In this document: positions 1 through 12,923 of the stretch, in pieces
Layout of the letters: every line of letters begins with the position of its first letter
How positions within the stretch are numbered: the first letter of the stretch is position 1
Origin: a virus
Lineage: Duplodnaviria; Heunggongvirae; Uroviricota; Caudoviricetes
Strand: one strand, 5' to 3'
Length of the DNA stretch: 12,923 nt
IMG/VR virus record: IMGVR_UViG_2534681651_000004
Span: 1-12,923 of that record
The notes under the pieces: model-generated
Told to the model about the DNA's origin: nothing
Seen by the model: the letters and a program-made list of their open reading frames with translations, nothing else
Database searches by the model: none
Position numbers and translations under genes: made by a program

Positions 1-337
1 CTCGCTTTCAGCACCTGTCGTTTCCTTTCTTTTCAGAGGGTATTTTAAATAAAAACATTAAGTTATGACGAAGAAGAACGGAAACGCCTTAAACCGGAAA
101 ATTTTCATAAATAGCGAAAACACGCGAGGTCGCCGCCCCGTAACCTGTCGGATCGCCGGAAAGGACCCGCAAAATGATAATAATTATCATCTACATGTCA
201 CAACGTGCATCTACGCCATCAAACCACGTCAAATAATCAATTATGACGCAGGTATCGTATTAATTGATCTGCATCAACTTAACGTAAAAACAACTTCAGA
301 CAATACAAATCAGCGACACTGAATACAGGGCAACCTC

Positions 338-571
338 ATGTCAACGAAGAACAGAACCCGCAGAACAACAACCCGCAACATCCGCTTTCCTAACCAAATG
401 ATTGAACAAATTAACATCGCTCTTGTTCAAAAAGGGTCCGGGAATTTCTCAGCCTGGGTCATTGAAGCCTGCCGCCGGAGACTGTGCTCAGAAAAAAGAG
501 TTTCGCCTGAAGCAAACAAAGAAAAGAGTGACATTACTGAATTGCTCAGAAAACAGGTTAGACCAGATTGA
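338..571 (+). CDS. Small basic protein, possible ribbon-helix-helix DNA-binding protein (YnfO-like by position)
   Basis: 77-aa ORF with a basic N-terminus (TKNRTRRTTTRN) followed by IRFPNQMIEQINIALVQKGSGNFSAWVIEACRRRL, which looks like a beta-strand plus two helices (RHH). Weak Shine-Dalgarno (SD). Sits immediately upstream of the YdfO-like gene, as ynfO does in Qin. Confidence 0.45.
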   Translation: MSTKNRTRRTTTRNIRFPNQMIEQINIALVQKGSGNFSAWVIEACRRRLCSEKRVSPEANKEKSDITELLRKQVRPD

Positions 572-628
572 AGCAATTTAGATAATCGTGCAGACTACGC
601 CCCCTCATATCACATGGAAGGTACTACA

Positions 629-1039
629 ATGGCTCAGGTTGCCATTTTTAAACAAATATTCGATAAAGTGCGAAATAATTTAAACTATCACTGGTTTTAT
701 TCTGAACTAAAACGTCACAATGTCTCACATTACATTTACTATTTAGCCACAGAGAATATTCATCTTGTTCTTGAAAACGATAATACGGTTTTAATAAAAG
801 GACAGGGTAAGGTTGTAAATGTAAGATTTTCAAAAAATAAATGCCTTATAGAAGCCACCTTAAAAGGATTCAAATCAGGAGAGTTATCATTTTACGAATA
901 CAGGAAAAATCTTGCTACAGCAGGGGTTTTCAGATGGATTACAAATATCCACGAAAACAAAAGGTATTACTATACCTTTGATAATTCATTACTCTTTACT
1001 GAGAACATTCAGAACACTACACAAATATTTCCGCACTAA
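629..1039 (+). CDS. YdfO-like prophage protein (DUF1398 family, recalled)
   Basis: ORF track gives 614..1039; the ATG at 629 is preferred because GGAAGG lies about 8 nt upstream. AT-rich coding sequence. The [14 protein letters not shown]... N-terminus is recalled as Qin YdfO-like. Confidence 0.6.
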
Positions 1040-1325
1040 ATCATAACGTCCGGTTTCTTCCGTGCCAGAACCGGACTCGCTGGCATGATGAAATATGTGT
1101 ACCCGGTAACCCCGGTGTGCATCGTTTTTGATTATTCCCGCACACTCGCGCAGAAGGAGTTCCCCGTCGGGCTACGGTCTCTGTTAATACGGGAATACGG
1201 CGACGATACAGCGCATGATGTGTCAGGCTTGAATACCTTTATCCTTTAAAAGGGATATCAGTTAAGTTATCCCGTGTAGGGTATAAGCCATTATCAAGCC
1301 CACCCGTAGATAGGCTTTGTAATGG

Positions 1326-1583
1326 CTACTTCGCTTTTGCTTCCGCTCGCTTACGCCGGCGCTCTTCTTTCCTCTCGGCTTTTGCCATGTCCATGAATGC
1401 CTGCATGATCGAGTTCCGCATCATGTAGCTAACAAAGTGATGATTGACACAGCCGTTGAGGCGCAGCTGCTCGCCAAACTCATCCACCGAGGCCAATGCT
1501 TCCATCATGCCCTTCTCGCCTTTCATGAACTCTGAGAAGTCGCGCCCCGCTCTGGAGGCGCATTCAATAACACGATCACTCAT
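1326..1583 (-). CDS. Hypothetical 85-aa protein with a lysine/arginine-rich C-terminus, translationally coupled to the KilA-N gene
   Basis: Its ATG (1583..1581) overlaps the TGA stop of the upstream ORF (1582..1580) as ATGA. C-terminus is KAERKEERRRKRAEAKAK. Confidence 0.5.
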   Translation of the reverse strand: MSDRVIECASRAGRDFSEFMKGEKGMMEALASVDEFGEQLRLNGCVNHHFVSYMMRNSIMQAFMDMAKAERKEERRRKRAEAKAK

Positions 1584-2077
1584 CCCGGAAGCCCGGGGAT
1601 CGTAATCTGCAGCTGGTTAGCCAGGGAGTTAATCTCAGCGACCAACACTGGCTTCGTATAGCGCCATGCCGCCAGCCCTTGTCCGCAGAAGCTCGCCATA
1701 TCTTTTTTCTGATCAAACTCATGACACTTCATATTGAGCTGTGCACTTAAGCTGTTGCGATGCTGAAGTTCTCCGGTGAAGTAGTCATCCAGGACTTTAT
1801 AGGCTGCATATTTAAATCCGGGGTTTAGCCATGCTGCATAATCATAAGCAACAAACTTCCCGCCATATGTTCCACCGTGTACACCGCGCTCAGTAAAAAC
1901 CACAGATTCGTGGTTTTTCTCCAGCTCGGCTAAGAACTCTTTGGTCTGCTTGTTTCGCAGGTAGTGGTACGGAGATTCAGATTCACTTTTACCACTGGCT
2001 TTCCACATATCAGTGAGGCAGATCATGCCATCTTCACCGATACGAATTGGTTGATTGAAGAGGGTTAATGATTTCAT
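1580..2077 (-). CDS. KilA-N domain protein (antirepressor/Bro-N-like)
   Basis: 165 aa. Motifs ICLTDMWKASGK ... LRNKQTKEFLAELEK ... HGGTYGGKFVAYDYAAWLNPGF match the KilA-N pattern (ligand-binding N-terminus, GGTW.H core, WL.P.F). Confidence 0.7.
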   Translation of the reverse strand: MKSLTLFNQPIRIGEDGMICLTDMWKASGKSESESPYHYLRNKQTKEFLAELEKNHESVVFTERGVHGGTYGGKFVAYDYAAWLNPGFKYAAYKVLDDYFTGELQHRNSLSAQLNMKCHEFDQKKDMASFCGQGLAAWRYTKPVLVAEINSLANQLQITIPGLPG

Positions 2078-2190
2078 AGCGTGTACCTACTCTTTGAAAT
2101 GAACCTTTGCCGCACAGGAAACCAGCCCACCGAGGCTCGCCAGCACTAACTGGTATCCTCAAAGGCCCATTCCAAAGGGGCAGGTTCGGT

Positions 2191-2219
2191 GTAAAAAAAA
2201 CATGCGTTGCGGTACGCAT
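2191..2219 (-). terminator. Rho-independent terminator (second of a tandem pair after Rz)
   Basis: Minus strand reads ATGCGT-ACCGCA-ACGCAT followed by GTTTTTTTT. Confidence 0.6.
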
Positions 2220-2224
2220 TTATT

Positions 2225-2249
2225 GCAAAAAAGCCCCGCATCGCGAGGC
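2225..2249 (-). terminator. Rho-independent terminator at the end of the lysis operon
   Basis: Minus strand reads GCCTCGC-GAT-GCGGGGC (7-bp stem with one G.U pair) followed by TTTTTTG, about 30 nt downstream of the Rz stop. Confidence 0.65.
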
Positions 2250-2281
2250 TCATTAAATGGACTTTGTGATTTGCAAAAAAA

Positions 2282-2734
2282 TTATTTCAGGCATTGCGTC
2301 CTGATGTACTCCTGCAGGTAGTTAACCTGCGCGGTTATCCTGTCGATTCCACTTCGGAGACGGTAATAATTGAGTTCAGCATCTGCTGTAAGTCTTGGGC
2401 TTTCTCCATCGCCCATGCTGCTGGCTCCGGTCTTTGACTTTGCACATGAGGCGGCGACTTGCAGCCGCTTACGCCCAGCAGAAACATCATCACGGAGACT
2501 TTCGATAGTCGCATTAGCATCAGCAAGCTCCTTTGTATATCTGGCATCGAGTTCTGCTACGTCACGTTGACGCTTCTGCATGTCAGCGATGATGGATGTG
2601 GCTTTGTCGCGCTGTTCTTTGTAGGTCATGGCGTTATCACGGTAATGATTAACAGCCCATGACAGGCAGACGATGATGCAGATAACCAGAGCATAAATAA
2701 TCACGGCAACTCTGCTCACTGCTCTATCCCCCAA
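2282..2734 (-). CDS. Rz: Rz i-spanin (inner-membrane spanin subunit)
   Basis: Strong similarity to lambda Rz ([34 protein letters not shown]; N-terminal TM helix, coiled-coil body). The likely true start is the GTG at 2719, which overlaps the endolysin TGA stop as GTGA; the ORF-track start at 2734 is a TTG. Confidence 0.85.
2335..2520 (-). CDS. Rz1: Rz1 o-spanin (outer-membrane lipoprotein spanin), embedded in the +1 frame of Rz
   Basis: Out-of-frame ORF lying wholly inside Rz. Signal peptide [20 protein letters not shown] with lipobox VSGC, then a proline-rich mature part ([16 protein letters not shown]). Start is chosen at an internal Met of the 70-aa track ORF; the exact start is uncertain. 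Confidence 0.7.
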
Positions 2735-3249
2735 CAGGCTAATGCGCTCTCCTGATCACGACGAATAACCTGACCGTAACAGTTATTTGAACGAAGGCGG
2801 CAATCGCGCCCCCTGTCCTTAATCCACCAGCGAATCGCCTCGCAGGCACCTTTACGATCACCTGCATTCAGCCGCTTATAAAATGTCGACGGAAAACACT
2901 TAGCGGGGCCAATGTTATAGGGACAAAATGACGCGATACCCGCTTTTTGTGGTTCGGTCAGTGTTACTTTAATATTGCGATCCACCCATGCCAGCGCCTT
3001 ATCACGCTCAATGGCATTAACCTGATCGCATTTTTCCTTCGTCAGTGTCATGCCCGGAATAACAGGTTTACCATCTACTATCGTGGCACCGCGACAGATG
3101 GTCCATATGCCGGAACCATCGCGGTATGCCGTAGTGTGGTTACCCTCTTTTTCATCCAGAAACTGGTCAAGTATCTCAGGAGCAGATGCGCCTGCTCCAA
3201 TCAGCGCCAGAACGGCCGCTGACAGGCCGTATTTGATTTTTGCGTTCAT
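2716..3249 (-). CDS. R: SAR endolysin (phage-21 R-type lysozyme, T4-lysozyme fold)
   Basis: 177 aa. N-terminal weakly hydrophobic Gly/Ala-rich signal-anchor-release segment ([18 protein letters not shown]). Catalytic E-x8-D-x5-T triad in [16 protein letters not shown]. Confidence 0.9.
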
Positions 3250-3354
3250 GGATATTTATCAGGATTTATCGGTTTCTGAACCCTGGATATGTTTATCTGC
3301 CCCGGCCTGTTGAATCAGGCGGGGAAAAGGTAAATACAATCAAGAGGATTATTT

Positions 3355-3627
3355 ATGGACAATAACACCATTTCTCTACAGGAGTTGCTCGACTGCATTT
3401 CCAGGCTTCGGGATGATGTAAATGCCCTCACTGTTGCATTTTCATATCTGGCCTTATCAATTCCCAGAGAACAAATGCAACCAACACTGGCATCGCTCCT
3501 GCTTGAATCACGCAACCCCAAATGGTCCCAGGAACAACAAAATTCTTTTAAGTGGCTGGCGGCATTACTGGAAGAAAAATATGCTGGTAAAATTACCATT
3601 TCGGTGGAGTCTTCAGAAAATCAGTAA
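3355..3627 (+). CDS. Hypothetical 90-aa protein encoded antisense to the lysis operon
   Basis: Good SD (AAGAGGA, 7 nt spacer) before the ATG at 3355. Protein-like composition with a predicted helical character. Its 3' end overlaps the 3' end of the minus-strand 3593..3937 gene by 35 bp. Confidence 0.45.
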   Translation: MDNNTISLQELLDCISRLRDDVNALTVAFSYLALSIPREQMQPTLASLLLESRNPKWSQEQQNSFKWLAALLEEKYAGKITISVESSENQ

Positions 3628-3937
3628 TTCTTCCTGGTAGCTTTCCTTTGTAGGTTATCCACACATTCTGCGCCTCTAAAATTACGGGGCGCTTTTCCGG
3701 CGACTGCTCATCCCCTTCACATAACCCGGCAGCAACATCCAGGAAGACCTGTCTGATGCTCCTTCTGGCTGCAGACTCATAAAACTCCAGCGCAGCACCT
3801 TCAACACGGTTCAGCGAGATGTCCAGGTCAAAAATTTCACCGTCAAAGCGTTTTTTGTCTTGTAATGCTACAGTTACCGCAACTTTATTCTCAAAATTGC
3901 GGATCCCTTTCACAATCAGTTCATAGTCTTGGGTCAT
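3593..3937 (-). CDS. Small phage protein inserted between holin and endolysin (YdfR/DUF1327-like by position)
   Basis: 114-aa ORF with an ATG start; a GAGGAG SD lies inside the end of the holin gene. Occupies the slot between S and R where Qin-type prophages carry ydfR. Confidence 0.6.
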   Translation of the reverse strand: MTQDYELIVKGIRNFENKVAVTVALQDKKRFDGEIFDLDISLNRVEGAALEFYESAARRSIRQVFLDVAAGLCEGDEQSPEKRPVILEAQNVWITYKGKLPGRITDFLKTPPKW

Positions 3938-3941
3938 TATA

Positions 3942-4157
3942 TTACTCTCCTCTCGCAGCCTTTCTTCTGTCTTCTCTGATTTTGAAGTACAGATTTGTCA
4001 GATAAGTCAAAAAACCCAGAACCAGGCTACCCAGCACACCTATTGCTGCCCACTGTGAGGGCGTGACTTTATCGAGCAGCTGTAAAAACCAGTAGCCAGC
4101 ACTGCCTGCGGAGGTGCCGTAGGCAATGCCTGTTGAAATTTTGTCCATGGATTTCAT
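3942..4157 (-). CDS. S: Pinholin (S21-type class II holin with dual start)
   Basis: [26 protein letters not shown]...[30 protein letters not shown] is near-identical to recalled phage-21 S21. Dual-start motif M-K-S-M, with a strong GGAGGTGA SD before the ATG at 4157. The ORF-track 90-aa version (start 4214) is probably over-extended. Confidence 0.85.
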
Positions 4158-4254
4158 AGCCTCACCTCCGCACGGAACGGATGGCATAGTTATTATGTGT
4201 AGGCTTTCAGACACATCAATCAGAGCCTTAATTGATATATATGCTGGAGACGAT

Positions 4255-4283
4255 GCAATATAAAAAGCTCGCCGTAGCGAGCT
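4255..4283 (-). terminator. Rho-independent terminator closing the lipoprotein cargo block, upstream of the holin
   Basis: Minus strand reads AGCTCGC-TACG-GCGAGCT followed by TTTTTATATT. Confidence 0.65.
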
Positions 4284-4408
4284 AATAAAATGTATTTCTC
4301 TGATATTATGTTTATTTGTATTAGCTCAGACTTGACATCACAGGTTTCGTATATAGAACATCATCAAATCTGTCAGTTTGCTATGAATGAGATATAGTAA
4401 TTGAAGAG

Positions 4409-4804
4409 CTAACCTCGCATGTCAAAGCCAGATTTCTGAAAATCTCTGTAGACTTCCGGATTGTTGAAGGCCGGAAATTTGGCTTTATGAGCTGCGGACT
4501 TTATCGCTTCGCAATAGGCTTTATCACCGTTACTGGTAGATATTTTTAACGCCGTGCCATCCTGAGAGAATTCCATATGCAACCTGCATTTTTTCCCTTT
4601 CCAGTTATGCGGCTCATCAAGTTGGGCATTAATTGCAGCTCTGATTCCCCGCGCTTGCGCCCCCCATTCATCCTGATCATCCCAGCGTCCTGAACTGCAA
4701 CTACCCGTAGCAGTAGTTTTGTGGCAATCTGAAGGGTGTAAAGGTGTGCATCCCGCAACAAAACCGACCCCAAAAGTCAACATAACGATTTTCTTTAATC
4801 CCAC
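4409..4804 (-). CDS. Lipoprotein with a TolA C-terminal (domain III)-like domain, divergent paralog
   Basis: GTG start with a GAGGAG SD. Signal peptide plus lipobox VAGC (MGLKKIVMLTFGVGFVAGC). C-terminal region ...KGKKCRLHMEFSQDGTALKISTSNGDKAYCEAIKSAAHKAKFPAFNNPEVYRDFQKSGFDMRG shares the two Cys and the PEVY..FQ motif with the neighbouring paralog and with TolA domain III. Confidence 0.75.
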   Translation of the reverse strand: MGLKKIVMLTFGVGFVAGCTPLHPSDCHKTTATGSCSSGRWDDQDEWGAQARGIRAAINAQLDEPHNWKGKKCRLHMEFSQDGTALKISTSNGDKAYCEAIKSAAHKAKFPAFNNPEVYRDFQKSGFDMRG

Positions 4805-4954
4805 TTCTTGCTCCTCAATCCATTAAAATCTCAGCAATAGTAGTTGTTACGTCCGCCACTGGCTCAGAGCTGACTATCCGCTAAATTTAGCTCAGTGCCG
4901 TAGCTGTGTCAGAACAAACCTAAGCCGAAACCGTTTATTACAAAACAATAAATA

Positions 4955-5383
4955 TCAGGGTTTAAAATCCAGCACCCCATTTTGAAATACTTTATATACT
5001 TCCGGCGAAGGGGGGGCAGGTATATCAGCATTCTTTATCGCATTCATCGCTTCACGACATAAATCGAGGTCTCCACTTTCTCTTTTAACCTCCAGTAGAA
5101 GGCCATTCGGGGCCATATGCATTCTCAGTGTACACTCTTTTCCTGAATACTTACTCGCATCCCCGAACTGTTTTTCGATGGCGCTCTTGATTTGATGGGC
5201 ATACAGACGGATATCCTCACTAACATCAGAAGTACGTTCAGATGAACTCACATACTGTGTCTCTATTGCTTTATCGGAGTAATATGATGTACGGTCATGA
5301 TAATTTGTCGATACAGCATCAGTGCACCCGATAATAATCCCACTAATAATCAACATAAGAATTGATGCGCTACGAAAACCCAT
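4955..5383 (-). CDS. Lipoprotein with a TolA C-terminal (domain III)-like domain
   Basis: ATG start with a GAGGA SD. Signal peptide plus lipobox IIGC (MGFRSASILMLIISGIIIGC). C-terminus YAHQIKSAIEKQFGDASKYSGKECTLRMHMAPNGLLLEVKRESGDLDLCREAMNAIKNADIPAPPSPEVYKVFQNGVLDFKP closely matches the recalled E. coli TolA C-terminus (YAGQIKSAIESKFYDASSYAGKTCTLRIKLAPDGMLLDIKPEGGDPALCQAALAAAKLAKIPKPPSQAVYEVFKNAPLDFKP). Confidence 0.8.
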   Translation of the reverse strand: MGFRSASILMLIISGIIIGCTDAVSTNYHDRTSYYSDKAIETQYVSSSERTSDVSEDIRLYAHQIKSAIEKQFGDASKYSGKECTLRMHMAPNGLLLEVKRESGDLDLCREAMNAIKNADIPAPPSPEVYKVFQNGVLDFKP

Positions 5384-5916
5384 TTTTCCTCACATATGTC
5401 ATATAGTAAAGGATTATATATACCGTTGTTTTGGACGCTCAAACAGCGAATCAGATCAAATAAAACGCACATTTGTTAACATTTACACAAAGGCTGCGTG
5501 GAATATTCTGAAAGAATATCCATAATGTGGAGAGAATCTATTGAAGTGCATGGTGCCGGGTGCCTCCCGGTGAATTCAGTACCAGCACCTGAATCCGCGA
5601 TTATCCCATATACCTACTCGCTGATTGCCCCTCCGCACAGGGGGATTCACCATGCCAGTTTCTTTTAACAAACTCCCCGCAAACCAGAGAACAGTCAACC
5701 GCCTGAATTGTGAAGTATTTAAAAATTTCTCCCGCTAACTGATACCCGGCTAACAGTCTGGCGTTTTCTTTTTCAGCAACGGGAAAGCAACAACCACCAC
5801 ACCCGCCACCAGCACACCGTCAGCCAGCACTGACATTATCCGGCTGCTGCAATGCCATTCACAAAAACAGTAAGCAATCACTTTTTACCGTAACAGGTGA
5901 TAATCCAGATATGTAT

Positions 5917-6270
5917 CTACCCCAGATGAGTAATCCGAAGTTCATCCATACCACAGGTCCTGGCTATTCTGTTGTACTCCTGAACAAGAGCAAATAATTC
6001 TGAATTAGCAACCATGAACTCATCGCAAACCCTCTGTATAGCATCACTATTCAGAATAATAACGTCTCTTCCCGAAAGACGATCAGGAGCACAGAACAAA
6101 ACTGTCAAACGGCTGAAGGCCTTTGCTCGTGCTGCATTGACTATATCAATACGCTGCCTAAGGATGAAACACCCCGACGCCTCATCAATATTCACTCTAC
6201 CCACACCATATGAATGATAAATATTTAATGCTGAAAAAACCATTAGACCGTATAACAAACACTCAATCAA
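5917..6270 (-). CDS. Hypothetical protein (possible decayed gene)
   Basis: 117-aa ORF with a TTG start and no convincing SD; the first internal ATG (6243) also lacks an SD. Followed by about 400 bp without long ORFs. Confidence 0.35.
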   Translation of the reverse strand: MIECLLYGLMVFSALNIYHSYGVGRVNIDEASGCFILRQRIDIVNAARAKAFSRLTVLFCAPDRLSGRDVIILNSDAIQRVCDEFMVANSELFALVQEYNRIARTCGMDELRITHLG

Positions 6271-6380
6271 TACTTAACAGAACTTTTATTTTTGACAAAC
6301 ATATTATGTTTTCAACAATATCCTGAGCCAGGTATATTCCAGTATAAGGCTCTGCCGGAAGGAATCTGGAAGAATGAATA

Positions 6381-6457
6381 TGGCGCGCTGTACTGGATTC
6401 GAACCAGTGACCGATTGCTTAGAAGGCAATTGCTCTGTCCGGCTGAGCTAACAACGC
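6381..6457 (-). tRNA. tRNA-Arg (anticodon UCU, reads AGA), phage argO-like
   Basis: Reverse complement GCGTTGTTAGCTCAGCCGGACAGAGCAATTGCCTTCTAAGCAATCGGTCACTGGTTCGAATCCAGTACAGCGCGCCA folds as a cloverleaf: 7-bp acceptor stem, anticodon stem ATTGC/GCAAT, loop CTTCTAA, T-loop TTCGAATCC, encoded CCA. Confidence 0.85.
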
Positions 6458-6470
6458 TGAATACCGATAA

Positions 6471-6550
6471 TGGACCGCCATCGGGGACCCGCCCCCGCAC
6501 CAACAACCCTGTTATCGTGTCGTCTGCTCTTCCTGATAAGCTAATGGCGG
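6471..6550 (-). pseudogene. Degenerate tRNA-like element (possible argN-like remnant)
   Basis: Reverse complement CCGCCATTAGCTTATCAGGAAGAGC...CGGGGGCGGGTCCCCGATGGCGGTCCA has a perfect 7-bp acceptor stem (CCGCCAT/ATGGCGG), a D-arm (GCTT...GAGC), a T-stem and 3' TCCA. It lacks a canonical anticodon arm and has a non-consensus 6-nt T-loop. Confidence 0.45.
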
Positions 6551-6557
6551 TTTGTGA

Positions 6558-6633
6558 TGGTGGCCCTTGCTGGATTTGAACCAGCGACCTGGCGATTATG
6601 AGTCGCTCGCTCTCACCACTGAGCTAAAGGGCC
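6558..6633 (-). tRNA. tRNA-Ile2 (anticodon CAU, lysidine type; ileX/ileZ-like)
   Basis: Reverse complement GGCCCTTTAGCTCAGTGGTGAGAGCGAGCGACTCATAATCGCCAGGTCGCTGGTTCAAATCCAGCAAGGGCCACCA closely resembles recalled E. coli ileX, including the CUCAUAA anticodon loop, and has an encoded CCA. Confidence 0.8.
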
Positions 6634-6668
6634 GGGAGCAGAATAATAACGGTCCGTAATTAATTCCG

Positions 6669-6696
6669 CAATAAAAAACCCGCTCGGCGGCGGGTT
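6669..6696 (-). terminator. tR'-like rho-independent terminator downstream of pR'
   Basis: Minus strand reads AACCCGC-CGCCGA-GCGGGTT followed by TTTTTTAT, between the Q stop and the tRNA cluster. Confidence 0.7.
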
Positions 6697-6735
6697 GTAG
6701 AAACTCTTCTAACGTCAGGCATAAAAAGCCCATCA

Positions 6736-6771
6736 TTATGACGAATTTACCACAGATTCCGGAAAAATCAA
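6736..6771 (-). promoter_or_regulatory. pR'-like late promoter with probable qut/pause region
   Basis: Minus strand has TTGATT, a 16-nt spacer and TAAATT immediately after the Q stop. A -10-like CATAAT in the initial transcribed region fits a sigma70-dependent pause as in lambda pR'. Confidence 0.55.
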
Positions 6772-6776
6772 CCTTG

Positions 6777-7598
6777 TTACCTAGTTACCTTTTTTAACTG
6801 CCGCTCAGCCCATGCTTCTTCAATATCAAACCGGGTCACCAGCGCATCATAGAATTTCTTAACTGTTTTTTCCCATGACGCGCGTGTTATCTGGTTTGTC
6901 ACCTCGCATATAGCATTAAATGCCTCCGTTGATGGTAGTCTTTCATAGCCACGACCACCACAACGCTGGCAGTCTCTGATAACAGGCATACCACGTTTTA
7001 CCGACTCTTCACGGTGAATGGCGACACCACGCCCACGGCAATCCTTACAGGCGGTGGAAACCTCACCCTTTCCGCCACACTCCGGACAGGCAACTTTTAC
7101 CACCTCCCTGACTTTTTTCCATTCTTCCCAGTAAGACGGATACACACCTTTCGTACACTTTGCCCATACCGGCGGCTTACCATCCGGATACTGGACCTTG
7201 TTTGTAAAAACTACGCTTTCAATAAATTTTTCCCCATAGCAACAAGGGCACTGCTTTTTACTCGCTGCGCTGCGGGCATAATCCTCAAAAGCGTACGAAG
7301 CCATAATGCGCATCACTACCGGTTTTATTTCTGCCGGAAGTTTTCTCAACGCCGCCACACGATCGCACCGACTGAGTGCATAATCTGCCAGTAATTCTGT
7401 TGCCCGCGCCCTGTCATTCATACTGATGCCCATTTTCCCCAGGAACGCAGAAAACCCCATCTCAGCCCGATTCTGTGTCATGCCCTGCGCGGCCATCACA
7501 TCAGTGATACTCAGCGCATCTTTTGACGTTGAAGCCGATGCATCGGTCAGGCAAGGGGATTTTGGGGAGTAGTATTTCGGTAAATCTTCCAGTTTCAT
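6777..7598 (-). CDS. Q: Late antitermination protein Q (Phage_antitermQ family)
   Basis: 273 aa with multiple CxxC zinc-ribbon motifs (CPCCYGEK, CPECGGKG, CKDCRGRG, CQRCGGRG). Sits directly upstream of pR'/tR'. Its ATG overlaps the RusA TGA stop as ATGA. Confidence 0.8.
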   Translation of the reverse strand: MKLEDLPKYYSPKSPCLTDASASTSKDALSITDVMAAQGMTQNRAEMGFSAFLGKMGISMNDRARATELLADYALSRCDRVAALRKLPAEIKPVVMRIMASYAFEDYARSAASKKQCPCCYGEKFIESVVFTNKVQYPDGKPPVWAKCTKGVYPSYWEEWKKVREVVKVACPECGGKGEVSTACKDCRGRGVAIHREESVKRGMPVIRDCQRCGGRGYERLPSTEAFNAICEVTNQITRASWEKTVKKFYDALVTRFDIEEAWAERQLKKVTR

Positions 7599-7969
7599 TT
7601 TTTGACCTGCTCTTCATGCATTATGGGGTAAATCTTCACCCCCATACGTCCACCAGATACTGGCTGACCACGAACGATATTGATTTCATCAAACTGCTCA
7701 TCGTCCATTAACACTCCCGCATGCGTCAGCGCATCCAGCGGTGCTTTCAGGATATTGTCCAGGTCGCGACGACGCTTATCCGGTGGCTCTGCAATCACCT
7801 TTATCGCCAGCCTTCCGGACAGGCTTAATTTCAGCCGCTGCTGGCGAACAATAAGCGCCACAGCACGGCGATAACGCTTTCCCTCCTCCGAGATAAAATA
7901 TGTGCTGCCACGGCGTCGCCAGTAAGTGTTCACCGTCGGCGGGTAAGGTAAAACCAAATCTATGAGCAT
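7595..7969 (-). CDS. rusA: RusA Holliday-junction resolvase
   Basis: 124 aa. LPYPPTVNTYWRRRG ... PDKRRRDLDNILKAPLDALTHAGVLMDDEQ matches recalled RusA (PWPPS.N.YY / PDRRRRDLDNL.KA.FDALT). Confidence 0.85.
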   Translation of the reverse strand: MLIDLVLPYPPTVNTYWRRRGSTYFISEEGKRYRRAVALIVRQQRLKLSLSGRLAIKVIAEPPDKRRRDLDNILKAPLDALTHAGVLMDDEQFDEINIVRGQPVSGGRMGVKIYPIMHEEQVKK

Positions 7970-7981
7970 CAGTCACCTCTT

Positions 7982-9031
7982 TTACCCAAGCACGCCAGTT
8001 GCAAAGGCGTGATCAAGAAAACGAAAAATTAAATCAACCTGAGAACCATGCTTTTCTTCGAACGCCAGCGGATCCGCATGAAGCTCGTTGTGATGCTCCC
8101 GACACAGCGGTAGCGTGAAAATATCGTGAGATTTTGTCCCCATTCCGCCCTGACCATGACCAATCAGGTGATGGGGATCGTCGGTTGGCTTACCACAACA
8201 CGCACACGGCTGTGTCTTCACCCAGCGTGTGTATTTCTCGTTAACCCAGCGGCGACGTTTAGGTCGTTTCATAAAAGATTCCGGAGACTCAGGATCAACG
8301 GCAATGCTGACCACCGTCTTTTCCTGTGGTGGGTTCTGTTGCTGGTGGGCGTGAGGCAGCGGCGCAAGATTTTTTGTGCGCTGTTTCAGTATGCTGGTGG
8401 CGGTCTGCTCTCCCGGTACGATGTCGCTTTCACGGTACATTGAGCGGATTTTTTCCGCACGCAACCCCAGCGAACGACGTAATACCGCTTCCGGTAGCGC
8501 GTCCGCCACCTGATTGCGGACCGCCCACCAGGATAATTCAGCCAGAGATAATTCACGCTCCTGCGTACCGCTTATTGCGTGACCGATGACGTCAATCATC
8601 CATGCTGACAGGTTTTGATGAGCAAGTTGCTCGAGTGATTCGGATGTCTGGTCACGCAGCTGGTTGTCGCAGTGCCAGCACAACACCATTGCGCCGGTAC
8701 CATAACGGTGAATGACGGTTTCGCTGTGATGATAATCGCCGTGTGGCCACTGGCAGGATTTAATATGGCGCAACAGCCAGTCAGACAATGCACCAGCACC
8801 ACAAGCAGCACGAATCACCCGTGCGTTACTGAAAAACGGCAGCAATGTTTTGTCTTCCACCAGCGGCTGGCGAGCGGCAGGAACGACCCCGGACGGCAGA
8901 TTACGCATGCTTTTCGGTTCCGGCTCCACCAGTAACCGGGTATTGTGGAATACCGGCATGGATTCACGGCCCGGCTTAACGATCACCAGCCCGAGTTCCG
9001 GTACCAGAACAGGTCGAAGTAATACCCGCAC
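7982..9031 (-). CDS. DUF968-family protein (YdfU-like) with a C-terminal Cys/His HNH-like motif
   Basis: 349 aa with a GTG start preceded by GGAGG. C-terminus CACCGKPTDDPHHLIGHGQGGMGTKSHDIFTLPLCREHHNELH. Positioned before rusA and Q as ydfU is in Qin. Confidence 0.7.
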   Translation of the reverse strand: MRVLLRPVLVPELGLVIVKPGRESMPVFHNTRLLVEPEPKSMRNLPSGVVPAARQPLVEDKTLLPFFSNARVIRAACGAGALSDWLLRHIKSCQWPHGDYHHSETVIHRYGTGAMVLCWHCDNQLRDQTSESLEQLAHQNLSAWMIDVIGHAISGTQERELSLAELSWWAVRNQVADALPEAVLRRSLGLRAEKIRSMYRESDIVPGEQTATSILKQRTKNLAPLPHAHQQQNPPQEKTVVSIAVDPESPESFMKRPKRRRWVNEKYTRWVKTQPCACCGKPTDDPHHLIGHGQGGMGTKSHDIFTLPLCREHHNELHADPLAFEEKHGSQVDLIFRFLDHAFATGVLG

Positions 9032-9032
9032 G

Positions 9033-9422
9033 TTACCTCCAGATGCGTTGCTGGAATGTGTGGGACGGACGCGGTGGGCGTTCGGAGTAAGGCAATCTGA
9101 CTGAGATTATCCAGTGACGGTAGTCGAGGCTAAGGGCTTTTTTAACCTCGTATCCGCGCCTGCGGTAACACTGAATTATCCATTCAGCCTGCTCTTCAGT
9201 GCATGGTGGATGCTGGAACCAGTCCGATTTGAATGCATGAAAACGCCGTCCGCACCTGCTGGCAAAGACGGCAGAATCATCAGAATTGTGTAATTTGGTA
9301 TCGTGCGCCATCGGTTGTCTCTGCTGGCGCAGCAGGTGCCAGTTGTTCAGGCTGGCGTATAAAGTATAAATAAACTGGTTCCAGTGTAAAGCCCCTACAT
9401 TAATGGAATAAAAGTCAAACAA
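9033..9422 (-). CDS. Hypothetical nin-region protein (start uncertain)
   Basis: ORF-track start is a TTG with no SD; the first ATG is at 9311 (92 aa). Stop lies 1 nt before the start of the downstream DUF968 gene. Confidence 0.45.
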   Translation of the reverse strand: MFDFYSINVGALHWNQFIYTLYASLNNWHLLRQQRQPMAHDTKLHNSDDSAVFASRCGRRFHAFKSDWFQHPPCTEEQAEWIIQCYRRRGYEVKKALSLDYRHWIISVRLPYSERPPRPSHTFQQRIWR

Positions 9423-9576
9423 CAGATTGTTGGGATAAACACAACGCTTATTATTAAAAGCGATTAGATAAATTAAATTTTAATGTTATGCAATTTTACC
9501 AGATCACCATAACATCTCGTTTGAAACCACCGAAACAACAACCATATCAATATTGATTATGTTAAAGTGAGTAAAT

Positions 9577-9663
9577 ATGGAAAACAACAAATCTGCACAT
9601 TACGCTCCTTTTTTATCTGTGATACTTTTTGTTTTATGCTGTGTGTGGGCATTATTTTTATAA
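9577..9663 (+). CDS. Candidate small hydrophobic peptide (28 aa), convergent with hok
   Basis: MENNKSAHYAPFLSVILFVLCCVWALFL has a polar N-terminus and a 17-residue hydrophobic stretch. Modest SD (GTGAG), AT-rich upstream region. Below the ORF-track size cutoff. Confidence 0.3.
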   Translation: MENNKSAHYAPFLSVILFVLCCVWALFL

Positions 9664-9671
9664 AAATATTT

Positions 9672-9701
9672 ACAGATAAAATAAACCCGCCGAAGCGGGT
9701 T
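9672..9701 (-). terminator. Rho-independent terminator of the hok transcript
   Basis: Minus strand reads AACCCGC-TTCG-GCGGGTT followed by TATTTTAT, about 70 nt after the hok stop. Confidence 0.7.
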
Positions 9702-9769
9702 AAGTGCGGGTGCATTGAGGATGCCTGACACATCAGAGGTGGCGAGGGATTTCTCCCTCGCCAAGTCTC

Positions 9770-9925
9770 TTACTCCTCAGGTTCGTAGACTGTGAAGACA
9801 GCGACCTCCGTCTGGCCGGTTCGGATTCGTACCTCGCAGAGGTCTTTCCTCGTTACCAGTGCCGTCACTATGACGGTTAAACAGATGACGATCAGGGCGA
9901 TTAACATCGCCTTTTGCTGCTTCAT
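9770..9925 (-). CDS. hok: Hok-family type I toxin (HokD/RelF-like)
   Basis: MKQQKAMLIALIVICLTVIVTALVTRKDLCEVRIRTGQTEVAVFTVYEPEE is near-identical to recalled HokD. AAGGAG SD upstream of the ATG at 9925. The 70-aa ORF-track version (start 9982) is an in-frame upstream extension, possibly mok-like. Confidence 0.9.
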   Translation of the reverse strand: MKQQKAMLIALIVICLTVIVTALVTRKDLCEVRIRTGQTEVAVFTVYEPEE

Positions 9926-10136
9926 AGCCTGCTTCTCCTTGCCTTTCGGCACGTAAGAGGCTAACCTAGATTTGCCGTTCATAGATTGAGCCTCAGATTA
10001 ATGTTAAGCGTCTTGCAGGACGCGTAATGTTAACTGGGGCTTTTCTCTATCTGCCTTTGGTGTTCATGCCTGAGACAGATAGCCTCAAGCACCCGCAGCC
10101 ATTCTACTTAACTCCCGTCACCTGGCCAATATAAAA

Positions 10137-10226
10137 TCAATCAGAAAGGCGATCCATAAGAACAACAGCAAGACAATAAATTGCCATTACAGCTGCAATA
10201 GCCAGCGCACATTTGAGAACCAGCAC
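10137..10226 (-). CDS. Candidate small hydrophobic peptide (29 aa) with a strong SD
   Basis: AGGAGG, a 5-nt spacer, then a GTG start; encodes MLVLKCALAIAAVMAIYCLAVVLMDRLSD. Not on the ORF track (below size cutoff). A 17-bp perfect palindrome lies about 50 bp upstream. Confidence 0.3.
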   Translation of the reverse strand: MLVLKCALAIAAVMAIYCLAVVLMDRLSD

Positions 10227-10275
10227 GACAACCTCCTGTATTGGACGTACACCAGTCCTGATAAATATGAGGCTC

Positions 10276-10292
10276 TCTCATCATTGATGAGA
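10276..10292. promoter_or_regulatory. 17-bp perfect palindrome TCTCATCATTGATGAGA (candidate operator)
   Basis: Perfect 8-1-8 inverted repeat between the AT-rich 345-aa gene and the hok unit, upstream of the small ORF 10137..10226. Confidence 0.4.
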
Positions 10293-10511
10293 TACAACTA
10301 TTGGGTATAGTTTCTGTGATTTTGTTCTGTAGAAATGGAACACAACAACCAGTAACCACCAGCGATTCTTTAAATACGCCAAATCCGACGCAAGCTAACC
10401 TTCTAGTCCGCTTTGGGCGAAGACCGGACGTTCGATAGGTGTGAACTAGTAACTTTAAAAACATTTAATTACCAGTAAAAAAACAAGAATATACTATCAC
10501 TTTTCCAATTT

Positions 10512-11549
10512 TTAATTACCCTTATCAATTTTAAGAAATACATTTCCAATCTCATCAGAATAATCCTGTATTATTTTTGAAATGACGGCATGATCAATGG
10601 TTGGTTTTAAGAATAAAAGTGTCACAGTAATCTGCATCAAACTAATAGCAGTAGCATGGGCTGGATCAGCCATTCCTGAATCACTTTGCCCGACCAATAA
10701 TATATCATCACCAGTTTCACAGAGACCAAGCCTATTTCTCATTGCCTTGGAACCGGTGTGTACATTCTGACTCGCCCACTTATAATAAGGGCGCATGTGT
10801 TCTAACTGAACATCTTTCTCAATAGCTCCAAACCCCACTTTATTATGGTTAGGGAAAATATAAGATGCCCACCCATAATTATCTGCATATTTTTTGCCGT
10901 ATTTTTTTATTAATAGATCAAATTGAACTTTACACTCAGCTATTTCTTCAATAGTTGGACCTTTTGCTTCTAACCGGTGCTCGTACTTTTTGTGTTCCAA
11001 CATTCCAGTATATGAATCAACCACTTCATGGTAGTAAAAGCGCTCAGCACACTCTTTTCCATGCTTTGCTATAAACATAGCTGTGGCTGCTACCTCATGA
11101 AGTGCTCGCCATCTCGCTTGGGCAGCATCTGCAAATCCATTCTTTAAGAGACACAAAATTTCGTTGGCGATGTGGCAAGCTCTTGCGTGATGCCGAACGA
11201 CTAAATCAAAAACCACATCCTCTTCAGAGGCAGCTTGTGGTCTATAAGAACGATTGAACTCTTCACCGGACTCCGTGCATATCACTATAAGTGTTTCGAG
11301 CAAATCAAAAGCCTCTGCCCATCTTGAAATATTTCTCTCAACAAATTCATCACAAAGAGAACGATGTTCTCTAAGCATTGCATTGGCCGAGCCAATAAGA
11401 GATTTTTTAACGACAATGGCTATTTTGGGAATTAGGTTATTAATTTCTTTTTCGATATCAGCGTCACCAGATAAATCAAGCCTCTCTTTTAAAAGGCTGT
11501 CTATGTGCTCAAGCAAAATATTATGAAAAGTATCCATGTCATATCTCAA
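10512..11549 (-). CDS. AT-rich foreign hypothetical protein, candidate defence/abortive-infection protein (possible HEPN-like Rx4-6H motifs)
   Basis: 345-aa ORF with an ATG start, visibly lower GC than its neighbours and flanked by AT-rich intergenic DNA. Contains RHHARACH and RWRALH (Rx4-6H-type) motifs. No confident family assignment from memory. Confidence 0.7.
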   Translation of the reverse strand: MRYDMDTFHNILLEHIDSLLKERLDLSGDADIEKEINNLIPKIAIVVKKSLIGSANAMLREHRSLCDEFVERNISRWAEAFDLLETLIVICTESGEEFNRSYRPQAASEEDVVFDLVVRHHARACHIANEILCLLKNGFADAAQARWRALHEVAATAMFIAKHGKECAERFYYHEVVDSYTGMLEHKKYEHRLEAKGPTIEEIAECKVQFDLLIKKYGKKYADNYGWASYIFPNHNKVGFGAIEKDVQLEHMRPYYKWASQNVHTGSKAMRNRLGLCETGDDILLVGQSDSGMADPAHATAISLMQITVTLLFLKPTIDHAVISKIIQDYSDEIGNVFLKIDKGN

Positions 11550-11642
11550 TAAGTTTTAAATCCATGTGGCACACCCATAATATAAAAATAAACAGCATGC
11601 CAGTCTAAGTCTGGCTATTTGTATATCATATCACCTGAAACA

Positions 11643-11671
11643 TTGACAGATGTAACCCACCAAAATATTAT
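11643..11671 (+). promoter_or_regulatory. Near-consensus sigma70 promoter on the plus strand (TTGACA-N17-TATTAT)
   Basis: TTGACA at 11643..11648, exact 17-nt spacer, TATTAT at 11666..11671. It points rightward, antisense to the 11765..12190 gene; no plus-strand ORF follows. Confidence 0.5.
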
Positions 11672-11764
11672 CAATGACCACTCTTGGCACAAAGCGAACA
11701 ACCACGCTAGCTCTACCTTGTGCCATGAAAATGTCAATGCATATCTGAACTAATGCCCTTTAAT

Positions 11765-12190
11765 CTAGTAACGTCTAAAATACCTAACATTTCCCTGATA
11801 AAATGCCATAATGCGCTGCATAACTTCGCTCTTCCGGCACTCGCGACAGATTATGTTTAGACAACTATCGTAGCGACGTATTTCTCCGTCAGGTAATGAC
11901 CAGATAAGGTCCGGATCAACCGCAGATGGTTTCTTCAGCTTTGCCCTTGAGAGCTTTTTACGGGCATTTTGCCAGTCCTTACGCGCCTGTTCAGACGGGA
12001 ATAACCCGTAACCAGAGTTGTATACATCGCCACTGGCAACCAGCTCTCTGGCCAGAACGCTCATCAGATATCTTGTTGCCCCAGTTTTAGTTTCCAGTTG
12101 TCGTAACGTCTCGCGCCCACTCTGGCGTACGAGTTCAACAACCTGCCCTTTAATTTTTTCCCGCTCTTCTTGTGTAAAAACTTTTGCCAC
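11765..12190 (-). CDS. Small hypothetical protein with a probable helix-turn-helix near the N-terminus
   Basis: 141 aa with a GTG start preceded by AGGAGGG. The segment TLRQLETKTGATRYLMSVLAREL looks like an HTH. Basic C-terminal half with CxxC (CRECR). Confidence 0.6.
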   Translation of the reverse strand: MAKVFTQEEREKIKGQVVELVRQSGRETLRQLETKTGATRYLMSVLARELVASGDVYNSGYGLFPSEQARKDWQNARKKLSRAKLKKPSAVDPDLIWSLPDGEIRRYDSCLNIICRECRKSEVMQRIMAFYQGNVRYFRRY

Positions 12191-12230
12191 AAGCCCTCCT
12201 GAAAATTACCTCATGACCAGAAATTAACAC

Positions 12231-12884
12231 TTACCCCCTGAAGCCCGGCGGAATTTCGTTATCCGGTTCAGAAATATGATTCACACAACGCTGGTTGTTC
12301 GTGCCGCTTACCGGGAGCAACCAGGGGTTCTCAAAATTCCGGTCCGGTCCAAAAAACGTCGTCGCTCGCTGAACAAATTCCGTTCCCGTTTTCCCGGTAG
12401 CCGCCAAGTATCTTGCGTAACGCCTCACGCCATCCAGCATGGCCTCTGGTGGCACCCCCTCGCGTAATCTGGCCTTCCAGGCACTGAAAGCGGATTTCTT
12501 CGGGTTTGCTCCGGCACGCAACGGGTACTCCCGCCAGACCTGTTCGAACACATCCGGATAATCCACTCGTCCCACAGACAGCCCGGTGTTTTCCGGGACT
12601 ACCCGATCGGCTTCCCGCTGAATGGCGGAATCGGCTTCAGGCTGCTGCAGTTGGTGTGATTGTTCCGGCCTTTGGGTCATCACCTGCTGCACAGCGCCCG
12701 AATCGGCTTTCAGCGCATACGCTGAATCGGCTTCCGGTGTCGTGCCTGCTGGCTGACCAGGATTGACGGTCTGAACATCCCCTGCCTGGTTCGTGGCGTT
12801 TTTTACGCCATGGACCATAGTGTTTTGATCTTCTTGATCTGTATCTTTATCTGTATCTTTATCTGTCGTGACTCGTCGTGACAT
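12231..12884 (-). CDS. Hypothetical protein, possibly the C-terminal part of a longer replication-type protein whose reading frame stays open to the window edge
   Basis: 217 aa from the ATG at 12884, but the frame has no stop through 12923, so the gene may start beyond the window. N-terminal acidic low-complexity region (TTDKDTDKDTDQEDQ; Pro/Gln/Ala-rich linker); conserved-looking C-terminal domain (VDYPDVFEQVWREYPLRAGANPKKSAFSAWKARL...). Confidence 0.6.
   Translation of the reverse strand: MSRRVTTDKDTDKDTDQEDQNTMVHGVKNATNQAGDVQTVNPGQPAGTTPEADSAYALKADSGAVQQVMTQRPEQSHQLQQPEADSAIQREADRVVPENTGLSVGRVDYPDVFEQVWREYPLRAGANPKKSAFSAWKARLREGVPPEAMLDGVRRYARYLAATGKTGTEFVQRATTFFGPDRNFENPWLLPVSGTNNQRCVNHISEPDNEIPPGFRG
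12837..12866. repeat. 12-bp tandem direct repeat (ATCTGTATCTTT, about 2.5 copies)
   Basis: atctgtatcttt atctgtatcttt atctgt; encodes the DKDTDKDTD repeat on the minus strand. Confidence 0.7.
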
Positions 12885-12913
12885 GTGCGTGACATTTCGT
12901 GATGCGCCGTGAC
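12867..12913. repeat. Iteron-like array: five CGTGAC/T hexamers at 10-11 bp spacing
   Basis: CGTGAC at 12867, 12877, 12888 and 12908, and CGTGAT at 12898, giving helical-turn periodicity. The array straddles the start of the edge ORF. Confidence 0.6.
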
Positions 12914-12923
12914 AATCGCCATT

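Follow-up and report, generated by a model that had tools for sequence, protein, structure and literature searches.

The open reading frame at positions 3355-3627 on the plus strand of the analysed window, i.e., the whole stretch of 12,923 nt, is a real and selected small-protein gene, and it probably forms the cargo of a moron cassette in reverse orientation, of the same type as HK022 gp23 ("srb"). The window is the late region of a lambdoid prophage of E. coli and is 100% identical to strain AST215. The gene lies among the lysis genes on a segment that is present in some phages and absent from their close relatives, and it stands behind a diverged copy of a structured leader which was also found in front of many other small genes. 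This shared architecture of leader and convergent partner is a collateral result of the analysis, and is perhaps weightier than the cargo gene itself.

The antisense gene and its lysis cassette

The cargo ORF starts with an ATG at 3355, ends with a stop codon at 3625-3627 and encodes 90 aa (WP_001390122.1, phrog_2411). A Shine-Dalgarno sequence, AAGAGGA, was read from the sequence at 3342-3348 on the plus strand with the ATG 6 nt downstream; its GAGG core is invariant among haplotypes and positions 3342-3343 are variable. All the other genes of the late operon, which runs in the order Q, S, ydfR, the ORF, R and Rz, are on the minus strand. These are the Q antiterminator (6777-7598), the class II S21-type holin S (3942-4157 in the RefSeq coordinates, or to 4214; Pfam Phage_holin_2_1), ydfR (3593-3937; Pfam DUF1327, E 3e-42), the endolysin R, a SAR-type phage lysozyme which is the next late gene past the cassette (2716-3249, RefSeq; Pfam Phage_lysozyme), and Rz/Rz1 (2282-2734), and two tRNAs followed by two TolA-C-terminal-domain cargo genes lie between Q and the holin on the same strand. 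The ORF is the sole plus-strand gene within this late-gene run, that is, an antisense gene in a Q-dependent late operon, the arrangement known as a noncontiguous operon. It is convergent with ydfR, and the 3' ends of the two genes overlap by 35 bp on opposite strands (3593-3627). The last nine or so codons of the cargo gene correspond to the conserved ydfR end (...ITDFLKTPP) read in antisense, and the C-terminus of YdfR past ...KTPP (KW*) is encoded by cassette DNA. The 90-aa plus-strand ORF, its Shine-Dalgarno sequence, its position between the endolysin gene and ydfR and the 35-bp overlap had all been described in an earlier note on this DNA and were confirmed on the sequence.

The ORF is carried by a presence/absence segment of about 290 bp (approximately 3308-3601), which was delimited by alignment with ON470583 and by two-piece matches about 274 bp shorter. 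It is missing from many sister phages having the same S, ydfR and R genes (e.g., vB_EcoS-689R5), and the segment is in this sense extra DNA between conserved genes, as described for morons. In the phages without the segment, ydfR and R are 63 bp apart and the leader is reduced to a 5' stub, which in an ORF-less phage scored 10.7 bits with the covariance model R1 described below. The segment was present in 1125 of 5426 complete E. coli genomes (21%), and a gene annotated merely as "hypothetical" is therefore carried by one fifth of them. It was also found in three isolated phages, and plaque-forming phages are among the carriers. In phiSTEC1575-Stx2k the segment travels with the holin gene and ydfR beside a different endolysin module, and in strain AZ186 an IS lies between the endolysin gene R and the cargo ORF. 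The GC content of the segment is 42-44% as compared to 47-51% in S, ydfR, R and Rz, which is a modest difference. The same junction is occupied in 2H10, PhiR5_1 and Stx phages by an unrelated plus-strand ORF of 86 aa (MDYTNLPK..., phrog_2572), and the DUF1327 protein of these MDY-cargo phages is 75-95 residues longer. The C-terminus of YdfR follows the cargo: it reads ESQP* in cargo-less phages and KW* in the window, and is extended by 75-95 aa with the MDY cargo.

The coding nature of the ORF is supported by annotation, homology and sequence variation. RefSeq/PGAP calls WP_001390122.1 a "hypothetical protein" in the identical E. coli chromosome, a profile search of the protein matched phrog_2411 over positions 1-90 of 90 (E 3.6e-57), and 65 homologues were collected. 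Among 28 distinct haplotypes without indels, taken from 84 related loci chosen by protein similarity and thus biased to intact copies, the plus ORF was unbroken in 27, and the remaining one had a stop at codon 35. The variable columns of the 28 haplotypes numbered 11, 12 and 28 at codon positions 1, 2 and 3, respectively, an excess at third positions which indicates coding constraint and not strand, because the third positions are common to the plus ORF and a 94-aa shadow ORF on the minus strand (3315-3599). Pairwise dN/dS values of the plus ORF were mostly 0.1-0.5, and six of the eight variable sites in codons 1-30 were synonymous. The conservation and the selective constraint that the earlier note had proposed to look for were both found. 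Owing to the common third positions, dN/dS cannot separate the plus frame from the antisense frame, and it was dropped as a discriminator of strand and replaced by stop codons and protein homologues. The earlier note had allowed that the shadow ORF might be the conserved one, but it has internal stops or has lost its start in the haplogroups of the L083, L040, L069 and L058 types, gave no family match in profile searches of Pfam, NCBIfam and PHROGs, and is not a gene. The plus strand was assigned because stop codons break the minus ORF and because the cargo protein has homologues of 28-43% identity whose DNA is unrelated. Cargo alleles with frameshifts, truncations or shortened N-termini circulate at low frequency, and, since such alleles and the haplotype with the stop at codon 35 occur, the cargo gene is dispensable for the prophage.

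The cargo protein is an acidic three-helix protein without signal peptide or transmembrane segment, the structured part of which comprises residues 1-78. The AlphaFold2 model (pLDDT 79) has helices at residues 8-34, 38-52 and 59-77, and the tail of residues 80-90 is below 50 and disordered. No family match was found for the protein in Pfam, NCBIfam or PADLOC (defence), and a sequence search of the PDB and Foldseek searches of the PDB and BFVD returned only non-significant helical matches and no informative fold. The divergent homologues at 28-43% identity are from other Enterobacterales and have in common the motif ELLDxISxLRxxVNxLxxAFSYLAFS; weak profile similarity (P = 1.4e-4 and 0.0015) also links the family to two further clusters of helical cargos, and all the helical cargos may conceivably form one superfamily. 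The homologues in prophages are on the strand opposite the late genes. The homologue P0070 sits between the tail genes L and M, P0067 adjoins terminase genes, P0081 of Citrobacter is upstream of a holin, and one further divergent homologue adjoins an autotransporter gene. Scans with P0067 or P0081 as the single protein contributed little further. A syntenic chromosomal homologue is found in Serratia, Chimaeribacter and their relatives in the order pyrC-dinI-[gene]-bssS-solA. These orthologues (P0084, P0101, P0106 and P0118) belong to the same family, with 33-39% identity, equal length and the same helix-1 motif, but each is a stand-alone gene of the chromosome that shares its strand with the neighbouring genes and has, instead of the R1 leader, its own distinct upstream region after the dinI terminator. 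An upstream LexA box was rejected, as the palindrome CTG-N9-CAG falls short of the E. coli SOS box by a single base. In Serratia a true box belongs to the neighbouring dinI, but the orthologue comes after the terminator of dinI. Because homologues of the protein are found with this leader between tail genes, beside terminase genes or in bacterial chromosomes, the location of the cargo gene among the lysis genes is incidental.

The leader element, its cargos and their partners

The upstream regions of the cargo homologues were compared and shared common sequence blocks, and a 17-nt pattern from one leader block, GGRATGGCTGATWAMCT, was used to search viral contigs. At least 120 viral contigs matched the pattern and about 90 of them have the complete element of ~110 nt; GenBank phages carrying it include HK022, HK633, mEp213/mEp043, ES18 and SPN3UB. 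The 5' part of the element contains a near-palindrome (ACTGwTCnnwTrTCAGG), and its promoter-like blocks are a -35-like GTTrCT and a -10-like CCCTGGwTAwGkT. The stretch TATCAGGnTGTTr may be an IHF site, by resemblance to the consensus. The leader RNA is ordered as UCAGCC, hairpin 1, hairpin 2 (loop GAUGGCUGAUUA), AAGGA and the start codon. In 49 non-redundant leaders, compensatory changes were observed at six of the eight pairs of hairpin 1 with 96% of the cells paired, and none of 500 shuffles reached the covariation observed for the leader. The stem of hairpin 2 covaries as well (GAGG/CCUC, GAAG/CUUC, UAAG/CUUA and GGAG/CUCC), and its GGCUGA loop is the most conserved part of the leader. RNAalifold pairs UCAGCC with the loop sequence GGCUGA, both sides being near-invariant, also in copies obtained with an independent pattern; with one wobble-compatible change and zero compensatory changes, this predicted pairing is unproven. 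A leader peptide starting from the ATG in the loop of hairpin 2 was rejected, for this codon is ATA, CTG, GTG, AAG or TAG in other leaders and GGCUG is kept.

The covariance model R1 was built from the 49 leaders and scored 148 bits on the leader of HK022 gp23. Upstream of the homologues P0070 and P0067 (36-39% identical) the scores were 139 and 114 bits, respectively, those upstream of the alternative MDY cargo were 52 and 36 bits, and the model also matched upstream of the Citrobacter homologue. No family of Rfam 15 matched at the gathering threshold, either in the window region or in eight loci with the full leader. The leader is a candidate new cis-regulatory RNA, and as far as we searched, the combination of structured leader and convergent partner is undescribed in the literature and in Rfam.

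In the window, R1 gave a single match at 3242-3365 on the plus strand (37 bits, E about 5e-7). The diverged leader copy, comprising promoter region and 5' UTR, occupies 3242-3354 (plus strand), and at its 5' end it covers the endolysin start codon, which is on the other strand (CAT, 3247-3249). Hairpin 1 (CCCCGGCCUG / CAGGCGGGG, loop UUGAAU; 3300-3324, plus strand) corresponds in the alignment to the covarying family hairpin. Its folding energy is -16.9 kcal/mol (z = -2.9), and the stem is maintained with different bases in L111. Hairpin 2 and its GGCUGA loop are missing, 20 model positions being reduced to 3 nt, and the copy has UCUGCC where the family has UCAGCC. This hairpin-2-less type is kept in haplotypes of E. 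coli, E. albertii, E. ruysiae and Shigella at up to ~20% synonymous divergence. A candidate weak sigma-70 promoter (3266-3293, plus strand) was placed by position from the family blocks CCCTGGwTAwGkT and GTTrCT, and consists of a -35 hexamer TTATCG (3266-3271), a 16-nt spacer and a -10 hexamer TATGTT (3288-3293). Its hexamers match the consensus at 3/6 and 4/6 positions and do not vary in any of the 28 E. coli haplotypes, in contrast to 11 of 58 neighbouring columns, and the predicted transcription start is near 3300, at the foot of hairpin 1. The earlier note had pointed to 3250-3354 as the place to look for a promoter; a generic consensus scan found no plus-strand promoter upstream of the cargo ORF, and the weak candidate within that interval was placed from leader homology. 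No canonical terminator was found 3' of the cargo stop codon, past which there is just a 7-bp stem with a U4 tail inside ydfR, whose fold is unexceptional (z = -1.25). The window copy of the leader may be a decayed and poorly expressed version.

The leader precedes cargo ORFs of 18 sequence clusters, which are mostly of 57-100 aa and include the DUF1883 family, a zinc-ribbon protein and a 210-aa family. The neighbours of the cassettes are on the opposite strand in 72 of 92 cases upstream and 82 of 89 downstream, and the flanking late genes that the cargos oppose are tail, lysis or packaging genes. A late-strand ORF of at least 45 aa ends in or just past the 3' end of the cargo gene in 93 of the 106 distinct cassettes, mostly with a 3'-3' overlap, usually of 4-54 nt. 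The window cassette has the same arrangement, a cargo opposite to the late genes and a convergent late-strand ORF. Many of the partners start with MTLEQRVEALEK... and end in 28 distinct C-termini, and others are DUF1327-like. The partner N-termini (MTLEQRVEALEK.. or DUF1327) are common between cassettes and the C-termini change with the cargo, as in YdfR. DUF1883 cargos always occur with one co-diverging partner family (..NGGExIW..LKDGTQQKI), and DUF1327-like partners were found beside three other cargo types.

It is conceivable, at a little short of an even chance in our judgement, that the cargo ORF belongs to an undescribed and widespread modular system of temperate Enterobacterales phages. 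In such a system the leader, with its hairpins and the UCAGCC/GGCUGA pairing, would drive at least 18 unrelated antisense cargos and serve as a regulatory RNA, and the late-strand partners would join a conserved N-terminus to a cargo-specific C-terminus. The conserved ends could be recombination handles for cassette swaps, and cargo and partner would form a couple that is ON in lysogeny and OFF in lysis. R1 or the pattern GGRATGGCTGATWAMCT may serve as a sequence handle for the systematic discovery of lysogeny-expressed prophage genes, and such leader-borne genes are candidate anti-phage or host-modulating factors.

Possible roles of the cargo gene

As the cargo of a moron cassette, the gene would be transcribed from its own weak sigma-70 promoter (-35 at 3266-3271, -10 at 3288-3293), which the cassette would bring with it, and the repressed prophage would produce the protein without any need for Q. 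Once the prophage is induced, the Q-modified polymerase, moving from ydfR towards the endolysin gene, would traverse the cargo gene in the antisense direction, which would lower cargo expression. The product is expected to work as a protein rather than as RNA, probably via binding another protein. Two roles are considered at roughly equal weight, i.e., an anti-phage or exclusion factor and a modulator of host stress or biofilm. The anti-phage role is suggested by the diversity of the cargos, the hotspot location, the co-divergence of the partners and the published precedents, and the host-physiology role by the orthologues that belong to the core chromosome, where they lie between dinI and bssS. 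The earlier note had offered two readings of the gene, a lysogeny-expressed cargo and an antisense brake on premature expression of the lysis genes. The former agrees with the presence/absence segment, the leader copy and the phi80 precedent, while the latter is disfavoured, as the protein is under purifying selection and its homologues and the leader occur at non-lysis sites.

The brake would work at the RNA level, the plus transcript damping leaky expression of holin, ydfR and endolysin by collision or pairing, with the ORF being secondary. The geometry of the cargo gene is convergent with ydfR and S, the missing clear terminator could let transcripts enter ydfR and the holin gene, and antisense interference has been documented in noncontiguous operons (PMC11087260). 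However, selection acts at the amino-acid level and protein homologues of 30-40% identity have unrelated DNA, the same cargo and leader are found at tail, terminase and chromosomal sites, and many sister phages with the same S-ydfR-R genes do without the segment. The terminator right after the ORF in HK022 looks like a design limiting antisense read-out, and we regard the brake as improbable. Much the same low probability is given to the possibility that the window copy is a decaying passenger, a non-functional remnant of a cassette in which the ORF is open but unexpressed. The deletion of hairpin 2 with its GGCUGA loop, the weak promoter match, the truncated and frameshifted alleles and the sister phages keeping only a leader stub would all suit such a remnant, but the hairpin-2-less leader is conserved across Escherichia and Shigella haplotypes together with an intact ORF, dN/dS is well below 1, and plaque-forming phages carry the cargo.

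A two-gene module of defence and counter-defence would go further than a moron cargo: the lysogen would make an anti-phage cargo protein, e.g., one blocking assembly or entry, and the late protein YdfR would neutralise it, allowing the prophage to finish its own cycle. This reading draws on the analogy with the published Tai/Ati pair (PMC11364771), and the IS between R and the ORF in AZ186 is reminiscent of the tai IS knock-outs. The convergent late-strand partner at the cargo 3' end in 93 of 106 cassettes points in the same direction, and so do the partner families that track and co-diverge with cargo families such as DUF1883, the partner C-termini that vary with the cargo behind common N-termini, and the DUF1327-like partners beside three other cargo types. 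On the other hand, ydfR is widespread without this cargo, YdfR of the window extends just 2 residues past ...KTPP and hence has no cargo-specific domain, cargo homologues pair with unrelated partners, and the Serratia chromosomal orthologues have no such partner. The cargo also has neither a PADLOC match nor homology to Tai/Ati, and we consider such a module unlikely, albeit less so than the brake or the remnant. The reading of the gene as the cargo of a moron cassette is preferred. No functional study of ydfR, ybl58, DUF1327 or HK022 srb/gp23 was found in the literature searched.

Comparison with known systems

Gene 23 of HK022 (NC_002166 13751-13972), annotated as "srb protein; moron gene product", has the same leader as the window cassette, in its full form at 13973-14110. 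As in the window, a small helical cargo lies opposite the late genes, is convergent with a small late-strand ORF (gp22) and forms extra DNA between conserved late genes. The two cargo proteins have no BLAST-detectable similarity, and their profiles align weakly (hhalign P = 0.0015) over a ...VxALxxAFxxL..P.. helix. The HK022 cassette differs from that of the window in its position between I- and J-like tail genes instead of the lysis cassette, in its leader, which has retained hairpin 2 with the GGCUGA loop, and in its clear terminator directly after the ORF together with a late-strand terminator at its left border.

The moron concept is said to go back to Juhala et al. in 2000. Lysogeny-expressed morons near the lysis genes, such as lambda bor, HK97 gp15 and Cor, are accessory genes with transcription of their own that sit within or next to late operons and are active in the prophage (Cumby et al. 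2012, PMC3594210). The window gene resembles them in its position. They differ from the window cargo in having membrane or lipoprotein products and known phenotypes, and share no common leader or sequence with it. Lambda bor is on the strand opposite late transcription. The moron concept suits the window cassette, with the exception of the clear terminator.

In phi80 the Q-dependent operon contains the taiEcA gene in the opposite orientation, and its expression takes place in the lysogen and falls when Q is made (He et al. 2024, PMC11364771). The neighbouring atiEcA, a late gene, counteracts taiEcA, the arrangement was termed a "noncontiguous operon", and Tai has shown defence activity (PMC11364771). 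In both phi80 and the window an opposite-strand gene interrupts the Q-dependent late operon near lysis or packaging genes. However, TaiEcA has 204 aa and AtiEcA 76 aa, as compared to 90 aa of the window cargo, to which they have no sequence similarity, and BLASTP of the window proteins against phi80 orf63/orf64 (Tai/Ati) gave no alignment. The tai and ati genes are divergent with overlapping 5' ends, whereas the window cargo gene and ydfR are convergent with overlapping 3' ends. The presence of the leader before phi80 tai was rejected, the R1 match being just 16 bits, and so was the identity of the 210-aa leader cargo with TaiEcA, as no tblastn match to phi80 was obtained. The architecture of the window matches the noncontiguous operon of phi80 Tai/Ati without sequence homology.

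In the tha/ith system of S. aureus prophages, an operon encloses a gene in antisense orientation that is driven from a promoter of its own, and mutual transcriptional interference ties expression to the switch between lysogeny and lysis (Rostol et al. 2024, PMC11087260). That system differs from the window in its location in the lysogeny (cI) operon and in its antisense gene, which encodes the inhibitor and not a lysogeny-expressed factor, and its proteins and host are unrelated. The cargo gene itself is already of a known type, a moron or an antisense gene in a noncontiguous operon, and the moron class of HK022 gp23 gives it a testable logic, in which the gene is on in the lysogen and is traversed by antisense Q transcription after induction.

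The conserved leader and its cargo genes

The 90-aa gene of the window (3355-3627, plus strand; phrog_2411, WP_001390122.1) is one of the cargo genes that follow a conserved leader with a putative promoter, about 110 nt in all. This element was identified in at least 90 viral contigs, where the small cargo genes behind it belong to at least 18 families unrelated to one another. In the leader alignment A5 and the covariance model R1, built from 49 copies, both hairpins of the leader covary and the GGCUGA loop is invariant; no matching model was present in Rfam. The window copy (3242-3354) is without hairpin 2; the HK022 copy lies at L243 1486-1630. R1 also located the leader upstream of a DUF1883 gene on an environmental contig (L113 2042-2186, plus strand). 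Two genes further downstream, an ORF of this contig on the same strand (3001-3321, plus strand) encodes a 106-aa protein homologous to that of the window.

The junction between ydfR, the DUF1327 gene, and the endolysin gene R can hold another cargo. An unrelated 86-aa antisense ORF (MDYTNLPK..., phrog_2572), preceded by the same leader, occupies this junction in 2H10 (L004 1158-1424, plus strand), PhiR5_1 (L088 1662-1922, plus strand) and Stx phages, and the DUF1327 protein is longer by 75-95 residues in the phages carrying it.

Convergent partner ORFs

The 3' ends of the cargo genes are overlapped by convergent late-strand ORFs at many of the loci L123-L242, and also at L092 (5261-5476), L103 (4239-4430) and L245 (1147-1305), all three on the minus strand. 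Many of these partner ORFs carry MTLEQRVEALEK at the start and have variable C-termini. Cargo family and partner family go together; for example, partners with ..NGGExIW..LKDGTQQKI accompany DUF1883 cargo. The cargo and its convergent partner look like a two-gene module.

Disrupted alleles and chromosomal orthologues

In E. coli AZ186, the IS3-family element ISEc52 lies between the endolysin gene and the 90-aa ORF (L087 1257-2426), and its insertion, at about window position 3328, separates the leader and putative promoter from this ORF. Frameshift alleles recur at the run CAGGAACAACAAAA, directly after ...PKWS (window about 3525-3535); these encode 94-aa proteins terminating in the +2 frame (P0041, P0048 and P0051). 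Truncations to 56 aa and 50-aa forms starting at M41 occur as well.

The 90-aa protein also has orthologues on the chromosomes of Serratia, Chimaeribacter and relatives, where their genes are syntenic and lie in the dinI-bssS interval with the order pyrC-dinI-X-bssS-solA (L099 4001-4282; also L100-L102, L106-L108 and L118-L120). E. coli K-12 is not known to have a gene at this position.

Other window features and cassette borders

A pair of paralogues (4409-4804 and 4955-5383, minus strand), each combining a lipoprotein-like N-terminus with a TolA C-terminal domain, is flanked by Q and tRNAs on one side and by the holin on the other. Both genes are late-operon cargo encoded on the late strand. 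Rfam matches on the minus strand were the sRNA STnc100 (5494-5684, 111 bits) and, in the stretch 9770-10094, the sok antitoxin RNA, which adjoins a hok-like ORF (9770-9982). A KilA-N domain protein downstream of Rz (1580-2077, minus strand) matched the candidate system PDC-S22 in PADLOC, the defence-system profile search (E 1e-8).

Just ahead of the window leader, where it falls within the 5' end of the endolysin coding sequence, a plus-strand terminator-like hairpin followed by a T-run (3212-3230) would insulate the cassette against antisense transcripts arriving from the left. On the left, the HK022-type cassette is bordered by an intrinsic terminator of the late strand (L243 1468-1495), which reads GCCACC-N4-GGTGGC followed by T7 on that strand and lies directly upstream of the start of J. 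The conserved GGCUAC with which the leader begins forms the 3' arm of this terminator.

Follow-up and report, generated by a model that had tools for sequence, protein, structure and literature searches.

Free domain III of TolA (TolA-III) in the periplasm reportedly makes E. coli cells tolerant to colicins E1, E2, E3 and A, as is told of the 1993 work of Levengood-Freyermuth, Click and Webster, and the same construct is said to render the outer membrane leaky; given this leakiness, one and the same molecule could equally serve to disturb the Tol-Pal system. The surfaces through which the domain acts have been described in some detail. On its β3 strand, g3p, colicin N and TolB dock via backbone contacts at D418 and K420 (PMC4339652), and colicin A uses a site that comprises L375-P380 plus K368, K379 and K396 (PMC3365938). 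Periplasmic g3p N1 sequesters TolA, which results in resistance to colicin A and to phage (PMC10424213). In full-text literature searches, we found no published characterisation of a TolA-III lipoprotein encoded by a prophage or a plasmid. Here we describe two adjacent genes of this kind in the late region of a tailed phage.

The window analysed is a stretch of 12,923 nucleotides that corresponds to positions 1 to 12,923 of IMG/VR record IMGVR_UViG_2534681651_000004. It contains two minus-strand open reading frames, gene A (4955..5383) and gene B (4409..4804), at exactly the coordinates given in the initial annotation. Both genes encode lipoprotein precursors with a TolA-III domain; the product of A has 142 aa, and that of B has 131 aa, begins at a GTG codon and is divergent in its domain. 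The lipoprotein signals that had been assigned to both proteins are borne out by the translations. In A, the signal peptide and lipobox (5324..5383, minus strand) read MGFRSASILMLIISGIIIGC followed by TD, with R4 in the n-region and the lipobox IIGC, whose Cys is residue 20, followed by Thr at +2. The signal peptide and lipobox of B (4748..4804, minus strand) read (M)GLKKIVMLTFGVGFVAGC, or, from the start codon, (GTG)MGLKKIVMLTFGVGFVAGC followed by TP, with K4 and K5 in the n-region and the lipobox VAGC, whose Cys is residue 19, again with Thr at +2. Both signal peptides have a hydrophobic h-region. Preservation of GTG or ATG at position 4804, together with a GAGGAG Shine-Dalgarno sequence, in four unrelated contexts supports the GTG there as the start of B; RefSeq calls a shorter, 124-aa form. 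The last 45 nt or so of the A-B spacer (4805..4954, minus strand), which include this Shine-Dalgarno sequence, accompany B in every context. Behind the lipobox, A continues with a linker of 34 residues that is predicted to be disordered (5222..5323, minus strand) and with the TolA-III domain (4958..5221, minus strand; residues 55-142). In B, these positions are occupied by an N-terminal module (4676..4747, minus strand), TPLHPSDCHKTTATGSCSSGRWDD, which has two extra Cys residues in a C-x8-C arrangement, and by the TolA-III domain (4412..4675, minus strand; residues 44-131). A stretch of B, SSGRWDDQDEWG, resembles the colicin TolB-box motif DGSGWSSENNPWG, with the Trp spacing off by one residue; this motif is not kept in more distant clusters and we leave it as speculation.

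Each of the two proteins consists of a lipoprotein signal and TolA domain III, as confirmed by profile, structure and alignment, and both the profile search and the structural superposition suggested as checks in the initial annotation returned a match. The Pfam family of the TolA C-terminus, PF06519 (cut-off 25 bits), is matched by A with 82.6 bits (E 2.4e-23) and by B with 53.6 bits (E 2.7e-14). In phmmer comparisons with the solved structures of E. coli TolA-III (1S62, 3QDP, 2X9A, 1TOL), the E values are 5e-28 for A and 2e-8 for B. Both proteins align with TolA residues 334-421 without a gap and to the very last residue, A with 52 of 88 positions identical (59%) and B with 26 of 88 (30%). 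AlphaFold models of the two domains have a pLDDT of about 90; that of A superposes on 2X9A_B with a target-normalised TM-score of 0.96 and an rmsd of 0.6 Å, and that of B on 3QDP with 0.92 and 1.1 Å. Cys363 and Cys388, which form the disulfide of TolA, are kept in both proteins in the alignment, and the C-terminal strand is likewise retained, both as originally annotated. The tail of A is PEVYKVFQNGVLDFKP and that of B is PEVYRDFQKSGFDMRG. At the extreme C-terminus of both, the exposed β3 edge strand is preserved, as LDFKP in A, which is identical to TolA, and as FDMRG in B. The colicin A site is largely kept in A, in which the β2 part is nearly intact (LLEVKR) and K379 and K396 are present, and is lost in B, in which the lysines are replaced by E, S and H.

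The remainder of TolA is missing from both proteins. Transmembrane domain I, which binds TolQR, is absent and a cleavable lipoprotein signal peptide is present instead; the long helical domain II is also absent, with only 24-34 residues between the lipobox and domain III. AlphaFold predicts this stretch to be disordered, with a pLDDT below 50 for residues 1-50 of A and low confidence for the N-terminal module of B. The NCBIfam models of full-length TolA match only at model positions 265-387 (the last 100 positions or so). Through domain III alone, A scores 75.6 bits against TIGR02794 (cut-off 59.45), which explains the RefSeq name 'tolA' for this gene; the name is misleading. Against PRK09510, A scores 107.8 bits, below the cut-off of 213, and B fails both models. 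Short TolA-III lipoproteins form a broad class: among the best 149 representative clusters of short TolA-III proteins, we counted 61 with a lipobox of the pattern [LVI][ASTVI][GAS]C. None of these 61 has Asp at +2, and every sequence in the family alignments has the lipobox Cys. By the +2 residue rule, A and B are predicted to be sorted to the outer membrane.

The two genes occupy the Q-to-S interval. The order of features is the gene for antiterminator Q (6777..7598, minus strand), a tR'-like terminator (6677-6696), two tRNAs (6558-6633 and 6381-6457), two small ORFs, A, B, an intrinsic terminator, and the gene for an S21-type holin (3942..4214, minus strand; Pfam PF04971, E 5.5e-35), which is the first gene of the lysis cassette. 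The same interval holds stx2AB in Stx2 phages, and the flanks of the A-B locus match those phages, in agreement with the cargo site recognised in the initial annotation. Directly upstream of A is a copy of the STnc100-family prophage sRNA (5494..5684, minus strand; Rfam RF02076, 111 bits, gathering score 47). As the alignment shows, this copy lacks the 3' hairpin and U tract, and a weak AT-rich hairpin without a U tract stands in for the canonical terminator. A sigma-70-like promoter match, TTGAGC-18 nt-TATAAT (5413..5442, minus strand), is located 30 nt upstream of the start of A; it is a consensus match only, with 10 of 12 consensus positions matched in the scan. No terminator was called in the A-B spacer, so A and B are probably co-transcribed. 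Downstream of B, the pair is closed by the terminator of its own that had been annotated (4256..4283, minus strand), a hairpin AGCTCGC-TACG-GCGAGCT with a 7-bp GC-rich stem and a 4-nt loop, followed by TTTTTATATT with its T run (4283..4256). RNA folding of the 3' region yields the terminator hairpin alone, with an overall z-score of -0.15. Internal repeats of the region are short and chance-like.

The 3' part of the STnc100-like leader, the promoter-like site, the two genes and the terminator make up a mobile cargo cassette (4256..5574, minus strand), and this leader-to-terminator unit moves unchanged between different phage backbones. The block from promoter to terminator is at least 99% identical in 80 IMG/VR loci, in which the adjacent holin averages 91%, and homology to the window ends at about 5574 in 40 of these loci. 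At one locus (L096), the same block stands behind a different, 180-aa Q gene. The GC content of the cassette is 41.8%, compared to 46.0% for the whole window. The promoter-like site is found in 79 of the 80 cassette copies and is not conserved in diverged variants of A, so that it cannot be regarded as a conserved feature of family A. The terminator is present in all 77 copies with room for it and absent from plasmid and chromosomal copies of B; it is specific to the phage cassette and not a part of family B. A terminator of its own and insertion among backbone genes are features that the unit shares with phage morons, and the site at 5413-5442 is a candidate for a promoter active in the lysogen.

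The initial annotation had described A and B as diverged tandem copies. However, A has more in common with E. coli TolA (59%) than with B (30%), and a conserved flank of its own accompanies each gene, which rules out tandem duplication; judging from these comparisons, A and B represent two separate families, each with its own flanking sequence. The claim that the linker of B is strongly diverged does not hold either: its N-terminal module is almost invariant between genera, with a dN/dS of 0.02-0.12. For the linker of A, dN/dS is 0.35-0.59. Both genes are under purifying selection (overall dN/dS 0.08-0.15 for B and 0.24-0.36 for A), both show at least 99% conservation over hundreds of genomes, and members of the B family are 78-89% identical across genera. 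Recent capture of A from E. coli tolA can be dismissed as well: although every E. coli carries tolA, blastn with A leaves the chromosomal gene undetected and matches 898 of 5426 genomes. Family A is restricted to lambdoid prophages of E. coli, always within the Q-to-S interval, and occurs in about one in six E. coli genomes. Family B, present in about one in four, is spread over Enterobacterales, on chromosomes, on I-complex conjugative plasmids beside nikB, and on pO157. In E. coli, both families are found on prophages and plasmids only (16-23% of genomes). The TolA-III lipoprotein family is not phage-specific. INPHARED contains one phage with the A and B genes, mEp460_ev081. The viral structures of BFVD include no TolA-III fold at E up to 0.001, and neither A nor B nor a related TolA-III lipoprotein of Klebsiella matches a family of PADLOC-DB v2 at E up to 0.1.

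The contexts of B and its relatives are of several kinds. In each of the 6 cases sampled from I-complex plasmids, B, intact or as a remnant, directly follows the relaxase gene nikB. Phage If1 uses the I pili of these plasmids as its receptor and TolA-III as its co-receptor (structure 2X9A). R64, the classical If1 host plasmid, lacks the B gene and has nothing between nikB and trbC, so B does not belong to the backbone of every IncI1 plasmid. A cloacin/E3-type bacteriocin, a TolA-III lipoprotein and a secreted TonB C-terminal domain occur together on at least 246 Klebsiella ColRNAI plasmids. Bacteriocins of this type are Tol-dependent, and Tol and Ton are the two hubs of bacteriocin import. On these plasmids, the TolA-III/TonB pair is divergent from the bacteriocin-lysis operon and lies outside it. 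A Serratia copy adjoins a GmrSD plus HEPN defence pair. In the Enterobacter cloacae complex, B occupies a fixed, non-mobile chromosomal site between housekeeping-type genes. We count the nikB, bacteriocin-plasmid and GmrSD/HEPN contexts as fitting protection rather than lysis.

Our preferred, though tentative, reading, to which we would give slightly less than an even chance, is that A and B are outer-membrane-tethered decoys for Tol-dependent colicins and filamentous phages. A tether of 25-35 residues would keep the domain just beneath porins, TolC and pilus bases, where the translocation domains of group A colicins and g3p N1 would emerge. Ligands would be captured by β-strand augmentation, at the β3 edge strand in both proteins and also at the β2 site in A. 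Because a protein without TolA domains I and II would have no coupling to TolQR or the proton-motive force, capture would lead nowhere, and such non-productive capture would make the lysogen, or the host of the plasmid, tolerant. As A mimics E. coli TolA closely and the surface of B differs, the joint ligand cover should widen. For A and B themselves, we infer ligand binding, a protective phenotype and expression in the lysogen. In favour of decoys, we count the terminator ahead of the holin gene, the promoter-like site, the terminator-less leader and the mobility of the unit, as well as the purifying selection on both genes, the TolA-III fold with its retained docking strands, and the precedents of g3p N1 and of free periplasmic TolA-III. 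The fixed site in Enterobacter, the lack of a PADLOC-DB match and the unconserved promoter count against them. In addition, the Cys-loop module of B has no role within the decoy model, and B, which is strongly conserved and only 30% identical to E. coli TolA-III, is better explained by a conserved target in the host, for instance the N-terminus of TolB, than by arms-race mimicry. A more general form of the decoy reading is possible and held with greater reserve: free-standing tethered copies of TolA-III, sometimes with a secreted TonB C-terminal domain, may act on Enterobacterales mobile elements as import-hub decoys that soak up Tol- and Ton-dependent bacteriocins and g3p ahead of their arrival at the energised machines. 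On I-complex plasmids they may offset the If1-type vulnerability created by the plasmid's own pili, and lambdoid prophages may stack two surfaces to broaden the protection of the lysogen.

In the main rival reading, the same domain is instead directed at the host. A tethered TolA-III that binds the TolB N-terminus would uncouple TolB-Pal from energised inner-membrane TolA and loosen the outer membrane, which would aid virion release at lysis, vesiculation, or the release of bacteriocin in the case of the Klebsiella plasmids; A and B would then be expressed late, by transcription from pR' that Q antitermination carries past the terminator. Such a role would agree with the leakiness that free periplasmic TolA-III is said to cause (Levengood-Freyermuth in 1993), with the conservation of B across genera, which suits a conserved host target, and with the presence of related genes on bacteriocin-release plasmids. 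The TolB-docking β3 is kept in both proteins, mutations that block TolB docking on β3 lead to a full tol phenotype (PMC4339652), and, within the Q-dependent late unit, A-B immediately precedes the holin-endolysin-spanin cassette. Nevertheless, we consider interference with Tol-Pal rather unlikely. The cassette ends in a terminator of its own ahead of the holin gene and also has its own leader and promoter-like site, a layout typical of cargo expressed in the lysogen. Moreover, B occurs on conjugative plasmids and pO157 as well as at fixed sites in chromosomes, all without a lysis function; the Klebsiella pair is divergent from the lysis operon, and its partner, the TonB C-terminal domain, has no known role in outer-membrane loosening. 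Most lambdoid phages lyse without A and B.

The conservation of B could also reflect an accessory factor of envelope physiology that is neither defensive nor lytic. B in particular would then be a paralogous outer-membrane partner of Tol-Pal or of another periplasmic system. Its Cys-loop module and TolA-III would bind a host protein that is itself conserved, perhaps so as to adjust the mobilisation of Pal or envelope stress, and mobile elements would have picked the gene up. The fixed chromosomal site in the Enterobacter cloacae complex, the very low dN/dS, N-terminal module included, and the breadth of the short TolA-III lipoprotein class (61 of the best 149 clusters with a lipobox) speak for this. 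We regard it as improbable all the same: the E. coli families are limited to prophages and plasmids (16-23% of genomes), the recurrent relaxase-adjacent cargo sites, bacteriocin plasmids and defence islet point to conflict functions, and family A closely mimics the docking surfaces of host TolA-III. The Cys-loop module, left without an explanation by the decoy model, and the loss of the colicin A contacts in B could also indicate exclusion of another invader that uses Tol, for instance in tailed-phage DNA injection or the entry of contact-dependent or other toxins for which a need for TolA is not yet known, or a target of the B module itself, and prophage cargo at the Q-to-S position is often surface-acting. 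There is, however, no known specific candidate ligand and the data do not point away from the documented ligands of TolA-III, so we judge this quite improbable. That A and B are non-functional debris, decaying tolA fragments caught by phage, is scarcely credible. It could draw on the RefSeq name 'tolA' for a protein that spans only the last quarter of TolA, but both reading frames are intact, with signal peptide and lipobox as new acquisitions, dN/dS values are 0.08-0.36, conservation is at least 99% in hundreds of genomes, and blastn with A misses chromosomal tolA (898 of 5426 genomes match). Selection and distribution data effectively refute this reading.

If A and B are indeed decoys, about one-sixth (A) and one-quarter (B) of E. 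coli genomes carry a prophage or plasmid gene with the potential to weaken the action of group A colicins and of filamentous phages that depend on Tol. This would affect colicin sensitivity and bacteriocin-based therapeutics in natural strains, as well as the use of M13, If1 and other pilus-specific phages against plasmid-bearing bacteria, and it would bear on how prophages and plasmids earn their keep. Such protection would also be new in mechanism, in that it would copy a periplasmic co-receptor instead of masking a receptor on the surface. If, on the other hand, the proteins interfere with Tol-Pal, they would be natural inhibitors of a system that is considered an antibiotic-sensitising target.

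Among known systems, E. coli TolA-III itself has the same Pfam family, fold, disulfide Cys residues and C-terminal end point as A and B, the common fold being a helix, a short helix, two strands, two helices and the C-terminal β3. TolA differs in having domains I and II with the link to TolQR and in being encoded in the tol-pal operon, whereas A and B have a lipoprotein signal and reside on mobile elements. The recombinant TolA-III reportedly studied by Levengood-Freyermuth in 1993 likewise placed an isolated domain III in the periplasm of a tolA+ cell, and the reported tolerance and leakiness are what is predicted for A and B. It was, however, a soluble, overproduced laboratory construct, in contrast to the natural genes A and B, whose products are predicted to be lipid-anchored and presumably made in small amounts. 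In exclusion by g3p (pIII), the same g3p-TolA-III interface is blocked, with resistance to phage and colicin A as the outcome (PMC10424213), but the logic is mirrored: what pIII titrates is the receptor of the host, and what A and B would titrate is the invader. There is no sequence relation. Llp of T5 and Cor of phi80, N15 and mEp phages are also small, phage-encoded outer-membrane lipoproteins that block the entry of competitors, including some colicins. In contrast to A and B, which copy a periplasmic co-receptor, Llp and Cor plug the outer-membrane receptor FhuA, and there is no homology. Finally, lambdoid morons and Q-to-S cargo genes (Bor, Lom, stx, nanS-p) resemble the A-B cassette in being autonomous late-region units with a terminator of their own that are exchanged between phage backbones. 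The cassette lies in the same interval as stx but has a different gene content, and its own promoter is a putative one.

The window covers the late-regulatory and lysis region of a lambdoid prophage, which is encoded on the minus strand and is 99-100% identical to E. coli prophages in many genomes and to the temperate phage mEp460_ev081. In transcription order, DUF968 and RusA genes are followed by the gene for a 273-aa antiterminator Q (6777-7598), a tR'-like terminator (6677-6696), two tRNAs (6558-6633 and 6381-6457), two small ORFs within 5750-6270, genes A (4955-5383, 142 aa) and B (4409-4804, 131 aa, GTG start), an S21-type holin gene (3942-4214), a YdfR/DUF1327 gene and the genes for lysozyme and Rz. 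The two small ORFs, which encode a 117-aa protein (PHROG 2873) and a 43-aa DUF3927 protein, are particular to this backbone and are missing in half of the contigs that bear the A-B cassette. ARAGORN calls the tRNA at 6558-6633 Met (anticodon CAT), whereas RefSeq has tRNA-Ile; it is probably an ileZ-type tRNA-Ile2 decoded via lysidine modification, as in Stx phages. The early-right region holds a hok/sok type I toxin-antitoxin locus (9770-10094): Rfam matches sok at 9920-10094 (110 bits), RefSeq annotates hokD nearby, and a DUF5677 gene (10512-11549) lies farther upstream.

By all sequence and structure criteria tested, A and B belong to the TolA C-terminal domain family. Domain III of TolA (TolA-III), which the initial annotation had recognized in both proteins, was borne out by profile search and structure superposition: Pfam PF06519 matched A with 82.6 bits and B with 53.6 bits (cut-off 25), and solved E. 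coli TolA-III chains were matched with E-values of 5e-28 and 2e-8, respectively. Both proteins align without gaps with TolA residues 334-421 (52/88 identical in A, 26/88 in B), share its last residue as their own end and keep Cys363 and Cys388. The AlphaFold models of both have a confident TolA-III domain (pLDDT ~90) and a disordered N-terminus; the A domain superposes on 2X9A_B with a target-normalised TM-score of 0.96 (rmsd 0.6 Å) and the B domain on 3QDP with one of 0.92 (rmsd 1.1 Å). TolA domains I and II are missing from both, so A and B are not TolA orthologues, and NCBIfam full-length TolA models are matched solely via their last ~100 positions. Domain III alone takes A above the TIGR02794 cut-off, which explains the RefSeq/PGAP label 'tolA: cell envelope integrity protein TolA'; the name 'tolA' is misleading. 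Both proteins fall in PHROG 5772 ('unknown function'), match no PADLOC defence model and have no counterpart among BFVD viral structures; in INPHARED, one sequenced phage alone carries A and B.

The lipoprotein signals proposed from the sequence were seen in the translations of both genes: a basic n-region, a hydrophobic core and a canonical lipobox with Thr at +2 (MGFRSASILMLIISGIIIGC followed by TD in A, MGLKKIVMLTFGVGFVAGC followed by TP in B), the sorting residues being of the type predicted to direct lipoproteins to the outer membrane. In RefSeq/PGAP, gene B begins at an ATG within the ORF (124 aa; locus L002), and the basic n-region is thereby lost. The GTG start is favoured because the start position (GTG or ATG) and a GAGGAG Shine-Dalgarno sequence are kept in phage, plasmid, Enterobacter chromosome and Serratia chromosome.

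The β3 edge strand of TolA (A415-K420) is the docking site of the phage g3p N1 domain, colicin N and the TolB N-terminus, and docking there hinges on the backbone hydrogen bonds of D418 and K420 (PMC4339652; PMC7391070). Colicin A uses the opposite edge (β2, L375-P380) and makes cation-π contacts with K368, K379 and K396 (PMC3365938). At β3 (417-421), A has the LDFKP of TolA; at β2 (375-380) it has LLEVKR for LLDIKP, and His, Lys and Lys stand at the three contact positions. A is thus a close mimic of both docking surfaces. The corresponding residues of B are FDMRG, ALKIST and Glu, Ser and His: β3 remains a strand that keeps D418 and has Arg for K420, and the colicin A determinants are gone. 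Since edge-strand docking is made largely via backbone hydrogen bonds, both A and B are expected to be competent at β3.

The initial annotation took the pair for diverged tandem copies, a reading that did not hold: mutual identity is only ~30%, A is nearer to host TolA than to B, and their distributions differ. A and B are two families and not diverged duplicates. Family A has hardly any members outside E. coli and Shigella, and 898 of 5426 complete genomes carry it, nearly always on the chromosome; diverged variants (to ~66% protein identity) occur singly in the same interval between Q and the holin gene S (Q-to-S) of other lambdoid prophages, with AraC/HTH genes, nanS-p esterase, DUF1378, DUF826 and holin as neighbours. 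Family B homologues with 78-89% identity are found in Citrobacter, Enterobacter, Serratia, Klebsiella, Raoultella and Salmonella, and in the Enterobacter cloacae complex B occupies a fixed non-prophage chromosomal site. The Serratia marcescens homologue adjoins a GmrSD and HEPN pair: genes for a GmrSD_N protein and a two-domain HEPN protein lie directly downstream (8957-10736 in L007-L010), between nrdDG and the phn operon, and look like a small defence islet. E. coli carries B in 1269 of the 5426 genomes, 536 of its places being on plasmids. In all six plasmids sampled, B directly follows the I-complex relaxase gene nikB, which is intact in IncI1/B/O, IncK2/Z and IncI-gamma/K1 plasmids and in an IncF plasmid with a MOBP relaxase; in pO157 and one relative (L017, L021), B lies beside a nikB remnant, which in pO157 is near toxB. 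On I-complex plasmids (IncB/O, IncK/Z and IncI-gamma; L001, L019, L020, L022), B fills the convergent nikB-trbC gap. In the classical IncI1 plasmid R64 this gap holds no gene, so B is cargo there and not backbone.

Both families are under purifying selection (dN/dS 0.08-0.15 for B, 0.24-0.36 for A). The linker of B, initially read as freely diverged, turned out to be a nearly invariant stretch, CxPLHPSxCHKTTATGSCSSGRWDDQDEWG, with two extra Cys and a dN/dS of 0.02-0.12. The N-terminal module of B (CxPLHPSxC-x8-C-SSGRWDDQDEWG; 4676-4747, B residues 20-43) is as constrained as the TolA-III domain, and the C-x8-C loop right after the lipobox recurs in several distant clusters (P0170, P0177, P0179, P0189). 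A loose likeness of this module to the colicin TolB box was judged unreliable.

Placement of A and B as cargo in the Q-to-S interval, between Q with the tRNAs and the S21-type holin, was upheld, as was closure of the pair by its own terminator, a hairpin with a T run at 4256-4283 between B and the holin gene; no terminator was called in the A-B spacer. Upstream of A lies a 10/12 match to the sigma-70 consensus (5413-5442), directly preceded by a minus-strand copy of the prophage sRNA STnc100 (5494-5684, 111 bits), which keeps the body of the sRNA but has a weak hairpin in place of the canonical GC-rich terminator and U tract. The sigma-70-like match and the STnc100 copy are two candidate transcription sources for A, read-through from the latter being plausible because its canonical terminator is replaced. 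Across 80 IMG/VR prophage contigs carrying a 99% identical A, the promoter-A-B-terminator order is invariant and at least 99% identical, whereas the adjacent holin has a mean identity of just 91%; in half of these loci, homology to the window stops at ~5574, within the STnc100 copy. One of these backbones, that of locus L096, encodes another Q of 180 aa, lacks tRNAs and carries an STnc100 copy of its own (5704-5890) ahead of A. The ~1.3-kb unit is thus swapped among phage backbones, always landing between Q and S; 774 of 5426 genomes contain the A-B pair (coverage ≥80%). Q-to-S cargo genes are flanked by STnc100-family copies in the window, L096 and another locus, L018, which has one copy just after the A gene (6482-6694) and four more in tandem (8454-9433). 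Because homology between backbones breaks inside the copy, the STnc100 repeats may serve as joints for recombination through which Q-to-S cargo is shuffled.

When 1.84 billion representative proteins were searched with a profile, 579 hits (E up to 0.001) were obtained. Among the best 149 of these, 61 have a lipobox, nearly all of them being 115-160 aa long; none of the 61 has Asp at +2, and the C-terminal LDF(K/R) strand is usually retained. Named members of the class are Enterobacterales without exception. One Klebsiella IncR plasmid encodes a 144-aa TolA-III lipoprotein adjoining a thioredoxin-fold gene. Klebsiella ColRNAI plasmids of ~10 kb encode a bacteriocin with cloacin translocation, colicin E2-type receptor and E3-like cytotoxic domains, together with an E3-like immunity gene and a lysis gene. 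Divergent from this operon are two overlapping genes, one for a 123-aa TolA-III lipoprotein (LLLTAC followed by Lys) and one for a secreted 121-aa protein that has a TonB C-terminal domain (Pfam E 9e-11), located at 2654-3387 in p10K_L111 (L011). At ≥80% coverage, at least 246 plasmids have both the bacteriocin and the TolA-III/TonB module. The aligned stretch of some related cloacin plasmids bears an Exc2-family lipoprotein annotation and no TolA or TonB gene.

The function that we favour for A and B, at a little short of an even chance, is that of tethered decoys. The TolA-III domain would be placed beneath the outer membrane to meet g3p N1 and the translocation domains of colicins as they first emerge, and would bind them through strand augmentation; since TolQR could not pull on the decoy, the ligand would be trapped. 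There is a precedent from the opposite side of this interface: when g3p N1 occupies it in the periplasm, phage and colicin A are excluded (PMC10424213). The decoy model can draw on a lipoprotein signal whose sorting residues are of the outer-membrane type and on a TolA-III domain that has intact docking strands and no means of energy coupling, is under purifying selection and is mobile. In an experiment of 1993 (Levengood-Freyermuth), free periplasmic TolA-III reportedly conferred tolerance to colicins E1, E2, E3 and A, and also made the outer membrane leaky.

Such leakiness favours the main rival explanation, in which A and B would interfere with Tol-Pal and loosen the outer membrane, either at the time of lysis or to aid release; we consider it unlikely, if worth serious attention. 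TolB docks on β3, and blocking that contact produces a tol phenotype (PMC4339652). The strong conservation of B across genera would also fit a conserved host target. Protection is favoured over lysis since the terminator insulates the holin gene, B has non-phage homes, and on bacteriocin plasmids a TonB C-terminal domain accompanies the TolA-III lipoprotein, so that both bacteriocin import routes are covered. Another pointer to protection is that B occurs on plasmids with I pili, the receptor of phage If1, which uses TolA-III as co-receptor (2X9A). A role in envelope physiology is improbable, another target for A and B is about equally improbable, and debris is scarcely credible for two families under purifying selection. 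The N-terminal module of B is accounted for by none of these models.

The existence of the genes was already known, since the TolA domain is annotated in RefSeq; we found no study of these TolA-III lipoproteins in the full-text literature. The novelty lies in recognizing that an architecture of lipoprotein signal with TolA-III alone is widespread on mobile elements, and in the genomic contexts, which point to a decoy role. A and B may be likened to exclusion or tolerance lipoproteins, which are of a known kind, and related to the known role of TolA-III as an entry hub.

Follow-up and report, generated by a model that had tools for sequence, protein, structure and literature searches.

Organisation of the tRNA cluster

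A 12,923-nt stretch of a Caudoviricetes genome (IMG/VR record IMGVR_UViG_2534681651_000004), referred to here as the window, was found to contain three tRNA-shaped elements between 6381 and 6633, all on the minus strand and arranged as an ileZ-argN-argO-type cluster (Table 1). Upstream of the tRNAs on the coding strand were genes for a DUF968 protein, RusA and the Q antiterminator (Pfam). The 3′ side of the cluster contained, in order, an ORF without a Pfam match, an STnc100-family sRNA (111 bits in Rfam, about 700 nt downstream) and two small proteins with a TolA C-terminal domain, followed by a P21-type holin, a DUF1327 protein and a lysozyme (Pfam). Two ORFs, 6292-6579 (+) and 6312-6506 (-), were judged spurious since they cross the tRNA genes. 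The window, which belongs to a lambda-like E. coli prophage, was identical (100%) to Escherichia phage mEp460_ev081 over the 361 bases tested.

The original prediction had placed three tRNA-shaped elements exactly where 933W-type Stx phages carry ileZ-argN-argO, and this was borne out by the presence of the Q gene and a terminator hairpin upstream and by the alignment with a Stx2a phage. It had also placed the cluster downstream of pR′/tR′. A terminator-like hairpin was found about 40 nt upstream of ileZ, and its position makes a tR′ role plausible, whereas the promoter stays a candidate recognised by eye; it agrees with the consensus at 8 of 12 positions, under the threshold of the consensus scan.

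Table 1. Position of the cluster elements, of the segments of the middle element and of the upstream features in the window
Feature	Position	Strand	Basis
argO, tRNA-Arg, anticodon UCU, reads AGA, canonical	6381..6457	-	ARAGORN, Rfam
Spacer UUAUCGGUAUUCA, 13 nt, AU-rich, 5′ of argO	6458..6470	-	sequence, alignment of copies
Degenerate argN-slot element, 80 nt	6471..6550	-	sequence, fold, argN homology, family model R1
Middle element, acceptor 5′ strand	6550-6544	-	
Middle element, D-arm	6541-6526	-	
Middle element, 8-nt extra segment AGACGACA	6525-6518	-	
Middle element, hairpin CGAUAAC-AGG-GUUGUUG	6517-6501	-	
Middle element, T-stem and 6-nt loop	6497-6482	-	
Middle element, acceptor 3′ strand	6481-6475	-	
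Middle element, discriminator U	6474	-	
Middle element, CCA	6473-6471	-	
Spacer UCACAAA, 7 nt, ileZ CCA to middle element	6551..6557	-	sequence, alignment with Stx2a_WGPS8
ileZ, tRNA-Ile2, anticodon CAU, AUA decoder after lysidine modification, canonical	6558..6633	-	ARAGORN, Rfam, annotation
tR′-like hairpin AACCCGCCGCCGAGCGGGUU and U-run, intrinsic-terminator-like	6677..6696	-	consensus scan; tR′ role suggested by position
Candidate pR′, promoter-like TTGATT-16 nt-TAAATT, directly past the Q stop codon	6744..6771	-	by eye
Q antiterminator gene, 273 aa	6777..7598	-	Pfam PF03589 Antiterm, E 6e-55

Outer tRNA genes and codon usage

The two outer genes were called by ARAGORN as tRNA-Arg(tct) and as a tRNA with a CAT anticodon, and they scored 68.0 and 72.5 bits, respectively, with Rfam RF00005. 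Identical or near-identical copies of the CAT gene were labelled tRNA-Ile or ileZ in GenBank records of Stx phages and in RefSeq/PGAP, and by direct reading ileZ was found to carry C4:G69 and C5:G68. On the basis of these calls, scores, annotations and base pairs, the outer genes are tRNA-Ile2 and tRNA-Arg(UCU), the canonical rare-codon tRNAs that had been read at these positions earlier. Both the AUA reader and the AGA reader were found to be under clear purifying selection.

The presence of rare-codon tRNAs upstream of the cargo genes had been taken as a hint that the cargo is codon-biased. The average frequency in E. coli is roughly 4-5 per 1000 codons for ATA and roughly 2 for AGA. In the window, ATA was counted at 13.6-15.9 and AGA at 11.9-13.4 per 1000 codons, and the genes upstream and downstream of the tRNAs were alike in this respect (about 12-16 for the two codons). 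Since the enrichment was present on both sides, the intact tRNAs match a phage-wide codon habit and not a cargo-specific one. For CGA and CGG, the codons of argN(UCG), the late genes gave 2.4 per 1000 in each case, against 13-16 for ATA and AGA, and this low use fits a tRNA that is expendable for the phage.

Structure of the middle element

The middle element, read from 6550 to 6471 on the minus strand, was found to contain CCGCCAU UA GCUU AUCAGGAA GAGC AGACGACA CGAUAAC AGG GUUGUUG GUG CGGGG GCGGGU CCCCG AUGGCGG U CCA. The acceptor stem CCGCCAU/AUGGCGG contained seven perfect base pairs followed by the discriminator U and an encoded CCA, the D stem contained four base pairs (one of them U.G) and the T stem contained five. 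All three of these stems are still perfect in the window copy, an observation that runs counter to a pseudogene.

The anticodon arm of a canonical tRNA, a 5-bp stem with a 7-nt loop containing U33 and a purine at position 37, was not found in the element. The centre was occupied either by 8 additional nucleotides followed by a 7-bp stem around a 3-nt loop, or by a 5-bp stem with an 11-nt loop. The loop of the T-arm contained GCGGGU, which is 6 nt long and without U54-U55-C56. Among the features of a functional tRNA, only the acceptor stem, the D-arm and the CCA were found to be retained, and the hand-fold of the original prediction, with the same three features, no anticodon stem-loop and a 6-nt loop other than TΨC, was correct.

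No tRNA was called for the middle element by ARAGORN in the window or by Rfam at the gathering threshold (29 bits for tRNA), and the stretch searched alone gave no Rfam hit at E<=10. The cloverleaf-like fold was predicted to persist within a precursor context of 266 nt, which also counts against a pseudogene, but the energy of the fold was no better than that of shuffled sequences (z -1.6 alone and z -1.1 in context).

Homology with argN and origin of the central segment

The alignment with argN of the Stx2a phage WGPS8, which is a normal 77-nt tRNA-Arg with anticodon UCG (ARAGORN), had been proposed earlier as a check, and it showed that the middle element is homologous over the acceptor stem, the D-arm, the T-stem, the CCA and both spacers, matching base for base outside the anticodon arm. 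The 23 nt of argN that begin at position 26 and take in the anticodon arm and the variable loop were found to be replaced by 28 nt in the window element. Exactly the same 28 nt were present in the corresponding slot of phage phiP27.

A covariance model, R1, was built from 33 variable-loop relatives with the window-type sequences excluded. The middle element scored 56.2 bits with R1 (E about 2e-13), and the neighbouring real tRNAs scored 49.6 and 40.8 bits. The base-for-base alignment with argN outside the anticodon arm and the R1 score indicate that the tRNA likeness of the element is not due to chance, and the match of the acceptor stem is not a coincidence, even though the Rfam tRNA model makes no call.

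The stem of the relatives was found to contain C-G-(A/G)-(U/C)-A-A-C on the 5′ side and G-U-U-G-U-(A/U)-G on the 3′ side, and CGAUAAC-AGG-GUUGUUG of the window element is the same stem with a 3-nt loop. R1 pairs ACGAC with GUUGU in the window element, with an 11-nt loop between them, and the 8 extra nucleotides therefore repeat the 5′ strand of the stem in degenerate form. As judged from the nucleotide sequence, the central segment is derived from a diverged allele type of the argN slot (CGATAAC...GTTGT) and not from random decay of the UCG arm. A short pattern, GAGCCGATAAC...GTTGT, was tried as a probe for the family and was rejected because it gave mostly chance matches, with a tRNA-like context in only 14 of the 85 loci listed, and additionally in locus L251 from the same scan.

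The argN alignment, the shared stem and the R1 score place the middle element firmly within the argN-slot lineage, as a member from which the features that define a tRNA have been lost. Its position, with ileZ on one side and argO on the other and with Q and the terminator upstream, and its sequence homology are those expected of the slot; a functional tRNA-Arg with anticodon UCG is not encoded, there being no anticodon loop.

Comparison with known occupants of the slot

The comparisons with phages 933W and phiP27 rest on GenBank annotations. argN of the 933W-type Stx2 phages was found in the same slot as the window element, flanked by ileZ and argO, with Q upstream and late or cargo genes downstream, and it has the same acceptor stem, discriminator U, CCA, D-arm and T-stem. 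The centre of argN contained G UCAGC CUUCGAA GCUGG UUGCG, whereas the 28 nt of the window element did not contain a 7-nt loop. The T-loop of argN contained UUCGAGU whereas that of the window form, which is recognised by neither ARAGORN nor Rfam, did not.

In phiP27 (Stx2e), the replaced centre AGACGACACGAUAACAGGGUUGUUGGUG was identical to that of the window and the cluster was 92% identical overall. Only ileZ and argO are annotated in the GenBank record of phiP27, and the slot is given as 'tRNA-OTHER' by PGAP in Stx2e prophages. phiP27 was found to retain the UUCGAGU T-loop, with a mismatch in the T-stem, and a GCUC D-stem, whereas the window element has lost the T-loop and contains GCUU, one step further in decay.

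The variable-loop occupants of the slot share with the window element the body, the CGAUAAC/GUUGU stem, the position 3′ of tRNA-Ile2 and the failure of the Rfam tRNA model. All 33 aligned relatives contained an intact UUCGAGN T-loop and a connector of 1-2 nt between the D-arm and the anticodon stem, whereas the window element contained the GCGGGU loop and a connector of 10 nt. Loops of 5-8 nt and very highly conserved bodies characterise the variable-loop occupants; in the window form, by contrast, the 5′ strand of the stem is duplicated, the loop is down to 3 nt, the T-loop is destroyed and the sequence is free to vary.

YrlA (Rfam RF02553) is an RNA with a tRNA-shaped acceptor/D/T body and no decoding anticodon loop. 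The window gave no match to this family at E<=10 (gathering threshold 69 bits), and neither a Ro-binding helix nor an rsr context was present. Rfam hits to YrlA (19-20 bits, against the gathering 69) and to 'Plastid-ycf2' in the relatives were set aside as general tRNA-likeness or antisense tRNA matches.

Relatives of the slot in other phages

The variable-loop relatives were found in other phage contigs, within tRNA clusters of lambdoid or enterobacterial type, as elements of 73-78 nt, and in the loci examined their slot was always directly 3′ of tRNA-Ile2. One set of loci, Ile2-X-Thr, was sampled by anchoring solely on the neighbouring Ile2 and Thr genes and contained 122 loci with 34 haplotypes. 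The slot was occupied in 28 of the 122 loci by a canonical tRNA-Arg(UCU) with an invariant loop (56.4 Rfam bits), in 67 by a form with the loop CCUUUAA, containing C33 (44.4 Rfam bits; Lys-UUU according to ARAGORN), and in 23 by short-loop forms without an Rfam hit at E<=10.

In the forms with a 5-nt loop, 3 of 77 positions were variable, two of them in the loop; for the tRNA-Ile2 next to them in the same loci, the figure was about 17 of 76. Some of the non-decoding relatives have bodies that are more conserved than the neighbouring real tRNAs, which leaves some probability for a non-decoding role of the slot in general. Across the 33 variable-loop relatives, 97.8% of the cells were paired, compared with 33-48% in slid controls, and the covariation was not distinguishable from that of shuffled alignments. 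Hypermutation of the loop, or diversifying selection on it, was considered and dropped, the loop having 0.8-1.0 minimum substitutions per site and the flank about 1.1. Since the loop changes at about the rate of the flank, the unusual feature of the relatives is the conserved body. This body may reflect either strong selection for a non-decoding role or the recent spread of a cassette. The short-loop forms were present in 5 of 5,426 E. coli genomes, where they were left blank by PGAP.

It is conceivable, though doubtful, that the slot 3′ of tRNA-Ile2 encodes a tRNA-Arg-derived non-decoding family with free loops of 5-8 nt and a near-invariant body, of which the window copy would be a partly disabled member.

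Variation and decay in the window-type lineage

The slot was scanned in 139 viral loci by anchoring solely on the ends of the outer tRNAs, so that the middle was sampled without bias. A recognisable tRNA-Arg(UCG) was found in 89 of these loci and nothing that ARAGORN accepts in 46. Several independent routes of decay were present, namely the window type, deletions in the anticodon arm, mismatches in the acceptor stem and a GGCGGGU T-loop in an argN that was intact elsewhere. The slot was rarely lost altogether; the scan, which covered gaps outside the range 31-49 nt, gave one locus with a 1-nt Ile2-Arg gap (L163) and one with a 78-nt slot (L164), both from clusters of another type, Ile2-[X]-Arg(CCG)-Gly, as against at least 119 loci with slots of 80-110 nt.

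The forms with the replaced arm were found to make up a graded series, which starts with an intact T-arm (81 nt), passes through phiP27 with its T-stem mismatch and reaches the window form, with C13 of the D-stem changed to U and GCGGGU in the T-loop. Beyond the window form were copies with a deleted base in the T-stem, mismatches in the acceptor stem, T8 changed to G and runs of up to 12 G in the former T-loop.

For the comparison among complete E. coli genomes, ten window-type copies were picked for their divergence in a query that consisted mostly of the element, a choice by which the amount of change is biased upward and the kind of change is unbiased. Among these copies, argO contained a compensated change of C:G to G:C in the T stem and a change of U.G to U:A in the acceptor stem, and ileZ contained one change of C:G to U.G, so that every change in these two tRNAs left the structure intact. 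In the middle element, five pairs varied by breaking only, none was compensated and T8 was changed to G; the pair-breaking changes were found in the acceptor stem, the hairpin and the T stem, and the G-run of the former T-loop had a length of 5, 6, 8, 10 or 11. The 8-nt segment and the hairpin stem varied among near-identical copies (A to G, G to C and T to G). The IMG/VR haplotypes followed the same pattern as the ten E. coli copies. The element was thus found to combine descent from a tRNA and loss of the universal tRNA elements with relaxed constraint, the latter among copies chosen for divergence. A crude estimate of diversity per segment in the window-type lineage was discarded because mosaic junctions, in some loci a truncated argO among them, confound it.

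Prevalence and annotation

A query of 136 nt, made up of the middle element with the two spacers and extending 18 nt into each neighbouring gene, was found to match 1,947 of 5,426 complete E. coli genomes (about a third), among them ST131 strains such as EC958. The matching records included 1,034 at >=99% identity and 654 at 95-99%, and the weakest matches (80-90%) were loci with an intact argN and not the window form. A query with intact argN matched 1,539 genomes, a set that may overlap with the former. These matches were mostly at 90-95% identity and therefore represent many older alleles of intact argN.

In every RefSeq copy inspected, PGAP labels only the flanking tRNA-Ile and tRNA-Arg and leaves the window-type element blank. 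In one Stx2e prophage, the slot was labelled 'tRNA-OTHER' by PGAP and contained the 81-nt phiP27-type form with the replaced arm and an intact UUCGAGU T-loop. In the literature searched on ileZ/argN/argO, tRNA-like prophage elements and tRNA decoys, neither the degenerate argN nor the variable-loop forms were described.

Interpretation of the middle element

The middle element is best explained as a tRNA pseudogene of the argN slot, probably without function, with a probability of about 0.8 for this reading. The ancestor would have been a diverged allele of the slot with the anticodon stem CGAUAAC/GUUGU(A)G, as in lambdoid late-operon tRNA clusters. In the window lineage, the 5′ strand of this stem would have been partly duplicated (AGACGAC-ACGAUAAC) and the loop would have shrunk to 3-5 nt, followed by a later loss of U54-U55-C56 by which the T-loop UUCGAGU became GCGGGU. 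The element as it now stands cannot decode. The ArgRS identity elements of E. coli tRNA-Arg include anticodon nucleotides, and because these are gone, charging by ArgRS is probably impossible as well.

From the position of the cluster, the Q-modified transcript from the late promoter would be expected to read through the terminator and the three genes, and the maturation of ileZ and argO would supply the decoding of AUA and AGA. Because the acceptor/T-stem helix and the CCA remain, excision of the middle RNA as a stable acceptor/T-stem species may still occur, but nothing indicates that the phage needs it. The persistence of the element may be due to its youth and to its place between two tRNA genes under selection, within a Q/late-gene module that has been very successful. 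The suggestion of a decaying tRNA in the original prediction is supported by the population data, both the IMG/VR haplotypes and the ten E. coli copies.

A non-decoding tRNA-like RNA under selection, either a minihelix by which RNase P cuts 7 nt after ileZ or a decoy without a cleavable loop for a nuclease or another enzyme, is an unlikely explanation, although it agrees with the intact stems and encoded CCA of the window copy, with a slot that is almost never empty, and with the few variable positions of the short-loop homologues in Ile2-X-Thr clusters and the nearly complete pairing of the 33 relatives. The same explanation draws on the prophage anticodon nucleases that are common in this niche (PMC13043305) and on the proposal that phage tRNAs with altered loops evade anticodon nucleases (PMC10264068). 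However, the window lineage breaks pairs of the acceptor stem, hairpin and T-stem without compensation and its former T-loop slips in the G-run, the TTCGAGN T-loop kept by every putatively conserved relative has been lost in the window copy, and the covariation of the relatives resembles that of shuffles. For this copy, the earlier idea that the element is kept for another role is not supported, given the uncompensated stem changes and the length-polymorphic G-run.

Much less probable still is a tRNA-derived regulatory sRNA whose hairpin loop or 8-nt segment would pair with another tRNA or with an mRNA. The predicted fold has a stable 7-bp hairpin with the triloop AGG and a single-stranded segment of 8 nt, and this part of lambdoid prophages often carries sRNA genes, STnc100 being an example, but no Rfam family matches the middle element, the z-scores of the fold are unremarkable, and precisely the single-stranded segment and the hairpin stem vary among near-identical copies. 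An aberrant tRNA that still decodes, for example with the 11-nt anticodon loop closed by the alternative 5-bp stem ACGAC/GUUGU to which R1 aligns, is effectively refuted by the sequence, since this loop lacks the U33-NNN-R37 context, the T-loop of 6 nt is polymorphic in length and without U54-U55-C56, and ARAGORN and Rfam score nothing. Equally improbable is that the element is left over from a site-specific integration target (a tRNA fragment of the attP/attB type), an idea that had also been raised earlier. tRNA genes are common integration sites, but the element is complete at its 5′ and 3′ ends, unlike a 3′ fragment, intact tRNA genes occupy the same position as alternative alleles, and all loci examined have the element within a tRNA operon that lies between Q and the lysis genes. 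The integrase region lies outside the window.

Biological meaning

A remnant that is matched in so large a share of the complete E. coli genomes can be labelled as a tRNA pseudogene of the argN slot, and with this label it is neither left blank nor mistaken for a new RNA. Among the three phage tRNAs, the dispensable one is the reader of CGA and CGG, codons that are hardly used by the late genes. The same slot was found to hold several contents across phages, namely a canonical tRNA-Arg, the C33 'UUU' loop form and very conserved short-loop tRNA-like genes. If the non-decoding family described above is real, it would have a non-translational job, such as the guidance of RNase P for rare-codon tRNAs or a decoy for defence nucleases, and the window copy may retain the acceptor/T-stem part of that job. 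Phage tRNA clusters are now being reinterpreted as counter-defence against anticodon nucleases, and the conserved short-loop relatives are of interest in that context.

Possible origin of the allele found in the window

In IMG/VR, an argN haplotype with a 97-nt slot (...GCGCGGGGGGCGGGTCCCCG...) was found to contain an intact UCG anticodon arm together with the T-loop lesion GGCGGGU, followed by a downstream spacer identical to that of the window. The presence of both the lesion and the spacer in a UCG-arm allele makes the window form look like a recombinant of the replaced-arm allele and a T-loop-damaged allele. In phage vB_EcoS-640R1 (L004, about 1740-1830), argO was found to be severed by a mosaic junction just past the anticodon, leaving ileZ as the only intact outer tRNA, and the degenerate middle element was kept unchanged. 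The ileZ of the phiP27 type (L002 and L366) contained a GCUA D stem instead of GCUC, giving one unpaired cell in the pairing comparison of the copies, and from its sequence the tRNA-Ile2 of this lineage may be slightly impaired.

Other occupants of the slot

In the slot 3′ of tRNA-Ile2, a form with a CCUUUAA anticodon loop was a very frequent occupant of Ile2-X-Thr loci (about 67 of 122). It was assigned as tRNA-Lys(UUU) by ARAGORN, scored 44.4 bits in Rfam and contained a discriminator U, with C33 replacing the near-universal U33. The loop was constant except for C/U at position 33, and the slot gene therefore behaves as if selected.

A set of short-loop genes, 73-74 nt in length with loops of 5-6 nt, was also found in the slot. 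Their central loop bases varied between copies (TAA, TTA, ATA, TGA, ATG, TTT and others), whereas the body was almost constant: 3 of 77 positions were variable, compared with about 17 of 76 for the adjoining tRNA-Ile2. They gave zero Rfam tRNA matches at E<=10 and were unannotated by PGAP.

The clusters containing Arg(CCG) and Gly(UCC) were of a type distinct from ileZ-argN-argO, and their X was either present (76 nt, loop CUGAG) or missing. The missing state, a 1-nt gap, was the sole full slot loss found at the gap lengths scanned, which lay below 31 nt and above 49 nt.

Features of the slot loci and of the window
Feature	Location	Strand	Remarks
tRNA-like gene, slot 3′ of tRNA-Ile2	L256 5537-5609	-	IMG/VR contig; short-loop
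tRNA-like gene, slot 3′ of tRNA-Ile2	L269 923-996	-	IMG/VR contig; short-loop
tRNA-like genes of the same kind, same slot	L305, L340, L343 and others		IMG/VR contigs; short-loop
Slot occupant with CCUUUAA anticodon loop	L254 378-454	-
Thr ... Ile2-[X]-Arg(CCG)-Gly(UCC) cluster	L163 2048-2204	-
Thr ... Ile2-[X]-Arg(CCG)-Gly(UCC) cluster	L164 4027-4334	-
TolA-like small protein, 142 aa	window 4955-5383	-	PF06519, TolA C-terminal domain
TolA-like small protein, 131 aa	window 4409-4804	-	PF06519, TolA C-terminal domain
STnc100-family sRNA	window 5494-5684	-	RF02076, 111 bits
sok antitoxin RNA	window 9920-10094	-	RF01794, 110 bits
Promoter-like TTGACA-16-AACAAT	window 6292-6319	+	just downstream of argO, opposite strand

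Neighbouring features of the window

If active, the promoter-like site beside argO would produce transcripts antisense to the tRNA genes of the cluster. Chance probably accounts for the match, with three such sites observed in the region against 1.2 expected. The sok RNA was found to overlap the region of a small hok/mok-type ORF, annotated as MokW in Escherichia phage mEp460. Judged by sequence, the RNA and the ORF region are a prophage toxin-antitoxin module of the hok/sok type.

The STnc100-family sRNA lies in the interval that separates the TolA-like genes from the tRNA cluster; STnc100 has been related to prophage PasD sRNAs in a 2026 preprint. The two TolA-like proteins were found to be paralogues with lipoprotein-type signal peptides (...IIGC and ...VAGC). 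Their genes occupy the position of the toxin genes in Stx phages, and the proteins might serve as decoys against colicins or the entry of filamentous phages.

Follow-up and report, generated by a model that had tools for sequence, protein, structure and literature searches.

The locus lies in a 12,923-nucleotide stretch of viral DNA, which we call the window. Its minus strand carries the hok toxin ORF and the longer mok ORF, together with the full set of R1-type hok/mok/sok sequence elements: promoter, tac, ucb, mok Shine-Dalgarno (SD) sequence, dcb, mok, Hok, fbi and terminator (Table 1). The locus is a complete member of the well-known small toxin/antisense-RNA "host killing" type; with the same cassette in most E. 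coli genomes and a close relative already tested by experiment, it is real but ordinary.

Table 1. Genes, RNA elements and predicted transcripts of the hok locus. Positions are those of the window; A3 is the transcript alignment described in the text.
Feature	Position	Strand	Basis and remarks
Putative hok mRNA promoter TTGGCC-N17-TAGAAT	10101..10129	minus	Promoter scan; predicted +1 around G10096/G10094
Predicted full-length hok mRNA, ~420 nt	9675..10096	minus	From the promoter-implied start to the terminator U-tract, both ends predicted
tac element GCGGGUGCUUGAGG	10083..10096	minus	Paired to fbi at full length and to ucb when the RNA is truncated
Predicted nascent metastable hairpin	10066..10092	minus	Folding of the first 40-45 nt gave -16.9 kcal/mol, with tac nt 5-15 paired to nt 21-31
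ucb (anti-SD) GCCCC	10036..10040	minus	Pairs with the mok SD (full length) and with tac (truncated); invariant in A3
mok Shine-Dalgarno GAGG	9991..9994	minus	8 nt upstream of ATG 9982; invariant in A3
mok ORF	9770..9982	minus	70 codons, in frame with hok, common stop codon; ORF list
dcb AGCCUC	9957..9962	minus	Truncated fold: paired to the mok SD region; invariant in A3
hok toxin ORF	9770..9925	minus	51 aa, MKQQKAMLIALIVICLTVIVTALVTRKDLCEVRIRTGQTEVAVFTVYEPEE; SD AGGAG 9939..9935; PF01848
3' UTR G+C-rich hairpin GGCGAGGGAGAAAUCCCUCGCC	9741..9762	minus	In both folds; compensatory changes in A3
fbi element CCUCAAUGCACCCGC	9706..9720	minus	Pairs with tac; also kept in K-12 hokD without a tac partner
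Intrinsic terminator AACCCGC-UUCG-GCGGGUU + U-tract	9674..9701	minus	Terminator scan; common to K-12 hokD
Putative Sok promoter TTGCCT-N17-TAACCT	9939..9967	plus	TTGCCT 9939..9944, TAACCT 9962..9967; supported by homology
Predicted Sok RNA, ~71 nt	9974..10044	plus	Coordinates transferred from the sokW annotation in AF125520

The hok start is the second in-frame ATG, at 9925, and the stop codon lies at 9772..9770. The Hok protein matched the Pfam family PF01848 (HOK_GEF) over profile positions 1-42 of 42 (E = 2.6e-22), and its match to the NCBIfam Hok subfamily was weaker and under the cutoff of that model. An earlier note on this DNA had proposed that the in-frame upstream ATG at 9982 could serve as mok. 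The results confirmed a 70-codon ORF at 9982..9770 with its GAGG SD 8 nt before the start, a layout that is the same in the annotated mokW and mokC. Codon 47 of Hok (UAC, Tyr47; 9778..9793, minus) stands in a CUACGAA context that is nearly invariant across the homologues in A3. This context is similar to the anticodon loop of tRNA-Arg(ACG) that TadA recognises. The introduction of a preprint (bioRxiv 10.1101/2025.08.07.668861) mentions reports that Tyr is recoded to Cys by A-to-I editing in hokB, with 'a similar phenomenon' in hokC, hokD and hokE.

The leader matched the Rfam model RF01794 ('sok') on the minus strand at 10094..9920, over model positions 1-157 (its full length), with 110 bits against a gathering score of 59. 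RF01794 is a 157-nt model of the hok-sense strand that runs from tac to the hok AUG, and annotated Sok RNAs are 57-71 nt long and lie on the opposite strand. Because the model matches the hok-sense strand, the match attests homology of the leader, not an antisense transcript, and it should not be taken as placing the antisense RNA. An E-value Rfam search of 9400..10560 yielded as extra matches only sub-threshold noise (ceN48, rsmX, Phe leader, fungal SRP). When a 501-nt query was compared with RefSeq, at least 15 records were 100% identical and at least 38 were at least 99% identical, among the matches listed. All listed matches bore the annotation 'hokD: type I toxin-antitoxin system toxin HokD'. 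The RefSeq annotation of the region covers the hokD CDS only and leaves mok, Sok and the mRNA elements unannotated.

The neighbouring genes fit a Qin-like lambdoid prophage (integrase, dicB, ydfA, DUF977, DUF5677, hokD, DUF968, RusA, Q, tRNAs, lysis genes and cspI). The cassette is located in the early-right region of this prophage, between a variable cargo gene, here DUF5677, and the DUF968/RusA/Q genes. Downstream of the Q antiterminator gene we observed an Rfam match to the STnc100 sRNA (111 bits; 5494..5684) and two tRNA genes (6384..6457 and 6561..6633), all on the minus strand; the tRNAs are annotated in RefSeq as Ile and Arg in the matching genome, and this layout after Q is typical for lambdoid prophage late-region leaders. 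The gene 5' of the block formed by a small ORF and hok varied by genome. It is a DUF5677 gene here (10512..11537, minus) and encodes DUF4209, AIPR-family or hypothetical proteins elsewhere (loci L059-L063), and in K-12 the same place is occupied by relBE/ydfV/flxA. The position looks like a variable cargo slot in Qin-like prophages, possibly for defence genes.

The small ORF is an unannotated, hydrophobic frame of 29 codons (MLVLKCALAIAAVMAIYCLAVVLMDRLSD; 10137..10226, minus) with a GTG start and a strong SD (AGGAGG at 10237..10232), and it ends 8 nt before the -35 hexamer of the hok promoter. It was uninterrupted in 8/8 compared copies, with 7/11 variable columns at codon position 3, and it was more conserved than the 200 nt upstream (12% vs 34% variable columns). 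The segment was found in 1708 of 5426 E. coli genomes and carried no annotated feature in the sampled records; Pfam and NCBIfam searches of the ORF gave no match. It may encode a real small membrane protein. A 107-aa ORF at 10141..10464 was dismissed as a gene, since it had no family match and indels break its frame in phage mEp460_ev081. The roughly 300 nt upstream of the hok promoter folded no better than shuffles (z = -0.9) and gave no sign of a structured RNA.

Unlike the Qin hokD of K-12, the locus has no relBE partner, as the earlier note had stated. A tblastn search of the window with RelB and RelE returned nothing below E = 0.69. The K-12 gene (relF, the third gene of relBEF) belongs to a prophage of this family and occupies the corresponding position there, likewise upstream of the DUF968(ydfU)/Q genes, and its HokD differs from the window Hok by one residue. 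Its homology begins 14 nt upstream of the hok ATG, however, and the 97% identity extends over 9939..9683 only (hok SD, ORF, fbi and terminator). The promoter, tac, ucb, mok start, dcb, Sok promoter and sok gene are missing from K-12 hokD, with relBE in their place, whereas the window has the full leader. K-12 hokD is co-transcribed with relBE (PMC3598666), and the integration of relBE truncated an ancestral hokD ORF of about 70 codons to 51 codons (PMC6379469). By this sequence comparison, K-12 hokD is a derived, rearranged form. The earlier description of the window copy as an autonomous hok-type unit stood: it is a self-contained mRNA unit, K-12 hokD being the truncated version fused to relBE.

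To call this arrangement unusual was nevertheless an overstatement. Of 5426 complete E. coli genomes, 3845 had the intact-leader form (71%; counted when a place in the genome covered at least 80% of the 501-nt unit), and this form is annotated (hokD; mokW/hokW/sokW in phage 933W). The K-12 relE-hokD junction was found in 1173 genomes. Up to 10 places per E. coli genome matched the query, partial matches counted.

The closest annotated relative in the phage collection is hokW/mokW/sokW of the Stx2 phage 933W and the Sakai prophage Sp5 (AF125520), with about 93% nucleotide identity over 417 nt from the -10 region through fbi. Both loci contain tac, ucb, the mok SD, dcb, fbi, an in-frame 70-codon mok and a 51-aa Hok, and their Sok hairpins and Sok 3' ends are the same. 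Upstream of the terminator there are 29 mismatches, of which 8 cluster in 9969..9983 (Sok 5' tail and first mok codons), and the Hok C-terminus reads …FTVYEPEE in the window and …FVDYESEK in 933W. The -35 hexamer of the 933W hok promoter and its terminator are unrelated to those of the window, and the 933W copy sits elsewhere in its phage genome. The annotation of hokW-sokW dates from 1999, and its validation followed in 2021 (Takada et al. 2021, PMC8621323). In Sp5, HokW was neutralised when sokW was expressed from its native promoter, and HokW toxicity was released when that promoter was mutated (around the -10 element, according to the figure legend). Northern blots detected both RNAs, and deletion of hokW-sokW halved phage release after mitomycin C (PMC8621323).

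The cassette was also compared with more distant systems. The R1 hok/sok (parB) locus and its IncF relatives agree with the window in element order, in Pfam and Rfam family and in the three predicted conformations, and an R1-like copy on a Klebsiella plasmid keeps tac/fbi through compensatory changes. The DNA of R1 and the window can be aligned only in short stretches, and R1 hok/sok is on a plasmid whereas the window copy is in a prophage. Hok of R1 and HokW, the 933W relative, are 44% identical (PMC8621323). The closest chromosomal paralogue is hokC (gef)/mokC/sokC; the Hok of the E. coli hokC-type locus L026, identical to K-12 HokC, has 80% protein identity to the window Hok. Like the window and mokW, the hokC locus has a mok in frame with hok, whereas the annotated mok of hokB is in another frame, and its annotated Sok overlaps the mok start by 9 nt, the geometry that is predicted for the window. 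It differs in its chromosomal site outside a prophage, and in K-12 an IS186 inserted 20 nt downstream of hokC separates it from fbi. We also observed hokD-type cassettes of about 88% identity, with matching tac/fbi, on P1-like phage-plasmids of about 94 kb, where they adjoin an antirepressor-like gene. One of these is locus L009 (1501..1897 of NZ_CP117721.1, an IncY P1-like phage-plasmid). The hokD-type cassette therefore moves between lambdoid prophages and phage-plasmids.

We consider it very probable that a Qin-like lambdoid E. coli prophage here carries an intact type I toxin-antitoxin cassette (hok/mok/sok, hokD-type) and that the cassette works by an R1-like mechanism. A cassette with intact sequence could instead be a functionally silent relic that, whether transcribed and regulated or untranscribed, has no killing, stabilisation or lysis phenotype. 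Such silence has been argued for chromosomal hok loci, and the K-12 copies are all disrupted by IS150, IS186 or relBE and are thus dispensable. The chromosomal hokA, hokB and hokC, tested earlier, gave no post-segregational killing, as stated in the introduction of a preprint (bioRxiv 10.1101/2025.08.07.668861), so little killing phenotype may be found in the window copy despite the regulation described below. Against this reading, all regulatory elements and both ORFs are intact and are conserved with compensatory changes, 71% of complete E. coli genomes retain the cassette, and hokW-sokW, which is 93% identical, encodes a toxin that its Sok neutralises and raises phage release twofold (PMC8621323). 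A silent relic is therefore unlikely in our view, and we retain a working cassette as the preferred reading.

We infer promoter function for the TTGGCC-N17-TAGAAT sequence upstream of tac. It matches the sigma-70 consensus at 9/12 positions, its -10 hexamer TAGAAT and the sequence that follows are conserved in 933W, Tritos and mEp460_ev081, and its distance from the conserved 5' end GCGGGUGC is right. The terminator that the earlier note had placed after the Hok ORF was recovered by the terminator scan as a stem at 9701..9684 followed by UAUUUUAU, the U-tract. The full-length mRNA predicted between these ends folded with -179.7 kcal/mol.

It was also considered that most hok expression comes from transcription that enters from the early operon of the prophage upstream (through the DUF5677 gene and the 29-codon ORF), much as K-12 hokD is expressed with relBE. 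The upstream genes are on the same strand, the small ORF ends close to the -35 hexamer, and upstream there is only a weak terminator-like hairpin (3 G-C pairs, 10202..10183). The promoter match, the conserved TAGAAT and its spacing from the 5' end speak against such read-through, and the known switch needs tac at or very near the 5' end. Moreover, the conserved cassette begins at about 10114 beside unrelated upstream genes (DUF4209, AIPR and hypothetical proteins, and other contexts in 933W and P1-like plasmids), which points to a self-contained hok promoter. Read-through as the main source of hok mRNA is accordingly improbable, and transcription would start from the cassette's own promoter.

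Sok would be expressed on the plus strand from a promoter that was located by homology. The region from -45 to -6, which includes both hexamers, is identical to that upstream of the annotated sokW of 933W, and it aligns with the regions upstream of the annotated 5' ends of K-12 sokC, sokB and sokE. The -10 hexamer TAACCT agrees with the consensus at 3/6 positions, and a generic promoter scan did not pick it up. The predicted promoter and RNA body are collinear with annotated sokW, sokC, sokB and sokE. The predicted Sok consists of a single-stranded 5' tail, a long hairpin and the 3' end GGGGCUUUU (-33 kcal/mol, z = -5.8). The annotated 5' end of sokW overlaps the mok start by 9 nt, as does that of K-12 sokC, and the overlap of sokB is 11 nt.

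The earlier note had drawn a weak Sok promoter, TTCATA-N17-TAATGT. An antisense RNA driven by these hexamers would start near 10011. Both hexamers are present on the plus strand, at 9978..9983 and 9999..10004, but the spacer between them is 15 nt, the promoter scan was silent there, and the site falls inside the RNA annotated as sokW, sokC and sokB in the homologues. An RNA starting near 10011 would miss the mok SD and AUG, to which it has no complementarity, and would be without the single-stranded 5' tail. This start is highly improbable, and the homologous promoter, about 35 nt upstream of the TTCATA/TAATGT site on the plus strand, is the one that we adopt.

The patch at 9963..9990, which comprises the Sok 5' tail and the first mok codons, had 61% variable columns among seven close homologues, compared with 4-11% in the flanking leader elements, and no other part of the regulatory leader varied as much. 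Judging from this variability, the patch could set the specificity of Sok/hok pairing between paralogues. It is conceivable, although we hold the idea only tentatively, that the many hok/sok copies of an E. coli genome are kept orthogonal by diversification of this patch and that the window Sok would not neutralise hokW or other paralogues. If so, the window allele would be a distinct specificity class.

The two ends of the predicted mRNA pair with each other. In the MFE fold of minus 10096..9672 (425 nt), tac and fbi formed a duplex of 14 bp with one bulged U (G1-C391 ... G14-C377, i.e. nt 1-14 with nt 377-391), and the whole molecule had z = -7.6, with 0/100 shuffles folding as well. The complete hok mRNA unit with 5'/3' fold-back pairing that the earlier note had described, and the stable 5'-3' pairing expected from RNA folding, were thus both found. 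An exact string search agreed with the placement of the 3' segment GCGGGTGCATTGAGG at plus 9706..9720, and put the 5' segment CCTCAAGCACCCGC at plus 10083..10096, one position from the 10084..10097 given earlier. Pairing between the 16-nt 5' end and the 98-nt 3' UTR gave a duplex of -27.3 kcal/mol. Dinucleotide-shuffled 3' UTRs gave a mean of -16.9 (sd 2.3) and 0/1000 reached the energy of the real duplex; with the best of all 16-nt leader windows, the control gave 0/200. In two natural negative controls in which the leader is replaced, a relBE-type locus and K-12 hokD, whose fbi has lost its tac partner, the best fbi duplex reached only about -16 kcal/mol.

Covariation was assessed in 20 loci from one-genome-per-species contigs, phage 933W, a Klebsiella IncF plasmid and K-12 hokB, which together represent Escherichia, Kluyvera, Photorhabdus, Pantoea and the one Klebsiella plasmid. 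The set is a selected one and holds only loci in which the duplex scan detected tac/fbi pairing; hokC-type loci and some Kluyvera and Citrobacter loci, for which the scan gave other strong stems (e.g. terminators), were left out. The transcripts were aligned with MAFFT (alignment A3), in which the bulged Escherichia type and the Photorhabdus type, which has no bulge, are misaligned by one column over the distal half of fbi, and pairs were therefore counted per sequence from the duplex folds. The results showed that tac position 6 is a U-A pair in 8 loci and a C-G pair in 10, with one U-G and one mismatch as intermediates, and that position 14 is split evenly between G-C (10 loci) and A-U (10 loci). 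One double change was seen at each of positions 9 and 12, so that compensatory double changes occurred at 4/14 pairs in total. K-12 hokC, hokA and hokE were unusable as comparators, since IS186 or IS150 separates hok from fbi or from the leader, and a hokC 'fbi' obtained by duplex scanning was discarded because it lies within IS186.

Because the shuffles, the covariation and the leader-less controls agree, we conclude that the tac/fbi pairing is real and under selection. The alternative that this inverted repeat arose by chance and does nothing structurally, for which its short length (14 bp) and nothing more can be said, is effectively refuted by the covariation, with double compensatory substitutions in distant genera, as well as by the 0/1000 shuffles and the pairing in the MFE fold, and it can be set aside as next to impossible.

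The folding, which was done in silico and gives thermodynamic optima only, recovered three R1-type states in the model: a closed full-length form, an open truncated form and a nascent metastable form. In the full-length MFE fold, which was unconstrained, tac and fbi were paired and GCCCC (10040..10036) paired with GAGG (9994..9991). This corresponds to the R1 full-length mRNA, in which the tac/fbi stem closes the RNA and ucb sequesters the mok SD (PMC9841398). When the RNA was truncated at 9722 (375 nt), G3-U10 paired with A55-C61 (tac/ucb) and G103-G106 with C137-C140 (mok SD/dcb). In R1, the same tac-ucb and mok SD-dcb pairings follow 3' trimming of fbi, and the RNA becomes translatable and open to Sok (PMC9841398). 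The predicted open state depends on the truncation point. With the 3' end at 9712, the MFE fold stayed closed through an alternative pairing just upstream of fbi, which suggests that trimming must reach the 9762..9741 hairpin. In the processed (truncated) mRNA this hairpin probably serves as the protective 3' end, as does the corresponding 3' hairpin of R1 (Le Rhun et al.; PMC9841398). The nascent tac hairpin of the window copy matches the metastable structure described for R1 hok, which blocks co-transcriptional translation there (PMC9841398).

By analogy with R1, the window copy may operate as follows. A constitutive promoter (10129..10101) would give an mRNA of about 420 nt whose first 40 nt would fold at once, the metastable hairpin hiding tac. 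Once the 3' end is made, fbi (9720..9706) would pair with tac (10096..10083), and in this closed form ucb (GCCCC) would sequester the mok SD, mok and the translationally coupled hok would stay untranslated, and Sok would be unable to bind. Slow 3' exonucleolytic trimming to the 9762..9741 hairpin would then remove fbi and allow the tac-ucb pairing, with the mok SD paired to dcb in the target hairpin. The short-lived Sok of about 71 nt (plus 9974..10044) would bind the mok start region, leading to a block of translation and RNase III cleavage. If the supply of Sok ended, by loss of the element or by prophage induction, the stable processed mRNA would be translated and the 51-aa membrane toxin Hok would depolarise the cell. 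As for a biological role, which we infer, the cassette could help to retain the prophage, assist in lysis (as was shown for hokW-sokW) or act in defence by abortive infection.

These findings describe a textbook hok/mok/sok locus that is already known: it is annotated, and a close homologue has been studied experimentally. Their main yield is a correct annotation, with little weight as a discovery. The hokD (relF) of K-12 that serves as the textbook example is a rearranged minority form, and the intact-leader form dominates. Sok and its promoter are now correctly placed, which is of use in the design of probes or deletions. If the cassette acts like hokW-sokW, it would contribute to the lysis timing or the retention of Qin-like prophages.

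Follow-up and report, generated by a model that had tools for sequence, protein, structure and literature searches.

A candidate small membrane-peptide gene beside hok in lambdoid prophages of Escherichia

What occupies the unannotated gap between a DUF5677 gene and the hok toxin gene in lambdoid prophages of Escherichia coli? We addressed this question in a 12,923-nucleotide (nt) stretch of viral DNA (IMG/VR record IMGVR_UViG_2534681651_000004, positions 1 to 12,923; hereafter 'the window'), which is a Qin-like lambdoid E. coli prophage and whose positions 9700-10520 are 100% identical to a Qin-like lambdoid prophage found in many E. coli chromosomes. In RefSeq, the minus strand runs from replication and DUF977 genes through the DUF5677 gene and the gap to a hokD-type hok, followed by a small hypothetical gene, DUF968, RusA and the Q antiterminator. 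The gap had been predicted to hide a 29-codon frame (hereafter the mini-ORF) with an AGGAGG Shine–Dalgarno (SD) sequence, 5-nt spacing and a GTG start, encoding a mostly hydrophobic peptide and lying about 50 bp from a perfect 17-bp palindrome. Three readings were offered for this arrangement: a second small membrane toxin, a leader peptide, or a regulatory unit for a neighbouring gene or hok.

The frame, its SD, its spacing and its start are all present as described, on the minus strand (Table 1). The peptide is indeed mostly hydrophobic (GRAVY 1.81 overall): residues 1–24 form a hydrophobic stretch of helix length, with a GRAVY of 2.55 on the Kyte–Doolittle scale, and are followed by a short charged tail, DRLSD. 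In size and hydrophobicity (<60 aa, predicted membrane helix), the peptide falls within the range used to recognize type I toxins. The palindrome is likewise present as a perfect 8+1+8 repeat; in the sense of the mini-ORF, it precedes the GTG by 50 bp. As had been noted, it overlaps promoter-like sequence, and it does so on both strands: the −35 position on the minus strand and a TTGATG-16-TATAGT pair (10284-10311) on the plus strand.

Table 1 Features of the region between the DUF5677 gene and hok, in window coordinates
Feature	Position	Strand	Remarks
DUF5677 gene	10512-11549	minus	AT-rich; RefSeq record
Conserved unannotated block 5′ of hok	10096..10429	minus	holds the mini-ORF; from genome matches
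Palindrome	10276..10292		17 bp, perfect 8+1+8; TCTCATCATTGATGAGA (TCTCATCA-T-TGATGAGA); derived minority allele
−35 position of the mini-ORF	10287..10292	minus	17 nt upstream of CATATT; TCTCAT here, TTGAAT in most relatives
−10-like hexamer CATATT	10264..10269	minus	putative promoter element; invariant in intact divergent homologues (TATATT in two types)
Shine–Dalgarno AGGAGG	10237..10232	minus	5-nt spacer ttgtc before GTG
Mini-ORF	10226..10137	minus	GTG start, 29 codons + TGA (10139-10137); peptide MLVLKCALAIAAVMAIYCLAVVLMDRLSD
hok promoter-like pair TTGGCC-17-TAGAAT	10101..10129	minus	promoter scan
hok mRNA 5′ end GGGUGCUUGAGG	10094	minus	placed by Rfam hok/sok leader match
hok mRNA leader + sok region	9920..10094	minus	Rfam RF01794, 110 bits, E=8e-25
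hok (HokW/HokD-type) toxin CDS	9770..9925	minus	RefSeq: type I toxin-antitoxin system toxin HokD, WP_000813256.1

The mini-ORF ends before hok begins. The Rfam match and the promoter-like pair place its stop codon upstream of both the hok −35 (by 7 nt) and the hok +1 (by 43 nt). The conserved block that holds it has its upstream edge at ~10420-10432, adjoining a variable cargo slot, and conservation climbs from ~0.4 to >0.85 across 10432-10420. On the hok side, an AT-rich stretch upstream of the hok promoter pair (to ~10165) accompanies hok in all contexts: many E. coli genome matches to the block query end at query position 64-72, the QueH stop in EC958 abuts this hok-linked stretch, and O157 EC4115 has a diverged, broken version of the mini-ORF region. 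The final ~8 codons of the mini-ORF fall within the AT-rich stretch joined to the hok promoter; because they belong to the hok promoter module, the mini-ORF straddles a mosaic junction. Across complete E. coli genomes we counted 12763 hok places and 2191 places with the ORF and its leader, and most hok loci are without the mini-ORF. In the prophage Sp5, hokW/sokW is a functional toxin–antitoxin pair with a demonstrated effect on phage release (PMC8621323). The Sp5 locus sits in O157; the O157 strain sampled here was EC4115.

Neither of the two eye-catching features of the gap exceeds chance by itself. The window holds two instances of AGGAGG combined with a start codon 4-9 nt away and a frame of 25 codons or more, versus 0.53 expected from Markov-1 simulations, 39% of which contain at least one such instance; besides the mini-ORF, the instance is the real DUF977 gene. 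For perfect inverted repeats (arms of 8 bp or longer, loops of 0-3), the count is three versus 0.65 expected. The case for the mini-ORF, and the case against the palindrome, therefore rest on related sequences. Viral contigs were gathered in two samples. The anchor was the final 17 nt of the ORF in one and 18 nt upstream of the ORF in the other, the latter being unbiased with respect to the ORF body; both consist of related E. coli prophages, overlap in origin and are not phylogenetically independent.

Comparison of these copies shows a pattern of variation that follows the reading frame. The frame is intact and free of indels in 107/107 upstream-anchored copies, an observation that says little in isolation because only 5/252 possible substitutions create a stop codon. 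The 157 alignable copies contain 29 distinct substitutions, of which 16 are synonymous and 13 replacement in the frame of the mini-ORF, whereas the same substitutions read in the other two sense frames give synonymous-to-replacement ratios of 8:21 and 4:25; 30% of changes would be expected to be synonymous, and the excess in the mini-ORF frame has a binomial P=0.0047. In the same copies, 21% of codon positions 1 and 2 are polymorphic versus 47% of flanking sites (P=1.5e-4), a 2.3-fold reduction, and position 3 resembles the flanks (52% versus 47%, P=0.70). The pN/pS ratio lies below 1 in every listed pair (0.18-0.65), and pairwise synonymous differences reach ~46% among relatives that keep the frame, SD and start. 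A 107-aa Cys-rich ORF (10141-10464) that overlaps the mini-ORF behaves differently, with a ratio of 8:21 or 4:25. Because it has no synonymous excess and upstream indels break its frame, we treat it as spurious, in agreement with its earlier dismissal as junk.

Divergent homologues extend this picture beyond the close relatives: all of the more divergent copies retrieved keep the frame (types L023, L200, L201, L203, L204 and L205), and the expectation that it would be conserved in related prophages and phages is borne out. Types L200, L201, L204 and L205 retain the frame and its GTG start. In L203, which is on a plasmid and ~81% identical to the window ORF (17/90 nt differ), and in the pair L023/L024, the start has changed from GTG to ATG; L023/L024 also have a GGGAGG SD and a 3-nt in-frame deletion, which is the sole indel among intact copies, whereas aligned 5′ UTRs show 1-nt indels. 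The SD is retained as AGGAGG or GGGAGG in 7/8 divergent 5′ UTR types. Frameshifted copies are confined to two closely related types, L058 and L089, which share a 2-nt deletion together with further lesions in the SD (AGGAGG>AGAAAG), the −10-like hexamer (CATATT>TGTATT) and the −35 position; this joint loss is the pattern of gene decay after an apparent inactivation.

The constraint is moderate. Across 10 representative haplotypes, variable columns are distributed 14:9:15 by codon position (P=0.26), one type has an arginine in mid-helix (M14R), both cysteines can be lost, and the last ~8 codons are without synonymous excess. Two further ideas about the origin of the frame found no footing: a degenerate duplicate of hok (there is no protein similarity, and there are no repeats, between the block and hok) and a truncated remnant of a longer gene (we found no longer homologue, and hits end in ...LMDRLSD save for one read-through variant). 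Retention of the frame, start and SD by relatives that have diverged, together with moderate purifying selection on replacement sites, is the mark of a coding gene, and on this comparison of sequences we consider the mini-ORF likely to be a real, selected peptide gene.

Upstream of the SD, the relatives also share a putative promoter. TTGAAT, TTGAGT, TTGAAG or TTGCTG lies exactly 17 nt from CATATT in five types (L002, L192, L203, L204 and L205), in which the spacer sequence has diverged and its 17-nt length is kept; types L023, L200, L201 and L195 have no recognizable −35. Conserved hexamers at constant spacing are the footprint expected of a sigma-70 promoter, and we infer a candidate promoter here, one in which TTGAAT-17-CATATT scores 8/12, below the threshold of the promoter scan. 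CATATT is also the upstream limit of homology in several mosaics, and the −10-like element, ~32-nt leader, SD and ORF are inherited as a unit beside hok in different mosaic contexts. No terminator was predicted on either side of the ORF, as far as the DUF5677 gene upstream and hok downstream, so that read-through from upstream and into hok is likely. A hairpin inside the ORF (10183-10202) was considered as a terminator and set aside; it is weak, such hairpins are at the expected frequency (1 found versus 1.1 expected), and it is partly kept in divergent types.

The palindrome tells a different story from the frame. Among the 107 upstream-anchored relatives, 66 carry a majority allele, TTGAATCACTGACGAGA or close variants of it, with 3-4 of 8 arm pairs (TTGAATCACTGACGAGA itself 4/8), 24 carry an intermediate allele, TTGAATCAATGATGAGA, with 5 of 8, and only 17 carry the perfect allele, TCTCATCAATGATGAGA, with 8 of 8; 84% of relatives, and every divergent type, lack the perfect dyad. 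All other alleles, including the divergent ones, have TTGA at the changed bases, which identifies the perfect palindrome as the derived state. The change consists of three adjacent bases, TGA>CTC, each new base being complementary to the other arm, and it falls in the −35 hexamer (10292-10287), converting TTGAAT to TCTCAT. The window allele is also that of APEC O78 (NC_020163.1), which is 100% identical to the window over 10096-10510, whereas phage mEp460 (LR597641.1) has the common TTGAAT. The palindrome allele thereby replaces the −35, and the window copy may be promoter-weakened; the window allele probably weakens the candidate promoter of the ORF. Judging from the allele series, a template switch at a quasi-palindrome would be the simplest origin of the perfect dyad. 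Mutations of this kind have reportedly been described by Ripley and by Dutra and Lovett; like them, the clustered adjacent substitutions here turn a 5/8 repeat into an 8/8 repeat, with the difference that the mechanism is read here from alleles and the direction from the TTGA of divergent types. As far as its distribution among relatives indicates, the palindrome is not a conserved operator or regulatory site, and a perfect dyad, however striking, may have arisen lately as a by-product of mutation and need not be an operator. Of the two features whose conservation the original prediction had put at stake, only the frame proves to be conserved.

The mini-ORF is widespread in E. coli and almost invisible in its annotation. 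The ~330-bp block (10096-10429) has matches in 3060/5426 complete E. coli genomes, and 1892/5426 (~35%) carry, at ≥80% coverage, the 134 nt that comprise the ORF, leader and −10-like element, with up to three copies per genome. Four phage isolates, Tritos, Evi, mEp460 and HannyBb, have the mini-ORF as well. When one genome per species was scanned, matches were limited to Shigella flexneri, E. ruysiae, E. albertii and three short MAG contigs assigned to other genera (Collinsella, Scatousia and Haemophilus); we take these contigs to be mis-binned E. coli sequence. With a 46-aa open frame as the query, a search of 5.8 billion proteins returned Escherichia entries only, at ≥81% identity and with no Pfam domain, under the names 'hypothetical', 'membrane protein' or 'putative membrane protein'. 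Automatic calls choose its start inconsistently (29, 30, 34, 37 or 42 aa), and in at least one genome PGAP lists an orthologue, the 29-aa WP_000960667.1. The entry identical to the peptide of the window is GCZ25347.1, seen on 146 contigs, and a database cluster that includes WP_000960667.1, GCZ25347.1, APK03751.1, CDU35968.1 and others represents the same locus and frame, with peptides 86-100% identical. The RefSeq genome that matches the window exactly has no call for the gene, as is true of nearly all sampled genomes, and 0/12 sampled records have an annotated feature under the ORF and leader match. A literature search for the peptide strings and for the accession WP_000960667 found no paper that mentions either, and the upstream ORF is not mentioned in the hokW/sokW paper (PMC8621323) or in the Pas-sRNA preprint. 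Since scattered automatic calls exist and no paper mentions the peptide, the mini-ORF is catalogued yet uncharacterized, present in databases as an unnamed hypothetical protein; the 29-aa cluster is the same gene, but its entries are automatic calls, none of them characterized.

Could the frame nevertheless be fortuitous and untranslated, lying in a young block of non-coding DNA hitch-hiking with hok, its apparent conservation reflecting recent spread among E. coli prophages and not selection on a peptide? Several observations are compatible with this explanation. The entire 330-bp block is well conserved, not the ORF alone; in 12.9 kb, an SD with an ORF comes close to what chance provides; few substitutions (the 5/252 noted above) would close the frame; the periodicity is non-significant over the 10 divergent haplotypes; the ORF straddles the junction of the hok module and is missing from most hok loci (2191 versus 12763 places); and its taxonomic range, Escherichia and Shigella, is narrow. 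Hitch-hiking does not, however, account for polymorphism that is depressed 2.3-fold at codon positions 1 and 2 (P=1.5e-4) and equals that of the flanks at position 3, for a synonymous excess confined to one frame, or for pN/pS below 1 in every pair. Nor does it account for a start kept through two changes from GTG to ATG, for the one indel in intact copies being in frame, or for the SD, −10 and frame being lost together in L058 and L089. We therefore consider a fortuitous frame unlikely, while giving it appreciable weight.

A second type I toxin, held in check by an unrecognized antitoxin RNA that is encoded in trans or is Sok itself, would fit the short, strongly hydrophobic peptide with its charged tail, the strong SD, and a prophage position adjoining a genuine type I system, one whose HokW/SokW counterpart is functional in Sp5 (PMC8621323). 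Yet the peptide shows no similarity to Hok/Gef or any toxin family: it has no match in Pfam and NCBIfam at E<=10, no family match in PHROGs, PADLOC or the PDB (the sole PHROG match has E=0.74), and no BLASTP alignment to the Hok of the window at E<=100, so that the search against type I toxin families suggested by the original prediction came back empty. We found no conserved plus-strand promoter facing the ORF, by promoter scan or in relatives; the only promoter-like site in that orientation (10108-10137, with its −10 at 10132-10137) loses the −10 in about half of the relatives (TAAAAT>TGAAAT). No direct repeats able to yield a divergent antitoxin small RNA complementary to the leader occur in 9730-10520, and Rfam at E<=10 gave no match besides sok; a hammerhead-like TGATGAG motif was discarded, having neither a supporting Rfam match nor conserved structure. 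The leader also gives no sign of sequestering the SD, as the fold of 10275..10095 has no excess structure relative to shuffles (z=0.15) and the consensus fold of eight divergent leaders reaches −4.2 kcal/mol with an unfavourable alifold covariation term. What stands of the proposed second toxin is a hydrophobic membrane-type peptide; a toxin family, an antisense RNA and an inhibitory leader do not, and we regard this explanation as improbable. Less probable still is that the ORF and palindrome together form a regulatory unit, serving as a leader or upstream ORF for hok or its neighbour and as an operator for a prophage repressor. Transcripts that read through the 43 nt to the hok +1 would, with no terminator between, carry both frames; the palindrome does overlap promoter-like hexamers on both strands; and 13 of 15 positions of 10261-10275 are complementary to the hok leader at 9988-10002. 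But this last repeat is about at chance level (~0.2 expected, an estimate) and divergent types do not retain its GAGCCTC half. The hok promoter and Rfam match leave the ORF outside the hok transcript, so it is not a hok leader peptide, and since it lies downstream of the DUF5677 gene it is not a leader of that gene either; this disposes of the leader peptide that had been suggested. No alternative terminator and antiterminator structures were found around the ORF, hok loci work without the block (EC958, O157 and Sp5), and the palindrome, perfect in 17/107 and absent from the divergent homologues, is not the shared element that a regulatory unit would call for. On this evidence a regulatory unit appears very improbable.

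On balance, we favour the view that the mini-ORF is an uncharacterized small membrane-peptide gene of Escherichia lambdoid phages, with its own weak promoter, and that the palindrome is a derived allele of its −35. Such a gene would be expressed from its own weak sigma-70 promoter (TTGAAT, 17 nt, CATATT), by read-through of the early-right operon, or by both. A start near 10257 would give a leader of ~32 nt, and translation would begin at the GTG. The product would be a 29-residue peptide, essentially one transmembrane-length helix with a short charged C-terminal tail, predicted to insert into the inner membrane, and its transcript would probably run on into hok. The peptide may be a membrane-acting accessory of the 'moron' type, possibly toxic when over-expressed. 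A bolder extension, which we offer as a long shot, is that the peptide partners Hok (as a second toxin, a modulator or an immunity peptide) when made from a 5′-extended read-through transcript begun at its own promoter; in some lambdoid phages the two peptides would then constitute a killing or lysis-timing module, and the palindrome allele would act as a natural promoter-off switch that arose by template switching.

As a membrane-peptide gene, the mini-ORF can be compared with several known systems. It resembles the small type I toxins (Hok/Gef, TisB, IbsC, ShoB, LdrD, ZorO and DinQ) in having <60 aa, one hydrophobic helix and a strong SD, and it is located in a prophage directly beside hok/sok, but it lacks sequence similarity, a detected antitoxin RNA and an inhibitory leader structure. 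The mok frame is, like the mini-ORF, a short same-strand frame associated with hok; mok, however, sits inside the hok mRNA and overlaps hok, thereby coupling translation, whereas the mini-ORF stops 43 nt short of the hok transcription start, and most hok loci lack it. A further likeness is to the small inner-membrane proteins of E. coli, examples of which are YohP, YkgR, MgtS/YneM and KdpF. These are said to have been uncovered through ribosome-binding-site models and ribosome profiling by Hemm et al. in 2008 and in later work of the Storz laboratory. The mini-ORF shares with them a single helix in 20-50 aa, a strong SD and a history of missed annotation, and both are recognizable mainly through conservation of a short frame; it differs in being borne by phages, restricted to Escherichia and Shigella, and known as a sequence.

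If translated, the mini-ORF would provide a widespread small membrane peptide, carried by about a third of complete E. coli genomes (the ~35% given above) and by inducible lambdoid phages, whose gene is almost always missed by standard annotation, and it would add one more to the small proteins encoded by prophages, which are under-counted. It lies directly beside hokW/sokW, a toxin locus that affects phage release (PMC8621323), and its translation would raise the question of whether the peptide, or transcription through the ORF, influences Hok expression and host killing.

The mini-ORF, a 29-codon frame for a hydrophobic peptide, can occur apart from its neighbour hok. An intact copy (ending …LMERLSD) is present without hok in Shigella flexneri (L191, CP182557.1, 2790-3200) and in nine viral contigs, in all of which unrelated sequence replaces hok from the hok -35 onward. 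This hok-less mini-ORF lies within a decayed prophage, with an MFS-transporter fragment on one side and a DUF1971/YeaR-like gene on the other. In two further viral contigs, L058 and L089, the region homologous to window 10137-10295 holds a pseudogenised mini-ORF with a 2-nt deletion, an altered Shine–Dalgarno sequence (AGGAGG to AGAAAG) and an altered -10 (CATATT to TGTATT), and L058 has a perfect palindrome variant of its own, TCTCATCA-C-TGATGAGA.

Two sets of potential RNA pairings involve the mini-ORF (see table). Most polymorphisms in the hairpin inside the frame preserve pairing, at a level that is not significant (P ~ 0.06 by our own estimate). The inverted repeat has complementary minus-strand arms, GAGCCUCAUAUUUAU in the mini-ORF -10 region and AUUAAUCUGAGGCUC in the hok leader, and these could pair within a read-through transcript. 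By our estimate, chance alone would give about 0.2 such repeats; divergent types do not keep the GAGCCUC half.

Features of the window by position
Feature	Positions	Strand	Remarks
Perfect palindrome ATGATAAT-A-ATTATCAT	174-190
STnc100 sRNA match (111 bits)	5494-5684	-	Downstream of Q antiterminator gene
Two tRNA genes	6384-6457, 6561-6633	-	Downstream of Q antiterminator gene
Perfect palindrome TATTTTTATAAAAATA	9653-9668
70-codon frame	9770-9982	-	Opened by ATG at 9982, in frame with hok
Inverted repeat	9988-10002, 10261-10275		13 of 15 matching
Weak 8-bp hairpin with G-U pairs, then AAUUUAUUGU	10183-10202	-	Within mini-ORF
Promoter-like pair TTGATG-16-TATAGT	10284-10311	+	Oriented away from mini-ORF, towards cargo slot

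Together with the palindrome upstream of the mini-ORF, the window holds three perfect palindromes, against 0.65 expected. Elsewhere, RefSeq names the two tRNA genes tRNA-Arg and tRNA-Ile, and the equivalent of the 70-codon frame in the isolated phage HannyBb is annotated as a MokW-like protein.

The -10 of the plus-strand pair (TATAGT) is widely conserved, and its -35 is made or bettered by the palindrome and intermediate alleles; the majority allele reads GTGATT. Cargo genes, for instance the DUF4145 gene of phage mEp460, may be transcribed divergently from this pair.

Directly upstream of the mini-ORF/hok unit, in the minus-strand sense, lies a variable cargo slot (window 10430-11549), also seen in seven related sequences (L002 and L197-L202). 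It is occupied by DUF5677 in the window. In other prophages its occupant is instead DUF4145 (found in phage mEp460 too, on the opposite strand), an AAA ATPase, an abortive-infection protein of the AIPR family, DUF2326, QueH or an alpha/beta hydrolase. The slot appears to be a hotspot of lambdoid elements for defence-like cargo.

Follow-up and report, generated by a model that had tools for sequence, protein, structure and literature searches.

A DUF5677 gene in a mobile single-gene cassette of a lambdoid prophage cargo slot: a candidate anti-phage gene

Among described systems that bear comparison with the gene analysed here, single DUF-protein defence genes of prophage and satellite hotspots, such as the one for the DUF4238 protein of the P2 hotspot, and P2 old/tin are likewise single genes of unknown biochemistry in a variable, AT-rich cargo locus of temperate phages, where conserved phage genes lie on both sides and other systems can take their place (PMC9122126). 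Their sequences are unrelated to it, however, and their slot is the cos-proximal one between gpA and gpQ, whereas the slots of the present gene, which encodes a DUF5677 protein, are located between ren and hok in lambdoid prophages and between gpS and gpV in P2-like phages. PDC-S33 (with a RelA/SpoT domain) and PDC-S39 (DUF4209) share with it the character of AT-rich single-gene cargo and a similar size, and they occupy the very same ren-hok slot in sister prophages, but the proteins are unrelated, and PADLOC v2 lists both as defence candidates but not DUF5677. Exclusion morons of the lambda ren and rexAB type are accessory genes next to lambdoid replication genes and are expressed in the lysogen, and a Ren-like gene is found immediately upstream here, yet they have no sequence relationship to the DUF5677 protein. 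Finally, the HEPN defence RNases (AbiV, AbiD/AbiF-type, RnlA/LsoA, PrrC/RloC; PMC3710099) are all-alpha, as the DUF5677 protein is in its model, with a four-helix-bundle core, a conserved R-x4-H motif and a defence-type context. This fold match is non-specific, however, and a HEPN domain has only about a third of the size of the DUF5677 protein, the C-terminal half of which is conserved as well (W223, H260 and a GxSxxG loop).

Cassette and slot

The window, i.e. the whole stretch of 12,923 nucleotides of virus record IMGVR_UViG_2534681651_000004, belongs to a Qin/Rac-type lambdoid prophage with a variable slot between a ren-like gene and hok/sok, the cargo of which is swapped among sister prophages. 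The features of the locus are as follows.

10512..11537, minus strand: coding sequence of the 341-aa DUF5677 protein (ATG 11537..11535, stop 10514..10512), identical to RefSeq WP_000379313.1
10432..11671, minus strand: whole single-gene cassette, 1,240 bp, GC 0.371 against 0.483 and 0.512 in the flanks, delimited by homology breakpoints
10432..10511, minus strand: AT-rich 3' tail, from the stop codon to the shared hok/sok backbone (breakpoint and GC)
11538..11671, minus strand: 5' region moving with the gene (backbone homology, conservation and consensus scan)
11765..12190, minus strand: upstream flank of the slot, outside the cassette, a DUF977 / Ren-like exclusion protein gene (RefSeq 'DUF977 family protein'; phrog_142, E 4e-45)
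9770..10094, minus strand: downstream flank of the slot, outside the cassette, hokD (9770-9925) with a sok-type antisense/leader element (9920-10094; RefSeq and Rfam RF01794)

The minus-strand open reading frame 10512..11549 comprises 345 codons when counted from a TTG, which is the length given in the original prediction. The reading frame is real, but the true start is the ATG at 11537, kept in 7 of 7 aligned homologous loci and identical to the RefSeq start, while the TTG at 11549 is not conserved; the protein is accordingly 341 rather than 345 residues long.

Calculation bears out the earlier claim that the gene is AT-richer than the flanking phage genes, with a GC of 0.386 and a GC3 of 0.31 against 0.47-0.555 and 0.46-0.56, respectively, in the adjoining prophage genes, and the gene is AT-richer than its own locus in 12/12 hosts. 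The same is true of the AT-rich intergenic DNA with promoter-like elements said to surround it, as GC is 0.21 at 10465-10511 and 0.37 at 11538-11764, and 15 promoter-like matches are present between 9400 and 12300 against 7.1 +/- 2.2 in shuffles. We note that the lowest-GC 1026-bp segment of the whole stretch begins at position 21, i.e. the gene is not its sole AT-rich part.

Homology breakpoints at ~10432 and ~11671 agree with the reading of a compositional island that was horizontally acquired and inserted. On the hok/sok side, backbone homology with three loci (L017, L019 and L022) stops at 10420-10432, and on the other side homology to prophages with other cargo starts again only at 11667-11688. 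The cassette is present at >=99% identity in 72 of 5,426 complete E. coli genomes, and ~2,170 other E. coli genomes share only ~90 bp beside the ren-like gene. A Klebsiella prophage has only the gene and 119 bp upstream in common with the window, with DNA identity up to 11656, and ~100 bp of the 5' region are kept in the copies from E. coli, Klebsiella and P2-like phages. Positions 10432-11671 almost certainly constitute a mobile single-gene cargo cassette.

The 5' region carries a promoter-like TAGACT-17-TATATT running from 11607 to 11579 in the consensus scan, a short palindromic hairpin with a T-rich tract after it (11599-11615) and, as a weak ribosome-binding site, GAGA; it may function as a promoter. 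The idea that the gene is preceded by a structured leader RNA was considered and rejected, as folding gave no significant structure (z -1.1) and Rfam gave only sok.

No partner gene is conserved over 49 loci, in which clustering of the neighbouring open reading frames yields only phage-backbone families. A two-gene system with the unannotated 107-aa open reading frame at 10141-10464 was rejected: this frame is located within the shared backbone, matches no family, is unrelated to the frame downstream of the Klebsiella copy and is broken in sister prophages.

At the downstream flank, hokD adjoins the slot as originally described, and the sok element is matched by Rfam RF01794 with 110 bits (E 1.6e-25). 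In K-12 Qin, relB-relE are positioned directly upstream of hokD, and K-12 shares only 9683-9939 of the window on that side. The view that the gene replaces relBE holds loosely; more exactly, cargo is exchanged in this slot between the ren-like gene and hok, and many alternatives to the DUF5677 gene are known to occupy it. Across other E. coli prophages, the slot is filled by the PADLOC candidates PDC-S33 (E 5e-119) and PDC-S39 (E 8e-103), Septu PtuA (E 2e-165) together with an HNH gene, or QueH, relBE or other hypothetical genes. A 280-aa 'DUF5677' protein of E. coli FORC064 was examined as an independent second arrival in the slot and discarded, as its kinship with the present subfamily was not confirmed (BLASTP not significant; hhalign 4% probability).

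Mobile contexts and proposed role

We propose that the 341-aa all-alpha DUF5677 protein, borne by a self-contained, horizontally mobile single-gene cassette in a lambdoid cargo slot, most likely serves as a prophage-borne anti-phage protein of the superinfection-immunity or abortive-infection type, and that it would be expressed from the cassette's own 5' region. On balance, we favour this account as a whole, i.e. a mobile cassette, an anti-phage role and an enzyme as its product, and we likewise hold a function in conflict or defence, taken by itself, to be somewhat probable. To regard the gene as a candidate single-gene defence or abortive-infection module, as was originally done, is by location only a reasonable reading, because the variable slot carries known or candidate defence systems elsewhere and no partner gene is conserved. 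The location is suggestive of defence and not diagnostic of it, because cargo without a defence role, namely QueH and relBE, is found there too.

The gene also travels in other mobile elements, among them integrase-bound islands adjoining defence genes. P2-like phages carry it in their gpS-gpV slot, where it occurs in either orientation and as two distant alleles (84-86% and 42%); in Yersinia phage vB_YenM_56.17, a retron-type RT takes this place. In Enterobacter, an integrase-AlpA-D5 primase satellite has the gene at its cargo end, and in Providencia an integrase gene is followed first by the DUF5677 gene and then by those for a 545-aa protein with a cytidine-deaminase domain and a 2,147-aa NACHT protein. 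Among 124 neighbouring open reading frames at 22 diverse chromosomal loci, many give strong PADLOC matches, a raw count that has no matched background; they include QatC (8e-96), QatD (1e-91) and PDC-M36A (2e-249), as well as PDC-S35, SoFic, DrmD, AriA, mad2/3 and RM methyltransferases. In an independent study, DUF5677 was enriched beside serine recombinases in Bacillota, in recombinase-associated defence contigs (adjusted P 2e-92, N = 25).

Alternatively, the gene may be a moron without a defence role, the enzyme product of which aids the phage or its lysogen otherwise, for instance through counter-defence, through stress metabolism or by modifying or repairing nucleic acids or tRNA; it would then occupy cargo slots only because insertions are tolerated there. 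This alternative, which we consider credible though rather unlikely, draws on the presence of the tRNA-queuosine enzyme QueH and of relBE in the same slot, and on several chromosomal DUF5677 copies whose neighbours are ordinary metabolic genes. It is also consistent with the sole DUF5677 open reading frame put to a published test, a distant relative of the window protein from E. faecalis, which in a preprint was expressed constitutively against a small panel of Enterococcus phages: it was tolerated, and it was not among the five open reading frames reported to protect. Furthermore, ~60% identity across phyla points to strong constraint, which would fit an enzyme with a fixed substrate better than a protein coevolving with phages. 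What argues against such a moron is that the gene recurs in three independent types of mobile-element hotspot, the alternative cargo of which consists mainly of defence systems, that DUF5677 neighbourhoods are rich in defence genes and enriched in the recombinase-associated contigs mentioned above, and that no metabolic operon partner is conserved.

Protein family, fold and putative active site

The protein matches Pfam DUF5677 (PF18928; InterPro IPR043733) over residues 112-274 with a score of 118 bits (E 5.8e-34), above the gathering cutoff of 27.1, and PF18928 is matched by all 61 aligned relatives as well. The Pfam model spans only the middle of the protein, however, whereas the conserved unit here is the full protein of ~340 residues. 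RefSeq names the identical protein 'DUF5677 domain-containing protein', and PHROGs gives a full-length match to phrog_27456 (E 4e-210), a family of unknown function. The suggestion that the protein may be undescribed is thus correct as regards its function, to which no assignment is attached, but not as regards the family, which has the Pfam entry PF18928 and a label in RefSeq. We found no paper describing a function for DUF5677, and a literature search on the accession, the Pfam identifier or the ren-hok hotspot gave nothing functional. A search of NCBIfam with the protein gave no match, and the PADLOC check named in the original prediction was likewise empty, with 0 families at E<=1 among the 5,027 defence-protein models of PADLOC-DB v2.0.0.

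An AlphaFold2 model (pLDDT 92, pTM 0.87), raised from pLDDT 70 by a deeper alignment, has 13 helices in a single all-alpha chain, the N-terminal part of which is predicted to form a long four-helix bundle. A Foldseek search against the PDB, also named as a check, returned nothing at E<=0.001, and PDB sequence searches (single-sequence and two profile searches) gave nothing meaningful; in these searches no homology or fold match for any particular chemistry was found.

Conservation is centred on the signature G-x2-D-x4-RWRxLHE, in which D137, R142, W143, R144, H147 and E148 are among the most conserved polar or aromatic residues of the family. E89, H117, W223, E240, Y252, H260 and the loop G283-x-S285-x2-G288 are strongly conserved, too. 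Of these positions, the window protein has all of G134, D137, R142-W-R144, H147-E148, W223, H260 and G283/S285/G288, each of which is invariant in 61 diverse members or conserved in at least 95% of them. In the proposed mechanism, the protein is most likely an enzyme, and the conserved residues may make up a single site for the binding and processing of a substrate that carries phosphate, for example RNA or a nucleotide. Catalysis directed at RNA or nucleotides is, as far as we can judge, a tentative possibility.

The strings RHHARACH (115-122) and RWRALH (142-147), previously read as two HEPN-like Rx4-6H motifs, are indeed both present, but their number is at the level of chance for the composition of the protein (2 observed, shuffle mean 2.11, P(>=2) = 0.65), and only the second is conserved, with R142 in 61/61 and H147 in 59/61 diverse members, while position 122 of the first is Gln in 37/61. 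A further explanation is nevertheless that the protein is a metal-independent RNase of the HEPN superfamily, i.e. a single-gene Abi protein of the AbiD/AbiF/AbiV type with R142-x4-H147 as catalytic motif, probably completed across a dimer interface. In agreement with this explanation, the Arg and His are conserved at the right spacing and the model places a long four-helix bundle in the N-terminal part; in addition, HEPN domains are frequent in defence systems, and HEPN families are highly divergent (PMC3710099). However, in HEPN proteins a polar residue (N/D/H) comes right after the conserved Arg, and the motif, with an exposed His, either closes core helix 3 or opens the loop that leads to helix 4 (PMC3710099), whereas here R142 is followed by W143 in 61/61 members and the motif, as modelled, starts six residues into the 54-residue helix 136-189, after the loop 133-135, i.e. 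near the start of a long helix. By eye, no conserved E-x3-[KR] is seen upstream of the motif in the alignment. Moreover, none of the 61 diverse members matches Abi_2 or any HEPN family of Pfam at E<=10, the window protein matches no Abi family at E<=1, and a single match of Abi_alpha, to 1/61 relatives at E 0.0025, is not significant after 61 tests. HEPN membership is therefore not supported, and neither the likeness to HEPN RNases nor the placement in the AbiD/AbiF class is upheld; with the chance-level motif count and the empty Foldseek search, we regard a HEPN RNase as improbable.

Similarly doubtful is a four-helix-bundle metalloenzyme, a hydrolase or oxidoreductase with H117, H147, E148, H260, E89 and E240 as ligands, in place of a metal-independent RNase; it could still act in defence. 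The bundle helices carry several conserved His, Glu and Asp residues that would suit such an enzyme, but the fold matches are no better than those to bundles without metal, and no sequence-profile match to any metalloprotein family was obtained. Far less probable still is a self-stabilising addiction element, a solitary toxin or fused toxin-antitoxin kept by post-segregational killing: although the gene adjoins hok/sok here and YefM/YoeB, RHH/ParE or HipA genes in other genomes, and the fused toxin-antitoxin-like RelA/SpoT protein PDC-S33 takes the same slot elsewhere, a conserved antitoxin partner is absent in 49 loci, the Enterococcus homolog was maintained under constitutive expression, and the modelled single all-alpha chain has no internal two-domain toxin/antitoxin architecture.

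Reach of the DUF5677 family

An exhaustive search gives ~3,566 DUF5677 clusters at 50% identity, and these thousands of clusters are distributed over Proteobacteria, Desulfobacterota, Nitrospirota, Chloroflexota, Bacillota and others. The 553 word-indexed homologs come from Enterobacterales, Vibrio, Sulfurovum, Nitrospiraceae and Desulfuromonas and are 59-89% identical. Returning to the anti-phage enzyme that we favour, DUF5677 could conceivably represent a new and very widespread family of single-protein immunity enzymes, with a catalytic centre composed of D-x4-RWRxLHE, a distal His and the GxSxxG loop. This centre would set the family mechanistically apart from HEPN and from all defence effectors catalogued to date. 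The all-alpha fold would be one without a solved relative, and a 1.2-kb cassette of promoter plus gene would carry the family from element to element, among lambdoid, P2-like and SPbeta-like phages, satellites and integrase islands. We put this extension forward as a speculative one.

Should the gene serve in defence, a function would be given to an orphan family of ~3,566 clusters that current defence annotation tools overlook, and two easily surveyed phage immune hotspots would be added, the slot between ren and hok of Qin/Rac-type lambdoid prophages and the one between gpS and gpV of P2-like phages. Should it not, the locus would serve as a warning that hotspot occupancy and an Rx4-6H string alone are weak evidence. 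A small stand-alone protein with a confident model and few invariant residues is an easy target for genetics and biochemistry. Longer relatives carry N-terminal extensions that are only unannotated or transmembrane, apart from one fusion to NTPase_1, and this NTPase_1-fused DUF5677 gene adjoins HNH, SNF2/NOV_C and DUF1156 genes.

Delimitation of the cassette and the ren-hok interval

The window belongs to an E. coli Qin/Rac-type lambdoid prophage. Strain AST215 has a 100% identical sequence, and its prophage is inserted beside a tRNA-Ser gene and mtfA. The minus-strand order is replisome organiser, DUF977 (the PHROG 'Ren-like exclusion protein'), DUF5677, a sok-type RNA, hokD, DUF968, RusA, Q antiterminator, two tRNA genes and lysis genes. 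The following features define the DUF5677 locus.

10512..11549, minus strand: open reading frame with TTG start, 345 codons
ATG at 11537, minus strand: relevant start of the DUF5677 coding sequence, 341 aa
10432-11671: cassette insert, 1,240 bp, GC 0.371 against 0.483 and 0.512 in the flanks
11599-11615: palindromic hairpin GCCAG-ACTTAGA-CTGGC, 60 bp upstream of the start codon, overlapping a promoter-like -35 element
10141-10464, minus strand: unannotated Cys/Gly-rich 107-aa open reading frame between the DUF5677 gene and sok
9920-10094, minus strand: sok-type RNA element (Rfam, 110 bits)

The open reading frame of the original prediction is a real observation, for which strand, start codon and motif significance needed correction. 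The ATG at 11537 is the biologically relevant start, since RefSeq uses it for the identical protein WP_000379313.1 and since it is kept in all seven aligned homologous loci, while the TTG is not. The gene was rightly described as more AT-rich than the flanking phage genes (GC 0.386 and GC3 0.31, against 0.47-0.555 and 0.46-0.56 for adjacent prophage genes), and as bounded by likewise AT-rich intergenic DNA with promoter-like elements, consensus matches in 9400-12300 being about twice the shuffle expectation. The lowest-GC 1-kb stretch of the window starts at position 21, so other AT-rich DNA is present. In 12 of 12 hosts compared, the gene is AT-richer than the rest of its locus by 3 to 20 GC points, as if it retained a foreign composition wherever it lands.

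The limits of the insert were set by BLASTN against sister prophages with other cargo: towards hok, backbone homology stops at 10420-10432, and towards ren it resumes at 11667-11688. Together with the GC contrast, these breakpoints bear out a horizontally acquired compositional island. The cassette is found in 72 of 5,426 complete E. coli genomes, always with at least 99% identity, and approximately 2,170 others have only about 90 bp beside the ren-like gene in common with it. In a Klebsiella lambdoid prophage, DNA identity (76.9%) is limited to the gene and 119 bp upstream. Some 100 bp of 5' sequence with a promoter-like element and the small hairpin is kept in the E. coli, Klebsiella and P2-like copies. 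The hairpin could be an insulator, terminator or operator. By eye, in the alignment of homologous loci, pairing seems to be preserved in the Klebsiella copy via changes on both arms. Clustering of neighbouring open reading frames over 49 loci detected no family in common beyond phage backbones, hence no conserved partner gene, in agreement with the single-gene module proposed at the outset. The DUF5677 gene is thus a mobile single-gene cassette. The 107-aa open reading frame was rejected as part of the unit, since it lies in the shared backbone, gave no match in family searches and is interrupted in sister prophages. A spurious open reading frame is the most likely reading.

Comparison of window 10432-11671 with loci from other genomes (L016, L017, L019, L020, L021, L022, L023 and L024) identifies the interval between the ren-like DUF977 gene (11765..12190) and hok/sok (9770..10094) as a cargo swap site with sharp homology breakpoints in Qin/Rac-type E. 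coli prophages. Elsewhere it holds a RelA/SpoT-domain protein (PADLOC PDC-S33, E 5e-119), a DUF4209 protein (PDC-S39, E 8e-103), Septu PtuA (E 2e-165) with an HNH gene, QueH or several hypothetical genes. In K-12 it is occupied by relBE, ydfV and flxA; the notion that the gene replaces relBE therefore captures one of many exchanges. No paper on this hotspot was found in the literature. A 280-aa protein named 'DUF5677' by RefSeq is located in the equivalent slot of E. coli FORC064 (L023:2798-3637), where its neighbours are an integrase pseudogene and a Septu PtuA/HNH pair. The protein is devoid of the RWRxLHE signature and not significantly similar to the window subfamily (hhalign 4%), with only an H-x2-YY-x7-H stretch in common.

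The DUF5677 family, its conserved residues and the HEPN question

The 341-aa protein belongs to Pfam DUF5677 (PF18928; 118 bits, cutoff 27.1) and matches a PHROG of unknown function over its full length, with no match in PADLOC v2 or NCBIfam. The suggestion that it may be undescribed holds for function, as no paper in the literature assigns one to the family, but not for the family itself, which is catalogued. Conservation in this large family is striking: full-length homologs of approximately 341 aa and 59-89% identity occur in Enterobacterales, Vibrionaceae, Colwellia, Halomonadaceae, Francisellaceae, Sulfurovum, Nitrospiraceae and Desulfuromonas. An exhaustive profile search recovered 3,566 clusters at 50% identity (1,614 with E below 1e-30). 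Variants include proteins of about 420 aa that are extended at the N-terminus, rare transmembrane N-terminal forms and one NTPase_1 fusion.

Across 61 diverse members, W73, L130, G134, D137, A139, R142, W143, R144, L146, E148, W223, H260, G283 and G288 are invariant, and F65, L80, E89, H117, L131, H147, G214, A224, E240, Y252, A255, S285, P292, S299, L300, Q302 and T304 are conserved in at least 90%. Such an abundance of invariant Arg, His, Asp, Glu, Trp and Gly would suit an enzyme, or a site for a particular ligand, better than a scaffold. We tentatively favour an Arg/His-rich site that might act on RNA or a nucleotide; the alternative is a metal-dependent bundle enzyme.

A shallow alignment yielded a model with pLDDT 70, and the 61-sequence alignment one with pLDDT 92.1 and pTM 0.87, comprising 13 helices and no strands. 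Sequence searches detected no related solved structure, and as Foldseek returned nothing from the PDB at E ≤ 0.001 (best E-value 0.28), the modelled architecture would appear to be without a detectable characterised structural relative. Among the structures named in the fold comparison are talin, a variant of ROP and bundles designed de novo.

A likeness to HEPN RNases was proposed from two Rx4-6H motifs, RHHARACH and RWRALH. Both strings are present, but two matches are at chance level for this composition (shuffle mean 2.11, P(≥2) = 0.65), and RHHARACH is not conserved as Rx4-6H, since 37 of 61 members have Gln at position 122; [RK]115-x-H117-x-[RK]119 is conserved instead. The second motif does hold, with R142 in 61 and H147 in 59 of the 61 members. 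However, by the criteria of PMC3710099 a HEPN motif is expected to have N, D or H after the Arg and to be placed where helix 3 ends or in the helix 3-4 loop, whereas DUF5677 has an invariant Trp and its motif begins six residues into the long modelled helix 136-189. Furthermore, none of the 61 members matches the Pfam HEPN families or Abi_2 at E ≤ 10. On these grounds (residue after the Arg, motif position and profile) we do not file the protein under HEPN, the AbiD/AbiF class is equally unsupported, and HEPN-like chemistry is improbable despite the conserved R-x4-H.

Genomic settings and a possible role in defence

DUF5677 cassettes recur in other mobile elements. The gpS-gpV interval of P2-like phages (L067, L068, L076 and L077 from IMG/VR; L078 and L079 from Yersinia phages) is a further cargo slot, distinct from the gpA-gpQ (old/tin) hotspot (PMC9122126), and carries DUF5677 in both orientations, with alleles of 84-86% and 42% identity. 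In Yersinia phage vB_YenM_56.17 this slot contains a retron-type reverse transcriptase and regulator, while vB_YenM_31.17 has a 354-aa hypothetical gene there, on the opposite strand. In Enterobacter, DUF5677 occupies the cargo end of a satellite with integrase, AlpA and D5 primase; in the Enterobacter hormaechei copies of this satellite (L008-L011, ~9200-11530) it is followed by a 777-779-aa protein with a C-terminal SEC-C motif as its sole clear feature, which could represent additional cargo or a local partner. In Providencia rettgeri (L083, L084), DUF5677 comes directly after the integrase of an integrase-bound island; next in order are a 545-aa protein with a cytidine-deaminase domain and one of 2,147 aa with faint NACHT matches, and the whole looks like a compact defence island. 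SPbeta-like phages carry DUF5677 genes of 370-373 aa (L081 and L082 from Bacillus subtilis; L002, phage SPR), in L081 and L082 immediately upstream of aimR and aimP, the arbitrium genes, among small unknown genes.

In other genomes, DUF5677 adjoins toxin-antitoxin pairs. Many of the 124 neighbouring open reading frames at 22 diverse chromosomal loci have strong PADLOC matches (a raw count, without background comparison), among them QatC, QatD, PDC-M36A, PDC-S35, PDC-S68, SoFic, DrmD, AriA, mad2/3 and RM methyltransferases. An independent preprint ranks DUF5677 with the domains that show the strongest enrichment close to defence-associated serine recombinases in Bacillota (adjusted P 2e-92, N = 25).

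Judged by genomic location, defence is the best-supported role, and we lean slightly towards it. Against it, the same preprint expressed an E. faecalis DUF5677 open reading frame, a distant homolog of the window protein, constitutively against a small Enterococcus phage panel, and it was not among the five reported to protect. The ren-hok slot also holds non-defence cargo (QueH, relBE), and some chromosomal copies have unremarkable neighbours. The gene is a well-defined, ordinary-looking case of a known kind, namely the AT-rich cassettes that bring a single cargo gene to prophage hotspots. Defence hotspots commonly contain uncharacterised candidates; DUF5677 stands out by cross-phylum conservation, by occurrence in three hotspot types unrelated to each other and by the absence of a detected structural relative.

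Accessory genes downstream of Q

Two further pairs of genes are present in the prophage.

6381-6457 and 6558-6633, minus strand: two tRNA genes downstream of the Q antiterminator gene (RefSeq, ARAGORN)
4409-4783 and 4955-5383, minus strand: two TolA / TolA C-terminal-domain genes (RefSeq names)

The tRNAs are a tRNA-Arg(tct) and one with a CAT anticodon, the latter Met per ARAGORN and Ile per RefSeq. The TolA-named genes are placed between the lysis genes and the tRNA genes; TolA-domain copies carried by a phage might act as decoys that protect from Tol-dependent phages or colicins.

Follow-up and report, generated by a model that had tools for sequence, protein, structure and literature searches.

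The phased hexamer array and the adjoining 12-bp tandem repeat at the right-hand end of the window (the whole stretch of 12,923 nucleotides that was analysed) very probably form the core of a prophage theta-type replication origin, placed inside the prophage's own initiator gene in the part that encodes the linker. The best reading is a putative lambda/SPP1-type origin in which the iterons occupy 12867-12913 and the unwinding element 12823-12866. A further group of hexamers in the upstream part of the same gene (cluster 1, the array in the window being cluster 2) would have an auxiliary or regulatory role. The repeats are conserved at the DNA level, the hexamer co-varies with the N-terminal domain of the initiator, the genetic context is one of replication, and the duplex beside the array is of low stability. 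We favor an origin because the phased sites, the meltable tract, the position in the linker and the replication neighbors match known phage origins.

The initiator gene and its repeats

The window corresponds over its full length, with two mismatches, to positions 2233343-2246265 of the E. coli AST215 chromosome. Its source is a 43.5-kb lambdoid prophage of the Qin/Rac type, with dicB, ydfC, hokD and ydfU/ydfT-like genes, integrated beside a tRNA-Ser gene and mtfA. This copy of the prophage may be inactive, since its integrase is frameshifted; the same module is found in the viable phages Tritos, Evi and vB_EcoS-689R5.

Between the window edge and the stop codon at 12231-12233 the minus-strand frame that contains the repeats is uninterrupted (231 codons), and in the identical genome it runs for 125 more codons beyond the edge to an ATG at window-equivalent 13301. 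The full initiator gene (window-equivalent 12231-13301, 1071 bp) is annotated by the NCBI pipeline as a "phage replisome organizer protein". Its start codon, the region for its winged-helix-like N-terminal domain, and cluster 1 lie about 215-380 bp past the window edge. The initial annotation had described an ORF open to the window edge, with an acidic linker (DKDTDKDTDQEDQ...) followed by a conserved C-terminal domain, and had expected, if the layout was of the lambda type, the true gene start and an N-terminal DNA-binding domain beyond 12923. The frame bears out the first statement, and the ATG at 13301 and the modeled winged-helix-like domain agree with the second; the frame continues for its 125 codons and does not close onto an unrelated gene just past the window, the outcome that had been named as a refutation. 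The features of the gene and its surroundings are collected in Table 1.

Table 1. Features of the initiator gene and neighboring DNA (window coordinates, or window-equivalent coordinates where stated)
Feature	Position	Strand	Details
Initiator gene, 3' part	12231..12923	-	693 nt; codons 126-356 and stop codon of the 356-aa protein WP_023140713.1
Cluster 2 (candidate iteron array)	12867..12913	-	gene nt 389-435; linker-coding part of the initiator gene
Cluster 2 hexamers GTCACG	12908-12913, 12888-12893, 12877-12882, 12867-12872	-	coding strand; direct
Cluster 2 degenerate hexamer ATCACG	12898-12903	-	coding strand
AT-rich tract (proposed unwinding element)	12823..12866		purines on coding strand; directly flanks array; gene nt 436-480 of 1071
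Imperfect palindrome	12787..12817		TGGTTCGTGGCG TTTTTTA CGCCATGGACCA as read on the + strand; far side of AT-rich tract
Cluster 1	13105-13173 (window-equivalent; outside window)		gene nt 129, 139, 149 (GTCACA), 160; inverted copy at nt 192
Conserved helical C-terminal domain	12312..12584	-	about aa 240-330
C-terminal tail	12234..12305	-	aa 333-356, ...RCVNHISEPDNEIPPGFRG; matches C-terminal tail of host DnaT
Downstream gene, DUF977/LygF/Ren-like	11765..12190	-	PF06163, 4.8e-29; PHROG 142

Read on the plus strand, the five copies of CGTGAY start at 12867, 12877, 12888, 12898 and 12908, with spacings of 10, 11, 10 and 10; the copy at 12898 is CGTGAT instead of CGTGAC. In the gene the hexamers start at nt 389, 399 (ATCACG), 409, 420 and 430. 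They are 6-bp cores in a single orientation, separated by variable spacers of 4-5 bp, and show no dyad symmetry. Across the whole window the motif is in mild excess (17 found, 10 expected), and its clustering is far beyond chance: five hexamers on the same strand within 50 nt were observed, the maximum in 2000 dinucleotide-preserving shuffles being three, reached twice, and a Poisson estimate puts the expected number of such clusters in a window near 1e-7. The positions and the shuffle statistics both uphold the earlier description of five CGTGAC/T hexamers 10-11 bp apart. Among 71 near-identical E. coli copies of cluster 2, differences are mostly in the spacers, and the ATCACG site of the window is GTCACG in most of them. 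No RNA family was found at the array with Rfam.

The tandem repeat that adjoins the hexamers has the 12-bp unit TCTTTATCTGTA and occupies 12832-12866 in 2.9 copies with 95% matches (Tandem Repeats Finder). The initial annotation had correctly placed a 12-bp repeat beside the hexamers, but its start at 12837 and its 2.5 copies need revision, the repeat beginning 5 bp further left. On the coding strand cluster 2 is followed by 2.9 copies of GATAAAGATACA and then by GATCAAGAAGATCAAAA. The AT-rich tract includes this repeat and two GATC sites (12827 and 12836). The segment 12823-12863 is the least stable 41 bp of the 1071-bp gene, with a nearest-neighbor dG of -44.7 against a mean of -58.7 (sd 3.7), and has a strong purine asymmetry, 73% of its plus-strand bases being pyrimidines. 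The AT-rich unwinding element that had been suggested as something to look for next to the array thus has a candidate, which flanks the array here and in homologues.

The palindrome on the far side of this tract forms a 13-pair stem if G-T pairs are allowed; its perfect core is only 6 bp (shuffle p = 0.16). A long perfect stem (shuffle p <= 0.05) occurs in about 11 of 40 related loci, less than about 100 nt after the array and mostly at 25-80 nt. The palindrome may be an auxiliary origin element, as these figures weakly suggest.

Cluster 1 lies about 260 bp upstream of cluster 2, within the region of the gene that encodes the N-terminal domain, and has four direct hexamers and one inverted. 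Clusters 1 and 2 are the only clusters of at least three hexamers in the whole 43.5-kb prophage, which contains no distant second hexamer array of the oriR kind.

The initiator gene is just downstream of cI-like, cro/YdaS-like and cII/YdaT-like genes, and no P-, DnaC- or DnaB-like gene directly follows it in this prophage. A scan for promoters and terminators around the gene returned no more sites than were found in shuffles, and a promoter-linked operator is therefore without support. The five promoter-like sites in the scanned stretch are all on the strand opposite the initiator gene, with none on its own strand. GC skew as an origin test would be confounded by the divergent cI/cro transcription switch about 1 kb away.

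The initiator protein and its relatives

The protein matches PHROG 3729 (1.8e-256), a "replication initiation protein" family. Weaker matches of its N-terminal part are to the "replisome organizer" PHROGs 4880 (5e-6) and 5968 (2e-4), and its C-terminal part matches a PHROG described as "DnaD-like helicase loader". Pfam and NCBIfam gave no match at default thresholds. In a permissive Pfam scan, PF09681 (Phage_rep_org_N) was matched over profile positions 1-119 of 121 with E 0.0081 and 16.6 bits, below the cut-off of 23.3; the lambda O family, PF04492, was not matched even at E <= 10. The sub-threshold PF09681 match and the weak PHROG matches point to the replisome-organizer family, to which we provisionally assign the protein. 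The strong PHROG 3729 match, the weaker organizer matches and the nearly full-length PF09681 alignment all place the protein among replication families, as the initial annotation had anticipated.

In an AlphaFold model of a relative whose N-terminal domain is 98% identical, this compact domain is modeled with confidence (pLDDT above 90 for residues 11-90), and its helices followed by a beta-hairpin give it a winged-helix-like topology. A Foldseek search of the domain model against the PDB gave no significant neighbor (best E 0.4). The non-significant part of the Foldseek list was dominated by winged-helix regulators, which is a hint only. Linker residues 130-161 are predicted to be disordered (pLDDT < 50 in the same relative), with a folded domain on either side.

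The C-terminal domain is shared with the "O"-type proteins of other lambdoid phages whose N-terminal domains are unrelated, and is proposed to be a module that recruits helicase or the host replisome. Beyond it, the last residues of the protein align with positions 156-179 of the 179-position NCBIfam DnaT profile (E 7e-4) and with the PDB entries 6aep, 2ru8 and 9zbt_D, 14 of 22 residues being identical to the 2ru8 chain. This DnaT tail match was the only one in a PDB sequence search of the organizer protein. PF17948 (DnaT_DNA_bind, the three-helix C-terminal domain of DnaT) was not matched by this protein, in which the likeness to DnaT is limited to the last 24 residues; PF17948 is present in some relatives that share the same N-terminal domain.

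We collected 55 related loci from contigs representing each species by one genome (Enterobacterales, Pseudomonas, Bordetella, Burkholderiales, Acidobacteria and others) and supplemented them with loci from phages; the hexamer type could be assigned in 47 loci. An in-register array of two to seven hexamers is present in the linker-coding region of 44 of these 47 loci, which extend from Proteobacteria to a cyanophage. The spacing is 10 bp in 111 instances, 11 bp in 14 and 9 bp in four. The most AT-rich 40-mer of the gene begins between -10 and +40 nt from the end of the array in 40 of these 44; the 45 nt after the array have a median A+T of 0.67, compared with 0.45 for the genes, and a median purine fraction of 0.74. 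This pattern persists in hosts whose copy of the gene has an A+T content of just 32-40%. Some relatives are without cluster 1, so that cluster 2 and the AT-rich tract make up the universal core. Absence of the repeats from homologous phages had been named as evidence against the origin; instead, homologues from many genera carry them at the corresponding position, and they co-vary with the N-terminal domain.

The hexamer word differs by subfamily, being GTCACG, GTAACG, CGAACG or GCAACG, with ACTACG in two further loci. When the periodic hexamer was detected independently in each cluster, the word agreed between the two clusters at 27 of 31 loci (permutations: mean 14.9, maximum 21). Among distant relatives, a podovirus from a spring metagenome has the complete layout with CGAACG, and the cyanophage Cy-LDV1, with 32% identity in the N-terminal domain, has two to three GCAACG hexamers and a purine/AT tract at the corresponding position. 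Neither cluster is present in a Microcystis phage whose protein is truncated.

The array travels with the N-terminal domain and not with the C-terminal domain. By tblastn, the Pseudomonas phages phita81A and 5371 have about 70% identity to the initiator over its first 138 residues and an unrelated C-terminal half; phita81A has GTCACG at nt 129, 139, 149, 160, 388, 398, 408 and 418 and an inverted copy at 192, matching the places of the hexamers in the E. coli gene. Conversely, in the "O" proteins of PhiR5_2 and the 75/02 Stx phage residues 158-356 are 65% identical and the N-terminal half is unrelated (tblastn), and PhiR5_2 lacks the GTCACG array. The same C-terminal domain is also found in SfV, phiP27 and Stx phages. 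A search for homologues of this domain gave mostly fragments and frameshifted products, and a profile search was used in its place. Both the C-terminal domains and the adjacent helicase or loader genes vary while the hexamer word stays the same. The next gene in relatives encodes a DnaB helicase, a primase-helicase, a lambda-P-like protein (as in loci L008 and L009) or a DnaC/IstB-like loader, as would be expected for a replication module with exchangeable helicase-recruitment parts.

Of 5426 complete E. coli genomes, 1552 contain most of a 1224-nt region that includes the module. Seven phage records, including Tritos, Evi and vB_EcoS-689R5, match the 1224-nt query with 93-97% identity over at least 80% of its length, and the module occurs in more than 570 viral contigs. 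The N-terminal domain was found in only 26 phage records, none of them from a classical model phage. A literature search for GTCACG iterons or for origins associated with E. coli prophage replisome organizers found no description, though an earlier mention in a review is possible. The element is of an ordinary kind; the module is very common, yet its origin is unannotated and undescribed in the searchable literature.

The origin reading and its alternatives

We infer that initiation would begin with the binding of the winged-helix-like N-terminal domain to the GTCACG hexamers, probably as protomers set one helical turn apart along a single face of the helix, and that the initiator would also bind cluster 1. 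The resulting nucleoprotein complex would then destabilize the adjacent (GATAAAGATACA)n tract, whose low stability is computed and whose melting is conjectural. The C-terminal domain with its DnaT-like tail would bring in the helicase-loading machinery of the host, as there is no loader gene beside the initiator in this prophage. An indirect hint that the initiator binds the repeats specifically is that the hexamer word changes in step with the N-domain subfamily and co-varies between clusters 1 and 2. Because a core of 6 bp is very short, specific recognition would need cooperative, phased binding.

The surface loop formed by residues 44-55 of the N-terminal domain is encoded by cluster 1 and changes with the hexamer class; no clear residues that track the class were found outside this iteron-encoded loop. 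More speculatively, the loop may help to read the hexamers. If so, the binding site and its reader would be the same DNA and would be forced to co-evolve. A further idea concerns the missing loader, and we hold it to be possible but doubtful: an "initiator-only" replicon, in which the DnaT-mimicking tail and DnaD-like domain of the organizer replace DnaT and dock PriA and/or DnaC-DnaB. It is likewise a tentative suggestion, one that we would not expect to prove correct, that such an origin would plug directly into the replication-restart machinery of the host once the (GATAAA)n tract had melted.

It is barely conceivable that the repeats simply reflect the encoding of a repetitive, low-complexity acidic linker (SRNVT..., DKDTDKDTD) and have no function as DNA. 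The two clusters do encode similar peptides (SASRNVTRGHIDVTT and GASRNVTHMSRRVTT) and the tandem repeat encodes DKDT repeats, but the encoded linker is predicted to be disordered and the hexamers fall in every codon phase (2, 0, 1, 0 in cluster 1 and 1, 2, 0, 2, 0 in cluster 2). Since a period of 10-11 bp does not preserve codon phase and all phases are used, the repeat is one of DNA and not of peptide. Synonymous sites inside the cluster-1 hexamers are frozen: in 21 loci with a mean nucleotide identity of 69%, the third-position entropy was 0.10 bits in the hexamers, compared with 1.39 at 45 other codons that specify a conserved amino acid (Mann-Whitney p = 5e-6). The DNA is also kept where the frame and the peptide differ. 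Cluster 2 is read in phase 0, 1 or 2 depending on the locus, with the hexamers and the following YAGATAAAGA... retained, and loci L015, L030 and L033 have the same DNA, GTCACG ACAGATTAGATAAGAG, in another frame and with a different peptide.

The remaining alternatives accept a DNA signal and differ on its use. The same initiator's sites could be mainly regulatory, serving autorepression, a roadblock within the gene or copy control by handcuffing, with initiation elsewhere. Two separate clusters in one gene, one of them with an inverted copy, do resemble operator or handcuffing layouts, and initiation and autoregulation are commonly combined in iteron systems such as those of plasmids. The initial annotation had likewise put forward an operator. 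We nevertheless consider this quite improbable. The array is about 390 nt inside the coding region with no promoter-like site on the gene's strand in the scanned stretch, its constant partner is the AT-richest and least stable tract, which an operator does not need, and the prophage has no other hexamer cluster that could be the "real" origin. The layout also agrees with that of characterized origins (PMC5737612, PMC7466680). A regulatory role for the same sites, as operator or in autoregulation, could exist besides the origin function. It is very improbable that the array serves another protein, such as a host factor or a neighboring phage regulator, or that it is mainly a recombination joint for the exchange of N- and C-terminal modules. 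Homology between relatives does stop at aa 138-150, exactly at the array and the AT-rich tract, and a (GATAAA)n tract common to otherwise unrelated genes would favor recombination. Microhomology of this sort would, however, leave unexplained the strict 10-bp phasing and the presence of cluster 1 in the N-domain coding region. Neither another protein nor recombination fits a hexamer word that shifts with the N-domain subfamily, in cluster 1 and cluster 2 alike, and stays constant while flanking genes and C-terminal domains vary. The position at a module junction is more likely a consequence than a function of the element.

If the array and tract are an origin, the family offers a natural experiment on origin recognition, in which at least four hexamer "dialects", with two clusters each, are paired with one conserved N-domain scaffold; that scaffold is in turn combined with many different helicase-recruitment modules. 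The interest of the system lies in these dialects, in the dual clusters and in the DnaT-like tail. Knowledge of the origin would be of use in annotating prophage replication modules, in constructing phage-derived replicons, and in predicting replication incompatibility or cross-activation among co-resident prophages. The tail would be an experimental handle on how a DnaT-type protein is linked to DnaB/DnaC, a link described as still unknown in a 2026 preprimosome paper (PMC13377028).

Comparison with known origins and proteins

In the available text of the same DnaT study, the whole C-terminal domain of DnaT docks on PriA and forms ssDNA filaments; that text does not single out the extreme tail and names no interface residues (PMC13377028). 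The last 22-24 residues of E. coli DnaT and of the prophage initiator share the pattern ..V/I-N-x-V/I-S-E-P-D-x-x-I-P-P-G-F-R-G, whereas the rest of the initiator is unrelated to DnaT in sequence.

Theta plasmid origins such as those served by pPS10 RepA, R6K pi and F RepE have phased direct repeats, a winged-helix initiator and an adjoining AT-rich DUE, and their iterons often double as control sites. Those iterons are 17-22 bp long and usually lie outside the rep gene, and they have no sequence relationship with the prophage array. In lactococcal P335-type phages (TP901-1 ORF13, Tuc2009 Rep2009 and phi31 per) the organizer binds direct repeats within its own gene through an N-terminal DNA-binding domain; the hosts and the repeat sequences differ from those of the prophage.

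The oriL of SPP1 lies in gene 38 and has iterons, the "AB boxes", bound by G38P, together with an AT-rich DUE; G38P is an initiator without an AAA+ domain (PMC5737612, PMC6316719). [quoted passage not shown] SPP1 differs in having a distant oriR and, after gene 38, the loader and helicase genes 39 and 40, neither of which has a counterpart in the prophage. The prophage family also occurs in Gram-negative hosts, and its repeats differ in sequence and length.

Lambda iterons are about 19 bp long and dyad-symmetric, each binding an O dimer, whereas the prophage has 6-bp cores that recur at 10-11 bp and lack such symmetry, and its initiator is not a member of PF04492. The prophage further differs from lambda in having cluster 1 in the N-domain region 260 bp upstream, no P gene, and a DnaT-like tail. 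The lambda-type layout proposed in the initial annotation, with iterons in the initiator linker, is retained here, but membership of the lambda O family is not, there being no PF04492 match, no 19-bp dyad iterons and no loader gene. In lambda and Stx phages the iterons and an AT-rich tract are in the middle of gene O, and ori-lambda falls at the junction of the origin-binding N-terminal domain and the C-terminal domain that recruits the helicase loader (PMC7466680). The prophage array shares with ori-lambda, including the six-iteron Stx variants, its place midway along the initiator gene, between the regions for the two domains, the AT-rich tract on one side, the location of the gene downstream of cI/cro/cII and, in some relatives, a lambda-P-like neighbor.

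Features of the prophage discussed in this section (window numbering unless stated otherwise)
Feature	Position	Strand	Remarks
TolA / TolA C-terminal-domain genes (two)	4409-4783 and 4955-5383	minus	named from annotation
STnc100 small RNA family	5494-5684	minus	RF02076, full-length match, 111 bits
tRNA-Arg(tct) and CAT-anticodon tRNA	6381-6457 and 6558-6633	minus	
hokD toxin gene	9770-9925	minus	early-right region
sok antisense RNA	9920-10094		Rfam RF01794
DUF5677 protein gene	10512-11537	minus	341 aa; between hokD and the DUF977 gene
DnaT-like tail	12234-12305	minus	last 24 codons of the organizer
Imperfect palindrome	12787-12817		directly after the AT-rich tract
GATC (Dam) sites (two)	12827 and 12836		9-bp offset; both within the putative unwinding element
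Hexamer cluster 1	window-equivalent 13105-13173 (L003 19105-19173)		outside the window; within the N-domain coding region
Integrase gene, annotated as frameshifted	L143 493-1530 (record 2252492-2253529)		outside the window

Accessory genes and RNAs

The hokD gene and sok RNA (9770-10094) form a type I toxin-antitoxin pair in the early-right region of the prophage. The site occupied by the DUF5677 gene is one at which otherwise near-identical prophages differ; phage Tritos has a different gene there, on the opposite strand. The Q-like antiterminator is followed downstream by two phage-borne tRNAs. The one with the CAT anticodon is called Met by ARAGORN but Ile in the RefSeq annotation, and it is probably the lysidine-modified Ile2. 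The STnc100 match is located between these tRNAs and the pair of TolA-like genes, which are directly upstream of the lysis cassette; as possible morons, these genes might hinder colicins or phages whose entry depends on Tol. Because the integrase is annotated as frameshifted, the AST215 copy of the prophage, with an intact replication module, may nevertheless have lost the ability to excise.

DnaT-like tail of the organizer

The replisome organizer ends in ...RCVNHISEPDNEIPPGFRG, a close match to the C-terminal tail of the host primosomal protein DnaT (PDB 6aep, 2ru8, 9zbt). The same tail is present on relatives whose C-domains differ greatly, and also on the 'O' protein of phage PhiR5_2, which shares the C-domain of the organizer and has an unrelated N-domain; a DnaC-like gene adjoins the PhiR5_2 'O' gene. 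This distribution among sequences suggests that the tail is a portable peptide that would dock some host factor.

Hexamer clusters and the putative origin

Hexamer cluster 1 contains four direct hexamers spaced 10-11 bp apart and one inverted copy 30 nt away. It encodes a surface loop of the organizer (aa 44-55), and the loop therefore varies with hexamer class, occurring as SRNVTRGHxDVT, SNATERGRTQ, or SxATQxNADATRGN. In the cluster within the window, the second hexamer (12898-12903) is CGTGAT, which reads ATCACG in the coding orientation. At this position the consensus, GTCACG, occurs in most of 71 viral contigs from E. coli that are nearly identical.

[quoted passage not shown] The putative origin thus falls at the very junction where the organizer gene exchanges modules. 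Apart from the two Dam sites in the putative unwinding element, the organizer gene has a single GATC, at 12605. An unusually long perfect stem occurs within ~100 nt past the array in about 11 of 40 related loci. The palindrome in our sequence is reminiscent of the one in ori-lambda, which adjoins the AT-rich region of that origin.
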